This document shows positions 1-64,000 of a DNA stretch of 64,000 nt, one piece after another. Location of the stretch: the NCBI GenBank assembly GCA_046075505.1, contig JBJTQH010000133.1, positions 61,497 through 125,496 on the forward strand. Reading direction: 5' to 3'. The position numbers and the translations under genes are program-made. This DNA is from Cyanobium sp. GTDB lineage: Bacteria > Cyanobacteriota > Cyanobacteriia > PCC-6307 > Cyanobiaceae. Every line of letters starts with the position of its first letter. Positions within the stretch are counted from its first letter, which is position 1. The notes under the pieces were generated by a model that was not told the DNA's origin, did no database searches, and saw only the letters and a program-made list of their open reading frames with translations.

Positions 1-66
1 CTGGCCGCCCTGGAACGGGAGCTGGGCCAGCTGCTCGATCAGGCGCGGGACCGGCTGGCCGGCTGA
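1..66 (+). CDS. 3' end of an unidentified CDS entering the window (..LAALERELGQLLDQARDRLAG*)
   Basis: Frame 1 is open from nt 1 to TGA at 64-66 and GC3 is high. It is too short to assign a family. Confidence 0.3.
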   Translation: MAALERELGQLLDQARDRLAG

Positions 67-135
67 GACCGCGACCGCGCCGCCCGCTCACCGACAGCAG
101 GGCAGCGCGTCAGAGAGCGATCTCAGAGGCAGGCA

Positions 136-636
136 TCAGAACGGGATGTCGTCATCGCCGACCAGATCGTCACTGGGCACCAGCGGTGCGCTGTTCCAGA
201 CGGGGGGCGGTGGTGGTGGTGCCATGCGCTGAGCTTGGGGCTCGGCGCTGGCCCGGGCCGGGGCGGCGGCCGCGACAGCCGGGGTGGCGGGCGCCGCCGC
301 TGCCGAAGCGCCTAGGGGATGGAGCCGGGCCAGGGTCAGCTCCGCCTTCTTCTCGCGCACCCCATCGGGCCGGGCGACGCTGTTGATCCGCATGCGACCC
401 TCCAGCACCAATCGCTGGCCGCTCTGCACCCGGTTCTGCAGATCCTGGGCCAGATTGCCCCAGCCCACCACCTTCAACTGGCCCGGCGGATCATCGGGCC
501 GCAGACCGTCGACCTTGACCAGCATCTCGGCGATCGGCGTCTGGTTGTCCTGGGTGTACCGGATCTGGGGAGCCTCGATCACCTCGACTTCCAGCAGGCA
601 GTGGTTCACGCCCCGACGTTCACAGTGGCCCTCCAT
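136..636 (-). CDS. ssb: single-stranded DNA-binding protein
   Basis: OB-fold region NHCLLEVEVIEAPQIRYTQDNQTPIAEMLVKV..VVGWGNLAQDL, Pro/Ala-rich linker and acidic tail DDDIPF. ATG at 636 chosen inside the 136..1035 ORF; GTG at 609 is an alternative. Confidence 0.9.
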   Translation of the reverse strand: MEGHCERRGVNHCLLEVEVIEAPQIRYTQDNQTPIAEMLVKVDGLRPDDPPGQLKVVGWGNLAQDLQNRVQSGQRLVLEGRMRINSVARPDGVREKKAELTLARLHPLGASAAAAPATPAVAAAAPARASAEPQAQRMAPPPPPPVWNSAPLVPSDDLVGDDDIPF

Positions 637-740
637 CCTGAAGCACGCCGGCCCCCCGGGCCAGGGGATGCTGACCGAGCAACCCCACCACCGCCGGCAT
701 CCGCCTGACGCCATCTGACGGCCACCATCCCCCAGCCACC

Positions 741-1586
741 ATGGTTTCCCTCCCCTCACCGGGCGGCACAGCCCCAGGGCCGATCCAGCCGATCCCGTTG
801 AGGCCGCGGCTCTGGCTGATCGCCGGCACCGGTGAGGGGCCGCCTCTGGCCCGCCGGCTGCTGCAGCGGGGCTGGCGGCTGCGGGTGAGCGTGGTGACAG
901 CGGCCGCGGCCCAGGCCTATGGGGAGCATCCCGCTCTGCAGATCCGCATCGGTGCCCTCGGCCGCAGCACAGGCGATGACGGCAGCACCGCCCTGCAAGA
1001 CACCCTGGAGGCAGCCTGCCGCCAGCACGACCCATTCCACTGGGTGGTGGATGCCAGCCATCCGTTCGCCGTGCGGATCAGCGCGGCCCTGGCCCGGGTC
1101 TGCCAGGCCCGGCAACAGCCCCTGCTGCGGCTGCAGCGCCCCCTGCTGCCCAGCGGCCGGGCCCGACTGCTGAGCAGCATCGGCGAGCTGGGCTACTGCT
1201 GCCGTCCCGGCGAGGCACTGTTGCTGGCGATCGGAGCCCGTCACCTGGGTGAAGCGATCGCCGCCTGTCCCCAGGCGCGCCACCACGGCCGGGTTCTGCC
1301 CTACCCGACGGCCCTGCGGCAGGCCCTGGCGGCCGGTCTGAGGGGCGATCGGCTCGCCTGTCTGCGGCCCGGCACCATGGCGGAACCGATCGAAGCGGCC
1401 CTGTGCCGGCGCTGGGGCATCGAGACCGTGCTCACCCGCCAGTCGGGCGGCGAGAGCGAGGCCCGCTGGCACCGCCACTGCCAGGCCCTGAATCTGCGCC
1501 TGCTGCTGTTGCGCCGGCCTGAGGAACCACCGGGGGTGACCCTGCTGCCGATGGATGCCCTGCTCGATCAGCTCGGCACCCCCTGA
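741..1586 (+). CDS. cobK: precorrin-6A reductase
   Basis: N-terminal LWLIAGTGEGPPLARRLL and the overall CobK/CbiJ pattern. The start may be the in-frame TTG at 798. Confidence 0.8.
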   Translation: MVSLPSPGGTAPGPIQPIPLRPRLWLIAGTGEGPPLARRLLQRGWRLRVSVVTAAAAQAYGEHPALQIRIGALGRSTGDDGSTALQDTLEAACRQHDPFHWVVDASHPFAVRISAALARVCQARQQPLLRLQRPLLPSGRARLLSSIGELGYCCRPGEALLLAIGARHLGEAIAACPQARHHGRVLPYPTALRQALAAGLRGDRLACLRPGTMAEPIEAALCRRWGIETVLTRQSGGESEARWHRHCQALNLRLLLLRRPEEPPGVTLLPMDALLDQLGTP

Positions 1587-1645
1587 AGCGACGCCAGGCG
1601 GTGCTCCGGCGCCAGCTCTCCCTGTTCCCTCCGGCGGGTGGACGT

Positions 1646-2668
1646 TCAGCCCAGGTGGCGGGCCACCAGGTCGCTCAGGCATACCTGCGGGCGAGGCCCC
1701 AGCTGGGTGACCACCTGCCCGGCGCAGAGGGAACCGAGCCGGCCGCAGCGCTCCAGGCTCTCGCCGCGGGTGTAGGCGTGCAGGAAACCGGCGGCATAAA
1801 GATCGCCGGCACCGGTGGTGTCCACCAGCTCCCCGAGCCGCACCGGAGCGACCGGGATCGTCTGCTCACCGCTGAGCACCAGGGAGCCCTTCTCACTGCG
1901 GGTGAGGGCGGCGATGCGGCAGCGGCCGCGCACCTGCTCCACCGCCTGCTCGAAACTGCCCGCCTCATAGAGCGAGGTGATCTCCAGCTCGTTGGCGAAC
2001 AGCAGGTCCACGTGGCCATCGACCAGCTCCTGAAAGCTGCTGCGGTGCCGATCGACGCAGAAGGCATCGGAGAGCGACAGGGCCACCTGGCCGCCATGGC
2101 GGCGGGCCACTGCGGCGGCGGCCAGAAAGGCCGCCTTGGCCTCTTCGCTGTCCCAGAGGTAGCCCTCCAGGTAGAGCACGCGAGCGCGGGCCACCAGATC
2201 GAGATCAAGGTCGGCCGGATCGAGGGTGACCGAGGCGCCCAGATAGGTGCACATCGTGCGCTGGGCATCGGGGGTGACCAGGATCAGGCAGCGGGCGGTG
2301 GAGGGGCCGCTGCGCACCGGCGGGGTCGTGAAGGTCGCCCCCACGGCCCGGATGTCGTGGCTGAAGATCGCGCCGAGCTGGTCATCGCGGACCCGGCCGA
2401 TGAATGCTGCCTGCCCCCCCAGCTGGGCGATGCCGGCCAGGGTGTTGGCGGCCGAGCCACCGGAGGTCTCCAGACCGGGCCCGACGGCGGCGTAGAGCCG
2501 CTCCGCCTGCTGCTCATCCACCAGGGCCATGGTGCCCTTGACCAGTCCATGGGCCTCCAGGAAGGCGTCATCGGCCTGCACGAGCACATCAACGATGGCG
2601 TTGCCGATGCCGACGACATCGAAGGCCTTGCTGTCAGGGGTGCGGTCAGAAGTGCTGTCTGGGGTCAT
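1646..2668 (-). CDS. PfkB-family sugar/nucleoside kinase (adenosine kinase-like)
   Basis: FDVVGIGNAIVDVL...GGSAANTLAG...DTTGAGDLYAAGFL motifs. ATG at 2668 (MTPDSTS) chosen within the longer ORF. Confidence 0.85.
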   Translation of the reverse strand: MTPDSTSDRTPDSKAFDVVGIGNAIVDVLVQADDAFLEAHGLVKGTMALVDEQQAERLYAAVGPGLETSGGSAANTLAGIAQLGGQAAFIGRVRDDQLGAIFSHDIRAVGATFTTPPVRSGPSTARCLILVTPDAQRTMCTYLGASVTLDPADLDLDLVARARVLYLEGYLWDSEEAKAAFLAAAAVARRHGGQVALSLSDAFCVDRHRSSFQELVDGHVDLLFANELEITSLYEAGSFEQAVEQVRGRCRIAALTRSEKGSLVLSGEQTIPVAPVRLGELVDTTGAGDLYAAGFLHAYTRGESLERCGRLGSLCAGQVVTQLGPRPQVCLSDLVARHLG

Positions 2669-2891
2669 GGTTCGGCGATGGGGAGGAGAGGGTGGCCGGA
2701 AGCTCAGGGGCCCTTCAGCCGACTCGGGCAGGGATCGCGCAGCCTGACCAGGGAACCGACGCCGTCCTGCGTCCACGTACAGGGCTCCGCCACCACGAGC
2801 GCCGCAGAGGTGCTGCGGCATCCCAGGCTGCTGGGTGCCGCGCACCACAGGCAGAAGGTGCAGGCCCGCCCGGAGGGCATCGGCGCCGGCG

Positions 2892-4205
2892 TCAGACGCT
2901 CAGCAGCGCCCGCTTGGGACCATGAATCGGATCTTCGACCACGATCGTCTGATCGCGCTGGGCACCGAGAGAGACGATCGCGATCGGCACCCCCATCAGC
3001 TCCGCCAGGAAGCGCAGGTAGGAACGGGCGGTGGCGGGAAGATCCTCCAGCTGGCGGCAATCGGCCGTGGAGCACTGCCAGCCGGGCAGGGTTTCGAAGA
3101 TCGGCTGGCAGCGGGCGAAATCCTCGGCGCTGCTGGGGAAGTGCTCGATCCGCTCGCCATCGAGCTCGTAGGCGACGCACACCTGGATGCTGTCGAGTTC
3201 ATCGAGCACATCCAGCTTGGTGATCGCCAGGCAGTCGAGGCCGTTCACCTGCACGGCATAGCGACCGATCACGCCATCGAACCAGCCGCAGCGGCGGCGG
3301 CGACCGGTGGTGGTCCCGAACTCACCGCCACGGTCGCAGAGGTGGTCATTGAGGCTGCCCTCCAGCTCGGTGGGGAAGGGGCCTTCCCCGACACGGGTGG
3401 TGTAGGCCTTGGCCACACCGATCACCCGGTCGATCAGGGTGGGGCCGACGCCGGCGCCGATGCAGGCGCCACCACTGACCGGATTGGAGGAGGTGACGTA
3501 GGGATAGGTGCCGTGGTCGAGATCGAGCAGGGTGCCCTGGGCCCCCTCGAACAGGATGTTCTTGCGGGCGCGGGCCGCCTCGTGGATCGTGCGGGTGCAA
3601 TCGACCACGTGGGGAGCCAGGCGCTGGCCGTACGCGGCATATTCAGCAATCACCGCCTCCGGATCGAGGGGCTCGATGCCGTAGACGCGGCTGAGCAGCA
3701 CGTTCTTCTCGGCCAGAGGAGCCAGCAGCCGATCGCGCAGCCGCTGTTCGCTGAGCAGATCGAGCACGCGGATGCCGTTGCGCTCCGACTTGTCGGCATA
3801 GGTGGGGCCGATGCCGCGACCGGTGGTGCCGATGCGGCGGTCGCCGCGACGCTGCTCCATCGCCTGATCCAGCAGGCGGTGATAGGGCATCGTGACGTGG
3901 GCGGTAGAGGCCACCTTGAGCCCGGAGACATCGATGCCGTAGCCGAGCAGCATGTCGAGCTCGCCCAGCATCACCTTCGGGTCGATGACGGTGCCGGAGC
4001 CGATCAGGCAGGTGGTGTCGGCGTAGAGGATGCCCGAGGGGATCAGATGCAGCTTCAGCACCCGGTCGTTGACCACAATCGTGTGGCCGGCATTGACTCC
4101 GCCCTGATAGCGGACCACGACATCGGCGGAGCGGCTCAGAAGATCGGTGATCTTTCCCTTCCCCTCGTCACCCCATTGCGCACCGATGACGACGACGTTG
4201 GCCAA
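2892..4205 (-). CDS. purA: adenylosuccinate synthetase
   Basis: [24 protein letters not shown]-loop start and full-length PurA pattern (437 aa). Confidence 0.97.
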
Positions 4206-4314
4206 GGACGCAGCGGCCCGCAGCCGCTTCTGAGCAGACGGCGTGAGCCTCTCAGATCGGGGGGGGTTCCGTCAAAGACCCCCCATGCTCTGCAACGGAC
4301 CCAGAGGTCAGGCC

Positions 4315-4767
4315 TCAGGCGCCGCGGTTGGCGCTGTTCTCGGCCTTGCGCAGCTCCTTCTCCAGGCGGGTGCGCAGGGCATCCGGCAACGGCCGGTTGG
4401 CATAGGCGCTGTAGTGACCGGCGAGGGAATTCAGGGCCGTCTGCATGGTGGTGAACGAGGGCAGGCCGTTCACATCGTTGCGGGGCCGGTAGCGGGCGAT
4501 GTAGTCGTTGATCAGGGCGCGGGCCTCGGTCTCAGCCGCCTGGTGGCCGGGATCGTCCTGGGGGATGGCGATCGTGCTCAGCAGGCTCTGCGCCACCTGC
4601 ACGGTGTCGTCGACGTAGTTGCCGCTGAGCCGGCCGGCGCTGCTGCAGCCACTCAGCACCAGGCTGAGGCAGAGCGCCAGGCAGAGGCAGCTGCTCAGCA
4701 GGGAGCGAAGCAGCCGTGTGCCCGGCAGAGGCGGGCATGGCACGGACCGGCTCAGGGAAGCGGGCAT
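4315..4767 (-). CDS. psb27: photosystem II lipoprotein Psb27
   Basis: Lipobox LSGC after a signal peptide, plus FTTMQTALNSLAGHYSAYANRPLP typical of Psb27. Confidence 0.85.
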   Translation of the reverse strand: MPASLSRSVPCPPLPGTRLLRSLLSSCLCLALCLSLVLSGCSSAGRLSGNYVDDTVQVAQSLLSTIAIPQDDPGHQAAETEARALINDYIARYRPRNDVNGLPSFTTMQTALNSLAGHYSAYANRPLPDALRTRLEKELRKAENSANRGA

Positions 4768-4827
4768 GGAGTTCCTGCGTTTGGCGGATCCTAGGTCGAT
4801 CGTTCCGGACGCTCCCGCCGGCCCGCC

Positions 4828-6684
4828 TCAGCCGATCTCCGCGGCCAGGGCAGCCAGCAGGGCGCCGGCCTCCAGCTCGATGCGCCGACCATCGGCCCGT
4901 CGCACCAGCTCCACCTGGCCCGAGGCGGCACCGCGGCCCACCACCACCCGCCAGGGGATGCCGATCAGATCGACATCCTTGAACTTCACCCCGGCCCGCT
5001 CAGCCCGGTCATCGAGCAGCGTTTCGTGGCCGGCGGCCTGCAACTCCCCGTAGAGCCGCTCCGCCAGCGCCACCTGCTGGGGGTCCTGGGTGTTAGCGAT
5101 CACCACGATCACGGCGTAAGGGGCGATCGCCAGAGGCCAGCGGATGCCGTCGCCATCGTGATGCTGCTCCACCGCCGCCTGGGCCAGCCGGGAGACCCCG
5201 ATGCCGTAACAGCCCATCCAGAGCGGCTCCTCCACCCCCTGCTCATTGGTGAAGCGAGCCTCCAGGGCCTGGGAATACTTGCGGCCGAGCTGAAAGATGT
5301 GGCCCACCTCGATGCCGCGGGCCGCCTCCAGGTGCTGCTTGGGATCGTGGCAGCAGCGATCCCCTGGCTGGGCGGCCCGCAGGTCCACGATCGCCTCGGG
5401 GGACGGAGGGCAGCCCAGTGCGGCCCAGCTGACACCAACCCGATGGCCATCGATCTGATTGGCGCCGCACACAAAGGCCTCCAGGGCGGCAGCGGTGGGA
5501 TCCGTCAGCCGCAGAAAGGCGCTCTGCAGGTGAGGGCCAGCGGCGCGGCCCTGACCGCGGGCGGCAGCAGCATCGATGGGGTCGGGGTCGGGCAGATCGG
5601 GGCCCAGGTAGCCCAGGGGCAGCGCCGCCACATCGAGCGGCAGTCCCTCGCTGCGCACCAGCTCGACCGTGAGCGGATCGACGCCGAGCAGGGCGCCATG
5701 GCTGTCGCCCAGACGCGCGGAGAGGGCATTGGCAAGCTTGACCTCGTTCAGCTCCTGATCACCCCGCAGGCTGACCAGCACCGGCCGGCGCAGGCCATCG
5801 GCGAAACGGGCCAGCAGCAACAGCACCTTCACCACCTGGGTGGGATCGAACCCATGGGCCTGGCAAAGCGTGGTGATCGAGCTCTGGCCGGGGGTGGCCA
5901 GCCACTCGCCCCGGCCGCCCTGGCGCAGGCCACCGGCCAGGGGAACCGCCTCGGCTGGCAGGGACACCGCCCGCTCCTGGTTGGCGGCATAGCGACCATC
6001 GCCGCTGGTGAGGATCAGATCCTCGCCGGCCTCAGCCGTGACCATGAACTCCTGACTGGCGGAACCGCCGATGGCACCGCTGTCGGCTTCCACCGCCACG
6101 GCCCTGAGGCCACAGCGCGCGAAGATGCGGCGATAGGCACCATCCATGGCCACGTAGGTGCGGCGCAGACAATCTTCAGAAGCATGGAAGGAGTAGGCGT
6201 CCTTCATGATGAATTCCCGGCCCCGCATCAACCCGAAGCGCGGGCGGATCTCATCGCGGAATTTGGTCTGAATCTGATAGAGATTCACCGGCAACTGGCG
6301 GTAGGAGCGCAGCAGGTCCCCCGCCAGGGAGGTGATCACCTCTTCGTGGGTGGGCCCCAGGCCCAGCTCCCTGCCCTGCCGATCCTGCAGGTGGAACATG
6401 ATTCCCTCGCCGGCGGTGTAACCGGCCCAGCGACCGCTGCGCTGCCAGAGTTCTGCAGGCTGCAGCTGGGGCAGCAGGGTCTCGAGGGCACCGGTGGCAT
6501 CCAGCTCCTCGCGCACGATGGCGCTGATCTTCTGCAGCACACGCCAGAGCAGGGGCAGATAGGCGTAGATGCCGGACGAGACGCGGCGGATGTAACCCGC
6601 TCGCAGCAACAATCGATGCGAGGCGATCTCCGCTTCGGCCGGGTCGTCCCGCAGCGTCACCAGCAGCAGGCGGGACACGCGCAT
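4828..6684 (-). CDS. proS: prolyl-tRNA synthetase
   Basis: [34 protein letters not shown] start and class II ProRS motifs throughout. ATG at 6684 chosen within ORF 4828..6897. Confidence 0.95.
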
Positions 6685-6819
6685 GGCAGCAAGGGAATGA
6701 GGAATGGCGGACCCTATCACCGCCTCCGGGGCCTTCCCAGCAACTGTCCGGAGCCATCCTCCCTGGCAGCGCACTTCTGCTACTGTCCGCCCACTTCCCG
6801 CTCGTCCCAAGGCTGTCTC

Positions 6820-7308
6820 ATGCTTCCTCCTGCCGCGGCGATCTCCCCTGAAGCGATCGCCTCCATGGCGACGGTCGAATCCTCCGCGGCGGCCCACGAC
6901 GTGCTTCCCACCGAAGGCGTCCCCGAAGCCGACGCCCTGATCGGGATCGAAGAGGTGCAGAAATCACTGAATCGCTCGCGGGCATCTGTGTACCGCTACA
7001 CCAACACCGATCCCCGCAATCTCAATCCTCCCTTCAATCCCCGCAAGCTCAACCCTGAGTACCGCAGCGATCAGAAGGAGCCGCTGATGTTCCACCCCGA
7101 TGAGGTGGCGCGCTTCGCCCGTGATGTGCTGCGCGTCAAGGAGGTCACGGTTGAGGTGCTCAACTCTCCCTCCACCGCCACCCAGCAGCTGCTGACGGCG
7201 ATCCTGGAGGAACTGCGCGCGATCCGCGCCCAGCTCGAGGGGCTGGATGGAGCGCCGGCGGATCTCAGCCTGCACCGCCATCAGAGCCATTCTCGCCCGG
7301 CAGCCTGA
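6820..7308 (+). CDS. helix-turn-helix domain protein (resolvase/MerR-type HTH), conserved hypothetical
   Basis: This is the C-terminal part of ORF 5026..7308; the upstream part is antisense to pro[20 protein letters not shown] looks like an HTH. ATG at 6820, with 6865 as an alternative. Confidence 0.55.
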
Positions 7309-7322
7309 ACCTGGCCTGACCA

Positions 7323-7341
7323 GAGCTGAGCTGAGCTGAGC
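7323..7341. repeat. (GAGCT)n pentanucleotide microsatellite, ~3.8 units
   Basis: gagctgagctgagctgagc read directly, 15 nt after the stop at 7306-7308. Confidence 0.85.
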
Positions 7342-7790
7342 AGACCATCCCACCCCTTCGCTGGCCAACCGCCCTGGCGGTAGCCACTACCGCCGACTAC
7401 CGGCAAGCCATCATCCGACTCCTGGGCGAAGGGGGCGAAGGGTGATGTCACGATCCAGGCCAGCCTGTGGAACGCCCGGCGATCGGTGAGCCCAGCGACC
7501 GGGCGGAAGGCCCCAGCGATCCGGGGCGGATGTGGAACAGCTGACGATTGCCGCTGGCTGCCACGGGGTAATTCCTATACGATTGATGCAGGACGGTTCA
7601 GCGAATGCTTCCAATCGGGACTTCCCTTCGGGAATCAGTTCCATGGAGTCTGTCTCCAGCCGCAGGGCGAGATGGCACTTGCACATTTCCTGCCTGCCCG
7701 GTTCCACACCGGAGCGGCCGGCTCGACGATCCGCCCCTCCCCCATCGCTCTTCACTGTGAAGCGGTGGTTCGCCCCGGCGACCACCTCCC

Positions 7791-8171
7791 ATGAACCACA
7801 CCACCACACACTCTCTCTCCCCGTCCTGCCCGAACGGCGCCTCCCCCGCCGGTTCGTTGATGCCGCCGCCGGCGGGCAGCGACGAGGAACCTGACAGTCC
7901 GGAGCCACACTCCGACCATCTGAACCGTTCTGTCGCCGCGCAGGTTGCCCAGCCGGAAGACGATTCCCTTGTGGACATCGGCTCGCTGCTCTCGGGAATC
8001 ACCCTCGCTTTCCTGGCCGTGCTGGTGCCCCTGGCGGCCGTCGTGGCCGATCCGGCCCGCCCTGCCCTGCTCTCTCCGGCCTGGAGAACCAACCTGGCGG
8101 GCGATCCCCGTCAGCCGGCGACGCCTCCGCCCCAGGAGCGCCCATCGCTGCTGCGGCAGGTCAGCTGGTGA
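7791..8171 (+). CDS. hypothetical small membrane protein
   Basis: 126-aa ORF with high GC3 and one hydrophobic segment, LLSGITLAFLAVLVPLAAVV. No recognisable family. Confidence 0.35.
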   Translation: MNHTTTHSLSPSCPNGASPAGSLMPPPAGSDEEPDSPEPHSDHLNRSVAAQVAQPEDDSLVDIGSLLSGITLAFLAVLVPLAAVVADPARPALLSPAWRTNLAGDPRQPATPPPQERPSLLRQVSW

Positions 8172-8211
8172 TGGGGCGCGGGCCGACGGCCCCCTAGTCC
8201 TGCTGCAGCCT

Positions 8212-9003
8212 TCAGCCCTGGCGCTGCAACAGAAAACCCTGGAAATCGAGCGCCTGGAACACCGGCGCCGGATCGCTGAATCCAACCGCCGCCGCCAGAG
8301 CCGTCAGGCGGGACAGACCGATGGGATGCAGATGGGGACTGAGGCCGGCCAGCGCTTCTGCAGCCCCCTGCACGCCGCTGGCCCGCTGAAAGGCGCTCCA
8401 GGCCTCCTCCACCTGCGTCTGCAATGGGGATCGCTCCGGCCGCATCAGATCCACCAGCACCAGCTGGCCGCCGGGTCTGAGACTGCGGGCCAGCGAGGAG
8501 AGAAAGGCCAGCTTGCTGCCGTCATCGGCCAGGGACTGCAGCACCAGCACCGACAGCGCCCCATCGAATCCCTCGGGCCGCAGCAGCTCCTCGACGGTGG
8601 TGCGGATCCAGTCGATCGGGGGACTGGACGGCGGTGTGGCCAGTGCCTGCAGGCGCTCCTGGGCGGCCGCCAGCATCGCGGCCGAGGGGTCAATAGCGGT
8701 GAGATGCCAGTCGGGGCGCTGGCTCCTGGCCTCGAGCAGCTCGGCGCCGGTGCCGCAACCGGCCACCAGGACGGCGGCACCGGGAGCTGCGGCCCGCGGC
8801 GAGACGGCCAGCAGGCTGACGGCCAACCGCGCCAGGCTGGCGTAGCCGGGAATCAGCTGCTGAACGATCAGGTCGTAGCCGCCGGGGGCCGTGGCCCCCA
8901 CCGGTGGGGACTGCGCCGCACAGGGACCGTGGGTCGGGTCTTGGCCGCTGGTGGTCACGGGACCGCAGATGGGGAAGCCCATGCTACGGAGACCCGGGGC
9001 CAT
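8212..9003 (-). CDS. class I SAM-dependent methyltransferase
   Basis: Motif I VLVAGCGTGAELL followed by LTAIDPSAAML and LVLVDL. Start uncertain (9003 or 8982). Confidence 0.8.
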   Translation of the reverse strand: MAPGLRSMGFPICGPVTTSGQDPTHGPCAAQSPPVGATAPGGYDLIVQQLIPGYASLARLAVSLLAVSPRAAAPGAAVLVAGCGTGAELLEARSQRPDWHLTAIDPSAAMLAAAQERLQALATPPSSPPIDWIRTTVEELLRPEGFDGALSVLVLQSLADDGSKLAFLSSLARSLRPGGQLVLVDLMRPERSPLQTQVEEAWSAFQRASGVQGAAEALAGLSPHLHPIGLSRLTALAAAVGFSDPAPVFQALDFQGFLLQRQG

Positions 9004-9137
9004 CCCGATCTTGCCCCCATGCCGCGCCGCCGATCACCACCTCCAGCGCGCCGGGCAGGCGGTCACCCAGCAGGCTCCAGCCAGCTGGCGAGATCGATTC
9101 GCTCAGCGGTCCCGCGGAAGGCTGCAGGTGACGTAAG

Positions 9138-9527
9138 TTGGGCGGCGCCCTCCCCCCTGGATCGACCGTGCCCACCATTCGTTTCGAACGTGAAGGCCAG
9201 CAGGTCGGATGCATTGAAGGGGCCAATCTGCGCAAGGCCGCCCTCGATGCGGGCATCAACCCCTACACCGGTCTCAACAACGTCAACAATTGCGGCGGCC
9301 TCGGTCAGTGCGGCACCTGCGTTATCGAAGTGCTCGAAGGCGCCCGCAACCTCTCGCCGCGCAGCGACGTCGAAGAGGTCTACCTGGCCGATCGTCCGGC
9401 CAGCTATCGCCTGAGCTGCCGCACCACCGTCAACGGTGATGTCACCGTCCGCACCCGTCCGTCCGATGGAGTGGGCAAAGGATCGAACAGCCTGCTCGGT
9501 GCGATCAAGTCCCTGGTGGGTCGCTGA
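9138..9527 (+). CDS. 2Fe-2S ferredoxin-like protein
   Basis: CGGLGQCGTCVIEV cluster motif and a later Cys in RLSCRT. The start could be GTG at 9168. Confidence 0.8.
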   Translation: MGGALPPGSTVPTIRFEREGQQVGCIEGANLRKAALDAGINPYTGLNNVNNCGGLGQCGTCVIEVLEGARNLSPRSDVEEVYLADRPASYRLSCRTTVNGDVTVRTRPSDGVGKGSNSLLGAIKSLVGR

Positions 9528-9583
9528 TTCGACAGCGTTCACCTGTCAGCCACAGGCGGCGACGACCGCTTCCCGGGGGGCCG

Positions 9584-9997
9584 ATGTGGCCCCCTTCCTT
9601 GTCTGAACCCATGTCCCCAGCGACCCCATCCACGGCCGCCGGCCTTCGTGTCTACAGCTACGGCGCCTGCAGCACCTGCCGCAAGGCCCTGGCCTGGCTC
9701 AGCCAGCATGGCATCGCCGTCGAGATCCTTGACATCACCACGCAGCCGCCCTCCCGCCAGGAGCTGGAGGCGGCCCTGGCCCAGCTGGGGCGAAAACGTC
9801 TGTTCAACACCAGCGGTCAGAGCTATCGCACCCTCGGGGCGGCTGTGGTGAAGGCTTACAGCGATACCGAGGCCGTGGCGGCCCTGGCGGCCGACGGCCG
9901 TCTGATCAAGCGGCCATTCCTGATCAGCGCCGATGGATCGATGCTCACGGGGTTTCAGCCTCAGGAATGGGAGGCTCTGCTCCTTCCCCAGCCCTGA
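9584..9997 (+). CDS. ArsC/Spx-family protein (YffB-like)
   Basis: VYSYGACSTCRKALAWL..LFNTSGQSYR..IKRPFL pattern of the ArsC/Spx family. Confidence 0.8.
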   Translation: MWPPSLSEPMSPATPSTAAGLRVYSYGACSTCRKALAWLSQHGIAVEILDITTQPPSRQELEAALAQLGRKRLFNTSGQSYRTLGAAVVKAYSDTEAVAALAADGRLIKRPFLISADGSMLTGFQPQEWEALLLPQP

Positions 9998-11471
9998 CGG
10001 TGAGCAGATCGAGTTCGTCGATCAGCACCTCGATACCGGCTCGGCTGATCTGGCTCATGTAAGTGCGCTTGAACTCCTCCAGAAAGGCGCACAGCAGACG
10101 CTGTGACTGTTCCAGGGCCGATCCCTGCTCCAGGGCCTGCGCCAGTTCCTCCCAGAAGCGGTCGATCACCGTCTGCAGCAACTCCAGCTGCTGATCATCA
10201 CGGCGACCGAGGCGTTCCCCCGTGCTGCGGGTCAGATCGATCAGGCTGTCCACCATGCCGCCGGCCAGCTGGCGGCTGAGCCCCTCCTCCATCTGCAACA
10301 GCGGCTGCAGGCGGCGCAGCGGTGGCGCCACCATCGTGGATTGCAGGCTCTGCTGCAAGGCATGACCGAGCACCCCCTGCAGCTCAGGGGCCAGCCTGGG
10401 GGCCACCCGCCCAAGCAGCAGCGGCGCCCAGATGCGCAGCAGCTGCACCAGTTCACGGCCTTCACCGCTGACACTCTGATGGCTGCGCAACGCCCGCAGA
10501 CGGGCCGGCCAGCGACGGGAGCGGATCAGGCCCTGCAGCCCATCGATCAACTGCAGGGCCAGCACCTCGAACAGCTCCACCGCCAGCAGCGCCACCACAC
10601 CGCGACTGATCACCGCCCGCAGCGGTTCGATGCTGATCAGCCCGCTGCTCTGCAGACGCTCCAGCACCGGCAGCAGCCGCAACCAGCGCCAGAAGGGCAG
10701 CAGCAGGGGCAGATCGGTCCAGCGCCGCAGCAGCGCCTGCCCCCAGCTCAGACCGCTCAGCCGGCGCCGCAGGCGGATCAGCCGCAACAGAATGTCGAAC
10801 GCGAAGACGCTCTGGAACAGCAGCAGGTCGTAACGCCAGAAGTGATCCGTGGGGCGGCCGTTGTCGTCGATCGAACGCCAGTAGTTGGTGGCCACCAGGG
10901 GCAGCACCTGCTCCCTCCAGAAGCGGCGCTCCTGACGCCAGTCGAGCTGCGCGATCCGCTCGTGGGACAGCAGGCGGGCGCTGGCCTGCCGGGCTGAATC
11001 GAGATCGGCCCGCTGCCGCAGGCGGTTCTTGATCTTCTCCAGCGTTCCGGAAGCACCGGTGGCTTCAAACGGATTGCCATCGATCATCTGCTCGGTGAGC
11101 CGCACCTGCTTCTGCAGCAGCTGCCGCACGGCCGGCGGCAGCGGGCGGCCCGGAGCCGCCGCCAGCAGGGCCCGATCGAGCTGGGCGAACTGAGCCCGGT
11201 AGGCCTCGGTTTCGCGATGCGGTTCGATCCCCTTGATCGGATCCACCCAGGGCGTGATGTCTGGGATGGCGTGCAGCGGCAGCACCAGCGGCACCGAGGG
11301 GATCGGATAGAGGTTCCGCTGCAGCCAGAAGGTCCGCAGCGGCACATAGGTGAGATCGAAGGCCACCCAGGCCAGGTTCACGGCCGCCCAGAGCGCCACG
11401 AAGCGATCCCAGCTGCGGCCCAGCCGGCTGCTGCTGAGGGGGAGGGCCCCATGCCAGCGGGGTCGTGCCAT
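9945..11471 (-). CDS. conserved multi-pass membrane protein with an Arg-periodic helix
   Basis: ATG at 11471 (MARPRWHG). Several TM segments. LLRLIRLRRRLSGLSWGQALLRRW resembles a voltage-sensor-type helix. No firm family assignment. Confidence 0.6.
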   Translation of the reverse strand: MARPRWHGALPLSSSRLGRSWDRFVALWAAVNLAWVAFDLTYVPLRTFWLQRNLYPIPSVPLVLPLHAIPDITPWVDPIKGIEPHRETEAYRAQFAQLDRALLAAAPGRPLPPAVRQLLQKQVRLTEQMIDGNPFEATGASGTLEKIKNRLRQRADLDSARQASARLLSHERIAQLDWRQERRFWREQVLPLVATNYWRSIDDNGRPTDHFWRYDLLLFQSVFAFDILLRLIRLRRRLSGLSWGQALLRRWTDLPLLLPFWRWLRLLPVLERLQSSGLISIEPLRAVISRGVVALLAVELFEVLALQLIDGLQGLIRSRRWPARLRALRSHQSVSGEGRELVQLLRIWAPLLLGRVAPRLAPELQGVLGHALQQSLQSTMVAPPLRRLQPLLQMEEGLSRQLAGGMVDSLIDLTRSTGERLGRRDDQQLELLQTVIDRFWEELAQALEQGSALEQSQRLLCAFLEEFKRTYMSQISRAGIEVLIDELDLLTVRAGEGAEPPIPEAETP

Positions 11472-11534
11472 CGAAGTCCCGGGCGGCTGCGTGCCTAATC
11501 TGCCCCCTGAACCCAGTCCCTGCCGCCCCGTTCC

Positions 11535-12284
11535 TTGCCCTCTCCGGATCCGCCGCAGCCCTCCTCGCCCGCTCGCGAGCGCTCCGGGCCTCCCGCTCAG
11601 GATCACCCACTCGCTGCCGAACCGGCCGAAAGCGCCTGGGCGTTCTGGCGCAGTGTGCTGCTCACCCTGGCGGTGGCCCTGGGGATCCGCCAGTTCCTGC
11701 TGGAGGCGCGCTACATCCCCTCAGGCTCGATGCTGCCCGGGCTGCAGATCCAGGATCGTCTGCTGGTGGAGAAGGTGAGCAACCACCTGCGGCCACCGCG
11801 ACGCGGCGAGATCGTCGTCTTTCATGCGCCCCATCGCTTCGATCCGGTGCTCAGCGCCCAGGGACTGCCCTCACCGCTGCGCTGCCTGGTGGTCAACATT
11901 CCGTTGCTAGGCTCCCTGCCCGGTCTGCAGAATCCAGCCTGCGACGCCTTCATCAAGCGGGTCGTGGCCCTGCCCGGTGAGAGGGTGAGCGTCGATCCAC
12001 GCGGCCGGGTGCGGATCAACGGCCAGGCCCTCGACGAACCCTACGTGCACTCCTTCTGCCCTGTGGACACCCAGGGCAACGGCCCCTGCCGCACGATCGA
12101 TGCGGTCGTTCCCCGCGGAAGCGTGCTGGTGCTTGGTGACAACCGCGCCAACAGCTGGGATGGTCGCTTCTGGCCGGGGGGACATTTCCTGCCGCGCCGG
12201 GAGATCATCGGTCGTGCCTTCTGGCGTTTCCTGCCGCTCAGGAGCTGGGGAAGCCTGGGGCCCACCACCCCTGAGCGCCCCTGA
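11535..12284 (+). CDS. lepB: signal peptidase I
   Basis: IPSGSMLPGL (catalytic Ser box), RGEIVVF and GDNRANSWDGRFWG boxes. Confidence 0.9.
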   Translation: MPSPDPPQPSSPARERSGPPAQDHPLAAEPAESAWAFWRSVLLTLAVALGIRQFLLEARYIPSGSMLPGLQIQDRLLVEKVSNHLRPPRRGEIVVFHAPHRFDPVLSAQGLPSPLRCLVVNIPLLGSLPGLQNPACDAFIKRVVALPGERVSVDPRGRVRINGQALDEPYVHSFCPVDTQGNGPCRTIDAVVPRGSVLVLGDNRANSWDGRFWPGGHFLPRREIIGRAFWRFLPLRSWGSLGPTTPERP

Positions 12285-13587
12285 GGCCGCTGGCCACGAT
12301 CGCGCCGCAGCCCCCTGCCGGCGGCTGGGGATGATTGCGGGCCAGCGAAGGAGGCCGCAGGCCGGCCAGCGGCGCTGCCGGCTGCTGGCCCCGGGGATCG
12401 AACAGGATCCAGCGACGGCTGCCGGGCTGCAGCTCCTCCGGCGCGAGACCGAGAAAGGCGGCCGGACCCCAGCACAGGCGCTGCCAGAGCTGATGGGGGG
12501 ACCAGCGGCGGCCCTGCACCAGTTCCTGCCAGAGCGCCGGCAACACCGCGCCGCCGCCATGACCGGCCACCCCGGCCCGTCGTTGCTCCAGGGTGAGCAG
12601 CATCTCCTCGGCATCGAGGGGGCGGTGGTGCACGGCGATCGCGCTGAGCACCCCTCGCTCCAGGGCATCGATCAGGGCTTCGCGATCCCGGGGGCCGCCG
12701 AGGGAAGGCTCGACGCGCCAACCGATGGCGGCCGGATCGAGGCCGCTGCTGTCCGCCACCAGATGCCACCAGCACACGGAAGCGGCCGGGGGTGATTCCT
12801 GGCACTCCAGCTGGGCCACGGCCTCAGCGGTGGAGACATTCATCAGCCGCAGCGCCGCTCCCGGTCGGGCGGCCTGCAGGGCCAGCAGGGAGGCGAGCGG
12901 CAGGGTCTCACTCACCACCGGATCGACCGGCCAACCGGCCCGCAACGCCTCCACCCGCTCACGCACAAAACCCTGCTGGCTGAGGGCCGGATCGCGCGGG
13001 GCCAGCAGCACGGGGCGATCCCCCATTTCCGCCAGCAGCAGCCCCCGCTCCAGCAGCGGCAGCGGCAGCAGGGAGGCACCGGCCGCCAGGCCAACGGCAC
13101 CGGCCCGCAGCAAGGCGTCGTGGTCCGCCAGCCCGTTCTCCGCCTCGCCGCTGCTGAAGCTGCCCCAGAGCAGCAACCGCAACGGCTCCGGCCAACGCAG
13201 ATCGAGCGCCTCGGGATGGTCCCGGCGCCGCTCGGCCCAGGGCAGCAGGGCGACGGTGCCGTAGCCACCAGCCGCCGCCGCCGCCGCCAGGGAGCTCAGG
13301 GTTTCGGCCTGACCGCGGCAGGGATCCTCCAGCACGCTGTGGGGATCGACCAGAGGGGGGGCCAGCCAGCAATGGCGGGCATCGATCACCTGCGTTCCGG
13401 CGGCTGCGGCCGCTGCCAGATCCGGATCGGAACCGGCCAGCAGCGGTGGCTCAGCCCTGCCGGCCGACGCGGCTTCCAGATCGCCGAGACGACCCTCCTC
13501 AATCCAGACATCCGCCTGGCGCGGCGGCTGCTGCGGTCCCACGAGCAGGTGGACACCGCGGAGCAGGGTGCGTCGTGCCGGGGTCAT
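12238..13587 (-). CDS. dihydroorotase-like amidohydrolase with degenerate active-site motifs
   Basis: VIDARHCWLAPPLVDPHSVLEDP..GGYGTVALLP aligns by eye to the type I DHOase N-terminus. See findings for the motif loss. Confidence 0.75.
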   Translation of the reverse strand: MTPARRTLLRGVHLLVGPQQPPRQADVWIEEGRLGDLEAASAGRAEPPLLAGSDPDLAAAAAAGTQVIDARHCWLAPPLVDPHSVLEDPCRGQAETLSSLAAAAAAGGYGTVALLPWAERRRDHPEALDLRWPEPLRLLLWGSFSSGEAENGLADHDALLRAGAVGLAAGASLLPLPLLERGLLLAEMGDRPVLLAPRDPALSQQGFVRERVEALRAGWPVDPVVSETLPLASLLALQAARPGAALRLMNVSTAEAVAQLECQESPPAASVCWWHLVADSSGLDPAAIGWRVEPSLGGPRDREALIDALERGVLSAIAVHHRPLDAEEMLLTLEQRRAGVAGHGGGAVLPALWQELVQGRRWSPHQLWQRLCWGPAAFLGLAPEELQPGSRRWILFDPRGQQPAAPLAGLRPPSLARNHPQPPAGGCGAIVASGLRGAQGWWAPGFPSS

Positions 13588-13607
13588 GGGCGGAGCGGCC
13601 GAAGGAT

Positions 13608-14954
13608 TCAGAGAGCTCCGGCGGCGGTGCGATCAAGCACCCCCCCGAGATGGCCGGTGAGATTGAGGCAGGTCACCACCGGATCCCCCTGGGCCCCCTC
13701 GGGGTAATCGATGACACTGACGCCGCCGTTCCCCTGCTTGATCGCCCAGATGGCCTCCGGACCAAGGCCGAGCAGGGCGCAGAGGATGGTCTTGTTGACG
13801 GCGTCATGGGCCACCACCAGGGCGGTCTCGTCGGAATCGAGGCTGCGGGCGATGCGGCCCCAGGTGTCGAGGGAGCGGTTCCAGACATCGTGGATGGTTT
13901 CCCCCTGGGGCATCTGCACCGTGTGGGGCTCGATCTTCCAGGCCTGCAGCAGCTCCGGCCAGCCTGCGGCGATCTCCCGCTCCAGTCGGCCCTCCCAGAG
14001 CCCGTGTCCGATCTCCACCAGGCCGGGGGTGCTGGTGAGCGGCACACCGGGGTGGTCGGCCAGGATCCGCTCCGCCGTCTGGCGCGGCCGGGCCATCGCA
14101 CTGGTGTACGCCCGCTGAATCGAGACGTCGGCCAGAAAGCGGCGGGCGGCATCGGCCTGGGCCAGGCCATTGCTGTTGAGCGGAATATCGATCTGCCCCT
14201 GGAAGCGCCCCTCCCGGTTCCAATCGGTTTCGCCGTGGCGCACCAGCAGCAGGCGGGGCCCACCCGCCCGGCGGGGCAGGGGGGCCTCCAGATGGGCGGT
14301 GCCGTTGAGCGATTCCAGCTGCACCTGGCGCGGGCCAGCGGCGCTGGCACGGCTGACATTGAGCACCGAGATCGAGGCGTTCTCCAGCCGCAGCTGCCGG
14401 AAACCGCTGGCGGGCAGATCAAGCAGGGCCAGCAGCAGACAGCGCAGGATGCCGTTGTGGGCCACCACCAGCACCGTCGCGGTGGCACTGCCCTCAAGGG
14501 CGTCGGCGTGGGTTTCGAGAAGGCTGTCGCGGAAGCGGGCCGCCTGCTCCAGCAGCTCGATCACCGGCCGATAGGCCCCACCATCGGGGCGCTGCAGCTC
14601 AAGGCTGTGGGGGGCCTGCCGCCAGAGCCGCTCCTGCTCGGGATACCGCTGCTGCACCTCGCTGCGAAGCAGACCGCTCCAGGGGGTGAGGTCGACCTCG
14701 AGCAGGCCTGCATCGCTCTGCAGCCGCGGCGGGCGACTGCAGCCTTCCAGAATCAGGGCGGCGGTGTCGCGGGCGCGGCTCAGAGGCGAGGTGTAAGCGG
14801 CCTGCAGAGGCACCTCAGCCAGGCTGCGACCGACGGCACGGGCCTGGGCAGCACCCTCGTCGCTGAGACGGGAGAGATCATCCCGCCCCTGGATGCGGTG
14901 CTCGCGGTTGAAGCTGCTCAGCCCGTGGCGGACCAGCACGATGCGGAGGGGCAC
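13608..14954 (-). CDS. tandem histidine phosphatase (two phosphoglycerate-mutase-family domains)
   Basis: Two RHG motifs, IVLVRHGLSSFN and LLLVRHGETDWN. GTG at 14954 preferred; ATG at 15065 would overlap the divergent neighbour. Confidence 0.85.
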   Translation of the reverse strand: MPLRIVLVRHGLSSFNREHRIQGRDDLSRLSDEGAAQARAVGRSLAEVPLQAAYTSPLSRARDTAALILEGCSRPPRLQSDAGLLEVDLTPWSGLLRSEVQQRYPEQERLWRQAPHSLELQRPDGGAYRPVIELLEQAARFRDSLLETHADALEGSATATVLVVAHNGILRCLLLALLDLPASGFRQLRLENASISVLNVSRASAAGPRQVQLESLNGTAHLEAPLPRRAGGPRLLLVRHGETDWNREGRFQGQIDIPLNSNGLAQADAARRFLADVSIQRAYTSAMARPRQTAERILADHPGVPLTSTPGLVEIGHGLWEGRLEREIAAGWPELLQAWKIEPHTVQMPQGETIHDVWNRSLDTWGRIARSLDSDETALVVAHDAVNKTILCALLGLGPEAIWAIKQGNGGVSVIDYPEGAQGDPVVTCLNLTGHLGGVLDRTAAGAL

Positions 14955-14983
14955 AGACCACGGGCTGCAGGCGATTCCATCGT

Positions 14984-16477
14984 ATGGGGCCCCCCTGCGG
15001 GGAGAATCGGGCCTGCTACGCCGTCGAGGGTGAGCGTTTGAGCAGCGGTTCCTCCCCGTCCCCACCCCCGGCCTCCGGTCCGGAGGGCCCTGCCACGCGG
15101 GGCTCTGCCGGCCATGCTCCGCCGGCCTGGAAGAGCCTGCTGGCGCTGCTGAGCCTGGTGCTGAGCCTGATGATCTGGCTTGGAGGTCTGCTGGACAGCC
15201 TGGAGCGCCCCTTCGTGGGCGATGCGCTCAGCCAGCGCCAGCTGGAACTGACCGCCCTGGCCGCCGAGGCGGTGCCGGAACCCCTGCGCACCAACCTGTT
15301 CGGCAGCGCCCCCCGGGCGGAGCTGCAGCGCGAACTGGAACGCCGCAGCCGCGACGGCACCCTGCCCGCTCCGGCGGCGCTGCGGCTGGAGCTGCTGCTG
15401 CTCGACGGGAAAGACCGCGCAGCGCAGGCGGCGGCCCTGCAGGAGCTGGAGCGCTCGGTCGACCAGCCGCGCCGACCGCTGCTCGCGGCACTCCGGCAGG
15501 GGCAGAGCCTCAGACCGTCCCAGCTCCAGCCGTTGCTGGCCCCCTGGCAGGCGAACACGATGCTCAGCCAGCTGAGCTGCGAACAGCTCGGGGAAGCTTC
15601 CGAGCGCTGCCCTGCCGCCCTCTCCTCCCGCCGTCTGCTGCTGCAGTGGCTGGTGGTGAGCCTGCTGCCGCTGCCACTGCTGCTGCTGGGAGTGCTGCTG
15701 CTGCTGCGACTGCTGTGGCAGCTCTGGCGGGGCCGGCTACCGACAGCACCACCGCTGCTGGGACCACCTCTGGATGCCGTGGAGGTCACCCTGCTGATCG
15801 CCGGCGGCTTCGTCCTGCTGGGGGAGGTGTTGCTGCCGCAGCTGCTGCAGGGCCGGCTGGCCGCCCTGCTGGCCTCCCTGTCCCTGCAGGGTCCGCTGGA
15901 GCAGGGGGTGCAGGTGCTGCTCCTCTACTTATTGCTCACCGTGGCGCCGCTGACGATCCTCACCGCGATGCTCACCGGCCGCGGCGCCCCGCCGGCGGGG
16001 GGCTGGCTGCAATGGCACTGGCGACCGCTGCCTTCCGCCCTGGCGCGGGCGATCGGCACCGTGCTGATGGTGCTGCCCCTGGTGGCCCTGAGCGGCTGGC
16101 TGATCGAGCACCTCTGGCGCGATCCAGGCGGCAGCAATCCGTTGCTGGATCTGGTCCTCACCAGCTCCGACCCCCGCGCCCTGGCCTGTTTCGCCTTCAC
16201 GGCGGTGGTGCTGGCCCCGCTGTTCGAGGAACTGCTGTTCCGAGGGGTGCTGCTGCCGGTGCTGGCGCGGCGCTGGGGAGCGGCGGTGGCGGTGCTGGCC
16301 AGTGCCCTGATCTTCGCGCTGGCCCATCTCAGCCTGAGCGAACTGGCGCCGCTGTTCGTGCTCGGCGTCGGGCTGGGCTGGTTACGGTGGCGCAGTGGCC
16401 GACTCGGGGCCTCAGTGCTGATGCACGCCCTCTGGAACGCCCTCACCTTCCTCAATCTGCTCGTGCTGGCCGACTGA
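14984..16477 (+). CDS. CPBP-family intramembrane metalloprotease (CAAX protease-like)
   Basis: LFEELLFRG, FALAHL and HALWNA motifs in the C-terminal third, plus many TM helices. Start uncertain. Confidence 0.8.
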   Translation: MGPPCGENRACYAVEGERLSSGSSPSPPPASGPEGPATRGSAGHAPPAWKSLLALLSLVLSLMIWLGGLLDSLERPFVGDALSQRQLELTALAAEAVPEPLRTNLFGSAPRAELQRELERRSRDGTLPAPAALRLELLLLDGKDRAAQAAALQELERSVDQPRRPLLAALRQGQSLRPSQLQPLLAPWQANTMLSQLSCEQLGEASERCPAALSSRRLLLQWLVVSLLPLPLLLLGVLLLLRLLWQLWRGRLPTAPPLLGPPLDAVEVTLLIAGGFVLLGEVLLPQLLQGRLAALLASLSLQGPLEQGVQVLLLYLLLTVAPLTILTAMLTGRGAPPAGGWLQWHWRPLPSALARAIGTVLMVLPLVALSGWLIEHLWRDPGGSNPLLDLVLTSSDPRALACFAFTAVVLAPLFEELLFRGVLLPVLARRWGAAVAVLASALIFALAHLSLSELAPLFVLGVGLGWLRWRSGRLGASVLMHALWNALTFLNLLVLAD

Positions 16478-16548
16478 GGCGGGGCGACTCCGGAGCCTTC
16501 CGGCACCATCTGAGCCGCCCGACCATCTGAGCAGGTTCCCACCGAAGG

Positions 16549-17049
16549 TTGCCGGGGTCACCACCGGGTGGTTCACTTGCGCAGGTTTCCGGTCTACCCG
16601 TGGTCGCCACCCCCGTTCCTGCATCAGAGCGCTCCCAACGCCGCCTGCGCCGCAGCTCCTCGATGCAGCTGCTCGAGGGCGCCCTCTCGGCCCGGCGGGT
16701 GGAACGCCAGGCCCCCTGGCTGGCCGGTCTGCACCGGCTGAGCACCGGCGCCCTGGCGGGCCTGGGGCTGACCATGCTGAGTCTCAGCGCCCTCACCCTG
16801 CACTGGCAGAATGAATGGGCCCGCAGCTTCCAGGAACTGGAGGCGGCCCGGACCCTGGAGCACCGCATGCAGGAAGCCGCTGCTGTCCTTGAGCAGCACC
16901 ACATGAGCGCGGTGCGCCGACCGGGCCAGCTGGTACCGACCAGCAGTGAGAACCTGATCCATCTGCAGGAGCCCGCCGCCGCACGCCCCAAATCCGGTCT
17001 GCCCCTGCTGGCCGGGATCCAGGTGCGTCGTATGCCGGCGGGCTACTGA
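16549..17049 (+). CDS. hypothetical membrane protein in the FtsL-like position upstream of ftsI
   Basis: Single TM segment (ALAGLGLTMLSLSAL) followed by a coiled segment. Its stop overlaps the ftsI ATG (TGATG). The start may be ATG at 16663. Confidence 0.45.
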   Translation: MPGSPPGGSLAQVSGLPVVATPVPASERSQRRLRRSSSMQLLEGALSARRVERQAPWLAGLHRLSTGALAGLGLTMLSLSALTLHWQNEWARSFQELEAARTLEHRMQEAAAVLEQHHMSAVRRPGQLVPTSSENLIHLQEPAAARPKSGLPLLAGIQVRRMPAGY

Positions 17050-18923
17050 TGGCACCAGCCTCCAGCCGCCGCCACCCGCCGGGAGGTCCCGGTCGCAGCC
17101 GCGGCCGCTCCGCCACCTCCCCCCGAGCGGTGCCGGGGCATCCGCATCGCGTGGTACAGATTCAGCCTCTGTCCACCAATCGGATGCTGGCGGTCTACGG
17201 ACTGCTGGTGCTGGCACTGACGGGGCTGGCCGGACGGTTGGCCTGGCTGCAGCTGATCGAGGGCGACCGCCTGCAGGCCCGGGCCCGCGAGTTTCAGACC
17301 CACAAGGTGCCGCCCCTGCGGCAGCGCCGCACGATCGTCGATCGCACCGGACGGCTGGTGGCTCTCGATGAGGAGCGCTTCACCCTCTGGGCCCACCCGC
17401 GCTACTTCAACATGCCGGGCGATCCCCCCCAGAGCGTGCGCAAACCGGCCGATGTGGTGGAGCGCCTGGCCGCGGTGCTGGCGGTGCCACGCCAGGAGCT
17501 GCTCAACACGATCGGCGATCGCCGCAGCGGCGTCAAACTGGTCAGCGGTCTCGATGCCGACACCGCCCAGAGGGTGCAGGAGCTCGGCATCAGCGGCCTG
17601 GATCTTGAGGCCTATCCGCAGCGTCTGTATCCGCAGGGCTCGCTGTTTGCCAACGTCGTCGGTTTCCTCAATCTCGAGCGGGTGCCCCAGGCCGGCCTGG
17701 AGCAGAGCCGCGACCGCGAACTGAAACGGCAGGAGAGCACCTTCACGATGCGCCGCGGTGCCGATGGCACTCCCCTGCCCGATGGCATCCAGGCGGGTTC
17801 GCTCTACGGCGATGATCTGCGCCTGCAGCTCACCCTCGATGCGCGCCTGCAGCAGGTGGCCCAGCAGGCTCTGACGCGGCAGGTGAAGCAATGGAAGGCC
17901 AAGCGGGGAGCCGCCTTGGTGATGGATGCCCACACCGGCGAGATGCTCGCCCTGGTGTCCTCGCCCACCTACGACCCGAACCGGTTCTGGAAGTACGACC
18001 CCGGGCTATTCCGCGAATGGTCGGTGCAGGACCTCTACGAACCGGGCTCCACCTTCAAACCGATCAACCTGGCCCTGGCGCTGCAGGAGAAGGCGATTCA
18101 GGCCGGCGGTCGCGTGCATGACACCGGCCAGCTGACGATCGGGGGCTGGCCGATCTTCAACAACGATCGCAGCGCCTATGGCGTGATCGATTTCCCCACG
18201 GTGCTGGCGGTCTCGAGCAACGTCGGCATGGTGCAGGCAATGAGCCAGGTGAAGAGCGATCGCTACTGGAACTGGCTGCACACGATCGGCATCGATGTGA
18301 TGCCCGACACCGATCTCCCCGGTGCCGTCGCCGGCCAGCTCAAGGCCAGGAAGGAATTCATCACCAGCCCGATTGAACCGGCGGTGGCCTCCTTCGGACA
18401 GGGCCTGTCGCTGACGCCGCTCAAGCTGGTGCAGCTGCACGCGATGCTGGCCAACGGCGGGCGGCTGGTCAGTCCCCACATCACCCGCGGCCTGCGCTCC
18501 GGCGACGCCCTGGCCGGTGTCAGCAAGGCCCCAGAGGTGCAGCTGCTCAATCCCGCCGTCACTCGCACGGTGGTGGGCTGGATGGAATCCGTGGTGGCCA
18601 AGGGAAGCGGCAAAGGCCTGCAGATCCCCGGGTATCGCCTCGGCGGCAAGACCGGCACCGCCCAGAAGGCGCACAACGGCGTCTACATCCCCGGGGCACG
18701 CATCACCAGCTTCGTGGCGGTGCTGCCGGTGGAGAACCCCCGCTATGTGGTGCTCGTGGTGGTTGATGAACCCCAGGGCGGCAATGCCTACGGCTCCACC
18801 GTGGCGGTGCCCGTGGCACGCCAGATCATTCAGGCCCTGCTGGTGATCGAGAAGATCCCCCCCAGCCGGCCGGTCGCCAGCGTCCGACCGGCGCGGGCAG
18901 CCGCCACCCCCCGCCGGGACTGA
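17049..18923 (+). CDS. ftsI: penicillin-binding protein 2 / FtsI-type transpeptidase
   Basis: STFK, SSN and KTGT active-site boxes (GSTFKPINLALAL, SSNVGM, GKTGTAQK). Confidence 0.9.
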   Translation: MAPASSRRHPPGGPGRSRGRSATSPRAVPGHPHRVVQIQPLSTNRMLAVYGLLVLALTGLAGRLAWLQLIEGDRLQARAREFQTHKVPPLRQRRTIVDRTGRLVALDEERFTLWAHPRYFNMPGDPPQSVRKPADVVERLAAVLAVPRQELLNTIGDRRSGVKLVSGLDADTAQRVQELGISGLDLEAYPQRLYPQGSLFANVVGFLNLERVPQAGLEQSRDRELKRQESTFTMRRGADGTPLPDGIQAGSLYGDDLRLQLTLDARLQQVAQQALTRQVKQWKAKRGAALVMDAHTGEMLALVSSPTYDPNRFWKYDPGLFREWSVQDLYEPGSTFKPINLALALQEKAIQAGGRVHDTGQLTIGGWPIFNNDRSAYGVIDFPTVLAVSSNVGMVQAMSQVKSDRYWNWLHTIGIDVMPDTDLPGAVAGQLKARKEFITSPIEPAVASFGQGLSLTPLKLVQLHAMLANGGRLVSPHITRGLRSGDALAGVSKAPEVQLLNPAVTRTVVGWMESVVAKGSGKGLQIPGYRLGGKTGTAQKAHNGVYIPGARITSFVAVLPVENPRYVVLVVVDEPQGGNAYGSTVAVPVARQIIQALLVIEKIPPSRPVASVRPARAAATPRRD

Positions 18924-19100
18924 CCCAGCCGTTGCCCTCGCCAGCGCTCCCGAACCGCGCCCCATGGGGCCCGCTGGGGCCGCTTTCCCCTGGCCTGTGG
19001 CGTTTCGCTCAAGCGCAGCCTCTGCCCCGCCGGCGGCTGCAACCGGCGCGGCTAGCGTGCCAGCACCGTCTCCATACCTCCCTTCACGAGCCCCAGCCCG

Positions 19101-20270
19101 ATGGCCAATCTGCTCGATCAACTCGCCGCCATGACCGTCGTGGTGGCCGACACCGGTGACATCGACGCCATCCGTCGCTTCACACCGCGCGATGCCACCA
19201 CCAACCCATCCCTGATCCTGGCGGCGGCCCAGATCCCGGCCTATCAGGAGCTGATCGACCGCTCCCTGCGGGAATCGCGCCAGGCGATCGGATCGGACGC
19301 CGGTGCCGATGCGGTGGTGAGCGAAGCGCTTGATGAGATCAGTGTCACCTTCGGCAAGGAGATCCTGCGGATCGTGCCGGGCCGGGTGTCCACCGAAGTG
19401 GATGCCAGGCTCAGTTTTGACACCGAGGCGACGGTGGCCAAGGCCCGCAAGCTGATCGGGCTTTATGAGGCGGCCGGCATCGCCCGCGACCGGGTCCTGA
19501 TCAAGATCGCCTCCACCTGGCAGGGCATCCGGGCCGCCGAGCAGCTGGAAAGGGAAGGCATCCACTGCAATCTCACCCTGTTGTTCGGCTTCGCCCAGGC
19601 GGTGGCCTGCGCTGAGGCGGGCGTCACCCTGATCTCGCCATTCGTGGGGCGCATCCTCGACTGGTACAAGAAGAGCACCGGCCGCAAGAGCTATCCCGGT
19701 CCGGAAGATCCGGGTGTGATCTCGGTGAGCCGCATCTTCAACTACTACAAAACCCACGGCTACAAGACCGAGGTGATGGGGGCCAGCTTCCGCAACATCG
19801 AGGAGATCATCGAGCTGGCCGGTTGCGATCTGCTCACCATCTCGCCGGTGCTGATGGATGAACTGCGCAACAGCGAAGGTGAGCTGCAGCGCCGCCTCAA
19901 CGCCTTCGACCCCGCCGCCTCTGAAGCCAGGGTGCACCTTGAGCTGGCGGATTTCGAGGCGGAAATGGCGAAGGATGCCATGGCTTCCGAGAAGCTTGAT
20001 GAAGGCATCCGCGGCTTCAGCAAGGCGATCGAAACGCTCGAAGCCCAGCTGGCCCACCGCCTGGCCGAACTCGAGGGCGGCGCTGCCTTCACCCATGCGG
20101 TGCATGAGATCTTCCTGCTCAACGATCTCGATGGCGACGGCTGCATCACCCGCGAGGAGTGGCTGGGCAGCGATGCGGTGTTCGATGCCCTCGACACCGA
20201 CCGCGACGGCCGCCTCGCACCCGCTGATGTACGCGGTGGCCTGGGGGCGCCGCTGGCGATCGGCCGCTGA
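19101..20270 (+). CDS. tal: transaldolase with a C-terminal EF-hand pair
   Basis: [29 protein letters not shown] transaldolase motifs. The tail carries [12 protein letters not shown] and [12 protein letters not shown] loops. Confidence 0.95.
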
Positions 20271-20304
20271 GCTCCGCTGCAGCCTTAAACACAGTCCCCT
20301 GTGT

Positions 20305-20345
20305 CCCCCCGGCTCGCCCGGGGGGGCTGTCGTGCTTTTCTCTGT
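20305..20345 (+). terminator. rho-independent terminator candidate after tal
   Basis: 8-bp GC stem (ccccccgg / ccgggggg) with a 5-nt loop at 20305-20325, followed by a T-rich tract gctgtcgtgcttttctctgtg. Confidence 0.5.
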
Positions 20346-20384
20346 GTTGTTTGCCGCCAATCACCCGTGAATGCTCTGGACACC

Positions 20385-20744
20385 ATGCGTGCCCTTGCCA
20401 GCAAGGGCGAAGTGATCGAAATCGCAGCCGGCGGCGTGATCTTCCGGGCCGGTGAACCGGGAGATTGCATGTTCGGGCTGCTGGAAGGCACGGTGGATCT
20501 CACCTGGAATGGTGAGCAGGGTCATGAAACGATCCAGGCCGGCGATGTCTTCGGTGCCGGGGCTCTGGTGACACCCGATCACCGCCGTTATGGCATGGCC
20601 ATCGCGGTCACCCCCTGCCGGCTGCTGGTGATGAACCGCGAGAAGTTTCTGTTCGCGGTGCAGGAATCGCCAATGTTCGCCATCGAACTGCTCGGCTCGA
20701 TCGACCAGAGGCTGCGCGATCTCAAGAACTGCGTGCGCAACTGA
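20385..20744 (+). CDS. stand-alone cyclic-nucleotide-binding domain protein
   Basis: GGVIFRAGEPGDCMFGLLEGTV...GDVFGAGAL pattern of a cNMP-binding beta-barrel. ATG at 20385 chosen. Confidence 0.75.
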   Translation: MRALASKGEVIEIAAGGVIFRAGEPGDCMFGLLEGTVDLTWNGEQGHETIQAGDVFGAGALVTPDHRRYGMAIAVTPCRLLVMNREKFLFAVQESPMFAIELLGSIDQRLRDLKNCVRN

Positions 20745-20822
20745 AGCAACCCCGTCTCCTGGGCGGCACGGCCACCGGCCCTGGTGATCCCCGTGCCGGC
20801 CCGCCGAACGGCTGCTCCCCGA

Positions 20823-21998
20823 TCAGGAACCCTGAAACAGCAGGCGGCGGATCACCCGCTGGGCGATGTCGCCATAGCCCATCTCTCCGGAGAGGATCTG
20901 GGCGATCCGCTGCGGTGCCGTGGGGCGTTTGATCCCCAGCTGATAGCCCACCTTGGGAACCCGATAGAACACGCGAGCGATGCGACGCCCCCAGGCCATC
21001 GAATCGCCCCACTCGCTGCGCATGCGACGGCTGTAGGCCGCCGGAGCGTCGCTGTCGCCGGCCAGCCAGCGATCGAGCGCCTCGGCGGCATGGCAACCGC
21101 TCAGCAGCGACGGCCGCAGGCCTTCGGCCAGGAAGGGATCACACAGGGAGGCGGCATCACCGGCCACCAGCAGCCCTTCACCACCGGCGCCACGTCCATG
21201 CAGAGGGTGATGGCCATCCCAGACCCGCAGCTGGCCGTGGCGTCGCACGCCGGCATCGGGAGCCAGGCCGAGCGAGGGCAACAACGCCGCCAGCACGGCC
21301 TCGCTGTCGGCTTCCTGGCGGCCGATGAAAGTACCCACACCGATGCTCCAGCCGCTGCGGCGCGGGAAGGCCCAGCAGAAGCCGTGATGCACCAGGCCGA
21401 ACTCGAAGCGAGCGGTCTCGGGATCGAGCGGCGCGGTGTCCACCTCCACGGAAACGGTGGCGGCATAGCGGGGGCGCGGTGGCCCGAGGCCATGGCGCGC
21501 GGCGAGACTGGAGCCGGAGCCATCGGCCAGCAGCACGGCCCTGGCGCTGAGGCTGCGGCCATCCTGCAGCTGCACCCACCAGCGATCACCCCGGCGCTCG
21601 AGGGCCTCCGCCCGGCAGGGCTGGAGCAGGCGGGCACCCGCCTCACAGGCCCGCTGCGCCAGAAAGGCATCGAAACAAGCCCGCTGCACGATCCAGAAGG
21701 GGGCTTCCCCGGGCAGTTCCGCCAGCACCGGATCCTCCAGCTCCCAGGTGAAGCGCACCCGCCGGATTACCTGCTCCACCGCCGGTGTCAGATCAAACGG
21801 AAACAGGCGCTGCACCGAGGCCGCCATGCCGCCGCCGCAGGGTTTGCCGGCACCGGGAGCGCGCTGCTCCAGCAACAGCACCGAATGGCCGCGGGCGGCC
21901 AGGTGAAAGCCGGCGGCGGCTCCTGCCGCCCCGGCACCGATCACGATCACCTCCGCATCCGGCTGCCCTCCAGTCCCCCCTCCGAGCTCCACCGGCAC
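20823..21998 (-). CDS. FAD-dependent oxidoreductase (geranylgeranyl-reductase family)
   Basis: Rossmann motif VIVIGAGAAGAAAGFHLAARGHSVLLLE and KPCGGG. No ATG lies before the motif, so GTG at 21998 or 21992 is the inferred start. Confidence 0.8.
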   Translation of the reverse strand: MPVELGGGTGGQPDAEVIVIGAGAAGAAAGFHLAARGHSVLLLEQRAPGAGKPCGGGMAASVQRLFPFDLTPAVEQVIRRVRFTWELEDPVLAELPGEAPFWIVQRACFDAFLAQRACEAGARLLQPCRAEALERRGDRWWVQLQDGRSLSARAVLLADGSGSSLAARHGLGPPRPRYAATVSVEVDTAPLDPETARFEFGLVHHGFCWAFPRRSGWSIGVGTFIGRQEADSEAVLAALLPSLGLAPDAGVRRHGQLRVWDGHHPLHGRGAGGEGLLVAGDAASLCDPFLAEGLRPSLLSGCHAAEALDRWLAGDSDAPAAYSRRMRSEWGDSMAWGRRIARVFYRVPKVGYQLGIKRPTAPQRIAQILSGEMGYGDIAQRVIRRLLFQGS

Positions 21999-22288
21999 GC
22001 TGTTCAGCCCCTGGCCATGAGTGAGGCCATCCTGCCGGTTCAGCCGTGCCTGCTCCGGCCTGAGCCGTCCGGACTGGGCGTTCCAGCCTGACGGTTCAGA
22101 CCTGGGCCCCGGGAGCAGCCGCCGGCAGAGAGAGAGCCGAAGTGAAAGGCCCCTGCAGCCACCGCAGCGGGGCTGAGGGGCCTGTCTCTCTGGCGCTGGC
22201 CAGCTGCACGGGGTTGAGCGGCGACGCCATGCCAGCGATGCAACCTGCCAGCGCTGCAACCTGGCAGCGAATCTCCTGATGGAGCCAC

Positions 22289-23143
22289 TCAGTTCTTGGC
22301 GGAAGCCATGTCCATCGGGATGCGGGGCACCGGGAAGTTGTGGCGGGTCAGCACCTCAACAATGACGCGGTTGGTATCGAAGTAGACCTGCCAGTAGTGC
22401 TGGTTGTTGGTGTAAGGACGGACCGCCAGGCGAGGACCACGCTCGCTGAACTCCAGGATTTCGACATCGGGATCCATGCCCGGATACTGGTTGGGAATGG
22501 CCTTGAGACCCTCTTTGAGCAGGGCGATGGCACGCGGAACATCAGCGCTGTTATCGAGCTGGGCAACGAGCTCAACGCGACGGAAAGGATGAGCCGAGTA
22601 ATTGATGATCGTATCGCCGAAGAATTTCCCATTCGGCACAATATGACGCACATTATCAAGCGACAGGATCGTGGTGACGAACATGCCGACCTCTTCCACG
22701 GTGCCGGTGACGCCACCGCCGCTGACGAAATCACCGATACTGACGGGCCGGAACAGCTGCAGAAACACGCCCGCGGCAAAGTTGCCAAGCATGCCGCTCC
22801 AGGCCGCACCGATGGCAACACCAGCACCGGCGAGCAGGGCAGCGAAGCTGGCGGTCTGGATGCCGAAGAAGCCGAGGATGGCGACCGCCAGCACCACACG
22901 CAGCAGAGCGCCGAGGATATTGAGCAGGAAGCCGATCAGGGTCGGATCGAGATTGGCCTTGGAAAACGTGCGTCGCAACACCTTCAGGGCCATACGGATC
23001 AGCCAGGTGCCGACGATCCAGAGGGCAATCGCCCCCGCCAGTTTGAACAGGAAAGGAACAACAATCGTTGTCAGAACTCCAGGAACAGCCGCCGCTGCCC
23101 CCGTGGCAGCGGCGACGGGATCAGCCGGTGAAGCATTGGCCAT
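22289..23143 (-). CDS. mscS: small-conductance mechanosensitive channel
   Basis: TM helices followed by FRPVSIGDFVSGGGVTGTVEEVGMFVTTILSLDNVRHIVPNGKF, the MscS beta-domain signature. Confidence 0.9.
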   Translation of the reverse strand: MANASPADPVAAATGAAAAVPGVLTTIVVPFLFKLAGAIALWIVGTWLIRMALKVLRRTFSKANLDPTLIGFLLNILGALLRVVLAVAILGFFGIQTASFAALLAGAGVAIGAAWSGMLGNFAAGVFLQLFRPVSIGDFVSGGGVTGTVEEVGMFVTTILSLDNVRHIVPNGKFFGDTIINYSAHPFRRVELVAQLDNSADVPRAIALLKEGLKAIPNQYPGMDPDVEILEFSERGPRLAVRPYTNNQHYWQVYFDTNRVIVEVLTRHNFPVPRIPMDMASAKN

Positions 23144-23333
23144 GAAAACCGGAAATGCAGCGAACCGCGACCAGCCTGTTGACGTGCCAGTGGATTGTCA
23201 ACGCCTGAGGTGCTGTTGTCACAGGATCCATGGTCTCGGGCCATGCATTTCCTGATCAGCAAACCATTGTTGCGCATTTCAGCAAGACCTGCTAATACCG
23301 CCCCAGACCAGACTTCTCGCCAAGGCTCCTCGT

Positions 23334-23367
23334 TGTTGCCTCCATATCCGTGTTGCCTCCATATCCG
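23334..23367. repeat. perfect tandem duplication of a 17-bp unit (tgttgcctccatatccg x2)
   Basis: Read directly: 23334-23350 is identical to 23351-23367. Confidence 0.9.
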
Positions 23368-23594
23368 CCACAGTGCCACAACCGCCGCGACCACTCGCAA
23401 GCCGCAGATTGACTCAGGATTTTCTCAGATTGCATCTTGCTAATAGCCCCAGGGTGTGTTCCTTCTCAGCCAACACCCACCCACCACAGCCCCCCCCTCG
23501 GATCGCAGCCCAGATCCGCTCGTGAGTGCAGCCACGAGGACACCTTCACCCTTGGCGCGGCCGTGCCGATTGGGCCTCGACCTCCCATCAGCTC

Positions 23595-24431
23595 TCAGCC
23601 CTGCTCCTGCCGCAATCCCAACGCCAGACAGGCGGCGCTGACAAGCAGCACCAACGTCGACAACACCTGGATCTGGGGCGAGATCTCACGCTGCATCGCG
23701 CCGGCGATGTAAAGCGGCAGGGTCACCACCTCACCCGCGGTGAACACACTGATCACATAGTCGTCGAACGAGAGCGAAAACGACAGCAGCGCCGCCGCCA
23801 GCAGACCCGGTGCCAGCAAGGGCAGCGTGACGCGCCGGAAGACCTCAAGCGGCCTGGCCCCCAGATCCAGCGCCGCCTCCTCCAGCTGCGGATCCCAGCC
23901 CCCCAGCCGCGCCTTCACGGTGAGTGCCGCATAGCTGAGGCAGAACAGGCTGTGGGACAGCAACAGCGTCAACAGGCCGCGCCCGACACCGGCCAGGGCG
24001 AACAGATGCAGCAGGCTCGCCGCCAGCACGATCTCCGGATTCGTGAGCGGCAGCACCAGCAGCAACCCGATCCAGCGCTGCGCCCCGAGGCGGAACCGGG
24101 CCAGGGCCAGCGCCATCAGGGCGCCGAGCACGGTGGCGATCGCCGCCGCCGCCAGGGCCAGGGCCACGCTGGTGGCGAAGGCCCGGCTGAGGGCCCCATC
24201 GCGCAGCGGATGCAACCAGTGCTCCAGCGTGAAGCCCTGCCACTGCAGGTTGAAGCGACCGCGGGGCGCATTGAAGCTGAACAGCACCGTCACCAGCACC
24301 GGCGCGTACAGCAGCCCATAGGTGAGGGTGGTGATCAGCCGCAGCAGCCATTCAGCCGCTCGGAACCGCCCCCCGTCCGCCGGCTGCGGCTGCCCGCCAG
24401 CGGCCCGCTCCGGCCCATGCGTCTCGCTCAT
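23595..24431 (-). CDS. potC: polyamine ABC transporter permease
   Basis: ABC permease with multiple TM helices. Its ATG at 24431 overlaps the potB stop (ATGA). Confidence 0.85.
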   Translation of the reverse strand: MSETHGPERAAGGQPQPADGGRFRAAEWLLRLITTLTYGLLYAPVLVTVLFSFNAPRGRFNLQWQGFTLEHWLHPLRDGALSRAFATSVALALAAAAIATVLGALMALALARFRLGAQRWIGLLLVLPLTNPEIVLAASLLHLFALAGVGRGLLTLLLSHSLFCLSYAALTVKARLGGWDPQLEEAALDLGARPLEVFRRVTLPLLAPGLLAAALLSFSLSFDDYVISVFTAGEVVTLPLYIAGAMQREISPQIQVLSTLVLLVSAACLALGLRQEQG

Positions 24432-25372
24432 GGCAGGGGGAGCTCCTCCAGGGCGCCCCGGCGCAGCTGGGGCCACACCGCTGCGGTGATCAGAACCATC
24501 AGCAGCAGGGTGAGGGCGGCGGCATGGGGCGCCTGATGCTGCACCAGCAGCAGGGTTTCGATCGTGTTGGCGATCATCGTGTCGTTCGGGCCGCCCAGAA
24601 AGCGGGGATTCACCACATCGCCTGCCGCCGGTATCAGGCTGAGCAGCACCCCCGAAATCACCCCCGGCCGGGTCAGGGGCCACTCCACCCGCCTGAACCG
24701 TTGCAGAGCCGTGGCATGCAGATCGGCAGCGGCCTCAAGCAACAGCGGATCGATCCGCTCCATCGCCACCACCAGCGGCAACACCAGAAACGGCAGGGCG
24801 TTGTAGGTGAGCCCGCCGATCACCGCCGCCGGCGTGCTCAGCAAGCGGCCCTCCACCAGCACCCCCAGCTGCTGCAGCGGTGTCGTCAGCCCCAGCTGCC
24901 GCAGCAGCAGCAACAGCGGACCCTGATCGGCCAGCAGCGTGCTCCAGGCGATCGCCCGGACCAGATAGGAGCTGAAGAAGGGCAGCACCACCAGCGCCAG
25001 CAACACCCCTTTCCAGCGGCCACCCCGGAAGCGGATCATCCAGGCGAGCGGATAGGCGATCCACAGGCCCAGCAGCGTGGCGATCGCCGCCAGGCGGAAG
25101 GAGCGCAGCAGGATGCCGCCATAGAGAAGCAGCACCTCGGCGTAGGTCTGCAGGCGACCGGTGAACACGGTGTCCAGCCGGAAGCGATCCACCGGCTCGG
25201 AGAGGGACAGGGGCACCAGGGCCAGCAGCGGCAGCAGCTGCAACACCAGCAGCCACAGCAGACCCGGCGCCAGCAGCAACCAGGGCAGCCAGCGACGACC
25301 GTTGCCGGATCGCCCAGGACGACCGGCCGCGGCCCGGGGCTCAGCCCTGGGTGATGGCGGCGAAGCGGGCAT
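24428..25372 (-). CDS. potB: polyamine ABC transporter permease
   Basis: ABC permease fold. ATG at 25372 chosen, giving a 32-nt overlap with the potD end. Confidence 0.8.
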   Translation of the reverse strand: MPASPPSPRAEPRAAAGRPGRSGNGRRWLPWLLLAPGLLWLLVLQLLPLLALVPLSLSEPVDRFRLDTVFTGRLQTYAEVLLLYGGILLRSFRLAAIATLLGLWIAYPLAWMIRFRGGRWKGVLLALVVLPFFSSYLVRAIAWSTLLADQGPLLLLLRQLGLTTPLQQLGVLVEGRLLSTPAAVIGGLTYNALPFLVLPLVVAMERIDPLLLEAAADLHATALQRFRRVEWPLTRPGVISGVLLSLIPAAGDVVNPRFLGGPNDTMIANTIETLLLVQHQAPHAAALTLLLMVLITAAVWPQLRRGALEELPLP

Positions 25373-26522
25373 CGAAGCGGGCCTCCTCGGCAGCGCTGAG
25401 CGGACCGAAGGTCCGCAGGCGGGCCTCCAGCGCCGCATCGGGGAACATCTGCGGATTCCGGGCCAGCGCAGCGGTGGCCGCCTGGGCCGCCAGGATCTTC
25501 TGCACCCCTGCCACCGGGGTGATGTACTGCACGGAGGCCGCGATGCGGGCGGCATGGACCGGGTCGTAGACCCAGTTCAACCAACGGGCCGCAGCGGCGG
25601 GATGGCGGGCACCCTTCGGCATCACCATCACATCGGCCCACAGCACCCCGCCCCGCTCCGGCACCAGGAAGCGCAGATCGGGTTGCTCGCTGACCAGCTG
25701 GGCAATGTCACCGGACCAGGCCATGCAGGCCGCGAAATTGCCCGCCAGCAGATCCGCCTGGTAGTTGTTGCCGGTGAAGGCGCGGATCTGGCCCTCGCGC
25801 CGGGCCGTCTCCAGCCGCTCGAACGCCCGGCGGGCGGCAGCGAAGCTGGGGCGGCTGATGTCCTGGCCATCGTCCAGCATCAACAGCCCCATCGCATCGC
25901 GCATTTCGGTGAGGATGCCCACCTTGCCGCGCAGGGCTGGATCAAACAGATCACGGGCGCTGGTCAGTTCGCGGCCGGTGGCCTTGATGTTGTAGGCAAT
26001 GCCGGCGATACCGGACTGCCAGGGCAACGAATAGCGCTGGCTGGGATCCCAGGAGGGCCGCCGCAGCGCCGGCACCAGGTTGGCGGCGTTGGGGATCCGC
26101 TCCAGCGGCAGCGGCTCCAGCCAACCCAGCTCGATCAACCGCCCGGCCAGCCAGTAGGGGGTGACGAACAGATCCGGAGCAATGGGGCGACCGGCGGCCA
26201 GATCGGGCCGGATCCTGGCGAAGAAGGCCTGGGAATCATTGATGTCCTCCACATAGCTCACCGCGATGCCGGTCTCGCGCTGAAAGCGCGACAGGCTGCC
26301 GGGCACTCCATCCGCATCGGGATCGATGTAGAGCGGGTAATTGGAGATCACCAGCCGGTTGGCCGCCGCGGCCTCTTCCCCCCGCTTGCCGCTCCCACAG
26401 GCGGCCAGCAGTGCCGGAGTGGCGATCGCGGCACCAGCCGCCAGGGTGGCGCGGGTCAGGAACGCCCGCCGGGAGCCGGGGCGGCAGGACCGGAGCTGGC
26501 TCGGAGGAATCGGCCGGGTCAT
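25341..26522 (-). CDS. potD: polyamine (spermidine/putrescine-type) ABC substrate-binding protein
   Basis: Twin-Arg signal [21 protein letters not shown] and a PotD/PotF-like body. Its ATG at 26522 overlaps the potA stop (ATGA). Confidence 0.85.
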
Positions 26523-27604
26523 CGGATCGGATCGCGCAGGGGATGGGTATCGGCCGGATCCCAGTGACACCAGAGCAGACGACCGGCCTCAAGACCCGCC
26601 GGCAGGTTATCGGTGCTGGCCAGGGCCAGCAGCGGCTGCTCCCACAGAACGGGCCCGGCGACAGGCGGCTGCAGGAGAACCTCCAGCGTCGGTCCCTGGA
26701 AGGTGAGGCTGATCACCCGGGCCTGCACGCCCTGGCGTGGGGGATGCGGCGGCTCCGGACTGAGCCGCAACCGCTCCGGGCGCAGCAGCCGCAGGGAACC
26801 ATCGCGGTGTCGCAGCAGATTGGCCGCCCCGAGGAAGCTGGCCACGGTGACGGTCTCGGGGCGCTCATACAGCTGCCGCGGCGGCCCGACCTGCTCCAGA
26901 CGGCCAGCGTGCATCACCGCCAGCCGGTCGCTGAGGGCCAGGGCCTCCTCACGATCGTGGGTGACGAGCAGAAAGGCGATGCCCACCTCCCGCTGGATGC
27001 GTTTGAGCTCCTGCTGCATCGCCCGCCGCAGGTTGGGATCGAGGGCCGCCAGCGGTTCATCGAGCAGCAGAGCCGCCGGCGCATTGACCAGGGCCCGCGC
27101 CAGGGCCACCCGCTGCTGCTGGCCGCCGGAAAGCTGCCGGGGTCGGCGCCGCGCCAGATCGGAGAGACGCACCACCTCAAGCGCCTCCCCCACCCGGCGC
27201 CGGATCTCCGCCGACGGCAGGCGGCAGGAGCGGGGACCGAAGGCGACGTTCTCCCAGACATCGAGATGGGGGAAGAGCGCATAGCTCTGGAACACGGTGT
27301 TCACCGGGCGGCGATGGGCCGGTGTCGTCGTCACATCGCGGCCCTGCAGCAGGATGCGGCCGCTGTCGGGGGACTCAAAGCCGGCGATCAGCCGCAGGGT
27401 GGTGGTCTTGCCGCAGCCGGAGGCCCCCAGCAGCGCGAAGAACTCGCCGGCGGCGATGCTCAGATCGAGCGCATCCACGGCGCTGACCGTCCCATAGCGG
27501 CGCGAGACCTGACAGAGACGGATCACCTCGGCCGCCGACCCGTCCTGGCGGCGGTCATCCAGGCGGCGATCAGTCGTCGTCCGCAACGCTGCCATCGAGC
27601 CCAT
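26519..27604 (-). CDS. potA: polyamine ABC transporter ATP-binding protein
   Basis: Walker [10 protein letters not shown], signature [15 protein letters not shown] and Walker B LLLDEP. The start may instead be GTG at 27526. Confidence 0.9.
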
Positions 27605-28421
27605 CCTCGCTCTCCTCCCAGGCCGGCGGCCAGGCCAGGTTCACCACCACCGGCGCATGATCGCTGGGCTGGGGCTGACCGCGCTGTGCCTGATCGATCA
27701 CACAGCCGGTGGCCTGATCCAGCAGCTCGGCATCGAGATAGATGTGATCGATGCGCCAGCCGCGGCCGGTCTCCCAGCCGGCGCTGCGGTAATCCCACCA
27801 GCTCCAGTGGCCGCTGGCGGGCTCGAAGGTACGAAACACATCCTGGAGGCGATCGCCGAGGAGGGTCTGCAGCGCCAGTCGCTCCGCCTCGCTGGCCATG
27901 ATCCCGCCCGACAATCGGGCCGGGTCGTGGATATCGCGATCCTCCGGGGCGATGTTGAAGTCCCCCAGCATCACCAATGGTTCCCCCTGCTGTTCCTGAA
28001 CCGCCAGATAACGCTGCAGACAGGCCAGCCAGGCGAGCTTGTAGGCGTACTTGTCGCTGCGCAGCGAAGAACCGTTCGGCACATAGAGATCCAGCACCCG
28101 CAGCCCGGCGATGCGGGCGCTGATCAGCCGCTTCTGATCGCTGAGATCGAAGGCCTGGGGATCATCGGGCAGCAGCGACGCGAACCCCACCTGCACATCC
28201 TCGATCGGCAGGCGGCTGAGGATGGCGACGCCGTTGTAGGTCTTCTGACCGCTGATCGCCACCGCGTAGCCCAGGTCCTGGAAGGGCTGCTGCGGAAACA
28301 ACGCATCGGCCACCTTGGTCTCCTGGAGGCAGAGCACCTCGGGGCGCTCCCGTTCCAGCCAGCTGCAGACCTGCCCCAGGCGGGTGCGCACGGAATTGAC
28401 GTTCCAGGTGGCGATCCGCAT
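27570..28421 (-). CDS. xthA: exodeoxyribonuclease III
   Basis: [42 protein letters not shown] motifs. ATG at 28421 chosen. Confidence 0.93.
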
Positions 28422-28762
28422 CGGTGGCATCCCGCTGGTGCTGGGGCAAGGGTGGCAGGGCGATCCTGTCGCCGCACGGGCTGGGGCCGCTGGCGCCGTG
28501 ATCATCGGCGCCGGAGCTTCGTGGTGAATGCTCCTAACATCCAGCCATTCCATGCCCGCCGGTCCCGGCTCTGCGGTGCTGGCTCTGTCGGTGATCGCTC
28601 TGCAGTGAGGGCCCCCTCCCTGCGGAACCGGAGCTGCAGGGGCAGCAGCGGCCCGAACCGCGACGGCCCCTCTCCCATCAGCCGGAGCACCGCCGCAGCC
28701 GCCCCCCGTCCCGTCAGCGCCCGATCGGCAACGTCACCGCCGCCCTCCACGCCAGCCCTCCC

Positions 28763-29221
28763 GTGTCCGCCACCTCCCCATCGGCCACCGCCTGCTCCGC
28801 CACCACCACCCGGATCGCCAGGTGCCGGGCCGCCCTGCTGGCGGCTGCCACGCTGCTGTTCCCCGCCACGGCACAGGCCCAGCAGGCCGGTTACGGCCAG
28901 ACCCTGGGCACAACCCCGATGGAGCGGCAGCTTTATGAGGGCGGCACCGGCAAACCCAGCGGCGGCTCACTGCTCGATTCCACCAATCCGATCGATCTGA
29001 TGAACCGGATCCGGCGCGGCACAGCGATGGATGCGGCCACACCGCCCGCTTCGGCGATCGATCAGGCCCTGCGTGACCTGGAAGCGCAGGCCGCGCCGGC
29101 ACCGGCACTAAACGGGACGCTGCCGCGGTCCGCCAGCCCTCAGACCACGGTGACCTCCGCGGGCCAGCCGGCGGCACCGGCCTCCACCCTGCTGACCCCT
29201 GGATCCGGGCTGCTGCGCTGA
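28763..29221 (+). CDS. hypothetical secreted protein
   Basis: Signal-like N-terminus ALLAAATLLFPATAQAQ and high GC3. No family recognised. Confidence 0.45.
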   Translation: MSATSPSATACSATTTRIARCRAALLAAATLLFPATAQAQQAGYGQTLGTTPMERQLYEGGTGKPSGGSLLDSTNPIDLMNRIRRGTAMDAATPPASAIDQALRDLEAQAAPAPALNGTLPRSASPQTTVTSAGQPAAPASTLLTPGSGLLR

Positions 29222-29294
29222 GATCCCGCCAGAGCCCATGGCGCCCACGCCACCTGCAGCCGCTGCCGCCTGAGCGAGTGCGGGGGCCCTCCCC

Positions 29295-30242
29295 TCAGGG
29301 AGCAGCCGATGCCGCCGGAGGCGATCCCGCACCGGCTTCAGCAGCGGGCGGCGACGGCGCCTCAGGGGCCTGAACGGATGGCGCGGGGGAGCGGGTGGAT
29401 CCGGCGGACTCCGCACCGGCCGCAGAACGCAGGGGCTCCAGGCCCAGACTCGCCGCCAGGCGATCGAGCAGGGGGTCGGGGCGCAGGGGCTCGCGGCTGC
29501 GCAGCCGGGCCTGATTCAGGGCGGCGAGCGCACCGCGGCTGTCACCCAGCTGGTGGCGCAACAGCGTCAGCCCGAGCAGGGGACGCTGATCCTCCGCGAA
29601 GGTGTCGGCGAGCTGGCGATAGGTGGCCACGGCGGCACGGCTCTGGCCCCGCTTCTGCTGCAGTTCCGCCAACAGCAGGCCGAGCCCCAGGGCATGGGGC
29701 TGCAACGGAGGCCCCAGGGCCTTGCGATAGGCAACGCGCACCCGTGCCTCAGCGACACTGCCACGGCCCTGTTCCAGCTGCAGCAGGGTCATCAGCTGCA
29801 ACGCCTCCAGCTGATCGCTGCGCCGGTTGAGGATCATCCGCAGTTCCCGCTCGGCGCCGGCACGATCCCCCCGGTCGCGCCGCAGCTCAGCGAGCATCAG
29901 CCGCAGCGCCCAGCGATCCGGTTCGCGATCGGCCAGCGGTTCCAGCAGGGCGATCGCCTGCTGCTGACGATCGAGGGCGATCAACAGCTCCAGCAGGCGC
30001 TGCTGCTCGGCGGGGCTGGCCTGGCCGCGATCAAACCGGCGACGCAGATCGCGCACCTCCCGCTCCAGCCGGGCACTGCGGACCTGGCCAGGGGCCTGGG
30101 CCTGCTGCTGCTGCCGACCCAGCCACCAGCCGGCTCCGGCGGCCCCCAGCAGCAGGGTCACCCCCAGCAGCACCGGCCACGCTCCGCGACGCCTTGGAGT
30201 TGATGCCGCCATCCGCTGTGGACTGCGTGGAGTACGAGACAC
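29295..30242 (-). CDS. TPR-repeat membrane-anchored protein
   Basis: N-terminal TM segment (WPVLLGVTLLLGAAGAGWW) followed by repeated helical A/L/R-rich TPR-like units. Confidence 0.65.
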   Translation of the reverse strand: MSRTPRSPQRMAASTPRRRGAWPVLLGVTLLLGAAGAGWWLGRQQQQAQAPGQVRSARLEREVRDLRRRFDRGQASPAEQQRLLELLIALDRQQQAIALLEPLADREPDRWALRLMLAELRRDRGDRAGAERELRMILNRRSDQLEALQLMTLLQLEQGRGSVAEARVRVAYRKALGPPLQPHALGLGLLLAELQQKRGQSRAAVATYRQLADTFAEDQRPLLGLTLLRHQLGDSRGALAALNQARLRSREPLRPDPLLDRLAASLGLEPLRSAAGAESAGSTRSPAPSVQAPEAPSPPAAEAGAGSPPAASAAP

Positions 30243-30472
30243 GCCCGCTGCGGAGGCTACCGCTGCTGCTGTCTAAATTGGCCGCGCGGCCCGATGCCGT
30301 CCCCACCCGCCCCATCCCCTGCCGCGGTCCATGCCGTGGTCAGCCCGGAGGTCGGCCGTTCGAGCCCGGCTCGGCGGTTCCGCTCCGTGCGGCGCCACTC
30401 CCGCCACCATCCCCGGACCCACGGCCGGTGTACCGGCAGGCGGTCCTGGGTGGGGTCTCCCTGAAGCAGCCC

Positions 30473-31234
30473 ATGCGCCACCACCCCATTTCCCCGGTCA
30501 CCGAGCCGATGCAGTACCGGGCCATCGGTGTTGTGCGCGGCCGGTATGTCGCCAGCGAGGCCGACCAGCCGAACCGCGGCCTGATCCATACCGCCGATGG
30601 CCAGGAGATCGAAGCGGTGGTACTTGGACGCCTGCTCACCCTGATGCAGCGCCATCTCGATCCGGAACAGCCCCACCTGTGGGTCGTCTATCCCCGCATC
30701 CGCGAACGCGGCATGCTGCATCTGCAGATGGTGGGCGTCTGGGAACCCAGCACCCTCGATGCCAGCGGCAGTGCCAGCGAGGAAGATGACCTGCTGCCCG
30801 AGGGCGATGACTATTTCTCTGTGCGGGGTGAGCTGATCTACACCCGCCCGGAGAGCGGCGAGCTGGTGATCAAGGTGCGCCAGCAGCCTCGCCCCGATGG
30901 CAGCCGGCCGCTGCCGTTCAAGCTGCCGATCCGCGGCGAGATCCCGCTGGAGCATCTGCGCCATTTCGTGGCGCTGGAGCTGCGCCGCCAGGGCCTGGAT
31001 CTGCAGCTGGAGGCCTTTGAAGTGATCGGCCCGCTCGCCCAGCGCGGCAACCGCGGCGGCAGGCGGCGGCGCCCCGGCGGCGAAGGCAACGCTGCAGACG
31101 CCGGTGGTGGCCGTCGCGAGCGCCGGGGCGGATCGACGCCAGGCTCTGCCGGGCCGGAGCATGATCGCGCCGCGGCCAGCTCCGAGGGCCGTCCGGTGAC
31201 GCGCAGCAAGGCCATCAGTCGTCCCAACCGCTGA
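30473..31234 (+). CDS. conserved hypothetical protein
   Basis: ATG at 30473 (MRHHPISP) within ORF 30194..31234. The core is well-composed, with a basic Gly/Arg tail. Confidence 0.55.
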   Translation: MRHHPISPVTEPMQYRAIGVVRGRYVASEADQPNRGLIHTADGQEIEAVVLGRLLTLMQRHLDPEQPHLWVVYPRIRERGMLHLQMVGVWEPSTLDASGSASEEDDLLPEGDDYFSVRGELIYTRPESGELVIKVRQQPRPDGSRPLPFKLPIRGEIPLEHLRHFVALELRRQGLDLQLEAFEVIGPLAQRGNRGGRRRRPGGEGNAADAGGGRRERRGGSTPGSAGPEHDRAAASSEGRPVTRSKAISRPNR

Positions 31235-31235
31235 G

Positions 31236-31871
31236 ATGGATCCCGTCGCAGCCGGCCTGGCGGTGCTGCTGATCACCCTGGCGGCCGTCTACGGCCCGGC
31301 CGTCGGCCTCTCGCCCTGGTGGATCTCCCTGCTGGCGGCTCTCGCCCTCGGTGGACTGAGCCTCGATGCCGCCCGTTACGGCGGTCTCGGCGGTCACCTG
31401 CTGGCGGAAGCCCTGCCCGGCGGCCGCCGCCGCCTGCGCCGCATCGCCATCCATGAGGCGGGCCACTGCCTGGTGGCCGAGGCCGAACAGCTGCCGGTGC
31501 AGCAGGTGCTGGTGGGATCCCTGGCCTGCCTGCGGGCCGGCCTGCGCTGCAACGGCAGCACCGTGTTCGCCGCCCCGGGCCAGGCACGGCTGCCCCTGGC
31601 CGATCTGCGCCGCTGGAGCCGGGTGCTGCAGGCCGGCATGGTGGCCGAAACGATGATCTATGGCGGCCCAGCCCGCGGCGGCGCCGATGACCGCACCCTG
31701 CTCGGCCAGCTCTGGGGCCTGTCGGGCCAGGATGTGGACACCGCCCAGCGGGAACAGCGACAGGCGCGCCGGGAGGTGGAACGGCTGCTGCGCCAGGAGC
31801 GTCCAGCTCTGGAAGCCCGCGCCGAGCAGCTGCTGGATCAGGCCCCGCGGCTGTCCCATCCCGGCCCATGA
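31236..31871 (+). CDS. putative membrane zinc metallopeptidase (HEXXH)
   Basis: Two N-terminal TM segments followed by IAIHEAGHCLVAE, an HEXXH motif resembling the M41 protease domain. Confidence 0.6.
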   Translation: MDPVAAGLAVLLITLAAVYGPAVGLSPWWISLLAALALGGLSLDAARYGGLGGHLLAEALPGGRRRLRRIAIHEAGHCLVAEAEQLPVQQVLVGSLACLRAGLRCNGSTVFAAPGQARLPLADLRRWSRVLQAGMVAETMIYGGPARGGADDRTLLGQLWGLSGQDVDTAQREQRQARREVERLLRQERPALEARAEQLLDQAPRLSHPGP

Positions 31872-33277
31872 GCCTCGCCCTGCTCGACTGCCCCACCGGG
31901 CTGGCCGGCAACATGCTGCTGGCGGCCCTGTTTGACCTGGGGCTACCCCTCAGCGCCGTGGAGGATCCCCTGGCGGCCCTCGGCCTGGCCGGTCGCTATC
32001 GCCTGATCTGCCAGGAGCGGCGCAGCGGCGGCCTGCGGGGCTTGCATCTGGAGGTGCAGAGCCTGGAAGCGGAACCGCCGCATCGCCACTGGCGCGAGCT
32101 GCGGCAGCAGCTGCAGCAGGCCCCCCTGGCGGAGCCGCTGCGCCAGCGGGTGCTGGCGGTGTTCACCCTGCTGGCGGAAGCCGAGGCCACCGTGCACGGC
32201 CATGCCCCCGAGGCGGTGCATTTCCACGAGGTGGGGGCCCTTGATGCCCTGGTCGACATCGTCGGTGTCTGCGCCGGGTTGCTGCATTTCCAGGTGGACC
32301 GCTTGGTGTGCAGCCCACCACCGGCGGGCCACGGCAGCGTCGCCACCGCCCACGGCCACCTGCCGCTGCCGGCTCCGGCGGTGCTGGAGATCGCCCGACA
32401 GTGCGCCATCCCCCTGGCCGGCAGCGCCGGCTTCCCCCCCGGCGAGCTCACCACCCCCACCGGCCTGGCCCTGGCTGCCATCTGGGCAGAGCGGTTCGCA
32501 CCGGCACCGGCGGCGGTGCCGCAGCGGGTGGGGGTGGGCCTGGGCAGCCGGGAGCTGGATCGTCCCAATCTGCTGCGCCTGACTCTGGCCAGCGCCTGCG
32601 ATCTCAGCGGCCTGTCCGATGGTGGGGCCCCAGGGCCCTCGGGCGAGGGGACGCCGCGGCAGACGGCCGCCGGCCGCGCGACGCAGCCGTCTCTGGAAAC
32701 GGTGCTGCTGCAGCAATGCCAGATCGATGACGCCAGCGCTGAGGACCTGGCTGCCCTGGGCGAGGCCCTGCGTCAGGCGGGCGCCCTGGAGGTGTTCAGC
32801 CAGCCGCTGTCGATGAAGAAGGGGCGACCCGGCACCCTCGTCTGCGCCCTGGTGCGGCCGGAGCTGGGGACCAGCCTGCGCCAGGTGTGGTGGCGCCACA
32901 GCACCACCCTGGGGCTGCGCGAAACCCTGCAGCAGCGCTGGGTGCTGCCCCGCTCCAGCCAGCGGCTGAGCACACCGCTGGGCGAGGTGCGTCTCAAGCG
33001 GGCCCTGCTGCCGGGGGGCGGCAGCCGCAGCAAGATCGAACACGACGATCTGATGGCGCTGGCCCGGCGGCATGATCTCCCCCTGGCTGCCGTGCGCCGC
33101 CAGGTGGAGCAACACCTGCTGGCAGCCGAGGATCCCTGGGCCAATGATTTCCGGGGCGAGATCCCCCCCGGGACGCCTCCTGGCGCCGCCGGCCTGGAGA
33201 CCCGCGTGGACGGCGCCCCGAGCGCTGGAGCGACCGAGCCGGCCCAGGCCCCCCAACACCCGCCTTCCCTCTCCTGA
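31868..33277 (+). CDS. larC: LarC-family (DUF111) nickel-insertion protein
   Basis: LDCPTGLAGNMLLAALFDLG and HFHEVGALDALVDIVG motifs. The start overlaps the upstream stop (ATGA). Confidence 0.85.
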   Translation: MSLALLDCPTGLAGNMLLAALFDLGLPLSAVEDPLAALGLAGRYRLICQERRSGGLRGLHLEVQSLEAEPPHRHWRELRQQLQQAPLAEPLRQRVLAVFTLLAEAEATVHGHAPEAVHFHEVGALDALVDIVGVCAGLLHFQVDRLVCSPPPAGHGSVATAHGHLPLPAPAVLEIARQCAIPLAGSAGFPPGELTTPTGLALAAIWAERFAPAPAAVPQRVGVGLGSRELDRPNLLRLTLASACDLSGLSDGGAPGPSGEGTPRQTAAGRATQPSLETVLLQQCQIDDASAEDLAALGEALRQAGALEVFSQPLSMKKGRPGTLVCALVRPELGTSLRQVWWRHSTTLGLRETLQQRWVLPRSSQRLSTPLGEVRLKRALLPGGGSRSKIEHDDLMALARRHDLPLAAVRRQVEQHLLAAEDPWANDFRGEIPPGTPPGAAGLETRVDGAPSAGATEPAQAPQHPPSLS

Positions 33278-33287
33278 ATCCGCCTCC

Positions 33288-34652
33288 ATGACCCCGCGGC
33301 TCTCCTCCCTGTGGACCCGGATCCAGGCTCCGGCCGGGGCGCTCCTGCGTCTGCCGGCACGCCTGTGGAGGCAATCCCGGAGCGGTGACGCCAGAGGCGA
33401 CGGCGCACCTGCCGAGAGGGCCGACGCCGGCGTGGCACCGGAAGCGGCAGCGAGCGCCTCAGCCCCCGGCCGCCCCTCAGGAGCCACAGCCTTCAGGCGG
33501 CTGCGGGCGGCCCTCTCTCCCAGACCCCGCACCGCAGCGAAGGATGTGCCCGCCGCGCAGGCGACTGCCGCACAGCCCCTCACCGCGGGGCACTCCGGCC
33601 CCCCTGGCAGCGCCAGCGGCCGCCGGCGATGGGCCACCGGCCTGCGCCTGCCGCGCCGCCTTGCCCTGCCGGCCCTGCCGGGCGGGCTGCGCCCCTGGAT
33701 CACCTGCCTCAGCCTCGGCTTTGTGCTGGCGGCCCTGGTGGGCCACGGGCGCCAGCTGCTGCAGCTGAGCCTCGATCGCCAGGGCTGGCTGTGGCTGGCG
33801 CTGGCCCTGGGGCTGCAGGCGGTGAGCCTGCTGGTGAACGGCCTGGCCTGGGGGGAGATCCTGCGCTGGCGAGGCCTGCAACCCCGCTGGGATGCCGTGG
33901 TGACCCTGTATGTCGGCACCAATCTGCGCAAGTACCTGCCCGGCGGCATCTGGCATCTCGCCTCCCGGGTGCAGGCCCTGCGCGATCCGCAGGCCCCGCT
34001 GCGGCAGGGGGCGACCGGCACCGGATCGGCCCTGGTGGTGACGCTGCTCGATCCGCTGCTGGCCGCTGTGGCGGCCCTGGCCCTGGTGCCGCTCGGGGGC
34101 TGGCAGAACGGTCTGGCGGTGCTCTGCCTGCTGCCGCTGCTGCTGCTCCATCCCCGCTGGCTGCAGCCGCTGCTGCGGCGCCTGGAGCGGCAGCGGGCCC
34201 GCCAGCTGGGCCTGAGTGAGGACCTGGCACAGGAGGAGGGCCCGGCGGCCGCCAGCTCCACCCTGTCCCTGGCGAAGAACCGGCCGGAGGAGGGGGGCTG
34301 GCGCTTCCCGCTACTGCCGCTGCTGGCGGAGCTGGCCTTCGTGCTGCTGCGCTTCGCCGGATTTGCCTGCTGCGTGTGGGCCTTTGATCTGCAGGTCAGC
34401 CTCGATCTGTGGACCTGGTTGGCCGGCTTTGCCCTGGCCTGGACCGTGGGCCTGGTGGTACCCGGTGCCCCGGGCGGGCTGGGGGTGTTCGAGGCGGTGC
34501 TGCTGCTGCGGCTGGCGGTGGCCCTGCCGCAGGCCTCCCTGTTGGCGGTGGCGCTCAGCTACCGGCTGGTGGTGACCCTGGCCGACGTGCTGAGTGCGGT
34601 TCTGGTGAGCCTCGATCAACGGCTGGCGGCCGGCACCTCGCCGTCGCCATAG
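33288..34652 (+). CDS. UPF0104 / LPG-synthase-TM-like membrane protein
   Basis: ATG at 33288. Multi-TM body with TNLRKYLPGGIWH and GGLGVFEAVLL motifs. Confidence 0.7.
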   Translation: MTPRLSSLWTRIQAPAGALLRLPARLWRQSRSGDARGDGAPAERADAGVAPEAAASASAPGRPSGATAFRRLRAALSPRPRTAAKDVPAAQATAAQPLTAGHSGPPGSASGRRRWATGLRLPRRLALPALPGGLRPWITCLSLGFVLAALVGHGRQLLQLSLDRQGWLWLALALGLQAVSLLVNGLAWGEILRWRGLQPRWDAVVTLYVGTNLRKYLPGGIWHLASRVQALRDPQAPLRQGATGTGSALVVTLLDPLLAAVAALALVPLGGWQNGLAVLCLLPLLLLHPRWLQPLLRRLERQRARQLGLSEDLAQEEGPAAASSTLSLAKNRPEEGGWRFPLLPLLAELAFVLLRFAGFACCVWAFDLQVSLDLWTWLAGFALAWTVGLVVPGAPGGLGVFEAVLLLRLAVALPQASLLAVALSYRLVVTLADVLSAVLVSLDQRLAAGTSPSP

Positions 34653-34686
34653 GCTCTAGCGTCCCCACAGCGGCCCGGCACGCGAG

Positions 34687-35259
34687 GTGATCTCCCCTTC
34701 CCCGCCGCTGCCCTCCTCTCCTGGGGTCTCTCCCCAGCCGGAGCGGCCCCATCCGGAGCTGCGCCATGCAGAGCAGCGCCATGACGAGGAGCAGCAGAGC
34801 GAGATGCTGCGGGCCAGCCTGCATGGGCGCGGCCAGCGCCTGACGCCGCAGCGCCAGCGGATCCTGGCCCTGTTCGAGGGGCTGGGGGAAGGCAGCCATC
34901 TCAGCGCCGAGCAGGTGCATCAGCGACTGCTCGACTCGCCGGCGCGGGTATCGCTGGCGACGGTGTACCGCACGCTGCGGCTGCTCAGCTCGATGGGGCT
35001 GCTGCAGGAACTGGAGCTGCCGGAAGGGGGGCGACGCTTCGAGCTGGCGGGCTCCAGCCACCGCGACCATCACCATCTGGTGTGTGTGCGCTGCGGCCGC
35101 ACCGAGGAATTCGAAAACGCGGCGGTGCTGGCGGCCGGAACGGCAGCGGCCGATGCCCATGGCTTCCGGCTGCTGGAATGCGTGCTCAACCTGCGGGCCC
35201 TCTGCCCGGCCTGCCTGGCGGCCGAGCCTCCCCCTGAGCCCGGACCCGGAACGCCATAG
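34687..35259 (+). CDS. fur: Fur-family transcriptional regulator
   Basis: RLTPQRQRIL..SAEQVHQRL..SLATVYRTLRLL..HHHLVCVRCGRTEEF..CPAC. GTG start at 34687; ATG at 34804 is an alternative. Confidence 0.85.
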   Translation: MISPSPPLPSSPGVSPQPERPHPELRHAEQRHDEEQQSEMLRASLHGRGQRLTPQRQRILALFEGLGEGSHLSAEQVHQRLLDSPARVSLATVYRTLRLLSSMGLLQELELPEGGRRFELAGSSHRDHHHLVCVRCGRTEEFENAAVLAAGTAAADAHGFRLLECVLNLRALCPACLAAEPPPEPGPGTP

Positions 35260-35431
35260 CAGCTTCCAACAGCCGCCGGGCCCGGGGCCGGCCAGCGATC
35301 CGCCGGCGTGGATCCGCCGGAGAAGCCGTACACCCGGGCACTCGGGCACCCGATACCGCCGGCAACGACCACCCTCGCTGCAGCGGCGGTGGACGCCAAC
35401 CGCCCCGGGCGAGCGATCAGCGCGACAGGCA

Positions 35432-35458
35432 GATGCTATTGAGAATCGCTTGCATTAC
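35432..35458. promoter_or_regulatory. AT-rich patch with weak Fur-box resemblance upstream of the Crp-family gene
   Basis: gatgctattgagaatcgcttgcattac stands out in a GC-rich spacer. By hand count, 11/19 positions match GATAATGATAATCATTATC. Confidence 0.2.
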
Positions 35459-35600
35459 CCCGGTGCCAGCGTGTATGTTGCGAGCCGTTCTCAACTAGTG
35501 CGGTGTGGCGGCCCTGTCCTGGCTGCCCTTGCCGCTCCGTGCGCCGATCCAGCGGCGATCTGGATCGCGATCCCGTTCCGACCGTTGCCGTCTCCTGTCC

Positions 35601-36194
35601 ATGAGCTTCCGTCTTCCGCCCCTGCAGTCCGCCACACCGCTGCGCCTGGCCCCCGGCCAGAGCCTGCTGATCGAAACCGGCCGCGGCGAGGCCGCCGGCT
35701 GCCTGGAAGTGCTCGAGGGCGTCGCCCGCGTCTTCTGCCCCTGCGAAAACGCCGACGGCATGACCCTGGCCTTTCTCCAGGCCGGTGATCAGCTGCGTTG
35801 CGACAGGCTCTGCAGCGAAGGCGTCTGCGTCGAAGCGCTCACCCCCCTGTGCGCCCGCACCGGCATCGAGCCCCGTCAGGAGTCCGGTTTTGATGCGGTC
35901 AACGAATGGACCCTGCAGCTGCTGCGCATCCGCCACCTCGGCAGCGCTGAGCAACGGCTGCATGCCCTGCTCTCGCTGCTGGTGGTGCGCCTCGGCCGCC
36001 GCTGCGGCTCCTGGTGCGATCTGCCGTTCCGCCTCACCCACGAGCGGATCGCCGAGCTGATCGGCACCACCCGTGTCACCACCACCCGCCTGCTGTCGCG
36101 CATCCGCCGCCAGCAGCTGCTCGATGTTCCCAGCGGTCAGTCGGTGCTGCGGCTGGCCCCCTCGCTGGTGGAATCAGCGCCGCTGGCGGCCTGA
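35601..36194 (+). CDS. Crp/Fnr-family transcriptional regulator (possible IdiB-like)
   Basis: cNMP-like barrel followed by the HTH RLTHERIAELIGTTRVTTTRLLSRIRRQQLL. ATG at 35601. Confidence 0.8.
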   Translation: MSFRLPPLQSATPLRLAPGQSLLIETGRGEAAGCLEVLEGVARVFCPCENADGMTLAFLQAGDQLRCDRLCSEGVCVEALTPLCARTGIEPRQESGFDAVNEWTLQLLRIRHLGSAEQRLHALLSLLVVRLGRRCGSWCDLPFRLTHERIAELIGTTRVTTTRLLSRIRRQQLLDVPSGQSVLRLAPSLVESAPLAA

Positions 36195-37747
36195 GCCAGC
36201 CCCGGCATCAGGGCCAGGGAGGCGCTCAATCCCAGCAGCAGAATCAGCAAGGCAGGCACCAGCGCCGCCCCCAGCCGCTCATCGCTGGCGTATTGATACA
36301 CCCGCACCGAGAGGGTGTCGAAATCGAAGGGCCGCAACGCAAAGGTGAGCGGCAGCTCCTTGACGACATCGACAAACACCAGCAGGGCACCGACCAGCAG
36401 CGGACCGCGCAGCAAGGGCAGATGCACCCGACGGATCACCTGGGGCCAGCGGCAGCCCAGGCCGGTGGCCGCTTCATCGAGGCTGGGGGGAATCTGTTCC
36501 AGGGCCGCATCCAGGCCCCCCTTGCTCACGGCCAGGAAGCGATCGCTGTAACCCCAGATCAGCAAGAACAGCGGACTCAGCTGCCAGGGACCGCCGATCA
36601 GCATCAGGGCCAGCGCCAGCACGGTGCCGGGGATGGCATAGCCCATACCGGCCAGAAAGCTGAGGCGCTGCAACAGCGGCTGACGGATCCAGCGCTTGGC
36701 GATCGCCAGCAGCAGGGCGACCCCAGCGGTCAGAACCGCAGCCAGCAGACCGAGAGCGAGGCTGCGGCCTCCCATCACCAGCAGCTCCGCCGGTGGATCC
36801 TGCTGCAGCTGATCGAGACTGGTGGCCGCCCAGAACAGCGGCACCCCCAGGGCGATCAGCGGCGGCAGCACGGTGAGCAGCAGGGCCAGGGCCGCCCGCG
36901 AACCGAGCAGGGGCCAGGCGGGCAGCGCATCACCTCCCTGGCCCATCTGCCAGCGCCGACTGCGGCGACGCAGGGCCCGCTCCGCTCCCACCAGCAGGCT
37001 GACGATCAGCAGGGCCACCAGGGCCAGGGCGCCAGCCCCGCGTGGATCACCCTCGTTCTGCCAGCGCTGCAGGATGCCGCTGGACAGGGTGGGCACCCCG
37101 AGCAGTTCGACGGCCCCCAGCTCGTTCACCACCTCCATGCCGCTGAGGGCCACGCCGGCCCCGATCGCCGGCAGGGCCATCGGCAGGGCGACGCGGCGGA
37201 AACTGCCCCAGGGCCCGACCCCGAGGCTGCGGGCCGCCTCCAGCTGGCGACGGCCGCTGACGGCAAAGCATTCACTGCTCAGCAGAAAAACGTAGGGATA
37301 GGTGGTGAGGGTGAGCACGGCGATCGCCCAGCCCAGCCCGTGGATGCGCACCCCACAGCGGGTGCCCAGGTCGATCAGGGTGGCGGCCAGCAGATAGGCC
37401 GGCGTGGCCAGGGGCAGCAGCTGGGCGATGCGCAGCCAGCGACGACCGGGGAAGCGGCAGTTGGCAGCGATCCAGCCATTGGCGGTGCCCAGAGCGCCGC
37501 CCAGGGTGCCCACCCCGATCAACAGAAACAGGGTGTTGGCCAGCTGCTCACCACCGGCAATACCGAGGCGGAGGGAGCCGGAGCCCGGACCCAGACCAGC
37601 GAACAGGGCCAGGGCGCACACCGGCAGCAGGGCCACCACGGACAGCAGCAGCACCGCGACGGTGAGCAGGGAACGCCCGGAGGCGGGTTGGCGGAAGCTG
37701 GAGATCACCGGCTCAGATTCGCAGGTGGCCGGACGGCCGGCGCTCAA
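36137..37747 (-). CDS. futB: Fe(III) ABC transporter permease (two fused permease modules)
   Basis: 536 aa with ~12 TM segments and duplicated ABC-permease modules. Its ATG overlaps the futA stop. Confidence 0.88.
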   Translation of the reverse strand: MSAGRPATCESEPVISSFRQPASGRSLLTVAVLLLSVVALLPVCALALFAGLGPGSGSLRLGIAGGEQLANTLFLLIGVGTLGGALGTANGWIAANCRFPGRRWLRIAQLLPLATPAYLLAATLIDLGTRCGVRIHGLGWAIAVLTLTTYPYVFLLSSECFAVSGRRQLEAARSLGVGPWGSFRRVALPMALPAIGAGVALSGMEVVNELGAVELLGVPTLSSGILQRWQNEGDPRGAGALALVALLIVSLLVGAERALRRRSRRWQMGQGGDALPAWPLLGSRAALALLLTVLPPLIALGVPLFWAATSLDQLQQDPPAELLVMGGRSLALGLLAAVLTAGVALLLAIAKRWIRQPLLQRLSFLAGMGYAIPGTVLALALMLIGGPWQLSPLFLLIWGYSDRFLAVSKGGLDAALEQIPPSLDEAATGLGCRWPQVIRRVHLPLLRGPLLVGALLVFVDVVKELPLTFALRPFDFDTLSVRVYQYASDERLGAALVPALLILLLGLSASLALMPGLAQAASGADSTSEGASRSTD

Positions 37748-38841
37748 CGCCAGCCGTTGCTTTGCATCAGGGCCACGGCGGCGCGGTTGCGGGCCCCCAT
37801 CTGTTCGGCGGACACACCATCGGAACGAAACGCTCCAAACCGCTTCAGGATTGGATTATCCCCATAACTCTTCAGCGGGTATTCGTTGTTGGCTTCTGCA
37901 TAGCCGCGACCGCCGCTGGGGGAGGCCAGAAATTCGAGCAGGCGGGTGGCGGCCTCGCGATTGCGCGAGGCTGTTGTGACGCCGGCACCGCTGATATTGA
38001 CGTGGGCTGGATTGGGGAAGATCACCTTCAGGCGGCCGGCGAGAGCTTTGTCGGCAGCACCGCTCTCCCCGGAGAGCATGCGGGCCACGTAATAGGTGTT
38101 CACCAGAGCGACGCCACAGTCACCCTTGGCCACGGCACGGGCCAGAGGGATATCGGAGGTGAAGAAGGGTTGGCGCACATTGGCCACCATCCCCTGGATC
38201 CATGGCCGCGTGGCGGCTTCACCGCGCAGGATCAGCTGTGAAGCCACCAGCGATTGGTTGTAGACGCTCTTGCTGTCTCGCAGGCAGAGTTTGCCGCGCA
38301 GGGCCGGGCTGGCCAGATCGGCATAGCTGCGGATCGTGGCCGGATTGACCCGATTCGGGTTGACGATGATCACCCGCACGCGGCGGGTGAGTCCAAACCA
38401 GCGGCTCCTGGAATCACGCAGATTGACCGGGACATCCCTGAGCAGACTGGTGGAGCGAATCGGCTGGAACAGACCCATGTCAGCGGCTTTGTCGAGACGG
38501 GCCGCATCCACCAGCACCAGCACATCGGCCGGCGATGATTCTCCCTCACTGCGCAGGCGCTCGATCAGGGCATCATCCTTGGCTTCCAGCAGATTGACCT
38601 GAATGCCGGTGCGTCGCGTGAATTCGCGGTAGAGATCCTTATCGGTGTTGTAATGCCGGCCGGAATAGACACCGATCGCGGCCGGGGCGGCACTGCTCGG
38701 CGGTGCCTGCAACCCACTGATCAGGGCTGATCCTGCAAGGGTGGCGACTGCCGCAGCGGCTGCATAGCCCATCCAAGCCGCTCGACGCCCACCCAGGCTA
38801 CGGAGCGGTGGGGCCTGACGAGACGCGTCGGCTGAAAACAT
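37744..38841 (-). CDS. futA: Fe(III)-binding periplasmic protein FutA/IdiA
   Basis: VYSGRHYNTDKDLYREFTRRTGIQVNLLEAKDDALIERL..ADVLVLVDAARL, typical of the FutA/IdiA/AfuA family. Confidence 0.9.
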   Translation of the reverse strand: MFSADASRQAPPLRSLGGRRAAWMGYAAAAAVATLAGSALISGLQAPPSSAAPAAIGVYSGRHYNTDKDLYREFTRRTGIQVNLLEAKDDALIERLRSEGESSPADVLVLVDAARLDKAADMGLFQPIRSTSLLRDVPVNLRDSRSRWFGLTRRVRVIIVNPNRVNPATIRSYADLASPALRGKLCLRDSKSVYNQSLVASQLILRGEAATRPWIQGMVANVRQPFFTSDIPLARAVAKGDCGVALVNTYYVARMLSGESGAADKALAGRLKVIFPNPAHVNISGAGVTTASRNREAATRLLEFLASPSGGRGYAEANNEYPLKSYGDNPILKRFGAFRSDGVSAEQMGARNRAAVALMQSNGWR

Positions 38842-38915
38842 GCGGAACGTTCGGGTGATCTGGCGATCAACCTAAGGTTCAGCGCTCAGCGGCTGGAGCG
38901 ACGGATGTGGCGCCT

Positions 38916-38935
38916 ACATGTGATTAATGGCACGT
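38916..38935. promoter_or_regulatory. imperfect palindrome with a CRP-like half-site, ~75 nt upstream of futA
   Basis: acaTGTGAttaatgGCACGt matches TGTGA-N6-TCACA at 8/10 positions. It is 14/20 self-complementary by hand count. Confidence 0.3.
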
Positions 38936-38956
38936 CCGGAGCAGCCAGCGGAGAGC

Positions 38957-39097
38957 TCAGCGATGGCGTTGCACCCGCACCGGCACCAGAACGGGCTGCA
39001 TCAGGCCGCCACCGCCGTTGTCGTCGTCAGAGTCGAGACCGGCCCAGATCAGCACCAGGAGCCCGATCACACCGGCCAGCAGCAGCAGTTCCGTCAT
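38957..39097 (-). CDS. candidate 46-aa membrane peptide, absent from the ORF track (<60 aa)
   Basis: The ATG..TGA frame reads MTELLLLAGVIGLLVLIWAGLDSDDDNGGGGLMQPVLVPVRVQRHR. GC3 is high, with one TM helix and an acidic/Gly tail. Confidence 0.3.
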   Translation of the reverse strand: MTELLLLAGVIGLLVLIWAGLDSDDDNGGGGLMQPVLVPVRVQRHR

Positions 39098-39138
39098 GGC
39101 CGAGTGAGAAGTTGATTCAATGTAGCGGCGCCGGACAG

Positions 39139-39177
39139 AAAAACTGTCGCTGTTGCCGCCATCCCAGGGGCGGCAAC
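39139..39177 (-). terminator. terminator candidate after hupE
   Basis: Perfect 9-bp stem gttgccgcc/ggcggcaac with an 8-nt loop. A T5 run lies 8 nt downstream on the minus strand. Confidence 0.5.
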
Positions 39178-39213
39178 CCGCTCAAGCGGAAGGGAGCCAG
39201 GCGGCCGCTGACC

Positions 39214-39816
39214 TCAGAACAGCGAAGCAACGGCGCCAAGCAGACCGCTGCCGCCGAGCAGCAAAGCCAGGATCCGCAGGCTGCGATCGCCGCAGCGACG
39301 CAGGAGCAGCGCCACCACGGTGAACACGGCGGCGGCAGCCAGGGAAGCCCCCAGCCACCAGCTCGGATCAGCGCTGGCCTCCTGCCCATGCAGCAGAGCA
39401 TGCACAACGCTGCCAGCGGCGGCGACGGCAGCGGCAAGGCCCCGCAGAACGCCACCGTCGCGGCGCAGACGCTGAACCAGCAGCAACAGTCCGCCGAGGG
39501 CGGCCACCGCCAGGGCCGCCAGACACTCCTGACCCGGCAGGGCCCAGCCCCACAGCCCGAGCCCAGCACCGAGTGCGGCGCCCAGCAGGGCAGGCCAGAG
39601 CAGACGGCGTTCCCCCCTGGTGACCAGCGCGGCCAGTCCCACCAGCAGCAGCAGGTGATCGAGGCCCGTGAGCGGATGCAGCACCCCGGCGGCCAGGGCG
39701 CTGCCCAGCGGAGCGGTGGCCGGCAGGGTATGGGCACCGGCCGGCAGCGCCGACAACAGGCTGAGCCCGAACCCTGCCGATCCCGCCAGAGCCAGGGAGC
39801 GGATGGAAGTGGTCAT
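39214..39816 (-). CDS. hupE: HupE/UreJ-family Ni/Co transporter
   Basis: Signal peptide ending ..PAGAH, HPLTGLDHLLLLVGL motif and ~6 TM segments. Confidence 0.8.
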   Translation of the reverse strand: MTTSIRSLALAGSAGFGLSLLSALPAGAHTLPATAPLGSALAAGVLHPLTGLDHLLLLVGLAALVTRGERRLLWPALLGAALGAGLGLWGWALPGQECLAALAVAALGGLLLLVQRLRRDGGVLRGLAAAVAAAGSVVHALLHGQEASADPSWWLGASLAAAAVFTVVALLLRRCGDRSLRILALLLGGSGLLGAVASLF

Positions 39817-39922
39817 GGCTCAGCGTTCGGTGATCGCAGTGTCACAGTACCGATGGAGCGGATCCGGGACTGTGATCCCGGCATCAGGATCCACCGATCC
39901 CGCGGCGCTGAGAACGGCCAGA

Positions 39923-41239
39923 TCAGCCGAAACCCTTGCCGGCATCACGGGCGACGCAGGCCTGCAGCTGACGCCGCAGGGTGGCGTGATCCAGCTGACG
40001 GCCGATCAGCACCAGCTGGTTGCTGCGCGCCCCAGGCCAGTCGCTGTCATCGATCGAGAAACGTTTGCCGGCCAGGTGAAAGATATGGCGCCGTTCGCTC
40101 TCATTGAACCAGAGGATACCCTTGGCCCGGAACACGCTCCCCGGCAGCTGGTTATCGAGGAAGTTCTGGAACTTGCGCAGCGAGAAGGGAGCATCACTGC
40201 GAAACGACAGTGAAGTGAATCCTTCAATGGCCAGATGATCGCTGTGAGCATGATCATGGCCATGAGAATGACTGTGGGGATGGCCATGCTGGTGATCATC
40301 GCCACCGGCCTGGGCCGGCTCGCCCTCGTGCACGCAATGGCCGTGGTCGTGATCGCAGTCGCTGTGATCGTGATCGCCATGGGCGTGATGATCATGGCTG
40401 TGATGGCTATGGCTGTGATCATGATGCGAGTGATCGTGAGCCTCCTGCTCGTGCACACAGACGCCATGGTCGTGATCGCAGTCGTCGTGGCTCTGGCCGG
40501 CCACCACCTTGTCGCTTTCGAACAGACCGACGCTCAACAGCAGCGGCAGCGGCACCTGGCCCTTCACCGAACGCAGAATGCGAGCCTCCGCTTTGATCTC
40601 ACGCAGCTGCGCTTCCAGCTGCTGCAGGCGTTCCTCGGCCACCAGATCGCATTTGTTGAGCAGCAGCATGTCGCCGTAGACGATCTGGGCGCGAGCCACT
40701 TCACCCTGCAGCAGCTCATCGCTGAAGTTTTCGGCATCGATCAAGGTGATGATCGAATCCAGGCGGGTGAGATCGCGCAGGTCGCTGCCGAGGAAGGTCA
40801 TCGCCACCGGCAGCGGATCGGCCAGGCCGGTGGTCTCGACCACCAGATAATCCACCGGATCGGGGCGATCGAGAATGCGATACACCGCCTCCAGCAGTTC
40901 GCCGTTGATGGAGCAGCAGATGCAGCCGTTGCTCAGCTCCACCATGTCCTCACCGGTGGCGACCACCAGTTCGTTGTCGATGCCGATCTCCCCGAACTCA
41001 TTCACCAGCACCGCCGTTTTCAGGCCCTGCTGATTGGTGAGGATGTGGTTGAGCAGGGTGGTTTTTCCCGCCCCCAGAAAGCCGGTCAGGATCGTCACCG
41101 GCAGACCGGTGCGCCCGTCCTGCAACGCCGCGGCCTCAGGCTGATCTACGGAAATGGTGTTGGTGGCATCGCTGGAGGCCGCAGTGCTGGGGGCCATGGA
41201 ACCGGATTCGCTGCAAGACCCCGATTCTCGCGCCTTCAC
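39923..41239 (-). CDS. COG0523 (CobW/YjiA/ZigA-type) G3E GTPase metallochaperone with an 85-aa His-rich insert
   Basis: GFLGAGKTTLLNHIL P-loop, CICCS motif, ETTGLADP, and a His/Asp/Cys-rich tract at aa 251-335. The start may be ATG at 41197. Confidence 0.9.
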   Translation of the reverse strand: MKARESGSCSESGSMAPSTAASSDATNTISVDQPEAAALQDGRTGLPVTILTGFLGAGKTTLLNHILTNQQGLKTAVLVNEFGEIGIDNELVVATGEDMVELSNGCICCSINGELLEAVYRILDRPDPVDYLVVETTGLADPLPVAMTFLGSDLRDLTRLDSIITLIDAENFSDELLQGEVARAQIVYGDMLLLNKCDLVAEERLQQLEAQLREIKAEARILRSVKGQVPLPLLLSVGLFESDKVVAGQSHDDCDHDHGVCVHEQEAHDHSHHDHSHSHHSHDHHAHGDHDHSDCDHDHGHCVHEGEPAQAGGDDHQHGHPHSHSHGHDHAHSDHLAIEGFTSLSFRSDAPFSLRKFQNFLDNQLPGSVFRAKGILWFNESERRHIFHLAGKRFSIDDSDWPGARSNQLVLIGRQLDHATLRRQLQACVARDAGKGFG

Positions 41240-41376
41240 GGCAGGGCTGAGCCGCAGACCGCAACAGCAGCGACACCGCCCTCACGCACAGGGCCGGACA
41301 GCAGGGACTCCGGAACTCGCCGCTGCTCGACGCCAGAGGGCCGCACCTCGGGCAGGCGTGGCGCGCTGCGGGAGAT

Positions 41377-41787
41377 TCAGCGATCGCCAGCCTGGCGCTG
41401 CCGGCAGCTGGCGCACAGCCCGAAGAATTCCAGGGTGTGAAACAGGGGGGTGAAACCGGCCAGCTCGCGCTCCGGCAACGGCAGATCATGCACCGGGCAA
41501 TGGGCCAGGGTGACGGTGCTGCCGCAGTCGACGCAGGTGAGGTGGTGCTCATCCCGCTCGGTGGGGGCATACAGAGCCTCGCCGCTGGGCAGGTGGCGGC
41601 AGCGCACCAGGCCCCGCTGCTGCAGCTGGCGCAGATGGCGATACACGGTCGCCAGGCCCATCGCCCCGGGACTTTCGCGCAGGCGCGCATGCAGATCCTG
41701 GCCGGACAGTTCGCCGCTGCAGGCGCGCAACGCCGCCAGCAGCAACTCCTGACGGTGGGGCAGAACCGGGGAGGGGGAAGTCGCCAT
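41377..41787 (-). CDS. zur: Fur-family regulator, Zur-like
   Basis: GLATVYRHLRQL HTH, HHLTCVDCG and CASC motifs. It sits directly upstream of the COG0523 gene. Confidence 0.8.
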   Translation of the reverse strand: MATSPSPVLPHRQELLLAALRACSGELSGQDLHARLRESPGAMGLATVYRHLRQLQQRGLVRCRHLPSGEALYAPTERDEHHLTCVDCGSTVTLAHCPVHDLPLPERELAGFTPLFHTLEFFGLCASCRQRQAGDR

Positions 41788-41904
41788 CGCCGCGAAAGGC
41801 CGCTCCTGGTTTTACTCCGGCGACGGTGACAGCCGGGGCGGGGCCACCGGGCAAGAGCCGACGAGACTCCCCAGGCCGCCAGCCGAGGCGCCGGCGGCGA
41901 CCGC

Positions 41905-42429
41905 TCAGGGCGCTTCCCAAGGCTCCGGGGAACAAGCGGCAGGGACAGCCGCCGCAAACCAGTCCGGCCAGGCCTCGTAGCAGGCGGCATTGACCTCGTT
42001 CTCCCGCGCCTCGACGCGCACGCAGCAGCAGCGGCCCCCCTCACGCTCGCGCAGCAGGGCGTTGGCCCACTGCCACACCAGATGGGCGCTGGCCTCCATG
42101 CCGACGTTGTCCATCACGCGCAGATCGAGCGCCCCCTGGGCATGCAGATCCCGCCAGGTGGCCAGAAGCGGATCATCAGCATTGACCAGAAAGGTGTGAT
42201 CGAATTGGTGGCGCAGGCGATCGCGCAGCTCCGAAAGGCTGGAGAAATCGACCACGAAGCCATGGGCATCCAGGCTGTGGGCGCGGAACCAGCAGCTGAA
42301 ACTGCGGCTGTAGCCGTGCACGAAACGGCAGTGCCCCGGGTGGCGCCACTGGCGGTGGCTGCAGGGAAAGCCGCTGAAGGTCTTGCTGCAGCTGTAGAGC
42401 CGGGAGGGGGAGGCGCTGGGCTCGGCCAT
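41905..42429 (-). CDS. 6-pyruvoyl-tetrahydropterin synthase / QueD-like protein (COG0720)
   Basis: CSKTFSGFPCSHRQW..GHCRFVHGYSRSF..GFVVDFSSL aligns by eye to QueD/PTPS. ATG at 42429 chosen inside ORF 41905..43443. Confidence 0.8.
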   Translation of the reverse strand: MAEPSASPSRLYSCSKTFSGFPCSHRQWRHPGHCRFVHGYSRSFSCWFRAHSLDAHGFVVDFSSLSELRDRLRHQFDHTFLVNADDPLLATWRDLHAQGALDLRVMDNVGMEASAHLVWQWANALLREREGGRCCCVRVEARENEVNAACYEAWPDWFAAAVPAACSPEPWEAP

Positions 42430-42630
42430 GGGAGATCCTGCTGGATCCATTGTTCCAGCCCGCATCGGAGCAGTGGGGCCGCGCCGCAGCACCGGCGCTG
42501 CGCGGCCGCCGATCGCAGCAGACGACAACGCCGCGGCGACCAGCCTCCCGCCCCGGCAGGGCTTGGCCCAGGCCGGGCCGACCCGAGCGATCAGGCCCAT
42601 CGGTAGCGTGAATCCAATCGCACAGCCCCT

Positions 42631-43311
42631 GTGTCCTCGAGCCTGCCGGGTCCGGAACTGCTCGCCAACCTGCGCTGGAACCCCGATGGCCTGATCCCGG
42701 CGGTGGCCCAGGACTGGCTCGATGGGGCGGTGCTGATGGTGGCCTGGATGAACCGAGAGGCGCTGCAGCGCAGCCTGGAGAGCGGCGAGGTGCACTACTG
42801 GAGCCGCTCGAGGCAGGAGCTGTGGCACAAAGGAGCCACCAGCGGCCAGATCCAGATCCTCAAGGGGCTGCGCTTCGACTGCGATGCCGATGTGCTGCTG
42901 CTGAGCATCGAGCAGCTCGGAGGCGGCGCTTGCCACACCGGGGCCCCCAGCTGCTTCTACGAGGAGGGTCCGGGAGTGAGTGCCGGCGGGGCGGACGCGC
43001 TGCCGCCACCGGCCGATATCTGCACGGAGCTGTACCGGGTGATCGAAGACCGGCGCCAGCGACCGGAGGCGGGCAGCTACACCAATCGCCTGCTCGAAGG
43101 GGGCGACAACCGCATTCTCAAGAAAATCGGTGAGGAAGCGGCCGAATTCGTGATGGCCGTCAAGGACGACGATCCGGAGGCGATCGCCGGCGAAGCGGCC
43201 GATCTGCTGTTTCACCTGCAGGTGGCCCTGGCCCACCACGGCGTGCCCTGGCGCGCTGTACAGATGATCCTGGCCGGACGTCGCGGGGCGCCCAGGCGTG
43301 AGGTGAACTGA
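42631..43311 (+). CDS. hisIE: bifunctional phosphoribosyl-AMP cyclohydrolase / phosphoribosyl-ATP pyrophosphatase
   Basis: [43 protein letters not shown] (HisI) followed by [18 protein letters not shown] (HisE). GTG start. Confidence 0.92.
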
Positions 43312-43488
43312 CAGGAGCAGGCCCCTTCTGGTGGATAGCGAAGACAGGCGATCGAAGCCATCACACCCGCTCACCATGGGCGCTTTGCTGCCGCTGCTCT
43401 GAACGCAACCACCGATCACGGCGGAGAAGCGCAAGCCGCTCACATGGCCGGATCAGGGCTAATAAGAAACATCAAGAAATAAAAAAAC

Positions 43489-43516
43489 TTGCCAGGGCAG
43501 AATTCACGGCTAGGCT
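43489..43516 (+). promoter_or_regulatory. sigma70-like promoter candidate for the giant locus
   Basis: TTGCCA-N16-TAGGCT, preceded by the A-rich tract aataagaaacatcaagaaataaaaaaac. Confidence 0.3.
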
Positions 43517-43716
43517 ATTAACAGCCGCCAGAATGAAGCGCCATGGACGTTACGACTCAAAATGCCACCTGATCAGCAATGAAACTCCGCAGAGCCCAGC
43601 AGATCCCGTCTATGTCTGACGTCCGGCCCTCAATGAGGGCACAAAAGCGAGGCGCCACGGAAGATATGCCTCTATGCGTTCTTAGGTATTCCAGTTGTGC
43701 GGCGCTTTGTTGCTGA

Positions 43717-45981
43717 TCAAGAAATGCCAAGCCCTTCTGGGGCAACGGTCATTACTACGCATACACCCAGTCGTCGGCGACCTGGCACACAGCCTATTCC
43801 GAGTCCATAACCACGCTTAATCAACTCGGCACGCAGGGCTATCTAGCGACAATTACATCCGCAGACGAGAATACATTTATCTTAAACTACTCCAACGGCC
43901 GCTACACCTACAGCGACCCTGGCGCAGTACCGTATTACGGAAGCACTAAAATAGCAACCGATGTCTTTCTGGCCGGAAGCGACGAAGAATCACAGGGGAC
44001 AGTAGAAGGCAAATGGACATGGGAAAGCGGTCCCGAAAATGGCTTGATGTTCCGAGATGGTAGTAGCAATACTGCTTATACCAACTGGTCACCGGGGTCA
44101 CCGGATAACAAAAATAACCAGGATTTCCTGGTGATGATCACCTCCGGCGGCTGGGGGGATGTCGACCCCAAGGCAGGAATCGGTGGCTATGTGACGGAAT
44201 GGGGCAAAAGCGGAGCCGAATTCAGCGTAACAAGTTTCACGGGAGCCAATGGATACGAGAATGGCACGGCGCCAAAGATGACGATCAACTTTGATCGCTC
44301 GATCCCCAACGATTACGTGGATATTCGTAATGGCAACGCCCTGATCGACATCCCGATCAGCTTCGGCGGCACCGCCGTCATGGGCCAGGACTATGACCTG
44401 ACCGTCAGCGGCGGCAGCTACCAGGGAGGACGGCTCTATGTTCGCAACACGGCGTCGGTGACCCTGACTTTCACGCCACGCAACAACAGCACCTGGCAGG
44501 CTCCACGCACGATCACCGCATCCTTGGGGGCAGACGGCAGCGAAAACATCTATAGCCTCAACGCCAGCAGCGACCAGGTGTGGTTGTTTGACGACGAACC
44601 CCAGCTCAGCCTTGGCCAGGGCGCTTACAAATTCGTCCGCGCCCCCTACACCTACACCACAAGCACCAACACCCTGCCTGCCAGCAACAGCGACTTCAAT
44701 ACCAATGCTGATGTGTTGCTGTTTGATGCCGATGGCATCAATGAATCAGATGCCGTCTTCCGCGGGCAGGGGCTCAACGACGGCTTCGCAGTTCGATGGG
44801 AAACTTACATCCGCATCCCAGAGACGGGAGACTATGTCTTCCGCACCACCACAGACGATGGAGCGAGACTGACCGTCAGAGACAACAATAGCAGTGGCCT
44901 TCACCGGGCAGGATTCGAGCATTGGACGCTCAATTCAGCCACGACTCATAGCACCGGTAAAATTAATCTTACCAAGGGAAATGTTGTCTGGTTGCAGTTT
45001 GACTATTTTGAAAATACCGGTGCGGCCTCCGCGCAACTCACCTGGGATCGCCCCAATGGAAGCAGCGGTACGATCAACAACGAAGTGGTGCCGGCCAGCG
45101 CCATGTTCCTCTCAGAATCCCTGGCGCAGGGGGTGAACCGCAGCGAAACCAGCAGCAATGCAACCAGCCTCGGTTTTCAGCTGTTTGCCAACAAGAGCAC
45201 CAGCAGTGTGACCAATGTTCAACTGACAGCCACGTCAGAAGCCTCCAACTCCACATCCAATACCACGCTTGCTCAACGGCAGACAGACGGCACCAAGGTT
45301 GGCAATGACTATGTGATCAAGGATGGTAGTGAATCAATCAATAGAAGCAGAATTGGCATTAACGGCATCGTCAATGGAGTCGTCCTTGCCCCCTTCGGCG
45401 TGAATGCCAATGGGGCAACAACAAGCCGTGATACCAACACCAGCACCACGCCCTCGCCCGTGAGCGGCGTCCCCCTGCGGATGAATGTCAACCAAGATGA
45501 TCCCTATGTCATCACCTACAACAGCAGTTCATGGAATATTGCCGAGGCAAAGCAGAGCGAAACCTGGACACTGAGCGTCTATGCCAAGGCAGACAGGCCC
45601 ACAAGCGGGCAACTCTTTATTTTTGAAGCCAATGACAGTGGAGCAGCCATAAGGAACTCTGCATCCACGATTCAACTGGGCACGGAGTGGCAGCGGTACA
45701 CATTCAGCTACACGTTTACAGACCCTGCTTCTCGTTATATCCAGGTCAGGCTTGATGGGCCTGATTATGGGGGCAAAGATGCAGTGATATGGTGGGACGG
45801 AGTGCAAGTTGAACGGGCAAACCAGGCGAGCCCATTTACCGCCTCGTCTCAAATAAATCGTTTTGCCACGAAATTCAATCCCCTGGATCTCCACAGCGGT
45901 GGCTTCGGAACCTCTGACTGGAGCCTCGAGCGGGCCTCTGGAGGCCTTCATGCTCTAGGTCATTTAATATCGAGGTGTTGA
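43717..45981 (+). CDS. giant-locus segment A: C-type lectin-like domain, Calx-beta-like repeats, PA14 and a CBM-like jelly roll (no canonical start for the lectin domain)
   Basis: The frame is open from 43717. The ORF track starts at TTG 44044, but the same frame upstream reads FWGNGHYYAYTQSSATWHTAYSES..LATITSADENTFIL..KWTWESGPENG, the N-terminal half of the CTLD that continues as YTNWSPGSPDN..QDFLVM..GGWGDV. PA14: FAVRWETYIRIPETGDYVFRTTTDDGARLTV..QLTWDRP. Confidence 0.8.
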   Translation, partial: SRNAKPFWGNGHYYAYTQSSATWHTAYSESITTLNQLGTQGYLATITSADENTFILNYSNGRYTYSDPGAVPYYGSTKIATDVFLAGSDEESQGTVEGKWTWESGPENGLMFRDGSSNTAYTNWSPGSPDNKNNQDFLVMITSGGWGDVDPKAGIGGYVTEWGKSGAEFSVTSFTGANGYENGTAPKMTINFDRSIPNDYVDIRNGNALIDIPISFGGTAVMGQDYDLTVSGGSYQGGRLYVRNTASVTLTFTPRNNSTWQAPRTITASLGADGSENIYSLNASSDQVWLFDDEPQLSLGQGAYKFVRAPYTYTTSTNTLPASNSDFNTNADVLLFDADGINESDAVFRGQGLNDGFAVRWETYIRIPETGDYVFRTTTDDGARLTVRDNNSSGLHRAGFEHWTLNSATTHSTGKINLTKGNVVWLQFDYFENTGAASAQLTWDRPNGSSGTINNEVVPASAMFLSESLAQGVNRSETSSNATSLGFQLFANKSTSSVTNVQLTATSEASNSTSNTTLAQRQTDGTKVGNDYVIKDGSESINRSRIGINGIVNGVVLAPFGVNANGATTSRDTNTSTTPSPVSGVPLRMNVNQDDPYVITYNSSSWNIAEAKQSETWTLSVYAKADRPTSGQLFIFEANDSGAAIRNSASTIQLGTEWQRYTFSYTFTDPASRYIQVRLDGPDYGGKDAVIWWDGVQVERANQASPFTASSQINRFATKFNPLDLHSGGFGTSDWSLERASGGLHALGHLISRC

Positions 45982-48900
45982 CTGATAGCTACGCAGAAAA
46001 TACCGAGTCGGTCACACTGACGCTCGGCAATGGAAGTGGCTATGGCATCTCCAACGGCAGCCAAACCCTCACCATCGGCGATGACCCCTTCGTCGTGTCG
46101 CTGGAGAAGGGACAGGATGCCAGTGAAGGGGGAAGCAGCGACGCTGATCTGGGCTGGTTCACGATCACATCCAATAAAGCGGCACCCAGCGGTGGCCTGC
46201 GGATTCGCTACGAAATCTCCGGCGGCACAGCCGAGCGCGGCTCCGATTATCATGCACCCAAGGCAACACTGAGTACCACAAATTTCAATCCAGAAAACAT
46301 TGTTGTATTGCCGAGCAACGCCACCTCGACGCAAATCTATATCTCTGCCATCACCGATGCCATCCGGGAAGGCGACGAGACCGTCACCCTCAAGCTGATT
46401 CCCAATGTTGAAACAGACGACAAAGGATTCAGCTTTCAGCGCTACAGCATCGACAGCAGTAACAGCCAAGCGACCCTGACCATCAACGACAGCACGGCCT
46501 ACAGCCCCAACCTCGTGGTCACGCCTGCTGACCGCACCGGAGTTGCCACCATCCGTGCCCAGTTGCTGAATGGAACGCAGCAGGCCGCTTTCGATGTACG
46601 CCTCACCAGCCAGCCCCAGGCGGCGGTGACGATCCAGCTCAGCGGCCCCGCCGGCTCCCAGCTCTCCAGCCAGCAGCTCAGCTTCTCCAGCAGCAACTGG
46701 ACCCAGCCCCAACGGATCACCGTCACGAATCTGGCCAGCAACCAGGCCAGCGTGGTGAACCTGAGCAGCAGCAGCAGCGACAGCCGCTACACAGGCCTGA
46801 GCACCAGCCAGCAGATCATTCCCTCCAGCTGGCCCTCGGATCTGCAACTGAACCTCTGGGAGGGGGGCGCTCTGGTCCCCGGTCAGCCGCCGGCCAGTGT
46901 GCAGGCCCTCGACGGTTCCGAAGGCAGCAACGACCGCCTGGGATTTGAGCTGATCCTGGGATCACCGGTGGTGGGCAATCCAATCGAGCTGCTCTATCAA
47001 CTCAGCGGTGGGGCTGGCTTCCTCCTCGATGGCAGCACAGCCGATGCGGTGCATACACCGGAACGGACCTACCTCCCGCTTGTGCTGAACAACAGCAGCA
47101 GCAGCGGCGGCTTTGCCTATGCCGAGTTCAGTGGCCTGAGCACCGTGAGCAACAGCGGCGAGATCAGCGCTGAAGCCTGGGTGCGCCGCGATGCCGTCAC
47201 CACGGCCGCAGGGGTGCTGGAGTTCACAGACAGCAACGGCTTCAACCTGATCAGCCTCGGCTTCCACGAGGCCACCGGCAAGCCGACACTGGAGATCCGC
47301 GATCCTGCCGGCACGCGGCTGCTGCGCCTGATCGCCGAGGGGGAACTGGGACTGCAGGAATGGAACCATCTGGCCTACAGCGTCGATGCCCACGGCCTGG
47401 CCAGTCTTTACGTCGATGGGGAGCTGGCAAAACAGGGCCAGCTGAGCTATGGCTCAGGCCTGAAGATTTCCCTCTATGAGGGCAAGCAGTTTGAATCCCT
47501 GCGCAACACCAGCGCCGCCACCAGCATCGATTTCAACGACAGTGTCGACACGGCCGAGGGAGGGGATGGCGAGACCTTCTCGGTCCGGGCCAGCGGGCAG
47601 ATCCAGGCACGCAGCAACGGCGACAATGCGTTTGCCGTGCTGTCTGATGACGGCGTGCGGGTGAAGGTGAATGGCCTGCTGGTGGTGGATAACTGGACAG
47701 ACCATGGCGCCACATGGAACAGCTTCACCGTTCCCAATCTCGTGGCTGGTGAGTGGTACGACATCGAGATCGAATACTACGAACACACTGGCTATGCGCA
47801 ACTCCAGCTCGCCGATCAACCGAACGGTACGCCGATCACAGCCCTGCGCCATGTGCCGCTCTACACCGGCACACGCAGCCTTAATTCCATCGGCCGCACG
47901 GCTGTGGGCAGCAATGGCACGGGCTATCTGAGCGGAGCTGTGCGCGGCGTGGGCATCTGGAACGCCGCCCGCAGCCAGGACCAGATTCAGGCCTCGATGC
48001 TGGCCGCTGCACCGGCAGGCACCGGTCTGATCAGCGGGCTGCCGCTGAACGGATCCACCGCCAACAGTGTGCAGGGGGGCCCGGCAGCGGTGCTGCGCAG
48101 CGGCTCCACCAACAAAGCCGCCTTTGCCACCACTCCCTTCCATGGTCTTCAGGTCCCTGCGGGAGCCTCCAGCGTCAGTCTGCCCATCGTTCCCATCGAC
48201 GACCTCACGGCCGAAGGCACGGAAGGCCTGAGCCTGACCCTGCTGGACGCCGGCCGCTACAGCCTGGGCGTCGGGGCCGACAGAGCAACAGCCGAGCTCA
48301 GCGACAACGAGAGTGCCGCTGTGCAGTTTCTGACCGACGGCGCCCCGACCAGCTCCGGCACGGACACGACGCCCGATACGGCCTGGAGCAGCAGCGCCCA
48401 GTTCCGCGTGCGTGAAGAAGACGTGGCGGAGGAGAGCATCACCCTGCTCGGCATACGCCTGGGCAGCCAGCCGAGCGCGCCGGTGACCCTGACGCTGGAT
48501 CCGGCCTCCTTCCAGAGCTCCGAGCTGAATGTGTTCAATCCGGCCGATCCAGGCGCGGCATCGGTCGCGCTGCTGTTCAACCCTGACAGCTGGGATCAGG
48601 TGCAGACCCTGCATCTGCAAGGTGTGGATGACAATCGCGACGACGACGACAAGGCGCAGACGCTGCGGTTCAGCGTCGGCAGCAGCGACGCCGTTTATGC
48701 CGGGCTGCAACCCTCGATCTCGGTGCTCACCCTCGACGACGACGCCAGCGAGGCCGATCCGTCGTTGGCCACCGACCAGAGCGCCACGGCGCCGCTGATC
48801 AGCTTGAGCAGCCCCAATCGCACCTCCATCAACGAATCCGGCAACGACAGCGCCACCTTCACGATCAGCCTGCCCCAGGCCGCCAGCGAGGAGACGCTGG

Positions 48901-51900
48901 TGTTCCTCGAGGTGGATCCCCGCTCCAGCCAGGTGGTGGACAGCGACGTCGTGATCACGGCCGGCAGCGGTGTGCAGTCCCTCGCCGGCCTGACGCGGTT
49001 CAAGGCCAACAGCGGCGCTGCCGAAACGAGCAGCCTCGATAGCGATGGCATCGAGGAGAGCAGCACAGCCTTTGCCAATCAAGGCCAGACAGGGGATTTC
49101 AGCAGCACCTGGTCGGGCTATCTCTATATTCCGGAGAATGGCAGTTACAACTTCAGCATCCCTGTGCAGGGAGGGGTCAGGTTCCGCCTCGATAATCAGG
49201 TGCTGATCGATAAGTTGTTTGATACACAGAGCACCTGGAGCACCGGCCCGCTGCAGCTCAACCGCGGCGATTTCCTGGCGATCACCCTCGATTACCAATC
49301 CTTCAACACCAGCGCCCCCAGCGTTGCACTGCAATGGAGCCGGCCCAGCGATGGCGGCACGACCACACGGGAGGAGGTGGTGCCGAGCCAATACCTGAGC
49401 CGCACCGATGGCTTTACATTGTTGATTCCCAAGGGCAGCAGCAGCGGCAGCTTCACAATCGAAGGAGCACCGGACCAGGTGGATGAAAATAATGAAGATC
49501 TGGTGACATCCCTGCTCGAAAGTCACGGGGTTGAAATCGTTGTGAAAAAACAAGTCAGCACCAGCCAGCTGACGGTCACGCTGGCCACCACCGACCGCGA
49601 ATCGATCAATCTGGCCGCAGGCACGGTGCTCACGTTCGGTGAAGATGTCGCCAGCACGAGTGAAGCCAGCGAGGCTCAGAGCAGTGCGATCGCCACATTC
49701 ACGCTCAGCTCTGCTGCCACGGTTCACCGTGATCGCAGCACCACACTGACGGGAGATCTGGTCTGGACAGCCGATGGACAATCCAGTCCCTACAGCAGTT
49801 CCATCGTCGGTCTGGTGGCTGGTCAGGGTAGCGGTCTCTACCAGGTTCCCGATCCCACCGTCATGCTGACCCTGACAGCACCCCTGACGGCCAATGGATC
49901 CACGGGCTATCTCGCCAGCCTGAAACTGGAGGTCACCAACTTGGGCGGCATCACCCTGGCTGCCGGCACCATGCTCACCTATGTGATCGCAGGTAGCGAC
50001 GGCGGAACGGACAGCGAGTTCATCGCCCTGGAACTGACGAACACCCTCACCCTTCAAAGCGGAGAAACACGGAACAACGTTGCGGTGAACCTGCTCGCCA
50101 AGAGCAGCACGCTGGATCCCACAGCGACCGATACCCCGCTGCAGGGTCTGAGCAGTGCCTATGAGATTCCGAACAGCTCTGTGGTGCAGCTGAAGGATGA
50201 CGACACAGCCGGACTGCTGTTCTCCCTGGATGCGGCCGGCACCCAGCCGATCGATGCCAGCCGCGTCAGTCTCAGCGAACAGGGCTCGAGTCTCACCCGC
50301 TACGTGCGGCTGACCAGCCAACCCGCAGACACGGTGACCGTGACTGTGGAAACCACCGATGCCAGCGAGGCGCTGCTGCAGGTGCCGGGCAGCGATGCTG
50401 CATCGGCAGGGGCTCGCGTCGCTCTCACCTTCACGCCCGGCGACTGGCAGAGCGGCCAGGCCTTCACGATCCTGCCCGCCGACGACAGGCTCGTGGATGG
50501 GGCTGTGGATGTGGATCTGCGGGTTCGCAGCACCAGCGGTGACAGCTTCTACGCCATCAATGAAGACGTCTTACCCAGGCTGCCGCTGAAGGTGAAGGAC
50601 AACGACACGGCGAATCTTCTGGTTGAACTGCAGCAGAGCAGCATCAGCAAGGCTGGCAATGGTTTCATCAATCTGAGTCTCACATCGCAGCCCACAGACG
50701 ATGTCATTGTCAGCCTGATTCCCGACGACGAGCAGTTCACGATCAATGACCGCAGCATCGGGCGGGGCGAAACACTGGTGTTCACCCCCGAGAACTGGTC
50801 CACAGTTCAGAGCGTGTCGCTATGGGCGGTGGATGACAACAGCGTCGAAGAGATCAGCTCCAGCCAGCTGCAGATAGGCATCGCCTCCAACGATGCAGCG
50901 TTCAACGCACTCAGCGACACCTCCGTTCGGATCGACATCGTTGACAACGATCCACCCCAGGCTCAGATCGCCCTGGTGAGCGACAGCAGCGAAGATGCAA
51001 GGCCGGGAGGCTTCCAGATTGCCCTCTCGAATCAGGCGCCAAGCTCGGAAGGATCCACTGGGATTCTGGTGAATTATGAGATCACAGCTGTCAGCCTTGA
51101 TGCGACCTCCGTCTTTCCATCCACACCATCAAGCATCGATGAGATTACCCAGTCACCTGGCGCTATCACCGGCCAGGTGCGGATCGCTCCAGGCAAGAGC
51201 AGCAGCGATGTGATTGTGGTGCCGATCGACGATTTCGTGGCGGACAAGGAAAACAAACGCTTCACCGTACAGCTGAAACCCGGTGATGGCTACAGCGTCA
51301 GCAATGACAGCGCCACCAACAGTTCCACGGTCCAGATCATCAATAACGATCAGGCCGGTGTGGTGCTCTTCACCTCCGGTGAAAGGGTACGGGTCAAGGA
51401 ATCTGGCGGTGAGGCCACCTACCAGCTGGCTCTGCTCAGCCAACCGACGGCGGATGTCACAGTCACCATTGGGGAACTGATCCCGAGCGGAGGCAGTCGC
51501 CAACTGGGAAGCAACAGCAGCGCTTATTCCGAAACAAAGACCTTCACCCCCGGCAACTGGTACATCCCACAGCAAATCAGCGTTCAGTCTTACGACGACG
51601 CCAGGATTGAAGATGGCGACGGTGAGAACAAGTTCTCCGGCATCCATGCTGCCCAGTTGAGCTACAGCTTCAGCAGCAGCGACAGAAATTATGATACGGC
51701 CAGCAACAAGGAGAACGCCAGCTACTTCACCAACACACTGCAGCAGACGGTGGACGTGGTCGACTATGAGCTGCCTATTGAAACGGCCAATGCTCTGCAG
51801 TCATCGCTGACCTCGCTGCAGGAGGGTATCGAAAGCCTGTCGCTGCCCATTGTCGGCAGCCTCGATGGCAAAACGGGTGGTGGCCTGCGCAAGTTCATCA

Positions 51901-54900
51901 CCAACCTGGTGGCCAAAGTGCGTGACATCGGCACGCCAACCCCCAGCAAGCTCAGCCAGCTGCTGAGCAAGGAAATCGCCGGAGCTCTGGGGATTCCGGA
52001 AAATGCAGTGACCGTGAGCCTGACGATGCAGGGAACCGAGGCCGTTGTTGTCGGCTTCCAGTTTGCCGATGCGTACGAACTGTTCAGCGTGCCCCTGGCG
52101 GCCGACTTCGGCCTTCCGGGCCTTGGCTTCAAGACCGAAGGCACACTGGACGCCGCTTTCAGCTATGGCGCCGGCCTGGAACTGGTCCTACATCGCAATG
52201 GCGACATCTATCTTAATACCGAATCAGGCAAGACCTATCTCAACGCCAATTTCAACACCAGCCTGTCACCCGACTTCAGGCTGACTGGGGGGCTCGGCTT
52301 TCTGCAGTTGGATGCGCGCAATCAAGCCAGTCCCAATGATGATGTCGTCATCAATGACGAACCGGCCAGCACCGAGCTGAACGCCTCGTTTGATCTCAAT
52401 CTCAACGGTGGCAGTGACGACAAGCTCTCCATCAGCGACCTGACCAGCATCGATCTGGAGGGTGTGTTCCAGTATGCGGTCAATGGCGATGCCGCCATGT
52501 CGTTCGGCGTCACCACCAGTGTCAACGGCTCAGCAGCCATCCCGTCGTTCAGCTTTGATCTCTCCAGCAAGCTGGCTCTCTTTGATTATTCCAATTCAGA
52601 CGAAGCAATCGATTCCAACAATACAAGGCCTATCTATTTTGACAACATCAAACTCGATCTCGGTTCCTTCATCACCAAGATGATGGATTTAATCGTGGAT
52701 GGACTGGACTCGATCCTGAATCCGCTCTATCCAATCGTGGATGCACTCTACAGTGACACCAGGATCTTCGACACGATCGGGATCGCCAACACCATTGACA
52801 CCGATGAAGATGGTGCTGTGTCGGCCATCGACCTGGCCTCCTGGTTTGCCAACTTTTACGCCAAGATCGACGCAGGTCAAGGCGAGCGACTGAAGGCCTC
52901 CATCGATGCCACGATTGAATTCCTGGACATGATCAAGGGCGTCATGGATCTGATCCGTGACCTGAGGGAAATGAGCGAGCAGGGCAACTTTTATGTCGAC
53001 TATGGCAGTTATGAGCTGCAAGAATTCAGTGCCGCTGATGCCTCTGCGACTACAGATGATCAGGATGCTGAAGGCAATTCCAGTCTTATTGATAACAATG
53101 CCGAGAATCTCAGTGATGACACCGCCAGCCAGGCCGCTGAAGGCGGCAGCAGCGAAACAGGAAGCAAGAGCAGTAAGTTCAGTGAAATCATGGCCCAGCT
53201 CGAGGAGCTCGGATTTGTTATCCCACTGATCGATGATCCCAAGAATGCGATCAAGCTGCTGCTCGGACAGGACGTTGATCTGTTCCAATGGACCATGCCC
53301 GGCATGGGTATGGAGTCGGAGATTGAACAGAGCTTCCCGATCTACCCAGGCATCGAAGGCCTGATCGAAGGAGGATTCGGCGTCGATGCCAACATCGGCT
53401 TCGGATTCGACACCTACGGCCTCAATGAGTGGAGGAAGAGCGGCTTCAAAGGGAGCGAAGCCTGGAAGGTGTTCAATGGCTTCTATGTGTCCGACTGGCT
53501 GGACGGCGAGGATGTGCCGGAATTCAGCCTCGACGCCACGATGGGGGCCGGTCTGGGCTTGTCCGCCTTGGTGGTGCGAGCCGACATCACCGGCGGCCTG
53601 GAAGCGGCCGCCAGTTTCGATCTGCTCGATGAGGGAGAGATCGCAGGCCAATCGGATGGCAAGATCCGCGGCACCGAAATCAGCAGCAACATCAGCAACC
53701 CGCTGGATCTGTTTGAGCTGGTTGGCAGTCTTTCAGCCTATCTGAAGTCCAAGGTGCAGGTGGGTATCGACATGGGCTTCTATTCAATCTGGGATACAGT
53801 ATGGAAGGAAACACTCGCCGAAATTCCCCTGTTTGAATTTGGGGTTGGTGGTAGCTACGGCAGCGGCACTGTATCCAACGGGTACATGCAAGGCACCACC
53901 GTGTTCTGGGATAGCAACCGAAATTTCACGCTGGATTCCTATGAACCCAGCAGCGTCACCACTCAGGATTCCCACTACAACCTGCGCATCGAGCATCGCA
54001 GCTTTGATCGCAATCGCAACGCCAGGATCGATCTCGCGGAAGGTCGCCTGATGGCCTTCGGTGGCGTGGATCGCAGCACGGATCTACCGCTGGAGGTGCC
54101 GTTCCTGGCACCCCTCGGAGAGATGATGACGCCCCTCACCACCCTTCATACCCTGGCCCTGGAGGCGGGCTACGACGAGGAGGCCATCTCTGCCTGGATG
54201 GATCAGGCCTTCGAGCTGGATGGCTTCGATTACCTCCATCGGGATCCGGTCCTGGAGCTCAGGCAGCTGGGGTCGGAGTGGTCGACCTCACAGCTCGCCC
54301 CCCTGGCTGCCTATATCGCCCATAGCAAACTGCACTTCGGCTGGGATGTGCTGGTGCATTCGCTCCAACAGTTGCTCTCAGAGCACTATCCGAACGATCT
54401 TGAAACGGAAGTGGAGCTGATCAGCGCTTTCAGCCAGGAGCTGCTGGCCCTTCCGGCCGACAGCCCCATCGATGATCGGCTCGCCAACGCTGCCCTCGGC
54501 ACGATCGCCCGACAATCGCCTGAGCTTGCCGCCGACCTCGCTCCCCTCGCCGCACTGGCGGCGGCTCTGGCGGCCAATGCCAACTGGGATCTCTGCCAGA
54601 AGATGGATGCTCTGTTCAGCTCAGCCCAACAAGGCAACCTCAGCCTCAGCGAGGCTCTGCGATCGATCAACAAGCTCAAGCAGGCTACCTTTGAGCACTA
54701 CCGCGCCAGCACCGACAGAATCAGCGAGGGGCTTTACGCCATCAGTGATCCCACAACACTCAGGCATACCGTTCAACAACGTCTGACCAGCATCTACAGC
54801 CGCTTCGTCAAGGATCAGGCTCTGCAACCTGGCTCCGGCGATCGTGCCGCCCATCGCCTCCAGGTGCTGGCCAGGCCCGAATGGACACTCTCAAGGGGAG

Positions 54901-56150
54901 CCACGCTCACCACGACACCGTTCTCGTCGCTCCACTCCCTTGCCCAGGAGGGAGTGAGATTGAGCGGAAATCAGCTTGACTTCGGATTGCGGCGTCAGCG
55001 ATCCAGCGACAAGACCTCCGAGGCGGATGCGCAGACCAGCACTCGCGTTCTGATGCATCAGGATACCTTTGAGATCCCCAACAGGGAAGACGGCACAGCC
55101 TTGGCTTACTACAGCAAGACCGATCGCAACCCCCGTCCATTCCTTTATACGCCTAACAGCGAAACAGGAGCTCGCTTCTTCGACCTTGGCTCTGATCTGG
55201 GTCCTGTACTGGAACTCAGCCTTCGCGATGGCCAGCGCGGCGATCGTGATCCCCACCCCGATGTGATCGGCGCAACCGGCGCGATGGCGACACTGATGCA
55301 GACGCATCACTTTGTCGAGACAAGCCAGGCCAATGTCTTCGGCATCGCTGCCAGTGACACCAGCCATGCCAAGAACAACCATGCCAGGAACAACCAGGCT
55401 GCAGCCGTTTTTGTCGGAACAAGGATGCTCAGCGCTCCCAGCAGCTCGAACCAGATCGGCTGTCTGGTCCTGCGCCGGCGGGAAACCTGGGATCCCGAAG
55501 CCATCACACTCGGCGACTTGAAGGAGCGGATTCACCTTCTCGGCGGCACAGTGGCAGGCAGCCTGTCTTCCGAATTCGGCCCTGGGATGAAGCTGCGGCG
55601 GGATCTGCAGCTCACCAGCGGACATCAGGTCGTGTTCCTCGAAATCGTGGACAGCAGCCTGGAGGATCTGGGACCCGCCCACGCCTCCCTCGCCAGCCTG
55701 GGAACCCGGATCGTTCCGCTCGAGAGCAGGCGGCCGGCCTCAGAGGATCAGCTGCGGCTCCATTCACCGCAATCGCAGCTGAAGCTCAACCTCAGCCTCA
55801 GCCACGGCGCCCCGGGGCTGGACGGGTTCCTGGCCCGTCAGCAGCATCAGCTGCCGGTGCTCGATTTCAGCGGCCTCGCTGATATGACGATCGAGGGCAG
55901 ACTGCAGCTCAGCGAGGAAGGATCAGGGAAGCGAACAGTGGGCTTCTACGAAGTGCTCGATGCCAGTGGTGCCGTCAGGGATCCACTCACGGGCCGAACC
56001 GTACGACCAGGTGAGGCCGACTACCGGCGCGCCGCCCTGCACGCCGAGAATCTGTTCGCGCCCTTGAGCGGACTGGAAGCGGGCCATCCTCAGAGCTCCA
56101 GCCGCAACGTCTTGATCCAGACCGATGCGATGCTCGCCCCTACGCTGTGA
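45975..56150 (+). CDS. giant-locus segment B: 3391-aa repeat protein (Calx-beta-like and SQP-type beta-sandwich repeats, LamG, two PA14, large unassigned module, DUF4114-like tail)
   Basis: Uninterrupted 10.2-kb ORF. Calx-beta pattern (..GSDY..IREGDETVTLKL..TINDS); LamG (ISAEAWVRR..WNHLAYSVDAHGLASLYVDGE..GVGIWNAARSQDQI); PA14 (FSVRASGQIQ..VLSDDGVRVKVNG..YYEHTGYAQLQL and WSGYLYIPENGSYNFS..GGVRFRLDN..ALQWSRP). Confidence 0.9.
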   Translation: MLTDSYAENTESVTLTLGNGSGYGISNGSQTLTIGDDPFVVSLEKGQDASEGGSSDADLGWFTITSNKAAPSGGLRIRYEISGGTAERGSDYHAPKATLSTTNFNPENIVVLPSNATSTQIYISAITDAIREGDETVTLKLIPNVETDDKGFSFQRYSIDSSNSQATLTINDSTAYSPNLVVTPADRTGVATIRAQLLNGTQQAAFDVRLTSQPQAAVTIQLSGPAGSQLSSQQLSFSSSNWTQPQRITVTNLASNQASVVNLSSSSSDSRYTGLSTSQQIIPSSWPSDLQLNLWEGGALVPGQPPASVQALDGSEGSNDRLGFELILGSPVVGNPIELLYQLSGGAGFLLDGSTADAVHTPERTYLPLVLNNSSSSGGFAYAEFSGLSTVSNSGEISAEAWVRRDAVTTAAGVLEFTDSNGFNLISLGFHEATGKPTLEIRDPAGTRLLRLIAEGELGLQEWNHLAYSVDAHGLASLYVDGELAKQGQLSYGSGLKISLYEGKQFESLRNTSAATSIDFNDSVDTAEGGDGETFSVRASGQIQARSNGDNAFAVLSDDGVRVKVNGLLVVDNWTDHGATWNSFTVPNLVAGEWYDIEIEYYEHTGYAQLQLADQPNGTPITALRHVPLYTGTRSLNSIGRTAVGSNGTGYLSGAVRGVGIWNAARSQDQIQASMLAAAPAGTGLISGLPLNGSTANSVQGGPAAVLRSGSTNKAAFATTPFHGLQVPAGASSVSLPIVPIDDLTAEGTEGLSLTLLDAGRYSLGVGADRATAELSDNESAAVQFLTDGAPTSSGTDTTPDTAWSSSAQFRVREEDVAEESITLLGIRLGSQPSAPVTLTLDPASFQSSELNVFNPADPGAASVALLFNPDSWDQVQTLHLQGVDDNRDDDDKAQTLRFSVGSSDAVYAGLQPSISVLTLDDDASEADPSLATDQSATAPLISLSSPNRTSINESGNDSATFTISLPQAASEETLVFLEVDPRSSQVVDSDVVITAGSGVQSLAGLTRFKANSGAAETSSLDSDGIEESSTAFANQGQTGDFSSTWSGYLYIPENGSYNFSIPVQGGVRFRLDNQVLIDKLFDTQSTWSTGPLQLNRGDFLAITLDYQSFNTSAPSVALQWSRPSDGGTTTREEVVPSQYLSRTDGFTLLIPKGSSSGSFTIEGAPDQVDENNEDLVTSLLESHGVEIVVKKQVSTSQLTVTLATTDRESINLAAGTVLTFGEDVASTSEASEAQSSAIATFTLSSAATVHRDRSTTLTGDLVWTADGQSSPYSSSIVGLVAGQGSGLYQVPDPTVMLTLTAPLTANGSTGYLASLKLEVTNLGGITLAAGTMLTYVIAGSDGGTDSEFIALELTNTLTLQSGETRNNVAVNLLAKSSTLDPTATDTPLQGLSSAYEIPNSSVVQLKDDDTAGLLFSLDAAGTQPIDASRVSLSEQGSSLTRYVRLTSQPADTVTVTVETTDASEALLQVPGSDAASAGARVALTFTPGDWQSGQAFTILPADDRLVDGAVDVDLRVRSTSGDSFYAINEDVLPRLPLKVKDNDTANLLVELQQSSISKAGNGFINLSLTSQPTDDVIVSLIPDDEQFTINDRSIGRGETLVFTPENWSTVQSVSLWAVDDNSVEEISSSQLQIGIASNDAAFNALSDTSVRIDIVDNDPPQAQIALVSDSSEDARPGGFQIALSNQAPSSEGSTGILVNYEITAVSLDATSVFPSTPSSIDEITQSPGAITGQVRIAPGKSSSDVIVVPIDDFVADKENKRFTVQLKPGDGYSVSNDSATNSSTVQIINNDQAGVVLFTSGERVRVKESGGEATYQLALLSQPTADVTVTIGELIPSGGSRQLGSNSSAYSETKTFTPGNWYIPQQISVQSYDDARIEDGDGENKFSGIHAAQLSYSFSSSDRNYDTASNKENASYFTNTLQQTVDVVDYELPIETANALQSSLTSLQEGIESLSLPIVGSLDGKTGGGLRKFITNLVAKVRDIGTPTPSKLSQLLSKEIAGALGIPENAVTVSLTMQGTEAVVVGFQFADAYELFSVPLAADFGLPGLGFKTEGTLDAAFSYGAGLELVLHRNGDIYLNTESGKTYLNANFNTSLSPDFRLTGGLGFLQLDARNQASPNDDVVINDEPASTELNASFDLNLNGGSDDKLSISDLTSIDLEGVFQYAVNGDAAMSFGVTTSVNGSAAIPSFSFDLSSKLALFDYSNSDEAIDSNNTRPIYFDNIKLDLGSFITKMMDLIVDGLDSILNPLYPIVDALYSDTRIFDTIGIANTIDTDEDGAVSAIDLASWFANFYAKIDAGQGERLKASIDATIEFLDMIKGVMDLIRDLREMSEQGNFYVDYGSYELQEFSAADASATTDDQDAEGNSSLIDNNAENLSDDTASQAAEGGSSETGSKSSKFSEIMAQLEELGFVIPLIDDPKNAIKLLLGQDVDLFQWTMPGMGMESEIEQSFPIYPGIEGLIEGGFGVDANIGFGFDTYGLNEWRKSGFKGSEAWKVFNGFYVSDWLDGEDVPEFSLDATMGAGLGLSALVVRADITGGLEAAASFDLLDEGEIAGQSDGKIRGTEISSNISNPLDLFELVGSLSAYLKSKVQVGIDMGFYSIWDTVWKETLAEIPLFEFGVGGSYGSGTVSNGYMQGTTVFWDSNRNFTLDSYEPSSVTTQDSHYNLRIEHRSFDRNRNARIDLAEGRLMAFGGVDRSTDLPLEVPFLAPLGEMMTPLTTLHTLALEAGYDEEAISAWMDQAFELDGFDYLHRDPVLELRQLGSEWSTSQLAPLAAYIAHSKLHFGWDVLVHSLQQLLSEHYPNDLETEVELISAFSQELLALPADSPIDDRLANAALGTIARQSPELAADLAPLAALAAALAANANWDLCQKMDALFSSAQQGNLSLSEALRSINKLKQATFEHYRASTDRISEGLYAISDPTTLRHTVQQRLTSIYSRFVKDQALQPGSGDRAAHRLQVLARPEWTLSRGATLTTTPFSSLHSLAQEGVRLSGNQLDFGLRRQRSSDKTSEADAQTSTRVLMHQDTFEIPNREDGTALAYYSKTDRNPRPFLYTPNSETGARFFDLGSDLGPVLELSLRDGQRGDRDPHPDVIGATGAMATLMQTHHFVETSQANVFGIAASDTSHAKNNHARNNQAAAVFVGTRMLSAPSSSNQIGCLVLRRRETWDPEAITLGDLKERIHLLGGTVAGSLSSEFGPGMKLRRDLQLTSGHQVVFLEIVDSSLEDLGPAHASLASLGTRIVPLESRRPASEDQLRLHSPQSQLKLNLSLSHGAPGLDGFLARQQHQLPVLDFSGLADMTIEGRLQLSEEGSGKRTVGFYEVLDASGAVRDPLTGRTVRPGEADYRRAALHAENLFAPLSGLEAGHPQSSSRNVLIQTDAMLAPTL

Positions 56151-56344
56151 TCGGGACCGGCAAGAACAGCCACACGTACTTTGCGATCCCAGCTGCCAAC
56201 TCCGATCAGATTCAGCATGTCCAGATGCCGAGCCAGAATACGTTTGCCTTTGAGGCCAGCCATGGCGGTGTTGATCGCAACTTTACTGATGTCGTGATGT
56301 CTTTTCAGCCGCTTCGCCTCATCGCTCCAGACCCCACCAGCTGA
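56147..56344 (+). pseudogene. detached C-terminal piece of the giant locus (end of a DUF4114-like domain) in the -1 frame
   Basis: TYFAIPAANSDQIQHVQMPSQNTFAFEASHGGVDRNFTDVVMSF matches the DUF4114 pattern as I recall it (YF.f..aNpDg.dH...lg.NtFgFED..ggD.DFND.v). It continues the domain begun at RTVGFYEVLDASGAVRDPLTGRTVRPGEADYRRAAL in segment B. Confidence 0.65.
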
Positions 56345-56356
56345 CGTCGCCGCGTT

Positions 56357-57094
56357 GTGATGTCCACGGTCATCACCCGCTCGCTTCGCTCGCCTCTCCC
56401 CCTGTGCTTCTTGGCCCGCCCGGCAGAGGTGGTCGCCCCCGAGCTGATCGGCTGCCTGCTGGTGAAGCGCCAGGCGGATGGTGCGTTGCTGTGGGGTGTG
56501 ATCGTGGAAACGGAGGCGTATTCGCAGGAGGAGCCCGCCTGCCACGGCTACCGCCGCCGCACCCCCAGCAACGACACCCTGTTTGGTGAGCCCGGGCGTT
56601 TCTACGTCTCCATGAGCTACGGCATGCACCACTGCGTCAATGTGGTGACCCACCGCTCCGACTGGGCCAATGGCGTGCTGCTGCGGGCCGCCTGGATGCC
56701 TGCGGAACCGGAGCGCACCTGCGGCGGCCCGGCCTTGCTGGCGCGGCGCTTCGGCATCGATCGCCGTCACGACAACCAGCCGCTTCTTCCCGATGGCGGT
56801 CTGTGGCTGGCTCCCCGGCCGCCGGAGCTGGCGGCGTGGCTGACCTACAGCGCCCAGCCGTCACCCCTGGTGCAGAAGGGCCGCATCGGCATCCGCCAGG
56901 CCCAGGAGCTCCCCTGGCGCTGGTATCTGCGCTGCAGTCGCAGCGTCAGCCGTCGCGCTGCCGGGGATCGGCCGCCCCGCGGCGATGGCCTCAAGGCCCT
57001 GCTGGGCGATCGGTGGGATCCGCTCTCCACCCTCCCATCGGCCGGCCATCCCATCGCAGGCCAGTCCGATGAGCTTGGACGCCAGCCCGTCTGA
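56357..57094 (+). CDS. mpg: DNA-3-methyladenine glycosylase (Mpg/AAG family)
   Basis: [61 protein letters not shown]. Confidence 0.88.
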
Positions 57095-57268
57095 GCCCAG
57101 CCGATCGGATCCAGCCGGTCTGCAACCGGCCGCTCTGGGCCTGCCGATCTGAGCCAGTCGTTCCTGAGCAGGCCGATCGGCAACGGGCGCTCTGAAGCCG
57201 GCACCACCGCCTCTGCTGGCCATCGCTCAGATGGCGCCTACGGTTGGGATCGATCCGCAGCATCCCTG

Positions 57269-58303
57269 TTGAGCGGCTGGAGCCATCGCCACGTCCTCGA
57301 CCTGGCCTCCTTCTCGGTCGCCGATTTCGCCACCGTGCTGGAGCTGGCCCAGCGCTTCCGCTCCCTGCCTGTTTCCGGTGCCCGCAAGCTGCCGGCGTTG
57401 CAGGGCCGGCTGATGACCACCCTGTTCTTTGAGGCGAGCACCCGCACCCGCAGCAGCTTCGAGCTGGCGGCGCGGCGTCTCTCCGCCGATGTGCAGACCT
57501 TCTCGCCCGCCTCCAGCGCCCTGAGCAAGGGCGAAAGCCTGCTCGACACCGCCCGCACCTATGTGGCGATGGGCGCCGATCTGCTGGTGGTGCGTCACCG
57601 CTGCACCGCCGTGCCCCGCGGCCTGGCCCAGGCGCTGGATGCGATCGGCGCCGGAGTGTCGGTGCTCAATGCCGGCGATGGCCTGCATAGCCATCCCAGC
57701 CAAGGTCTGCTCGATCTGTTCACCCTGGCGCGCCATTTCGAACCCGATCAACCCCGGCCCGAAAGCCTGAAAGGCAAACGCATCGCGATCGTGGGCGACA
57801 TCCTGCATTCGCGCGTCGCCCGCTCCAACCTCTGGGCCCTCACCGCCTGCGGCGCCGATGTGGTGCTGTGCGGTCCGCCCACCCTGCTGCCGGAGGCCTT
57901 CGCCGACTTCCTGGCCGCGCCACCGCCGGGCCAGGCCCACGATCCGGTGCCGCAGCGGGGCCATCTGCACCTGTGCCGCAGCCTCGAGCAGGCCCTGCCC
58001 GGTGCGGATGCCGTGATGACCCTGCGCCTGCAGAAGGAGCGCATGCAGCAGCACCTGCTGACCAGCCTCGACACCTATCACCGCCTCTATGGCCTCAACG
58101 CCGAGCGCCTGGCCCTGTGCGGCAAGCCGGTGCCGCTGCTCCACCCGGGCCCGGTGAACCGCGGCGTGGAACTGGCGGGAGATCTGCTCGATGATCCCTC
58201 CTGCAGCCTGGTGGAGGAGCAGGTGCGCAACGGCATCCCGATCCGGATGGCGCTTCTGTATCTGATGGCCGCCGCCGATGGCAGCGCGCCGCCATCCCTG
58301 TGA
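57269..58303 (+). CDS. pyrB: aspartate carbamoyltransferase catalytic subunit
   Basis: [29 protein letters not shown] and [10 protein letters not shown] motifs. TTG start at 57269. Confidence 0.95.
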
Positions 58304-58318
58304 ACGCAGGAGCACCAT

Positions 58319-58831
58319 TCACAGCAGCTTGAACGCGTCCAGGATCAGGCCATACAGCAGTCCGAGACGCACCATGTCGAGCAGCTGGAGGCCAAGGCGA
58401 TCCCCCGGACGCTGCAGCAACGGACGACGCAGGCGCACCGCCATCTCCAGCAGCAGCACACAGATCAACGCCGAAATCTGATCGATCCTGGCAAGTGCAC
58501 CGGTGATCGCCCCCAGGCCGCTGCCCACCGCAAAGCTGCTCAGCAGCACGATCGCCAGCAGCGACAGACGCCTCCAGGGGTTCTTCGCCCAGCGCTGCAG
58601 CCTCTGGGCCGCCGCCGCGACCCGCCGCTCGAAGCGGGTCTGCTGCAGCCTGGGGCGCTGCGGATCAACAGCGGACGCAGGCGGGGGAGATCTCAGGGCC
58701 AGACGGCAGGGGCTGTGAGTCTGATCGGCGGCAGCCCCTGCTGGGGTCCTCGGGCGCAGCCGCTGCCGGGGCCATCGGGCCGCATCGGTGTCGTGGCAGC
58801 CACAGGGCTGCAAGGGGTGCAGGGCGGCCAA
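58319..58831 (-). CDS. Ycf20-like (DUF565) membrane protein
   Basis: WAKNPWRRLSLLAIVLLSSFAVGSGLGAITGALA...LLYGLILDAFKLL. The start within the ORF is uncertain. Confidence 0.7.
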   Translation of the reverse strand: MAALHPLQPCGCHDTDAARWPRQRLRPRTPAGAAADQTHSPCRLALRSPPPASAVDPQRPRLQQTRFERRVAAAAQRLQRWAKNPWRRLSLLAIVLLSSFAVGSGLGAITGALARIDQISALICVLLLEMAVRLRRPLLQRPGDRLGLQLLDMVRLGLLYGLILDAFKLL

Positions 58832-58997
58832 CGGCCCGGGCCCTGGTCAGGTCAGATGGCTCGGCCAGCCGACCGCCAAGGGCTCCGGACGGTGATCCCC
58901 ATCACCCGGCCCGCGCCCTGCCCACCCTGTTTACACCAACTCTGGGGTCGCGGCTGTCTGCGCCGGCCCCCCGAACACCAGCCCTGGCGCAGCCATG

Positions 58998-59020
58998 AAA
59001 AAAGCCCCGACCACAGGGGC
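58998..59020 (-). terminator. rho-independent terminator (minus strand)
   Basis: The minus strand reads GCCCC-TGTGGTC-GGGGC followed by TTTTTT. Confidence 0.65.
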
Positions 59021-59279
59021 CCGGGCTGGGTGATGGGGACGCCTCAGAGAACCGCCCCGGGGAAGCGCTCACAAGCGGCAGCGGTCCGCCGGAGGGATTG
59101 TCCTGGCTCCCCCTTGACGCAGAACGGTGCAGTCTCAGGAGGAGAGACGGGGACTTCAGGTGGTCCGCTCCGAGCGCGACGACATCGGAGTGCCTCGGCG
59201 TCAGAGGGTGGGATGAGGCGTCGATCTCAGCGATCGCCCTCAGGGACCGCCCTCAGGAATTGCCATCCTTGCGATGGCT

Positions 59280-59477
59280 TCAGAGATCGCCATCCTTGCG
59301 ACGGCTGCCCTTGCCCTCCAGCAGCTCGAGCAGGGCCTCCATCTGAGCCATCACCCCCCGGACCTCACCGGCCTCAGGCAGAAGGCCATCTTCCATCACG
59401 CCCTGATGCATTTCGCGCAGCTCCTGACGGATGTATCGCAGATGGCTCACCACCTGCTCACGTTTGGATTGCGACAT
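59280..59477 (-). CDS. small hypothetical protein (65 aa, helical)
   Basis: ATG-initiated ORF 30 nt downstream of the PCP_red-domain gene, on the same strand. No family recognised. Confidence 0.45.
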   Translation of the reverse strand: MSQSKREQVVSHLRYIRQELREMHQGVMEDGLLPEAGEVRGVMAQMEALLELLEGKGSRRKDGDL

Positions 59478-59506
59478 CGATCAGGGTCAGCGCGGACGGG
59501 GAGACT

Positions 59507-59692
59507 TCACTCTTTTACAGCATCGCCGGAACCAGGCCTGCCGAAGCGTGCCCGGGCCTGCTGGTAAAAGGCCGCATCCACCTGCTCCCGGCCGGCCTCA
59601 GCCGCCATCGAGGCGATGCGGTGGCGCACCGCAGGCCTGACGAAGAATGGCACCTCGCGCAGCAACTGCTCGGCTTCAGCGCTCCAGTCCAT
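59507..59692 (-). CDS. PCP-reductase-domain (protochlorophyllide reductase C-terminal-like) small protein
   Basis: MDWSAEAEQLLREVPFFVRPAVRHRIASMAAEAG..VDAAFYQQARARF. ATG at 59692 chosen; the longer ORF would run up to the tRNA. Confidence 0.7.
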   Translation of the reverse strand: MDWSAEAEQLLREVPFFVRPAVRHRIASMAAEAGREQVDAAFYQQARARFGRPGSGDAVKE

Positions 59693-59758
59693 GCGACTCT
59701 CCGGTGGGGATGCTTCAGGGGAGACGCCGCGCCATGGGAGTCGGCCCTGAAGACTCAA

Positions 59759-59831
59759 TGGAGAATAGGGGACTCGAACCCCTGACCTCTGCGGTGCGAT
59801 CGCAGCGCTCTACCAGCTGAGCTAATTCCCC
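59759..59831 (-). tRNA. tRNA-Ala (anticodon CGC)
   Basis: Folded by hand. Acceptor GGGGAAT/ATTCTCC with G3:U70; D arm GCTC-AGCTGGTA-GAGC; anticodon arm CTGCG-ATCGCAC-CGCAG; T arm AGGGG-TTCGAGT-CCCCT; discriminator A. 73 nt, CCA not encoded. Confidence 0.93.
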
Positions 59832-59899
59832 GGTCCTTGGCATTATTACGGTTCGCGGCCTCCGCTGCCGATCCGGGTGGCTGCTCCTTCAACCGACCC

Positions 59900-60151
59900 A
59901 TGGTCCCCCAATCCCCCCCCGTTCCCGTCGGCGACGCCACCACCCCGGCAGGGATCACTCCGGAACTGCTGGCCGGCTTCGATGAGGAGGCCACAGCCCA
60001 GCTGGCGCGCCGCCTCGAAGACGACGACTACCCCACCCCCTTCGCCGGCCTGAACGACTGGCATCTGCTGCGGGCCCTGGCGATTCACCGGCCCGAACTC
60101 ACCCTGCCCTACCTGCATCTGGTGGATCAGGAGCCGTTCGACGAAGACTGA
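59900..60151 (+). CDS. conserved hypothetical acidic protein
   Basis: ATG at 59900 (MVPQSPP). Well-composed sequence ITPELLAGFDEEATAQLARRLEDDDYPTPFAGLNDWHLLRAL. Confidence 0.55.
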   Translation: MVPQSPPVPVGDATTPAGITPELLAGFDEEATAQLARRLEDDDYPTPFAGLNDWHLLRALAIHRPELTLPYLHLVDQEPFDED

Positions 60152-60196
60152 AGAGCGATGGGGGCCACCAGCTGCTGGGGCCACCAACCGGATCGC

Positions 60197-60682
60197 TCAG
60201 GCGGCCAGCCGGGGGGTTCCCCCCTCCGGCGGCCGTTGCGCAAGGCCTCCCCGCTCCGCTCCGGCCAGATCGAGACCATTCGGATCGGGAACACCCAGCT
60301 CGGGGCAACCGGAGGCGAGCGGCTCTGCAACTCCAACGGGCGCCCTGGCCCCGAGCAGATCGAGGAAGGTCCGCAGCTGCAGGCGTGGGATGTAAGGCCA
60401 GCCACCACTGCGCTCCATCTCCGAGAGCAGCTGGAACAGGGCGTTGCGATCCGAGGGCAGGCTGGCGCGGAACGGCCCGTCCTGAATGGCGCGATGCAGC
60501 TGCTCGAGACGACGCAGCAGCTGCAGCAAGGCCTCGGGCTGGCCCTCGAGCGCAGCGGCATGGGCCTCCAGAGAGCGCAGCAAGGACTCTGCCTCGGCAC
60601 CGGCCTGGGGCGGAGGGCCGGCGGGGGCAGCGCCGGGCGCGCTGGGAACGGCGCTGGTGTCGGAAGGGTTGCTCTGGCTCAT
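60197..60682 (-). CDS. conserved hypothetical protein
   Basis: 161-aa ORF divergent from psbO with a helical Leu-rich core (LLQLLRRLEQLHRAIQDGPF). No family recognised. Confidence 0.5.
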   Translation of the reverse strand: MSQSNPSDTSAVPSAPGAAPAGPPPQAGAEAESLLRSLEAHAAALEGQPEALLQLLRRLEQLHRAIQDGPFRASLPSDRNALFQLLSEMERSGGWPYIPRLQLRTFLDLLGARAPVGVAEPLASGCPELGVPDPNGLDLAGAERGGLAQRPPEGGTPRLAA

Positions 60683-60794
60683 CGCGCTCTCATACAGGAT
60701 GTTGAGAGGGCCAGCAAGCTATCAGGGATTGCCGTTTTGCACCGGTAGGATCGCCGCCAGCCCAGTTCCCGTTCCGTCCCTGCGGCTTCTCCCC

Positions 60795-61616
60795 ATGCGT
60801 TTTCGTCCACTGCTGGCCGTGGTGCTGGCGCTGTGTCTCACCTTGGTGACCGCATGCAGCGGCGGGGCCAAGGCTGTCGATCGCGCCAACCTGACCTACG
60901 ACGACATCCACAACACCGGTCTGGCCAACAACTGCCCCACCCTGCCCGAATCGGCCCGCGGGGCGATCGCCCTCGAGGCCGGATCCCGCTATCAGCTGCG
61001 GGAGGTCTGCCTGCATCCCACCGAAGTGTTCGTCAAGGGTGAACCGGCCAACAAGCGCCAGGAAGCCCAGTTCGTCGGCGGCAAGATCCTCACCCGCTAC
61101 ACCTCCAGCCTGGATCAGGTGTACGGCGACCTGAAGGTCGGCAGCGACAAGCTCACCTTCACTGAACTCGGCGGCATCGACTTCCAGCCGATCACCGTGC
61201 TGCTGCCCGGCGGCGAAGAGGTGCCCTTCACCTTCTCCAGCAAGGAGCTGGTGGCTGAAGCCAGCGGCGGTTCCCTCACCACCAGCACCGACTTCAGCGG
61301 CTCCTACCGCACCCCCAGCTACCGCACCTCCAACTTCCTCGATCCCAAGGGCCGCGGCCTCACCACCGGTGTGGGATACGCCCAGGGTCTGGTGGCTCTC
61401 CAGTCGGGCAACGAGGAGATCGCCCGGGAGAACGTGAAGAGCTACGTGGATGGCACCGGCACCATGGAGCTCTCGATCACCAAGGTGGATGGCGACACCG
61501 GTGAATTCGCCGGCGTGTTCACCGCCGTGCAACCCTCCGACAGCGACATGGGCACCAAGGAGCCGGTTGACGTGAAGATCACCGGCGAGCTGTACGGCCG
61601 TCTCGAGAAGGCCTGA
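60795..61616 (+). CDS. psbO: photosystem II manganese-stabilising protein PsbO
   Basis: Signal peptide with ..TACSG, then LTYDDIHNTGLANNCP..LREVCLHPTEVFVKGE..FQPITVLLPGGEEVPF. ATG at 60795. Confidence 0.95.
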   Translation: MRFRPLLAVVLALCLTLVTACSGGAKAVDRANLTYDDIHNTGLANNCPTLPESARGAIALEAGSRYQLREVCLHPTEVFVKGEPANKRQEAQFVGGKILTRYTSSLDQVYGDLKVGSDKLTFTELGGIDFQPITVLLPGGEEVPFTFSSKELVAEASGGSLTTSTDFSGSYRTPSYRTSNFLDPKGRGLTTGVGYAQGLVALQSGNEEIARENVKSYVDGTGTMELSITKVDGDTGEFAGVFTAVQPSDSDMGTKEPVDVKITGELYGRLEKA

Positions 61617-61757
61617 TCGCAGCCGTGCTGCTGGAGGCTGCCGGCTCCCGCCTGGCGGTCTCCCCCTGACACTCTGCTTTCAGCTCCCTGCTCCATCAAC
61701 CCCCCCCATCAGGGGGCAGGACAACCGAATCGCCCCGGGGATCTCTCCCGGGCTTCA

Positions 61758-61779
61758 GGGGCCGAGAGGCCCCTTTTCT
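61758..61779 (+). terminator. rho-independent terminator after psbO
   Basis: GGGGCC-GAGA-GGCCCC followed by TTTT. Confidence 0.6.
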
Positions 61780-61892
61780 GTGGCCATCCGGCCCGACAGG
61801 CCTGTCTGGCTGGGGCGGCCAGGTGGGCCGGCGCCGAAGAGGTGGGCTGGTCTGGGAGAATCCCCGGCAACCTCCCTGCAGACGCCCGCGCC

Positions 61893-63071
61893 ATGCCCAC
61901 TGCCGATGCCACCCAGGCTGCCGCCGCCTCCAGCCTGATTGCGCCCCACGGCGGCGTTCTGGTGGATCTGATGGTGCCGGCCGAGCAGCGGGACGCGGTC
62001 CGCTCTGGCGTGAACCGCCGTGTGGAGTGCTCCGATCGCAATGCCTGCGATGTGGAACTGCTGGTGGTGGGCGGCTTCTCCCCCCTGCGCGGCTTCATGC
62101 ACCAGGAGGACTACGAGTCGGTGGTGGCCAGCCACCGCACCAGCAGCGGTCTGCTGTTCGGCCTGCCGATCGTGTTCGACACCGATCAGTCGGACATCAG
62201 CCTCGGCGAGCGGCTCCTGCTCACCTACCAGGGCCAGGAGCTGGCGGTGCTCACCGTGGAGAGCATCTGGGAACCCGACAAGGTGAAGGAGGCCAAGGGC
62301 TGCTACGGCACCACCTCCCTGGAACACCCGGCCGTGCGCATGATCGCCACGGAGCGCGGCCGCTTCTACATCGGTGGCCAGGTGCAGGGCCTGGAGCTAC
62401 CCCAGCGTGTCTTCCCCTGCCGCACCCCGGCTGAGGTGCGCGCCACCCTGCCCGCCCACGAGGATGTGGTGGCCTTCCAATGCCGCAACCCGATCCACCG
62501 CGCCCACTACGAACTGTTCACCCGCGCTCTGGATGCCACCAATGTCAGCAAGGGCGGTGTGGTGCTGGTGCATCCCACCTGCGGCCCCACCCAGGACGAT
62601 GACATCGCCGGTTCGGTGCGCTTCCAGACCTATGAACGGCTGGCGGCGGAGGTGAACAACCCGCGCATCCGCTGGGCCTATCTGCCTTATTCGATGCACA
62701 TGGCCGGCCCGCGCGAGGCGCTGCAGCACATGATCATCCGCAAGAACTACGGCTGCACCCACTTCATCATCGGCCGCGACATGGCCGGCTGCAAATCGAG
62801 TCTCAGCGGCGACGACTTCTACGGTCCCTATGAGGCCCAGGATTTCGCCCGCGAGCAGGCGCCCGAGCTGGGCATGGAGACGGTGCCGTCCCTGAACCTG
62901 GTGTACACCGAGGAGGAGGGCTACGTGACCGCCGAGCACGCCGAGGCCCGTGGCCTGCACGTGCGCAAGCTGAGCGGCACCCAGTTCCGCCAGATGCTGC
63001 GCGGCGGCGAGGAGATCCCGGAGTGGTTCGCCTTCCGCAGCGTGGTGGACGTGCTGCGGGCCGCCGCCTGA
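61893..63071 (+). CDS. sat: sulfate adenylyltransferase (ATP sulfurylase)
   Basis: LIAPHGG..ELLVVGGFSPLRGFM..FQCRNPIHRAHYELF..HFIIGRDMAG motifs. ATG at 61893. Confidence 0.93.
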   Translation: MPTADATQAAAASSLIAPHGGVLVDLMVPAEQRDAVRSGVNRRVECSDRNACDVELLVVGGFSPLRGFMHQEDYESVVASHRTSSGLLFGLPIVFDTDQSDISLGERLLLTYQGQELAVLTVESIWEPDKVKEAKGCYGTTSLEHPAVRMIATERGRFYIGGQVQGLELPQRVFPCRTPAEVRATLPAHEDVVAFQCRNPIHRAHYELFTRALDATNVSKGGVVLVHPTCGPTQDDDIAGSVRFQTYERLAAEVNNPRIRWAYLPYSMHMAGPREALQHMIIRKNYGCTHFIIGRDMAGCKSSLSGDDFYGPYEAQDFAREQAPELGMETVPSLNLVYTEEEGYVTAEHAEARGLHVRKLSGTQFRQMLRGGEEIPEWFAFRSVVDVLRAAA

Positions 63072-63160
63072 GGCGCACCCCGTCCCGGCGGCAGCGGCCC
63101 ACCCCACCCCGCCGGGTCGGTTAACATTCCTTTACCTCATCATCATCCAGGAGATCGCCC

Positions 63161-64000
63161 GTGAAGAAACGCTGGCGCAACACCGGGCTCTACGTGCTGC
63201 TGGTGATCGTGGTTCTGGCCGTCGGCACGGCCTTCCTCGACCGCCCCAGCAGCACCGCCAACGCCCCCCGCACCCTGCGCTACAGCGACTTCGTCGAGGC
63301 CGTGCAGGGCAATGAGGTCTCGCGCGTGCTGATCTCGCCCGATCGCGGCACCGCCCAGGTGGTGGAGAACGACGGCCAGCGGGCGATCGTCAACCTCGCC
63401 CCCGACCGCGACCTGCTCAAGCTGCTCACCCAGCACAACGTCGACATCGCCGTTCAGCCCAGCCGCGAGCCGGCCGCCTGGCAGCAGGCCGTCGGTTCCC
63501 TGATCTTCCCGCTGCTGCTGCTCGGTGGCCTGTTCTTCCTGCTGCGCCGCGCCCAGGGCGGCGGCGGCAATCCGGCGATGAACTTCGGCAAGAGCAAGGC
63601 GCGGGTGCAGATGGAACCCCAGACCCAGGTGACCTTTGGCGATGTGGCCGGCATCGAGGGCGCCAAGCTCGAACTCACCGAGGTGGTCGACTTCCTGAAG
63701 AACCCCGATCGCTTCACCGCCGTCGGCGCCAAGATCCCCAAGGGTGTGCTGCTGGTGGGCCCTCCCGGCACCGGCAAAACGCTGCTCGCCAAGGCTGTCG
63801 CCGGTGAGGCCGGTGTGCCCTTCTTCTCGATTTCCGGCTCGGAGTTCGTCGAGATGTTCGTGGGCGTCGGCGCCAGCCGCGTGCGCGATCTGTTCGAGCA
63901 GGCCAAGAAGAATGCCCCCTGCATCGTGTTCATCGATGAGATCGATGCGGTGGGCCGTCAGCGCGGCGCCGGCCTCGGCGGCGGCAACGATGAGCGCGAG
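63161..64000 (+). CDS. ftsH: ATP-dependent zinc metalloprotease FtsH (5' part; continues beyond the window)
   Basis: GTG at 63161 preceded by aggag. TM helices, Walker [14 protein letters not shown] and Walker [10 protein letters not shown]. The frame is open to nt 64000. Not in the ORF track because no stop lies in the window. Confidence 0.93.

Follow-up and report, generated by a model that had tools for sequence, protein, structure and literature searches.

We found that the GC-poor island between hisIE and mpg in a Cyanobium sp. is, with a probability of roughly 0.6, a broken giant gene for a sugar-binding surface protein, which sits in a variable slot 3' of hisIE and was gained or swapped in by recombination. 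The window (the whole stretch of DNA that was analysed, 64,000 nt of contig JBJTQH010000133.1) contains this island region at 43312-56356. A giant-ORF flexible island of this sort belongs to a class of variable genome islands already described and is not a new mobile element. The features of the locus and its flanks are as follows.

42631..43311, + strand: hisIE, the left flank, which closes the conserved left block (Pfam PRA-CH and PRA-PH)
43312..43723, no strand: non-coding leader, 412 nt, GC 0.546
43705..43726, + strand: 5' lesion, with CTT where the homologue P0032 has ATG, and an in-frame TGA at 43714-43716
43717..45981, + strand: segment 1 (first frame), with a C-type-lectin-like domain (about 43.73-44.2 kb) and a PA14 domain (44731-45075)
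45340..45938, + strand: insertion of a CBM4-like cassette of about 600 nt, with GC3 of 0.54, the lowest in the gene
45939..56150, + strand: segment 2 (second frame; listed ORF 45975-56150, 3391 aa)
46197-46493, 47106-47453, 47454-47810 and about 49035-49397, + strand: Pfam domains of segment 2 (Calx-beta, LamG, PA14 and PA14, respectively)
51765..56138, + strand: conserved C-terminal module of about 1,450 aa, 50-68% identical in homologues
56137..56140, + strand: frameshift site in a run of four C, one base short of what homologues require
56138..56344, + strand: segment 3 (third frame), the DUF4114 tail of 68 codons, with its stop at 56342-56344
56357..57094, + strand: mpg, the right flank, which opens the conserved right block (Pfam Pur_DNA_glyco)
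59759..59831, - strand: tRNA-Ala(CGC), the nearest tRNA (ARAGORN and Rfam)

The initial annotation had described an abrupt GC drop over about 13 kb. We could reproduce this by sliding GC, GC3 and tetranucleotide deviation, and the drop is far beyond chance; the hand counts given at that time (30/60 at 44041-44100, 26/60 at 52561-52620 and 47/60 at 12301-12360) were exact. The GC of 43312-56356 was 0.590, against a mean of 0.692 (sd 0.031, minimum 0.607) in 50 core windows of 1 kb. The 13 island windows had values between 0.52 and 0.64 (Mann-Whitney p = 6e-8 vs core), and in tetranucleotide distance the island stood 2-3 times as far from the core profile as any core window. The edges also lay where they had been placed, about 130 nt past the hisIE stop and 13 nt before mpg: windows of 100 nt fall from 43400, and the cargo gene really ends with TGA 56342-56344, 13 nt 5' of the mpg GTG.

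We further estimated how much of this drop comes from the protein itself. Encoded with the codon usage of the core, the protein would be expected to have a GC of 0.629, and the observed value was 0.592; amino-acid composition accounts for about 60% of the drop and codon choice for about 40%. The GC3s of the giant gene was 0.715 (vs 0.839 ± 0.039 for the core), which together with the residual codon-choice share means that amino-acid composition does not explain the whole drop. The claim of a foreign composition can therefore be kept in part: the island is atypical beyond the amino-acid effect, but more than half of the drop is that effect, and the GC3 deficit is also seen in intact homologues. 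In two high-GC hosts (L163 and L166), intact homologues had GC3 of 0.77-0.80 vs 0.87-0.93, a deficit of about 0.1. Since they share the deficit, low GC3 is a trait of the family and no proof of recent arrival, and it may be intrinsic to these genes rather than the trace of a recent transfer. For methods of this kind the caution is that over half of a striking GC trough can be amino-acid composition, and that a deficit in GC3 can characterise a whole family and give no timestamp of transfer. Within the gene, GC3 is a mosaic (0.54 to 0.87), with a step near 46 kb from about 0.65 to about 0.79.

The island had been described as a single same-strand locus. We observed that the whole island is indeed one gene on one strand, but that this gene is damaged and is read in three frames; the antisense ORFs gave no meaningful Pfam match. 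With the frames joined, it is about 12.6 kb long (about 4,200 codons). We treat the three segments as one gene because a full-length homologue, P0032 (3989 aa), can be aligned in order through the three frames; the first junction is also bridged by P0022 and P0023, and the last by P0001-P0005. Segment 1 is collinear with residues 7-660 of P0032, and segment 2 with residues 553-3922 (63% identity). The best full-length identity of any homologue was also 63%, and neither a donor nor a near-identical copy was found.

The domain set comprises a C-type-lectin-like domain, three PA14 domains, a CBM4-like domain, LamG, Calx-beta/Ig-like spacers, EF-hand-like loops, the module of about 1,450 aa and the DUF4114 tail. 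In segment 1 the PA14 domain was clear (Pfam E = 4.5e-16); the lectin match was weak with Lectin_C (E = 0.046), and PDB C-type lectins matched at E about 1e-4. The N-termini of the window protein (MPKPFWGNGHYY) and of P0032 (MAVTTGNARPFWGNGHYY) look non-hydrophobic by eye, and no signal peptide was visible in them. This architecture suggests a Ca-dependent, glycan-binding protein, for which the domain content predicts a surface or secreted location.

The damage lies at the following sites. At the 5' end, the sole ATG (43724) is out of frame, and the earliest in-frame start, TTG 44044, would truncate the lectin domain. The CBM4-like cassette, which matches PDB 1gui (the carbohydrate-binding module of laminarinase 16A; E = 1e-6), is missing from P0032 and placed elsewhere in P0034. 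Its 3' junction breaks the frame, and hence segment 1 ends at 45981. At the far end, P0001-P0005 and P0032 run uninterrupted across the frame change at 56138-56141. Against homologues with 59-61% identity over the body, the tail of the window gene has 41-49% identity, and in pairs of intact homologues the tail is usually conserved at least as well as the body. After frame repair, DUF4114 scored 22 bits (below the 27-bit cut-off) vs 36 bits in P0032; the domain is present but decayed. These lesions are limited to the giant gene: ProS, PurA, Tal, PyrB, Sat and Xth match NCBIfam end to end, no splitting was seen in the other core ORFs scanned, and the block at 36-43 kb aligns with relatives with its frames unbroken.

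We conclude that the window copy most likely no longer yields a full-length protein. The start codon has been lost, the cassette is inserted out of frame, and the tail is severed by a 1-nt deletion, after which it diverged; the locus thus illustrates a route of gene death by start loss, an out-of-frame domain cassette and a 1-nt deletion. Segment 2 is open over 3391 codons though 2.6% of point substitutions would give a stop, so that part of the gene may be under selection or lately inactivated, which is an uneasy fit with the decayed tail.

When we examined the surroundings in relatives, an insertion into an adjacent pair, as implied by the description of the island as wedged between hisIE and mpg, was not supported, since these two genes were never neighbours (44 relatives for hisIE; 36 for mpg). 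The giant gene followed hisIE in 0/44 relatives and preceded mpg in 0/36, so that no orthologue was seen at the same site in any relative examined. No mpg-block gene occurred within 10 kb 3' of hisIE in the 44 relatives, and in the 36 the genes 5' of mpg were ileS-ycf66-desaturase-gatC-creatininase. As no relative pairs hisIE with mpg, the locus is a synteny junction at two variable sites and no simple insertion; the window joins two syntenic blocks that stay separate elsewhere. On the left, synteny and nucleotide homology break off exactly at the hisIE stop, 43311 (top HisIE identity among relatives, 81%). For the 412-nt leader neither a counterpart in relatives, a promoter-like site nor an Rfam match was found, and its single terminator-like site equals the chance expectation. 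On the right, the gene order mpg-pyrB-DUF565-tRNA-Ala-DUF2555-psbO-sat is kept in relatives.

The hisIE-mpg interval itself is absent from relatives, and a different cargo is found 3' of hisIE. RTX proteins of 880-1594 aa occupied this slot in five relatives (L007, L008, L009, L047 and L059), and L004 had an equivalent ORF of 1322 aa there; the cargo also included a TPR protein in L004 and a jacalin-lectin protein in L001. This cargo lies in GC-poor stretches, and Pfam HemolysinCabind was found in it. The 3' end of hisIE is thereby identified as a variable and recurrent slot for large secreted proteins in related freshwater Cyanobium/Synechococcus. We suggest that the gene was taken up from the pool of picocyanobacterial genes, as a gain or as a swap, through recombination and with no self-mobile element, and that the same or a later event would have fused the hisIE block to the mpg block.

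Homologues lie partly in another phylum; those in other picocyanobacteria occupy different loci and are GC-poor relative to their hosts. The L081 homologue adjoins photolyase/NUDIX genes, 5' of them (GC 0.48 vs 0.66 in its flanks; GC3 0.50 vs 0.80), and those of L163 and L166 are located at speE/speB/gcvT. The L081 locus is called as several consecutive ORFs in a polished long-read assembly, and these splits may be errors.

The C-terminal module matched 1192 cluster representatives, always within proteins of 1,000-7,000 aa, and had no match in Pfam, NCBIfam or PDB. AlphaFold2 models reached pLDDT of 54 and 62, and Foldseek gave no significant match with them. In the module tree the window copy clusters with picocyanobacterial copies, and a clade labelled Planctomycetes is nested between two cyanobacterial clades. 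A speculative and rather doubtful extension would make the module a so far undescribed unit for anchoring, secretion or effector action in the giant glycan-binding surface proteins of picocyanobacteria and Planctomycetes, perhaps paired with a dedicated 2OG-Fe(II) oxygenase and a TPR partner, and the 3' end of hisIE a dedicated Cyanobium hot spot that swaps such proteins without mobile-element machinery. This uncharacterised module and its 2OG-oxygenase/TPR partners may be of interest for work on the cyanobacterial cell surface, grazing and phage resistance.

The gene might instead be native and vertically inherited, with only its position changed, its low GC coming from a Ser/Thr/Asn/Asp-rich composition combined with either weak codon selection or AT-biased decay in a long gene that is rarely expressed or dead; no horizontal transfer would then be involved. 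This would agree with the amino-acid share of the GC drop, with the equal GC3 deficit in L163 and L166, and with the place of the window copy within the picocyanobacterial group; the identities of 60-75% are also conceivable if a surface protein evolves fast. We nevertheless consider it unlikely, as the gene is absent near hisIE and near mpg in relatives, its homologues lie at unrelated loci, the GC3 of the L081 copy is far too low for a native gene, the Planctomycetes-labelled clade is nested among cyanobacterial ones, and the composition of the gene is a mosaic.

The junction and the internal frame break could also be the work of assembly, if two regions or strains with members of this family had been joined inside the giant gene, giving both the hisIE-mpg adjacency and the frame break. 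Assemblies are known to go wrong in giant repetitive genes (gaps have been reported for swmB; PMC7522525), the adjacency occurs in no relative, and the frame break at about 45.94 kb falls on a domain junction, with the GC3 step close to it. However, the gene aligns in order with the intact P0032 over its whole length, with no block duplicated or missing except the CBM cassette, and both flanks share the core composition. Nor would a join account for the 5' lesion or for the C-run deletion and the decay of the tail behind it, and we regard such an artefact as very improbable. The least probable reading is that of a functional split gene, in which the segments are translated separately (e.g. segment 2 from GTG 45975) or joined by programmed frameshifting, the apparent lesions being a natural variant. 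The unbroken 3391-codon ORF, the consecutive ORFs called at L081 and the 1-nt shift within a short C run could be taken this way, but segment 1 has no in-frame start upstream of TTG 44044, the tail after the shift has lost conserved DUF4114 residues and falls under the Pfam threshold, homologues exist as intact single ORFs, and the L081 splits may themselves be errors.

The reported lack of an integrase, transposase, flanking direct repeat and bordering tRNA was confirmed. Pfam detected no integrase, recombinase or transposase on either strand of the island (antisense ORFs included), flanking direct repeats (att sites) were limited to short chance-level matches, and ARAGORN and Rfam found no tRNA or tmRNA at the borders, only the tRNA-Ala at 3.4 kb to the right, beyond mpg, pyrB and the DUF565 gene (syntenic in relatives). 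The island resembles tRNA-targeted integrative islands and elements in being a compositionally deviant, foreign-looking block beside core genes, but their integrase, direct repeats and border tRNA are all missing and the block is a single cargo gene; an integrase-mediated island or integrative element was rejected on these grounds.

The protein also resembles giant type-1-secreted repeat adhesins (of the LapA, BapA, SiiE and ice-binding-adhesin type) and the RTX proteins of the hisIE slot. It is likewise very large, shows no visible signal peptide, and has Ig-like/Calx-beta spacers, lectin-type ligand binding (PA14, CBM) and calcium-binding motifs. Unlike described adhesins, it carries the 1,450-aa C-terminal module and the DUF4114 tail; RTX nonapeptide repeats (HemolysinCabind) are absent from it by Pfam, and no linked ABC, MFP or TolC secretion genes were seen among the scanned window genes or at L081, L163 and L166.

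Replacement flexible genomic islands include clusters for giant proteins and show no clear sign of illegitimate recombination at their boundaries (Lopez-Perez et al. 2014, PMC4033161). The locus is like them in that one slot holds different, functionally similar cargo by lineage, with no integrase, transposase or marks of illegitimate recombination. It differs in that its left flank alone is conserved with relatives, the mpg-block right flank never lying near hisIE, so that strict replacement-island behavior is unsupported; the comparison here is also between species (HisIE identity <=81%) and not between clonal frames of one species. By analogy with what has been published about giant ORFs and about replacement islands, the protein may have served surface diversification against grazers or phages, or adhesion or motility.

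The giant ORFs of marine Synechococcus have deviant tetranucleotide frequencies and an uneven presence among genomes (Dufresne et al. 2008, PMC2441476). Compared with these islands (e.g. swmB of WH8102), the locus differs in its freshwater Cyanobium-type host, its damaged copy and its synteny junction, and in a domain set of lectin, PA14, CBM4, LamG, unknown module and DUF4114 (SwmB being compared by description). It shares with them a picocyanobacterial host, a presumed cell-surface protein, a single gene of >5 kb that forms the island, and all three of their defining traits, namely size (about 5 kb or more), deviating composition (tetranucleotide and GC) and uneven presence. The giant-ORF/flexible-island pattern, known mainly from marine Synechococcus, is thus extended to a freshwater Cyanobium-type genome.

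We observed that the GC content fell abruptly between hisIE (42631-43311) and mpg (56357-57094), both of which were confirmed by Pfam as the flanks named in the initial annotation; the three 60-nt GC counts behind that claim were exact on recount. From just past the hisIE stop to just short of mpg, the GC content of the island was 0.590 (1-kb values 0.52-0.64), as against 0.692 ± 0.031 for the core 1-kb windows of this high-GC picocyanobacterial DNA (Mann-Whitney p = 6e-8). Its tetranucleotide distance to the core profile exceeded that of every core window by a factor of 2-3. The initial annotation had also described the island as devoid of mobility marks, and this was upheld. No flanking repeats above chance were found around it, the sole tRNA/Rfam match in the 64 kb was a tRNA-Ala at 59759-59831, promoter, terminator and Rfam scans of the island gave nothing above chance, and its opposite-strand ORFs had no meaningful Pfam match. 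Between the DUF565 gene and the tRNA-Ala we observed an inverted repeat with 98 nt between its 23-nt arms (58896-59039; 91% complementarity) and, at 59253-59306, two 27-nt units in tandem.

The island content reads as one gene in three frames, and homologous proteins bridge the frames, in agreement with the single locus claimed initially. Homologues were searched for with the C-terminal 1461 aa of the 3391-aa ORF. One of these proteins was P0032, a homologue of 3989 aa whose cluster includes a 'Synechococcus sp. Tobar2m-G35' MAG protein.

Alignment of the giant gene with P0032 (window positions)
43723-45657: P0032 residues 7-660, 56% identity
45939-56141: P0032 residues 553-3922, 63% identity
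56138-56335: P0032 residues 3922-3987, 42% identity

The first frame junction was spanned by the homologues P0022 and P0023, and the last by P0001-P0005. Once joined, the gene extends from about 43724 to 56344, a length of some 4,200 codons. Its product has a C-type-lectin-like N-terminus, for which the Pfam match was weak (E = 0.046), and PDB C-type lectins (CD23, SP-A, MBP-C, CEL-I) matched the sugar/Ca loop at E of about 1e-4. Three PA14 domains, LamG and Calx-beta were found by Pfam, along with a CBM4-like module (PDB 1gui, E = 1e-6) and EF-hand-like loops, which were assigned by analogy with weak P0032 matches. The protein ends in a conserved C-terminal module of ~1,450 aa, followed by a DUF4114 tail.

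This module (51765-56138) had no sequence match in Pfam, NCBIfam or PDB. It matched 1192 cluster representatives, of which 191 reached E ≤ 1e-30; almost every match lay within a protein of 1,000-7,000 aa. Two AlphaFold2 models (pLDDT 54 and 62, low to medium confidence) showed a beta region with long strands and a bundle of helices, and Foldseek of both models against the PDB gave nothing significant. Resemblances to outer-membrane beta-barrels, pore-formers and helical repeats were dismissed as meaningless (E > 0.02, TM < 0.15).

We further compared the hisIE side across 55 cyanobacterial loci (best identity 81%). The relatives share with the window the upstream order ABC transporter, zigA-like GTPase, fur, PTPS and hisIE, and at both the protein and nucleotide level homology ends at the hisIE stop codon in all loci. 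Many relatives have a GC trough of their own after hisIE, carrying other large secreted proteins, while in more distant genomes HlyD/AcrB efflux genes follow.

Cargo found after hisIE in relatives (contig loci)
L007, L008, L009, L047, L059: RTX proteins, 880-1594 aa
L004: 1322-aa ORF equivalent to the RTX proteins, same position
L004: TPR protein
L001: jacalin-lectin protein

The closest relatives have in common a conserved 169-aa ORF and then a GC-poor protein of 1320-1502 aa (L004:12583-17091, L007:13837-18340, L008:12204-17255; GC3 0.54-0.61, with RTX repeats by Pfam in the L007 and L008 proteins). In these three loci a conserved 322-aa core gene comes next, which the window does not have. 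A Cyanobium MAG (L037:14436-18283) carries a 4-kb stretch after hisIE with GC 0.40-0.42 in a host of about 0.70, which contains two tandem 491-aa ORFs. Contigs labelled 'Microcystis elabens FACHB-917' (L007), 'Bordetella parapertussis' (L044, a MAG) and 'Chitinophaga pinensis' (L061, a MAG) have hisIE proteins of 69-81% identity, together with the window's upstream gene; these organism labels are probably wrong.

On the other side, the order mpg-pyrB-DUF565-DUF2555-psbO-sat is kept in relatives as in the window. Upstream of mpg the relatives have ileS-ycf66-desaturase-gatC-creatininase and then a variable gap of 0.6-4.6 kb; none of these five genes was found in the window, and no remnants of the giant gene's tail were found upstream of mpg in the relatives. 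Since hisIE and mpg have separate neighbourhoods in relatives, they are no ancestral pair. Among the 44 loci that extend 3 kb or more past hisIE, none had mpg or the giant gene there, so that the island cannot be called a simple insertion wedged between neighbours, as initially proposed. By gene order, this genome joins two blocks that are apart elsewhere, each at a variable site, and the giant gene lies right at their junction. A large block deleted between hisIE and mpg was considered and rejected, as ABC-ATPase paralogues are all that the 10-kb stretches downstream of hisIE and upstream of mpg have in common in relatives.

The gap upstream of mpg is itself a second small variable site, coincident with the window's right breakpoint. 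It varies among L083, L091, L094, L097, L117, L139, L142 and L149 (creatininase to mpg 0.6-4.6 kb where measured), and the DNA just upstream is often GC-poor (0.47-0.59). In the window the giant gene's true stop lies a mere 13 nt before the mpg start (56344-56357), as compared with at least 570 nt upstream of mpg in relatives. With such a spacer, mpg transcription would have to come from within, or along with, the 3' end of the giant gene.

Homologues of the giant gene were located at other sites.

Giant gene homologues in picocyanobacterial contig loci
L166: intact; between speE and speB, with a 2OG-Fe(II) oxygenase and a TPR gene before it
L163: just upstream of arfB-speE-speB-gcvT
L081: before photolyase/NUDIX, preceded by a 2OG oxygenase and a TPR gene

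The oxygenases of L081 and L166 are 83% identical. The oxygenase and TPR pair lies directly before the giant gene (L166:7572-9666, L081:713-1556) in both picocyanobacterial loci whose upstream side is visible. Oxygenase, TPR gene and giant gene may form a conserved three-gene cassette, perhaps serving to hydroxylate the giant protein. No partner genes or remnants of them were found in the window. A neighbour-joining tree built from the C-terminal module's first 760 residues placed the window's copy, on a long branch, as sister to the L163/Tobar2m group (71-75% identity). This group is separated from a second one of cyanobacteria by a clade labelled Planctomycetes/Pirellulales; the assignment rests on MAG labels and is not proof, although three independent labels agree. 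On this picture the family spreads among aquatic bacteria and settles at varying loci, and another picocyanobacterium is the most likely source of the window's copy.

Could the gene instead be native, with an intrinsic bias? The reference was a set of 19 core genes (GC 0.687, GC3 0.843), several of them matching NCBIfam families from end to end. Recoded with core codon usage, the giant protein gave a GC of 0.629, while 0.592 was observed. About 60% of the drop is thus amino-acid composition (GC1 0.58 vs 0.73 in the core) and about 40% is codon choice. The GC3s of the gene was 0.715, as against 0.839 ± 0.039, with its 1-kb chunks at 0.61-0.79, all below the core mean; GC3 is therefore not equal to the core, and amino-acid composition alone does not account for the drop. 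The composition is atypical, as claimed at the outset, but not wholly foreign. The homologues are also GC3-poor: 0.77 in the L166 gene (flanks 0.84-0.88) and 0.80 in that of L163 (flanks 0.90-0.93), both intact and on high-GC picocyanobacterial contigs, and 0.50 vs 0.80 in L081. Low GC3 is thus a family trait and gives no date for the window's arrival. The gene is also a compositional mosaic (GC3 from 0.54 to 0.87 in 600-nt steps). We consider a native gene with intrinsic bias unlikely, and an assembly chimera inside the gene less probable still.

The window's copy is damaged at several points. At its 5' end, CTT stands at the position of P0032's ATG, followed by an in-frame TGA (43714-43716); the one ATG (43724) lies in another frame, and the first in-frame start, TTG at 44044, would cost two-thirds of the lectin domain. 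A CBM4-like cassette of ~600 nt (about 45340-45938), which has the lowest GC3 in the gene and sits elsewhere in the homologue P0034, is inserted relative to P0032, and its out-of-frame 3' junction leads to the segment 1 stop at 45981. A four-C run (56137-56140) is one base short of all homologues, placing the last 68 codons in another frame. This tail has 41-49% identity to homologues, vs 59-61% for their bodies; in intact homologue pairs the tail is usually conserved at least as well as the body. Its DUF4114 motif has lost conserved acidic residues by replacement and scores 22 bits, under the 27-bit cut-off (P0032, 36 bits). Frame integrity elsewhere was judged by end-to-end NCBIfam matches, since at 70% GC both a GC-frame plot and a codon model trained on the DNA itself gave too much noise to reveal frameshifts. 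ProS, PurA, transaldolase, PyrB, Sat and Xth gave end-to-end equivalog matches, the other scanned core ORFs showed no sign of a split, and the 36-43 kb block aligned with relatives without frame breaks; the lesions are thus real and specific to the giant gene. Sequencing error was rejected on three grounds: the core genes are undamaged, one of the breaks is the junction of a domain cassette, and the tail shows divergence beyond the final break. Segment 2 is still open across 3391 codons, where 2.6% of point substitutions would make a stop; either the body was inactivated recently or part of the gene may still be in use. A functional split gene or programmed frameshift, to which this open segment might be credited, is about as improbable as an assembly chimera, with the start codon gone and the tail diverged. 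The cargo is a pseudogene-like remnant. With start codon and partner genes lost, production of the full-length protein has probably ceased.

Together, these observations show a single giant gene of glycan-binding type that fills a variable slot, without mobility machinery, and is now broken. Of the island as first described, the atypical composition, the variability and the lack of mobility marks hold, the simple insertion and the wholly foreign composition do not, and the cargo is a pseudogene-like remnant. Of more interest as leads are three side products: the hot spot at hisIE, the large C-terminal module, so far uncharacterised, and the 2OG-oxygenase/TPR partners. The product would be an exposed surface protein acting in adhesion, motility, or avoidance of grazers or phages. 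The gene probably entered by recombination, possibly following natural uptake or transduction; entry by recombination has been proposed for replacement flexible islands (PMC4033161). Marine Synechococcus carry a class of 'giant ORFs' that are compositionally deviant and patchily distributed (Dufresne et al., PMC2441476), and the window's giant gene would probably belong to this class.

Follow-up and report, generated by a model that had tools for sequence, protein, structure and literature searches.

A probable decaying pseudogene: a giant surface-type gene from a picocyanobacterial low-GC island, broken inside its C-terminal DUF4114-containing module

The 64 kb window (the whole stretch of 64,000 nucleotides analyzed here) harbors a giant gene of approximately 12.6 kb, about 20% of its length, which would comprise approximately 4,230 codons if repaired. 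This gene is probably a true pseudogene in decay, located in a low-GC island. Its frame is disrupted in comparison with an intact homologue (P0003), which aligns collinearly in three frames, and it carries more than one independent inactivating lesion, namely three. At the third, a premature TGA cuts the terminal DUF4114-like domain, the end of which is encoded in the −1 frame. This had been predicted beforehand and is borne out: both stops were seen, and the module profile as well as the homologues span the junction. The features are as follows:

43714–43716, + strand: lesion 1, in-frame TGA directly 5′ of the first codons homologous to intact P0003
43717–45978, + strand: giant-gene segment A, 754 codons in the frame of 43717
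45918–45957, + strand: lesion 2, change of frame from segment A to segment B
45918–56147, + strand: segment B (3,410 open codons)
55584–56141, + strand: upstream three-quarters of the C-terminal module (segment B residues 3223–3408, ending ...DAMLAP)
56137–56140, + strand: lesion 3, CCCC run with one base missing (GCC CC_ TAC; from profile, tblastn, and P0003 DNA)
56138–56344, + strand: module tail in the −1 frame (PYAVIGTGK...DPTS and TGA 56342–56344), corresponding to the DUF4114 core
56148–56150, + strand: premature TGA closing the long frame, two out-of-frame codons (Thr-Leu) past the deletion
56252–56290, + strand: degenerate acidic motif, putatively Ca2+-binding (E-A-S-H-G-G-V-D-R-N-F-T-D versus E-D-x-x-G-G-G-D-x-D-F-D-D in the family)
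56357–57094, + strand: intact methylpurine-DNA glycosylase, the next gene (PF02245, profile positions 2–178 of 181)

The frame open from 45918 reads ...NVLIQTDAMLAPTL up to TGA 56148–56150 (the upstream text RTVGFYEVLDASGAVRDPLTGRTVRPGEADYRRAAL was also found in the window sequence), and the −1 frame reads (V)IGTGKNSHTYFAIPAANSDQIQHVQMPSQNTFAFEASHGGVDRNFTDVVMSFQPLRLIAPDPTS up to TGA 56342–56344. All six frames of the window were scanned with a module profile built from 79 homologues; the long frame reached 150.8 bits (profile positions 3–185) and the tail frame 54.9 bits (E = 3.9e-16, profile positions 185–241). The continuation of the domain in the −1 frame is confirmed and far beyond chance. 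Scan and tblastn agree that the frame switches on one proline codon (profile position 185, P0003 residue 3922), which is CCT (56139–56141) in the long frame and CCC (56138–56140) in the tail frame. Because both matches meet at this codon, lesion 3 is placed in the CCCC run at 56137–56140, 8–11 nt upstream of the premature TGA and inside the Ala-Pro codons, rather than at 56147, where the original prediction had located the change of frame. The codon-position GC pattern changes frame at the same junction, and the DNA of P0003 reads ATGCTCGCCCCCCTGGCC, with GCC-CCC at the lesion, versus ATGCTCGCCCCTACGCTG in the window. One added C results in ...DAMLAPYAVIGTGK..., which contains the conserved family motif L-A-P-[YF]-A, whose A-P at the junction is near-invariant among the homologues. 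The repaired LAPYAVIG scored 224.3 bits against the module profile versus 217.3 bits for the LAPTLVIG initially proposed. The annotator had called a separate 65-aa gene for the tail, starting with GTG 56147 (P0007). Since the methylpurine-DNA glycosylase gene starts 13 nt past the tail stop, the giant gene has its real 3′ end in this tail. A 226-aa antisense open reading frame (56090–56770) was rejected by eye; it is rich in Arg, Ala, and Gly and lies mostly antisense to the Pfam-matching glycosylase gene.

According to the proposed course of events, a C5 run within the codons for Ala-Pro in the conserved strand L-A-P-Y-A-V would have been shortened by one C, and translation would halt at TGA 56148–56150 after two out-of-frame codons. 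The product, if made, would be without the second half of the cut strand, the last four β-strands of the model, and the acidic metal-binding loop, so that the terminal domain is predicted to be unable to fold or bind. After the loss of its frame, the orphaned tail would have shed conserved residues.

An exhaustive HMMER search yielded 933 proteins matching the joined sequence, 310 of them at E<1e-10; among the best 150 of the 933, most match query positions 2–240 unbroken across the junction 185|186. The repaired module is a single 224-bit match to the 79-homologue profile, spanning both frames, and in 77 of the 79 homologues the module ends at most five residues from the C-terminus. The C-terminal module comprises approximately 240 amino acids, starting near 55584, and DUF4114 of Pfam is the final part (60–85 residues) of this larger module. 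The unit was thus truncated as foreseen, but is far longer than the approximately 75 amino acids quoted for it. The expectation that PF13448 would match across both frames held for the tail, at a score of 23.9 bits (E = 8.4e-5, model positions 23/27–82 of 85) below the gathering threshold of 27 bits, and failed for the long frame, in contrast to the module-specific profile. Joined or repaired variants reached 23.5–23.8 bits, and scoring with PF13448 did not discriminate between the junction variants; joining brought no gain, as the Pfam model represents just the final third of the module. PF13448 is present in P0003 and in P0151–P0155, which are homologous over the module region. A first word-indexed protein search with the 237-aa joined query returned no matches; a second returned no relative closer than 52% over the full query, its best partial matches showing 66% and 71% identity over 47% and 20% of the query.

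P0003 (3,989 aa; assembly GCA_965042675.1, contig CBCEMI010000017.1, locus L081 10001–21970) is collinear over its whole length with three successive frames of the window (56%, 63%, and 42–44% identity). It shares the order PA14, Calx-beta, PA14, and C-terminal DUF4114 as well as the ATGCTCGCCCC... DNA at the junction. In contrast to the window gene, P0003 consists of a single unbroken frame with an ATG start, lacks the CBM_4_9-like insert of approximately 180 aa found in segment A, has an intact acidic motif (EDLYGGGDRDFDDL), and is located in a different genomic neighborhood. Segment A includes an N-terminal region without a Pfam match, a PA14 domain, and the weak CBM_4_9-like insert, and is 56% identical to P0003 residues 7–660. 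Segment B, with the Pfam domains PA14, Laminin_G_3, and Calx-beta, aligns with residues 553–3922 in a single alignment (63% identity). GTG 45975, which was listed as the start of segment B, is an artifact of the open reading frame listing. The product of the giant gene is a multi-domain protein, probably located at the cell surface and carbohydrate-binding or adhesin-like. Extra copies of the C-terminal module ("the repeats") within the giant protein were not found when the whole window was scanned in six frames with the module profile.

The other two lesions are situated far upstream. At lesion 1, the start codon is absent: the equivalent of Met1 of P0003 (43705–43707) is CTT, and the in-frame TGA precedes the homologous codons (P0003 MAVTTGNARPFWGNGHYY versus a stop followed by SRNAKPFWGNGHYY in the window; the tblastn match to P0003 begins at residue 7, nt 43723). 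The first in-frame start of the giant gene is TTG 44044, within the first domain. Lesion 2 lies 10 kb upstream of lesion 3, and would be explained most simply by the loss of one nucleotide near 45955 (gct-ct-agg), outside any homopolymer. In an alignment made by eye, frame A reads GTSDWSLERASGGLHA and is followed in frame B by (S)RSFNIEVLTD, versus GTMSWQPNQAFGTLQNVKSFDVKVLTD in P0003; the BLAST match restarts in the new frame at 45939–45957. With two further lesions in the same gene, the frame break at the 3′ end most likely belongs to an ordinary decaying pseudogene rather than to a recoding signal.

The tail also bears marks of erosion. As anticipated, the acidic signature is degraded: the family consensus is FGLED..GGGDxDFDDL versus FAFEASHGGVDRNFTDV in the window, and the motif E-D...D-x-D-[FY]-[DN]-D is interrupted by D222A, D230N, and D232T at columns conserved to 99%, 99%, and 90%. 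The tail kept 14 of 23 conserved columns, the lowest value of 80 sequences, which agrees with the erosion initially suspected, and the upstream part of the module kept a normal 32 of 40. Intact homologues are 64–66% identical to each other in the tail, whereas the window shares only 43–52% with them. Relative-rate counts versus P0003 were 19:6 for the tail (p = 0.015) and 15:24 for the upstream module. When P0001 or P0002 serves as sister, an approximately 1.5-fold acceleration is seen in the upstream module as well, and Fisher tests gave p = 0.04 to 0.8; a tail-specific acceleration, as suggested by these sequence comparisons, is only moderately significant and, relative to the upstream part, depends on the choice of sister and outgroup. 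G227V is among the tail deviations common to the window and P0001, and such shared changes are traits of the lineage and not signs of decay.

DUF4114 (PF13448) is also found in PilY1.1 of Myxococcus xanthus and in the Acanthamoeba mannose-binding protein; it has been described to form a Ca2+ pocket with an Asp required for function and to have a sugar-binding role (PMC9109919; PMC11934332). The window tail differs from the Pfam domain in being the end of a module of approximately 240 aa at the extreme C-terminus, in being cut by a frameshift, and in the substitution of three conserved acidic positions. The AlphaFold2 model of the repaired module (pLDDT 90.3) places the junction in the middle of a strand (180–187), the tail supplying four further strands. 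The last two-thirds of the module are predicted to form a β-sandwich resembling the Ca2+-dependent lectin LecB/PA-IIL. The best Foldseek matches were LecB and PA-IIL (PDB 1GZT, 5A6Q), CV-IIL (2BOI), RS-IIL (1UQX), and BclA (2VNV), the top match, 5a6q_A, with E = 0.013, probability 0.99, and a target-normalized TM score of 0.56, and none with E<1e-3. For LecB, PA-IIL, CV-IIL, and RS-IIL, the probabilities were 0.82–0.99 and the target-normalized TM scores 0.51–0.56, and for BclA only 0.21 and 0.29, respectively. Searches of PDB sequences and hhalign (probability 2.75%) gave no sequence-level significance to LecB. In the hhalign register, itself non-significant, the family motif GGGDxDFDD aligns with LecB D96–D104, C-terminal in both proteins; the window equivalents of D101 and N103, known as Ca2+ ligands of LecB (1GZT), are N and T, leaving the set incomplete. 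LecB is a free 114-aa tetramer, whereas the module is part of a giant protein, is twice as long, and has an added N-terminal part. From the weak structural scores and the analogy to the literature, we infer that the terminal domain may be a lectin. A marginal fasciclin-I match in the PDB sequence searches (E = 0.0014–0.024) is unproven and probably spurious.

The giant gene has a GC content of 0.52–0.62 versus approximately 0.69 in its flanks and is located within a low-GC island of a Cyanobium/Synechococcus-type picocyanobacterium. It was absent from all 80 pyrB-linked loci inspected in Cyanobium, Synechococcus, and Prochlorococcus genomes (best 84% identity). In picocyanobacteria, phage resistance can arise from loss-of-function mutations in surface genes that are encoded on islands (PMC5520035), and the marine cases likewise combine a low-GC variable island, a surface-type gene, and an inactivating lesion. 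The link to the present locus is by analogy only; the loss of the giant protein may have been neutral or advantageous, for example, as an escape from phage or grazers. One observation sits awkwardly with the eroded tail: segment B is still open for 3,410 codons, which speaks for recent decay or for continuing selection on a truncated product.

A sequencing or assembly artifact, in which the consensus lost one homopolymer base although the true genome carries five Cs in an unbroken frame, is unlikely but deserves the most attention among the alternatives. Lesion 3 is located in a C-run, a classic place of sequencing or polishing indels; the intact relative has GCC-CCC at this site, and the tail frame is stop-free over 65 codons. 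The sequence is, moreover, carried by a single assembly, on one NCBI contig (125,906 bp), so that nothing independent confirms it. No second copy of the locus was detected when genome and metagenome collections were scanned for exact matches and protein patterns: no relative was found when genome contigs were scanned for the joined C-terminus, no contig matched in exact look-ups of pyrB and the 65-aa open reading frame, and metagenome contigs yielded neither an exact 41-mer match nor a hit to the protein pattern. However, approximately 33 other genes in the 64 kb show essentially full-length profile matches and no frame breaks, and of the three lesions in the giant gene one lies outside a homopolymer and another is a missing start with an in-frame stop, not an indel. 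An artifactual indel would also not cause the tail to lose more conserved residues than any of the 79 homologues or to accumulate excess lineage-specific change, which counts against an artifact. We infer that lesion 3 reflects a deletion in the DNA itself rather than an assembly error.

The −1 ribosomal frameshifting originally suggested found no support in a slippery heptamer, a downstream RNA structure, or a conserved frameshift. It is very improbable that some full-length LAPYAV protein arises because the P-site tRNA-Pro slips back by one base from CCU (56139–56141) to CCC (56138–56140) or because RNA polymerase adds a C in the run. By sequence logic alone, the tRNA could pair again on C-CCU once it had slipped by −1, and the peptide so made would match the family consensus. 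However, the zero frame is GCC CCT ACG, in which the A-site codon ACG cannot re-pair; an X XXY YYZ heptamer is therefore absent, and only the P-site slip is conceivable. Folding of the 131 nt downstream was no more stable than that of shuffled sequences (MFE −32 kcal/mol versus a mean of −33.0, z = 0.30), and no terminator or promoter-like feature was found near the junction. All 79 full-module homologues of the profile, as well as P0151–P0155, read through the site in one frame, which shows that the frameshift is not conserved. Efficient transcriptional slippage would require more than four Cs, conserved tail residues are eroded, and the giant gene has no start codon. Equally slight is the chance that low-level slippage or polymerase stuttering at C-CCU produces mostly truncated protein and a small complete fraction; if so, the giant surface protein would have acquired a crude dosage switch of recent origin.

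It is likewise highly unlikely that the poly-C tract acts as a phase-variable (contingency) switch, toggling the terminal domain by slipped-strand mispairing. Contingency tracts typically comprise seven or more units, and 4–6 bases are below the length for high-frequency switching. P0003 has a C6 tract if the C of the following codon is included, versus C4 in the window; the run at lesion 3 is unremarkable among 39 C-runs of at least four in the gene region, the longest of six, and lesions 1 and 2 are irreversible by slippage. The idea would suit the surface type of the giant gene and the variability of its island, and the loss of island-encoded surface genes is known from phage-resistant picocyanobacteria (PMC5520035). 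A split gene, with GTG 56147 as the start of a 65-aa tail that is made on its own and completes the truncated domain, is extremely unlikely: the GTG overlaps the TGA as GTGA, a typical coupling arrangement, and the annotator called the 65-aa frame, but none of the homologues is split there, the cut lies in the middle of a β-strand, whose P-Y-A would be absent from the separate piece, the conserved motif is degraded, and no route is evident by which a cytoplasmic peptide of 65 aa could reach a giant protein that is exported.

With the giant gene regarded as a decaying pseudogene, the annotated 3,391-aa and 65-aa genes and the upstream 645-aa open reading frame (44044–45981) are pieces of one broken gene. 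They should be labeled as a pseudogene or re-sequenced, and the 65-aa "protein" in public databases is a fragment. If the lesions are real, one more giant island-encoded surface protein would have been discarded in a freshwater or brackish picocyanobacterium, which would fit the view of giant surface proteins as expendable targets of phages and grazers. As a by-product, the DUF4114 domain of these proteins may be better defined as the end of a module of approximately 240 residues, which is confidently foldable, resembles LecB in the predicted model, and is almost always C-terminal; the module of an intact homologue is a tractable target for binding studies.

The giant gene is a single very long coding region on the + strand with two frame changes. 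Its parts and the genes that follow are:

Parts of the giant gene and its 3' neighbours
43717–45978, + strand: segment A, 754 codons
45918–56147, + strand: segment B, 3,410 codons, closed by TGA 56148–50
56015–56341, + strand: tail frame (−1), homologous part from 56138 on, stop TGA 56342–44
55584–56141, + strand: front of the C-terminal module, segment B residues 3223–3408, module profile positions 3–185, 150.8 bits
from Pro codon 56138–40, + strand: tail of the module in the −1 frame, profile positions 185–241, 54.9 bits, E=3.9e-16
start 56357: methylpurine-DNA glycosylase gene, intact, the next gene after the tail and followed by pyrB

The long frame ends with ...SSRNVLIQTDAMLAPTL before TGA 56148–50, and the −1 frame reads ...(AR)PYAVIGTGKNSHTYFAIPAANSDQIQHVQMPSQNTFAFEASHGGVDRNFTDVVMSFQPLRLIAPDPTS up to TGA 56342–44; everything described in the original prediction is thus present. 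The usual codon-position GC pattern, with a minimum at position 2 and a maximum at position 3, follows the long frame before the junction and the −1 frame beyond it. Because the intact glycosylase gene comes next at 56357, the tail is the natural 3' end of the giant gene.

The split unit was characterized in an exhaustive HMMER search of the joined 250 residues against 1.84 billion representative proteins, which gave 933 matches (310 with E <1e-10). Most top matches covered query positions of about 2–240 in one piece across the junction at 185|186, and the homologues, of up to 7,854 aa, carry the module at their extreme C-terminus. The only fragment-like match, P0007, is an annotator's call of the window's own 65-aa tail ORF and was found on one NCBI contig (125,906 bp). 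The closest module homologue, P0001 (51% identity), is a 244-aa call on an ERZ1426753 contig of 3,246 bp; it begins 68 nt from the contig end, so that it is probably not a small protein but the C-terminal piece of a different giant gene. A profile made from 79 homologous modules matched the two frames consecutively (3–185 and 185–241), which bears out the view that a terminal DUF4114-like domain is cut and ends in the −1 frame. Run over all six frames of the window, this profile detected exactly one copy. The predicted match of PF13448 to both frames was obtained for the tail (E=8.4e-5, 23.9 bits, below the gathering score of 27 bits; model positions 27–82 of 85), but fusing the frames did not raise the score, because the Pfam model is confined to the last part of the actual module. 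The conserved unit (window 55584–56341, homologues P0001–P0150) comprises about 240 residues and is far longer than the 85-position DUF4114 model. In 77 of the 79 homologues, it ends at most 5 residues from the protein C-terminus. In LecB, the C-terminal carboxylate takes part in Ca2+ binding; by analogy, such a role might be the reason for the strict terminal position of the module.

The closest intact full-length homologue, P0003 (3,989 aa; domain order PA14, Calx-beta, PA14, DUF4114), is collinear with all three window frames in tblastn, with 56% identity for residues 7–660, 63% for residues 553–3922, and 42% for residues 3922–3987. About 180 residues of segment A (about 45400–45940) are not found in P0003 and give a weak CBM_4_9 match (E=1.8e-4, under the threshold), which suggests a domain insertion relative to this homologue.

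The original prediction placed the frame switch at 56147. The shift itself was recovered, but two profile matches and two tblastn matches to P0003 converge on one proline, P0003 residue 3922, which corresponds to 56139–41 in one frame and 56138–40 in the other. The frames meet at the C-run 56137–56140, and the earlier position therefore lies 8–11 nt too far downstream. Ala-Pro is near-invariant here within the motif L-A-P-[YF]-A-x-V of the homologue alignments; the long frame gives L-A-P and then the wrong T-L-stop, and the tail frame gives P-Y-A-V-I-G. The window DNA (ATG CTC GCC CC_ TAC GCT GTG) is one base short in the C-run; the corresponding P0003 DNA is ATG CTC GCC CCC CTG GCC. The repaired LAPYAVIG yields one match of 224.3 bits with the module profile, versus 217.3 bits for the LAPTL|VIG join proposed before. 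The most parsimonious event is a contraction from C5 to C4 at 56137–56140, and TGA 56148–50 is a consequence of the deletion, not the lesion proper.

The deletion is probably a true mutation. A sequencing or assembly artefact in the C-run is unlikely: about 33 other window genes show essentially full-length profile matches, so the assembly is clean elsewhere. Examples are:

Profile coverage of other genes in the window
purA: profile 2–429 of 430
proS: profile 1–557 of 559
Psb27: profile 2–135 of 135
transaldolase: profile 2–388 of 392
PsbO: profile 2–242 of 242
pyrB: both domains complete

The three lesions all lie inside one gene that makes up about 20% of the window, they are unlike in kind with only one of three being a homopolymer indel, and the tail is eroded. 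Together with the clean assembly elsewhere, these are indirect lines of evidence for a real lesion. Searches of genome and metagenome collections at the sequence and protein level retrieved no second copy of the locus, and no reads of it were found.

The tail retains 14 of 23 columns with at least 75% conservation, a smaller share than in any other of the 80 sequences (the homologues average 0.91, sd 0.07), versus an ordinary 32 of 40 for the upstream part of the module. The changes are V187I, F210V, L213P, G214S, G219A, D222A, G227V (also in P0001), D230N, and D232T; D222A, D230N, and D232T confirm the erosion of the acidic signature noticed earlier. Relative-rate counts of the window against P0003 (outgroup P0005) gave 19 window-specific changes versus 6 in the tail (p=0.015), compared to 15 versus 24 in the upstream module and 215 versus 160 in the rest of the protein, a tail-versus-upstream contrast that is not always significant under other sister or outgroup choices. 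Intact homologues share 64–66% tail identity among themselves and the window only 43–52% with them. Since the 3,410 codons of segment B are still open, any decay is young or partial.

Recoding, with a P-site tRNA-Pro slipping from CCU to CCC, would yield the exact conserved peptide (junction peptide DAMLAPYAVIGTGK), so trace read-through is conceivable, although very unlikely. No X XXY YYZ heptamer is present in the zero frame (GCC CCT ACG), folding of the 131 nt from the site onwards is no stronger than in shuffled sequence (z=0.30), and no homologue has a frame shift at the junction. The −1 ribosomal frameshifting raised in the original prediction thus found no backing; there is no sign of an evolved frameshift signal, and a start codon is lacking in the giant gene. 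Phase variation at the C-run would require a tract longer than C4–C6. If the 65-aa tail were translated on its own from the GTGA overlap, a beta-strand would be cut, an arrangement without precedent among the homologues.

The 5' end of the gene is damaged as well. P0003 starts with MAVTTGNARPFWGNGHYY, versus C-C-stop-S-R-N-A-K-P-F-W-G-N-G-H-Y-Y in the window: an in-frame TGA (43714–16) lies just ahead of the first P0003-homologous codons, CTT stands at the position of the P0003 Met (ATG), and the first in-frame start is TTG 44044, 109 codons into the protein. An ATG at 43724–26 near the gene start is in another frame. The switch from segment A to B falls within 45918–45957, where the alignment is ambiguous and the BLAST register differs from that read by eye (GTSDWSLERASGGLHA, then RSFNIEVLTD in the next frame, versus GTMSWQPNQAFGTLQNVKSFDVKVLTD in P0003). 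The latter reading suggests that a further single nucleotide was deleted near 45955, at a site that is not a homopolymer.

The repaired 250 residues were modelled with AlphaFold2 using a 30-sequence alignment (pLDDT 90.3, pTM 0.75). The junction falls in the middle of strand 180–187, and strands 194–197, 210–214, 217–220, and 234–244 come from the tail. In Foldseek against the PDB, LecB/PA-IIL ranked first (5a6q_A, E=0.013, probability 0.99, target-normalised TM 0.56; no match had E<1e-3), and CV-IIL, PA-IIL, RS-IIL, and BclA were also among the matches. The family motif GGGDxDFDD falls on LecB D96–D104 in hhalign with a LecB sequence matching the PDB exactly, a comparison that alone is not significant. 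The fold matches agree with the literature, in which DUF4114 is reported as related to LecB-type lectins and the Asp of its putative Ca2+ pocket is needed for PilY1.1 function in Myxococcus (PMC9109919). In an Acanthamoeba adhesin, DUF4114 serves as the mannose-binding domain (PMC11934332). About one quarter of the module would be missing from a truncated product, the predicted metal and sugar loop with it. The front half of the module (alignment A3, profile positions 11–98) showed marginal sequence similarity to a fasciclin-I (FAS1) domain (PDB 1o70, E=0.0014), which may be due to chance.

GC falls to 0.52–0.62 over 43000–56500, a stretch that coincides with the giant gene, versus about 0.69 on either side. 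The gene is missing from all 80 pyrB-linked loci of related genomes (best pyrB identity 84%); it is therefore island DNA. Seven MAG records among these loci (L011, L022, L037, L048, L051, L064, L071), titled Bradyrhizobium, Bordetella, Bifidobacterium, Acidovorax, Klebsiella, Chitinophaga, or Pimelobacter, have pyrB with 78–81% identity to the window's cyanobacterial pyrB and look mislabelled. Upstream of the island, 34660–43452 has the look of a cluster for metal (possibly zinc) uptake or sparing: it encodes a Fur-family regulator, a solute-binding protein, an ABC permease, a CobW-type GTPase, and a PTPS-domain protein, all with full-length domain matches. Four long open frames gave no Pfam or NCBIfam matches:

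Long open frames whose GC3 pattern resembles that of coding sequence
31946–34558, − strand
29274–30200, + strand
30260–31288, − strand
9948–11720, − strand

The 871-codon frame among them has an unusually high second-position GC (0.66).

The original observation was correct and its interpretation essentially so. The event is probably an ordinary one: a giant island gene for a probable surface protein, broken in two further places, has lost one base in a short C-run, and its terminal LecB-like/DUF4114 module is truncated as a result. Inactivated surface genes in genomic islands confer phage resistance in picocyanobacteria (PMC5520035); a link to phage resistance is drawn here by analogy only, and the loss of such surface genes is a familiar theme in this group.
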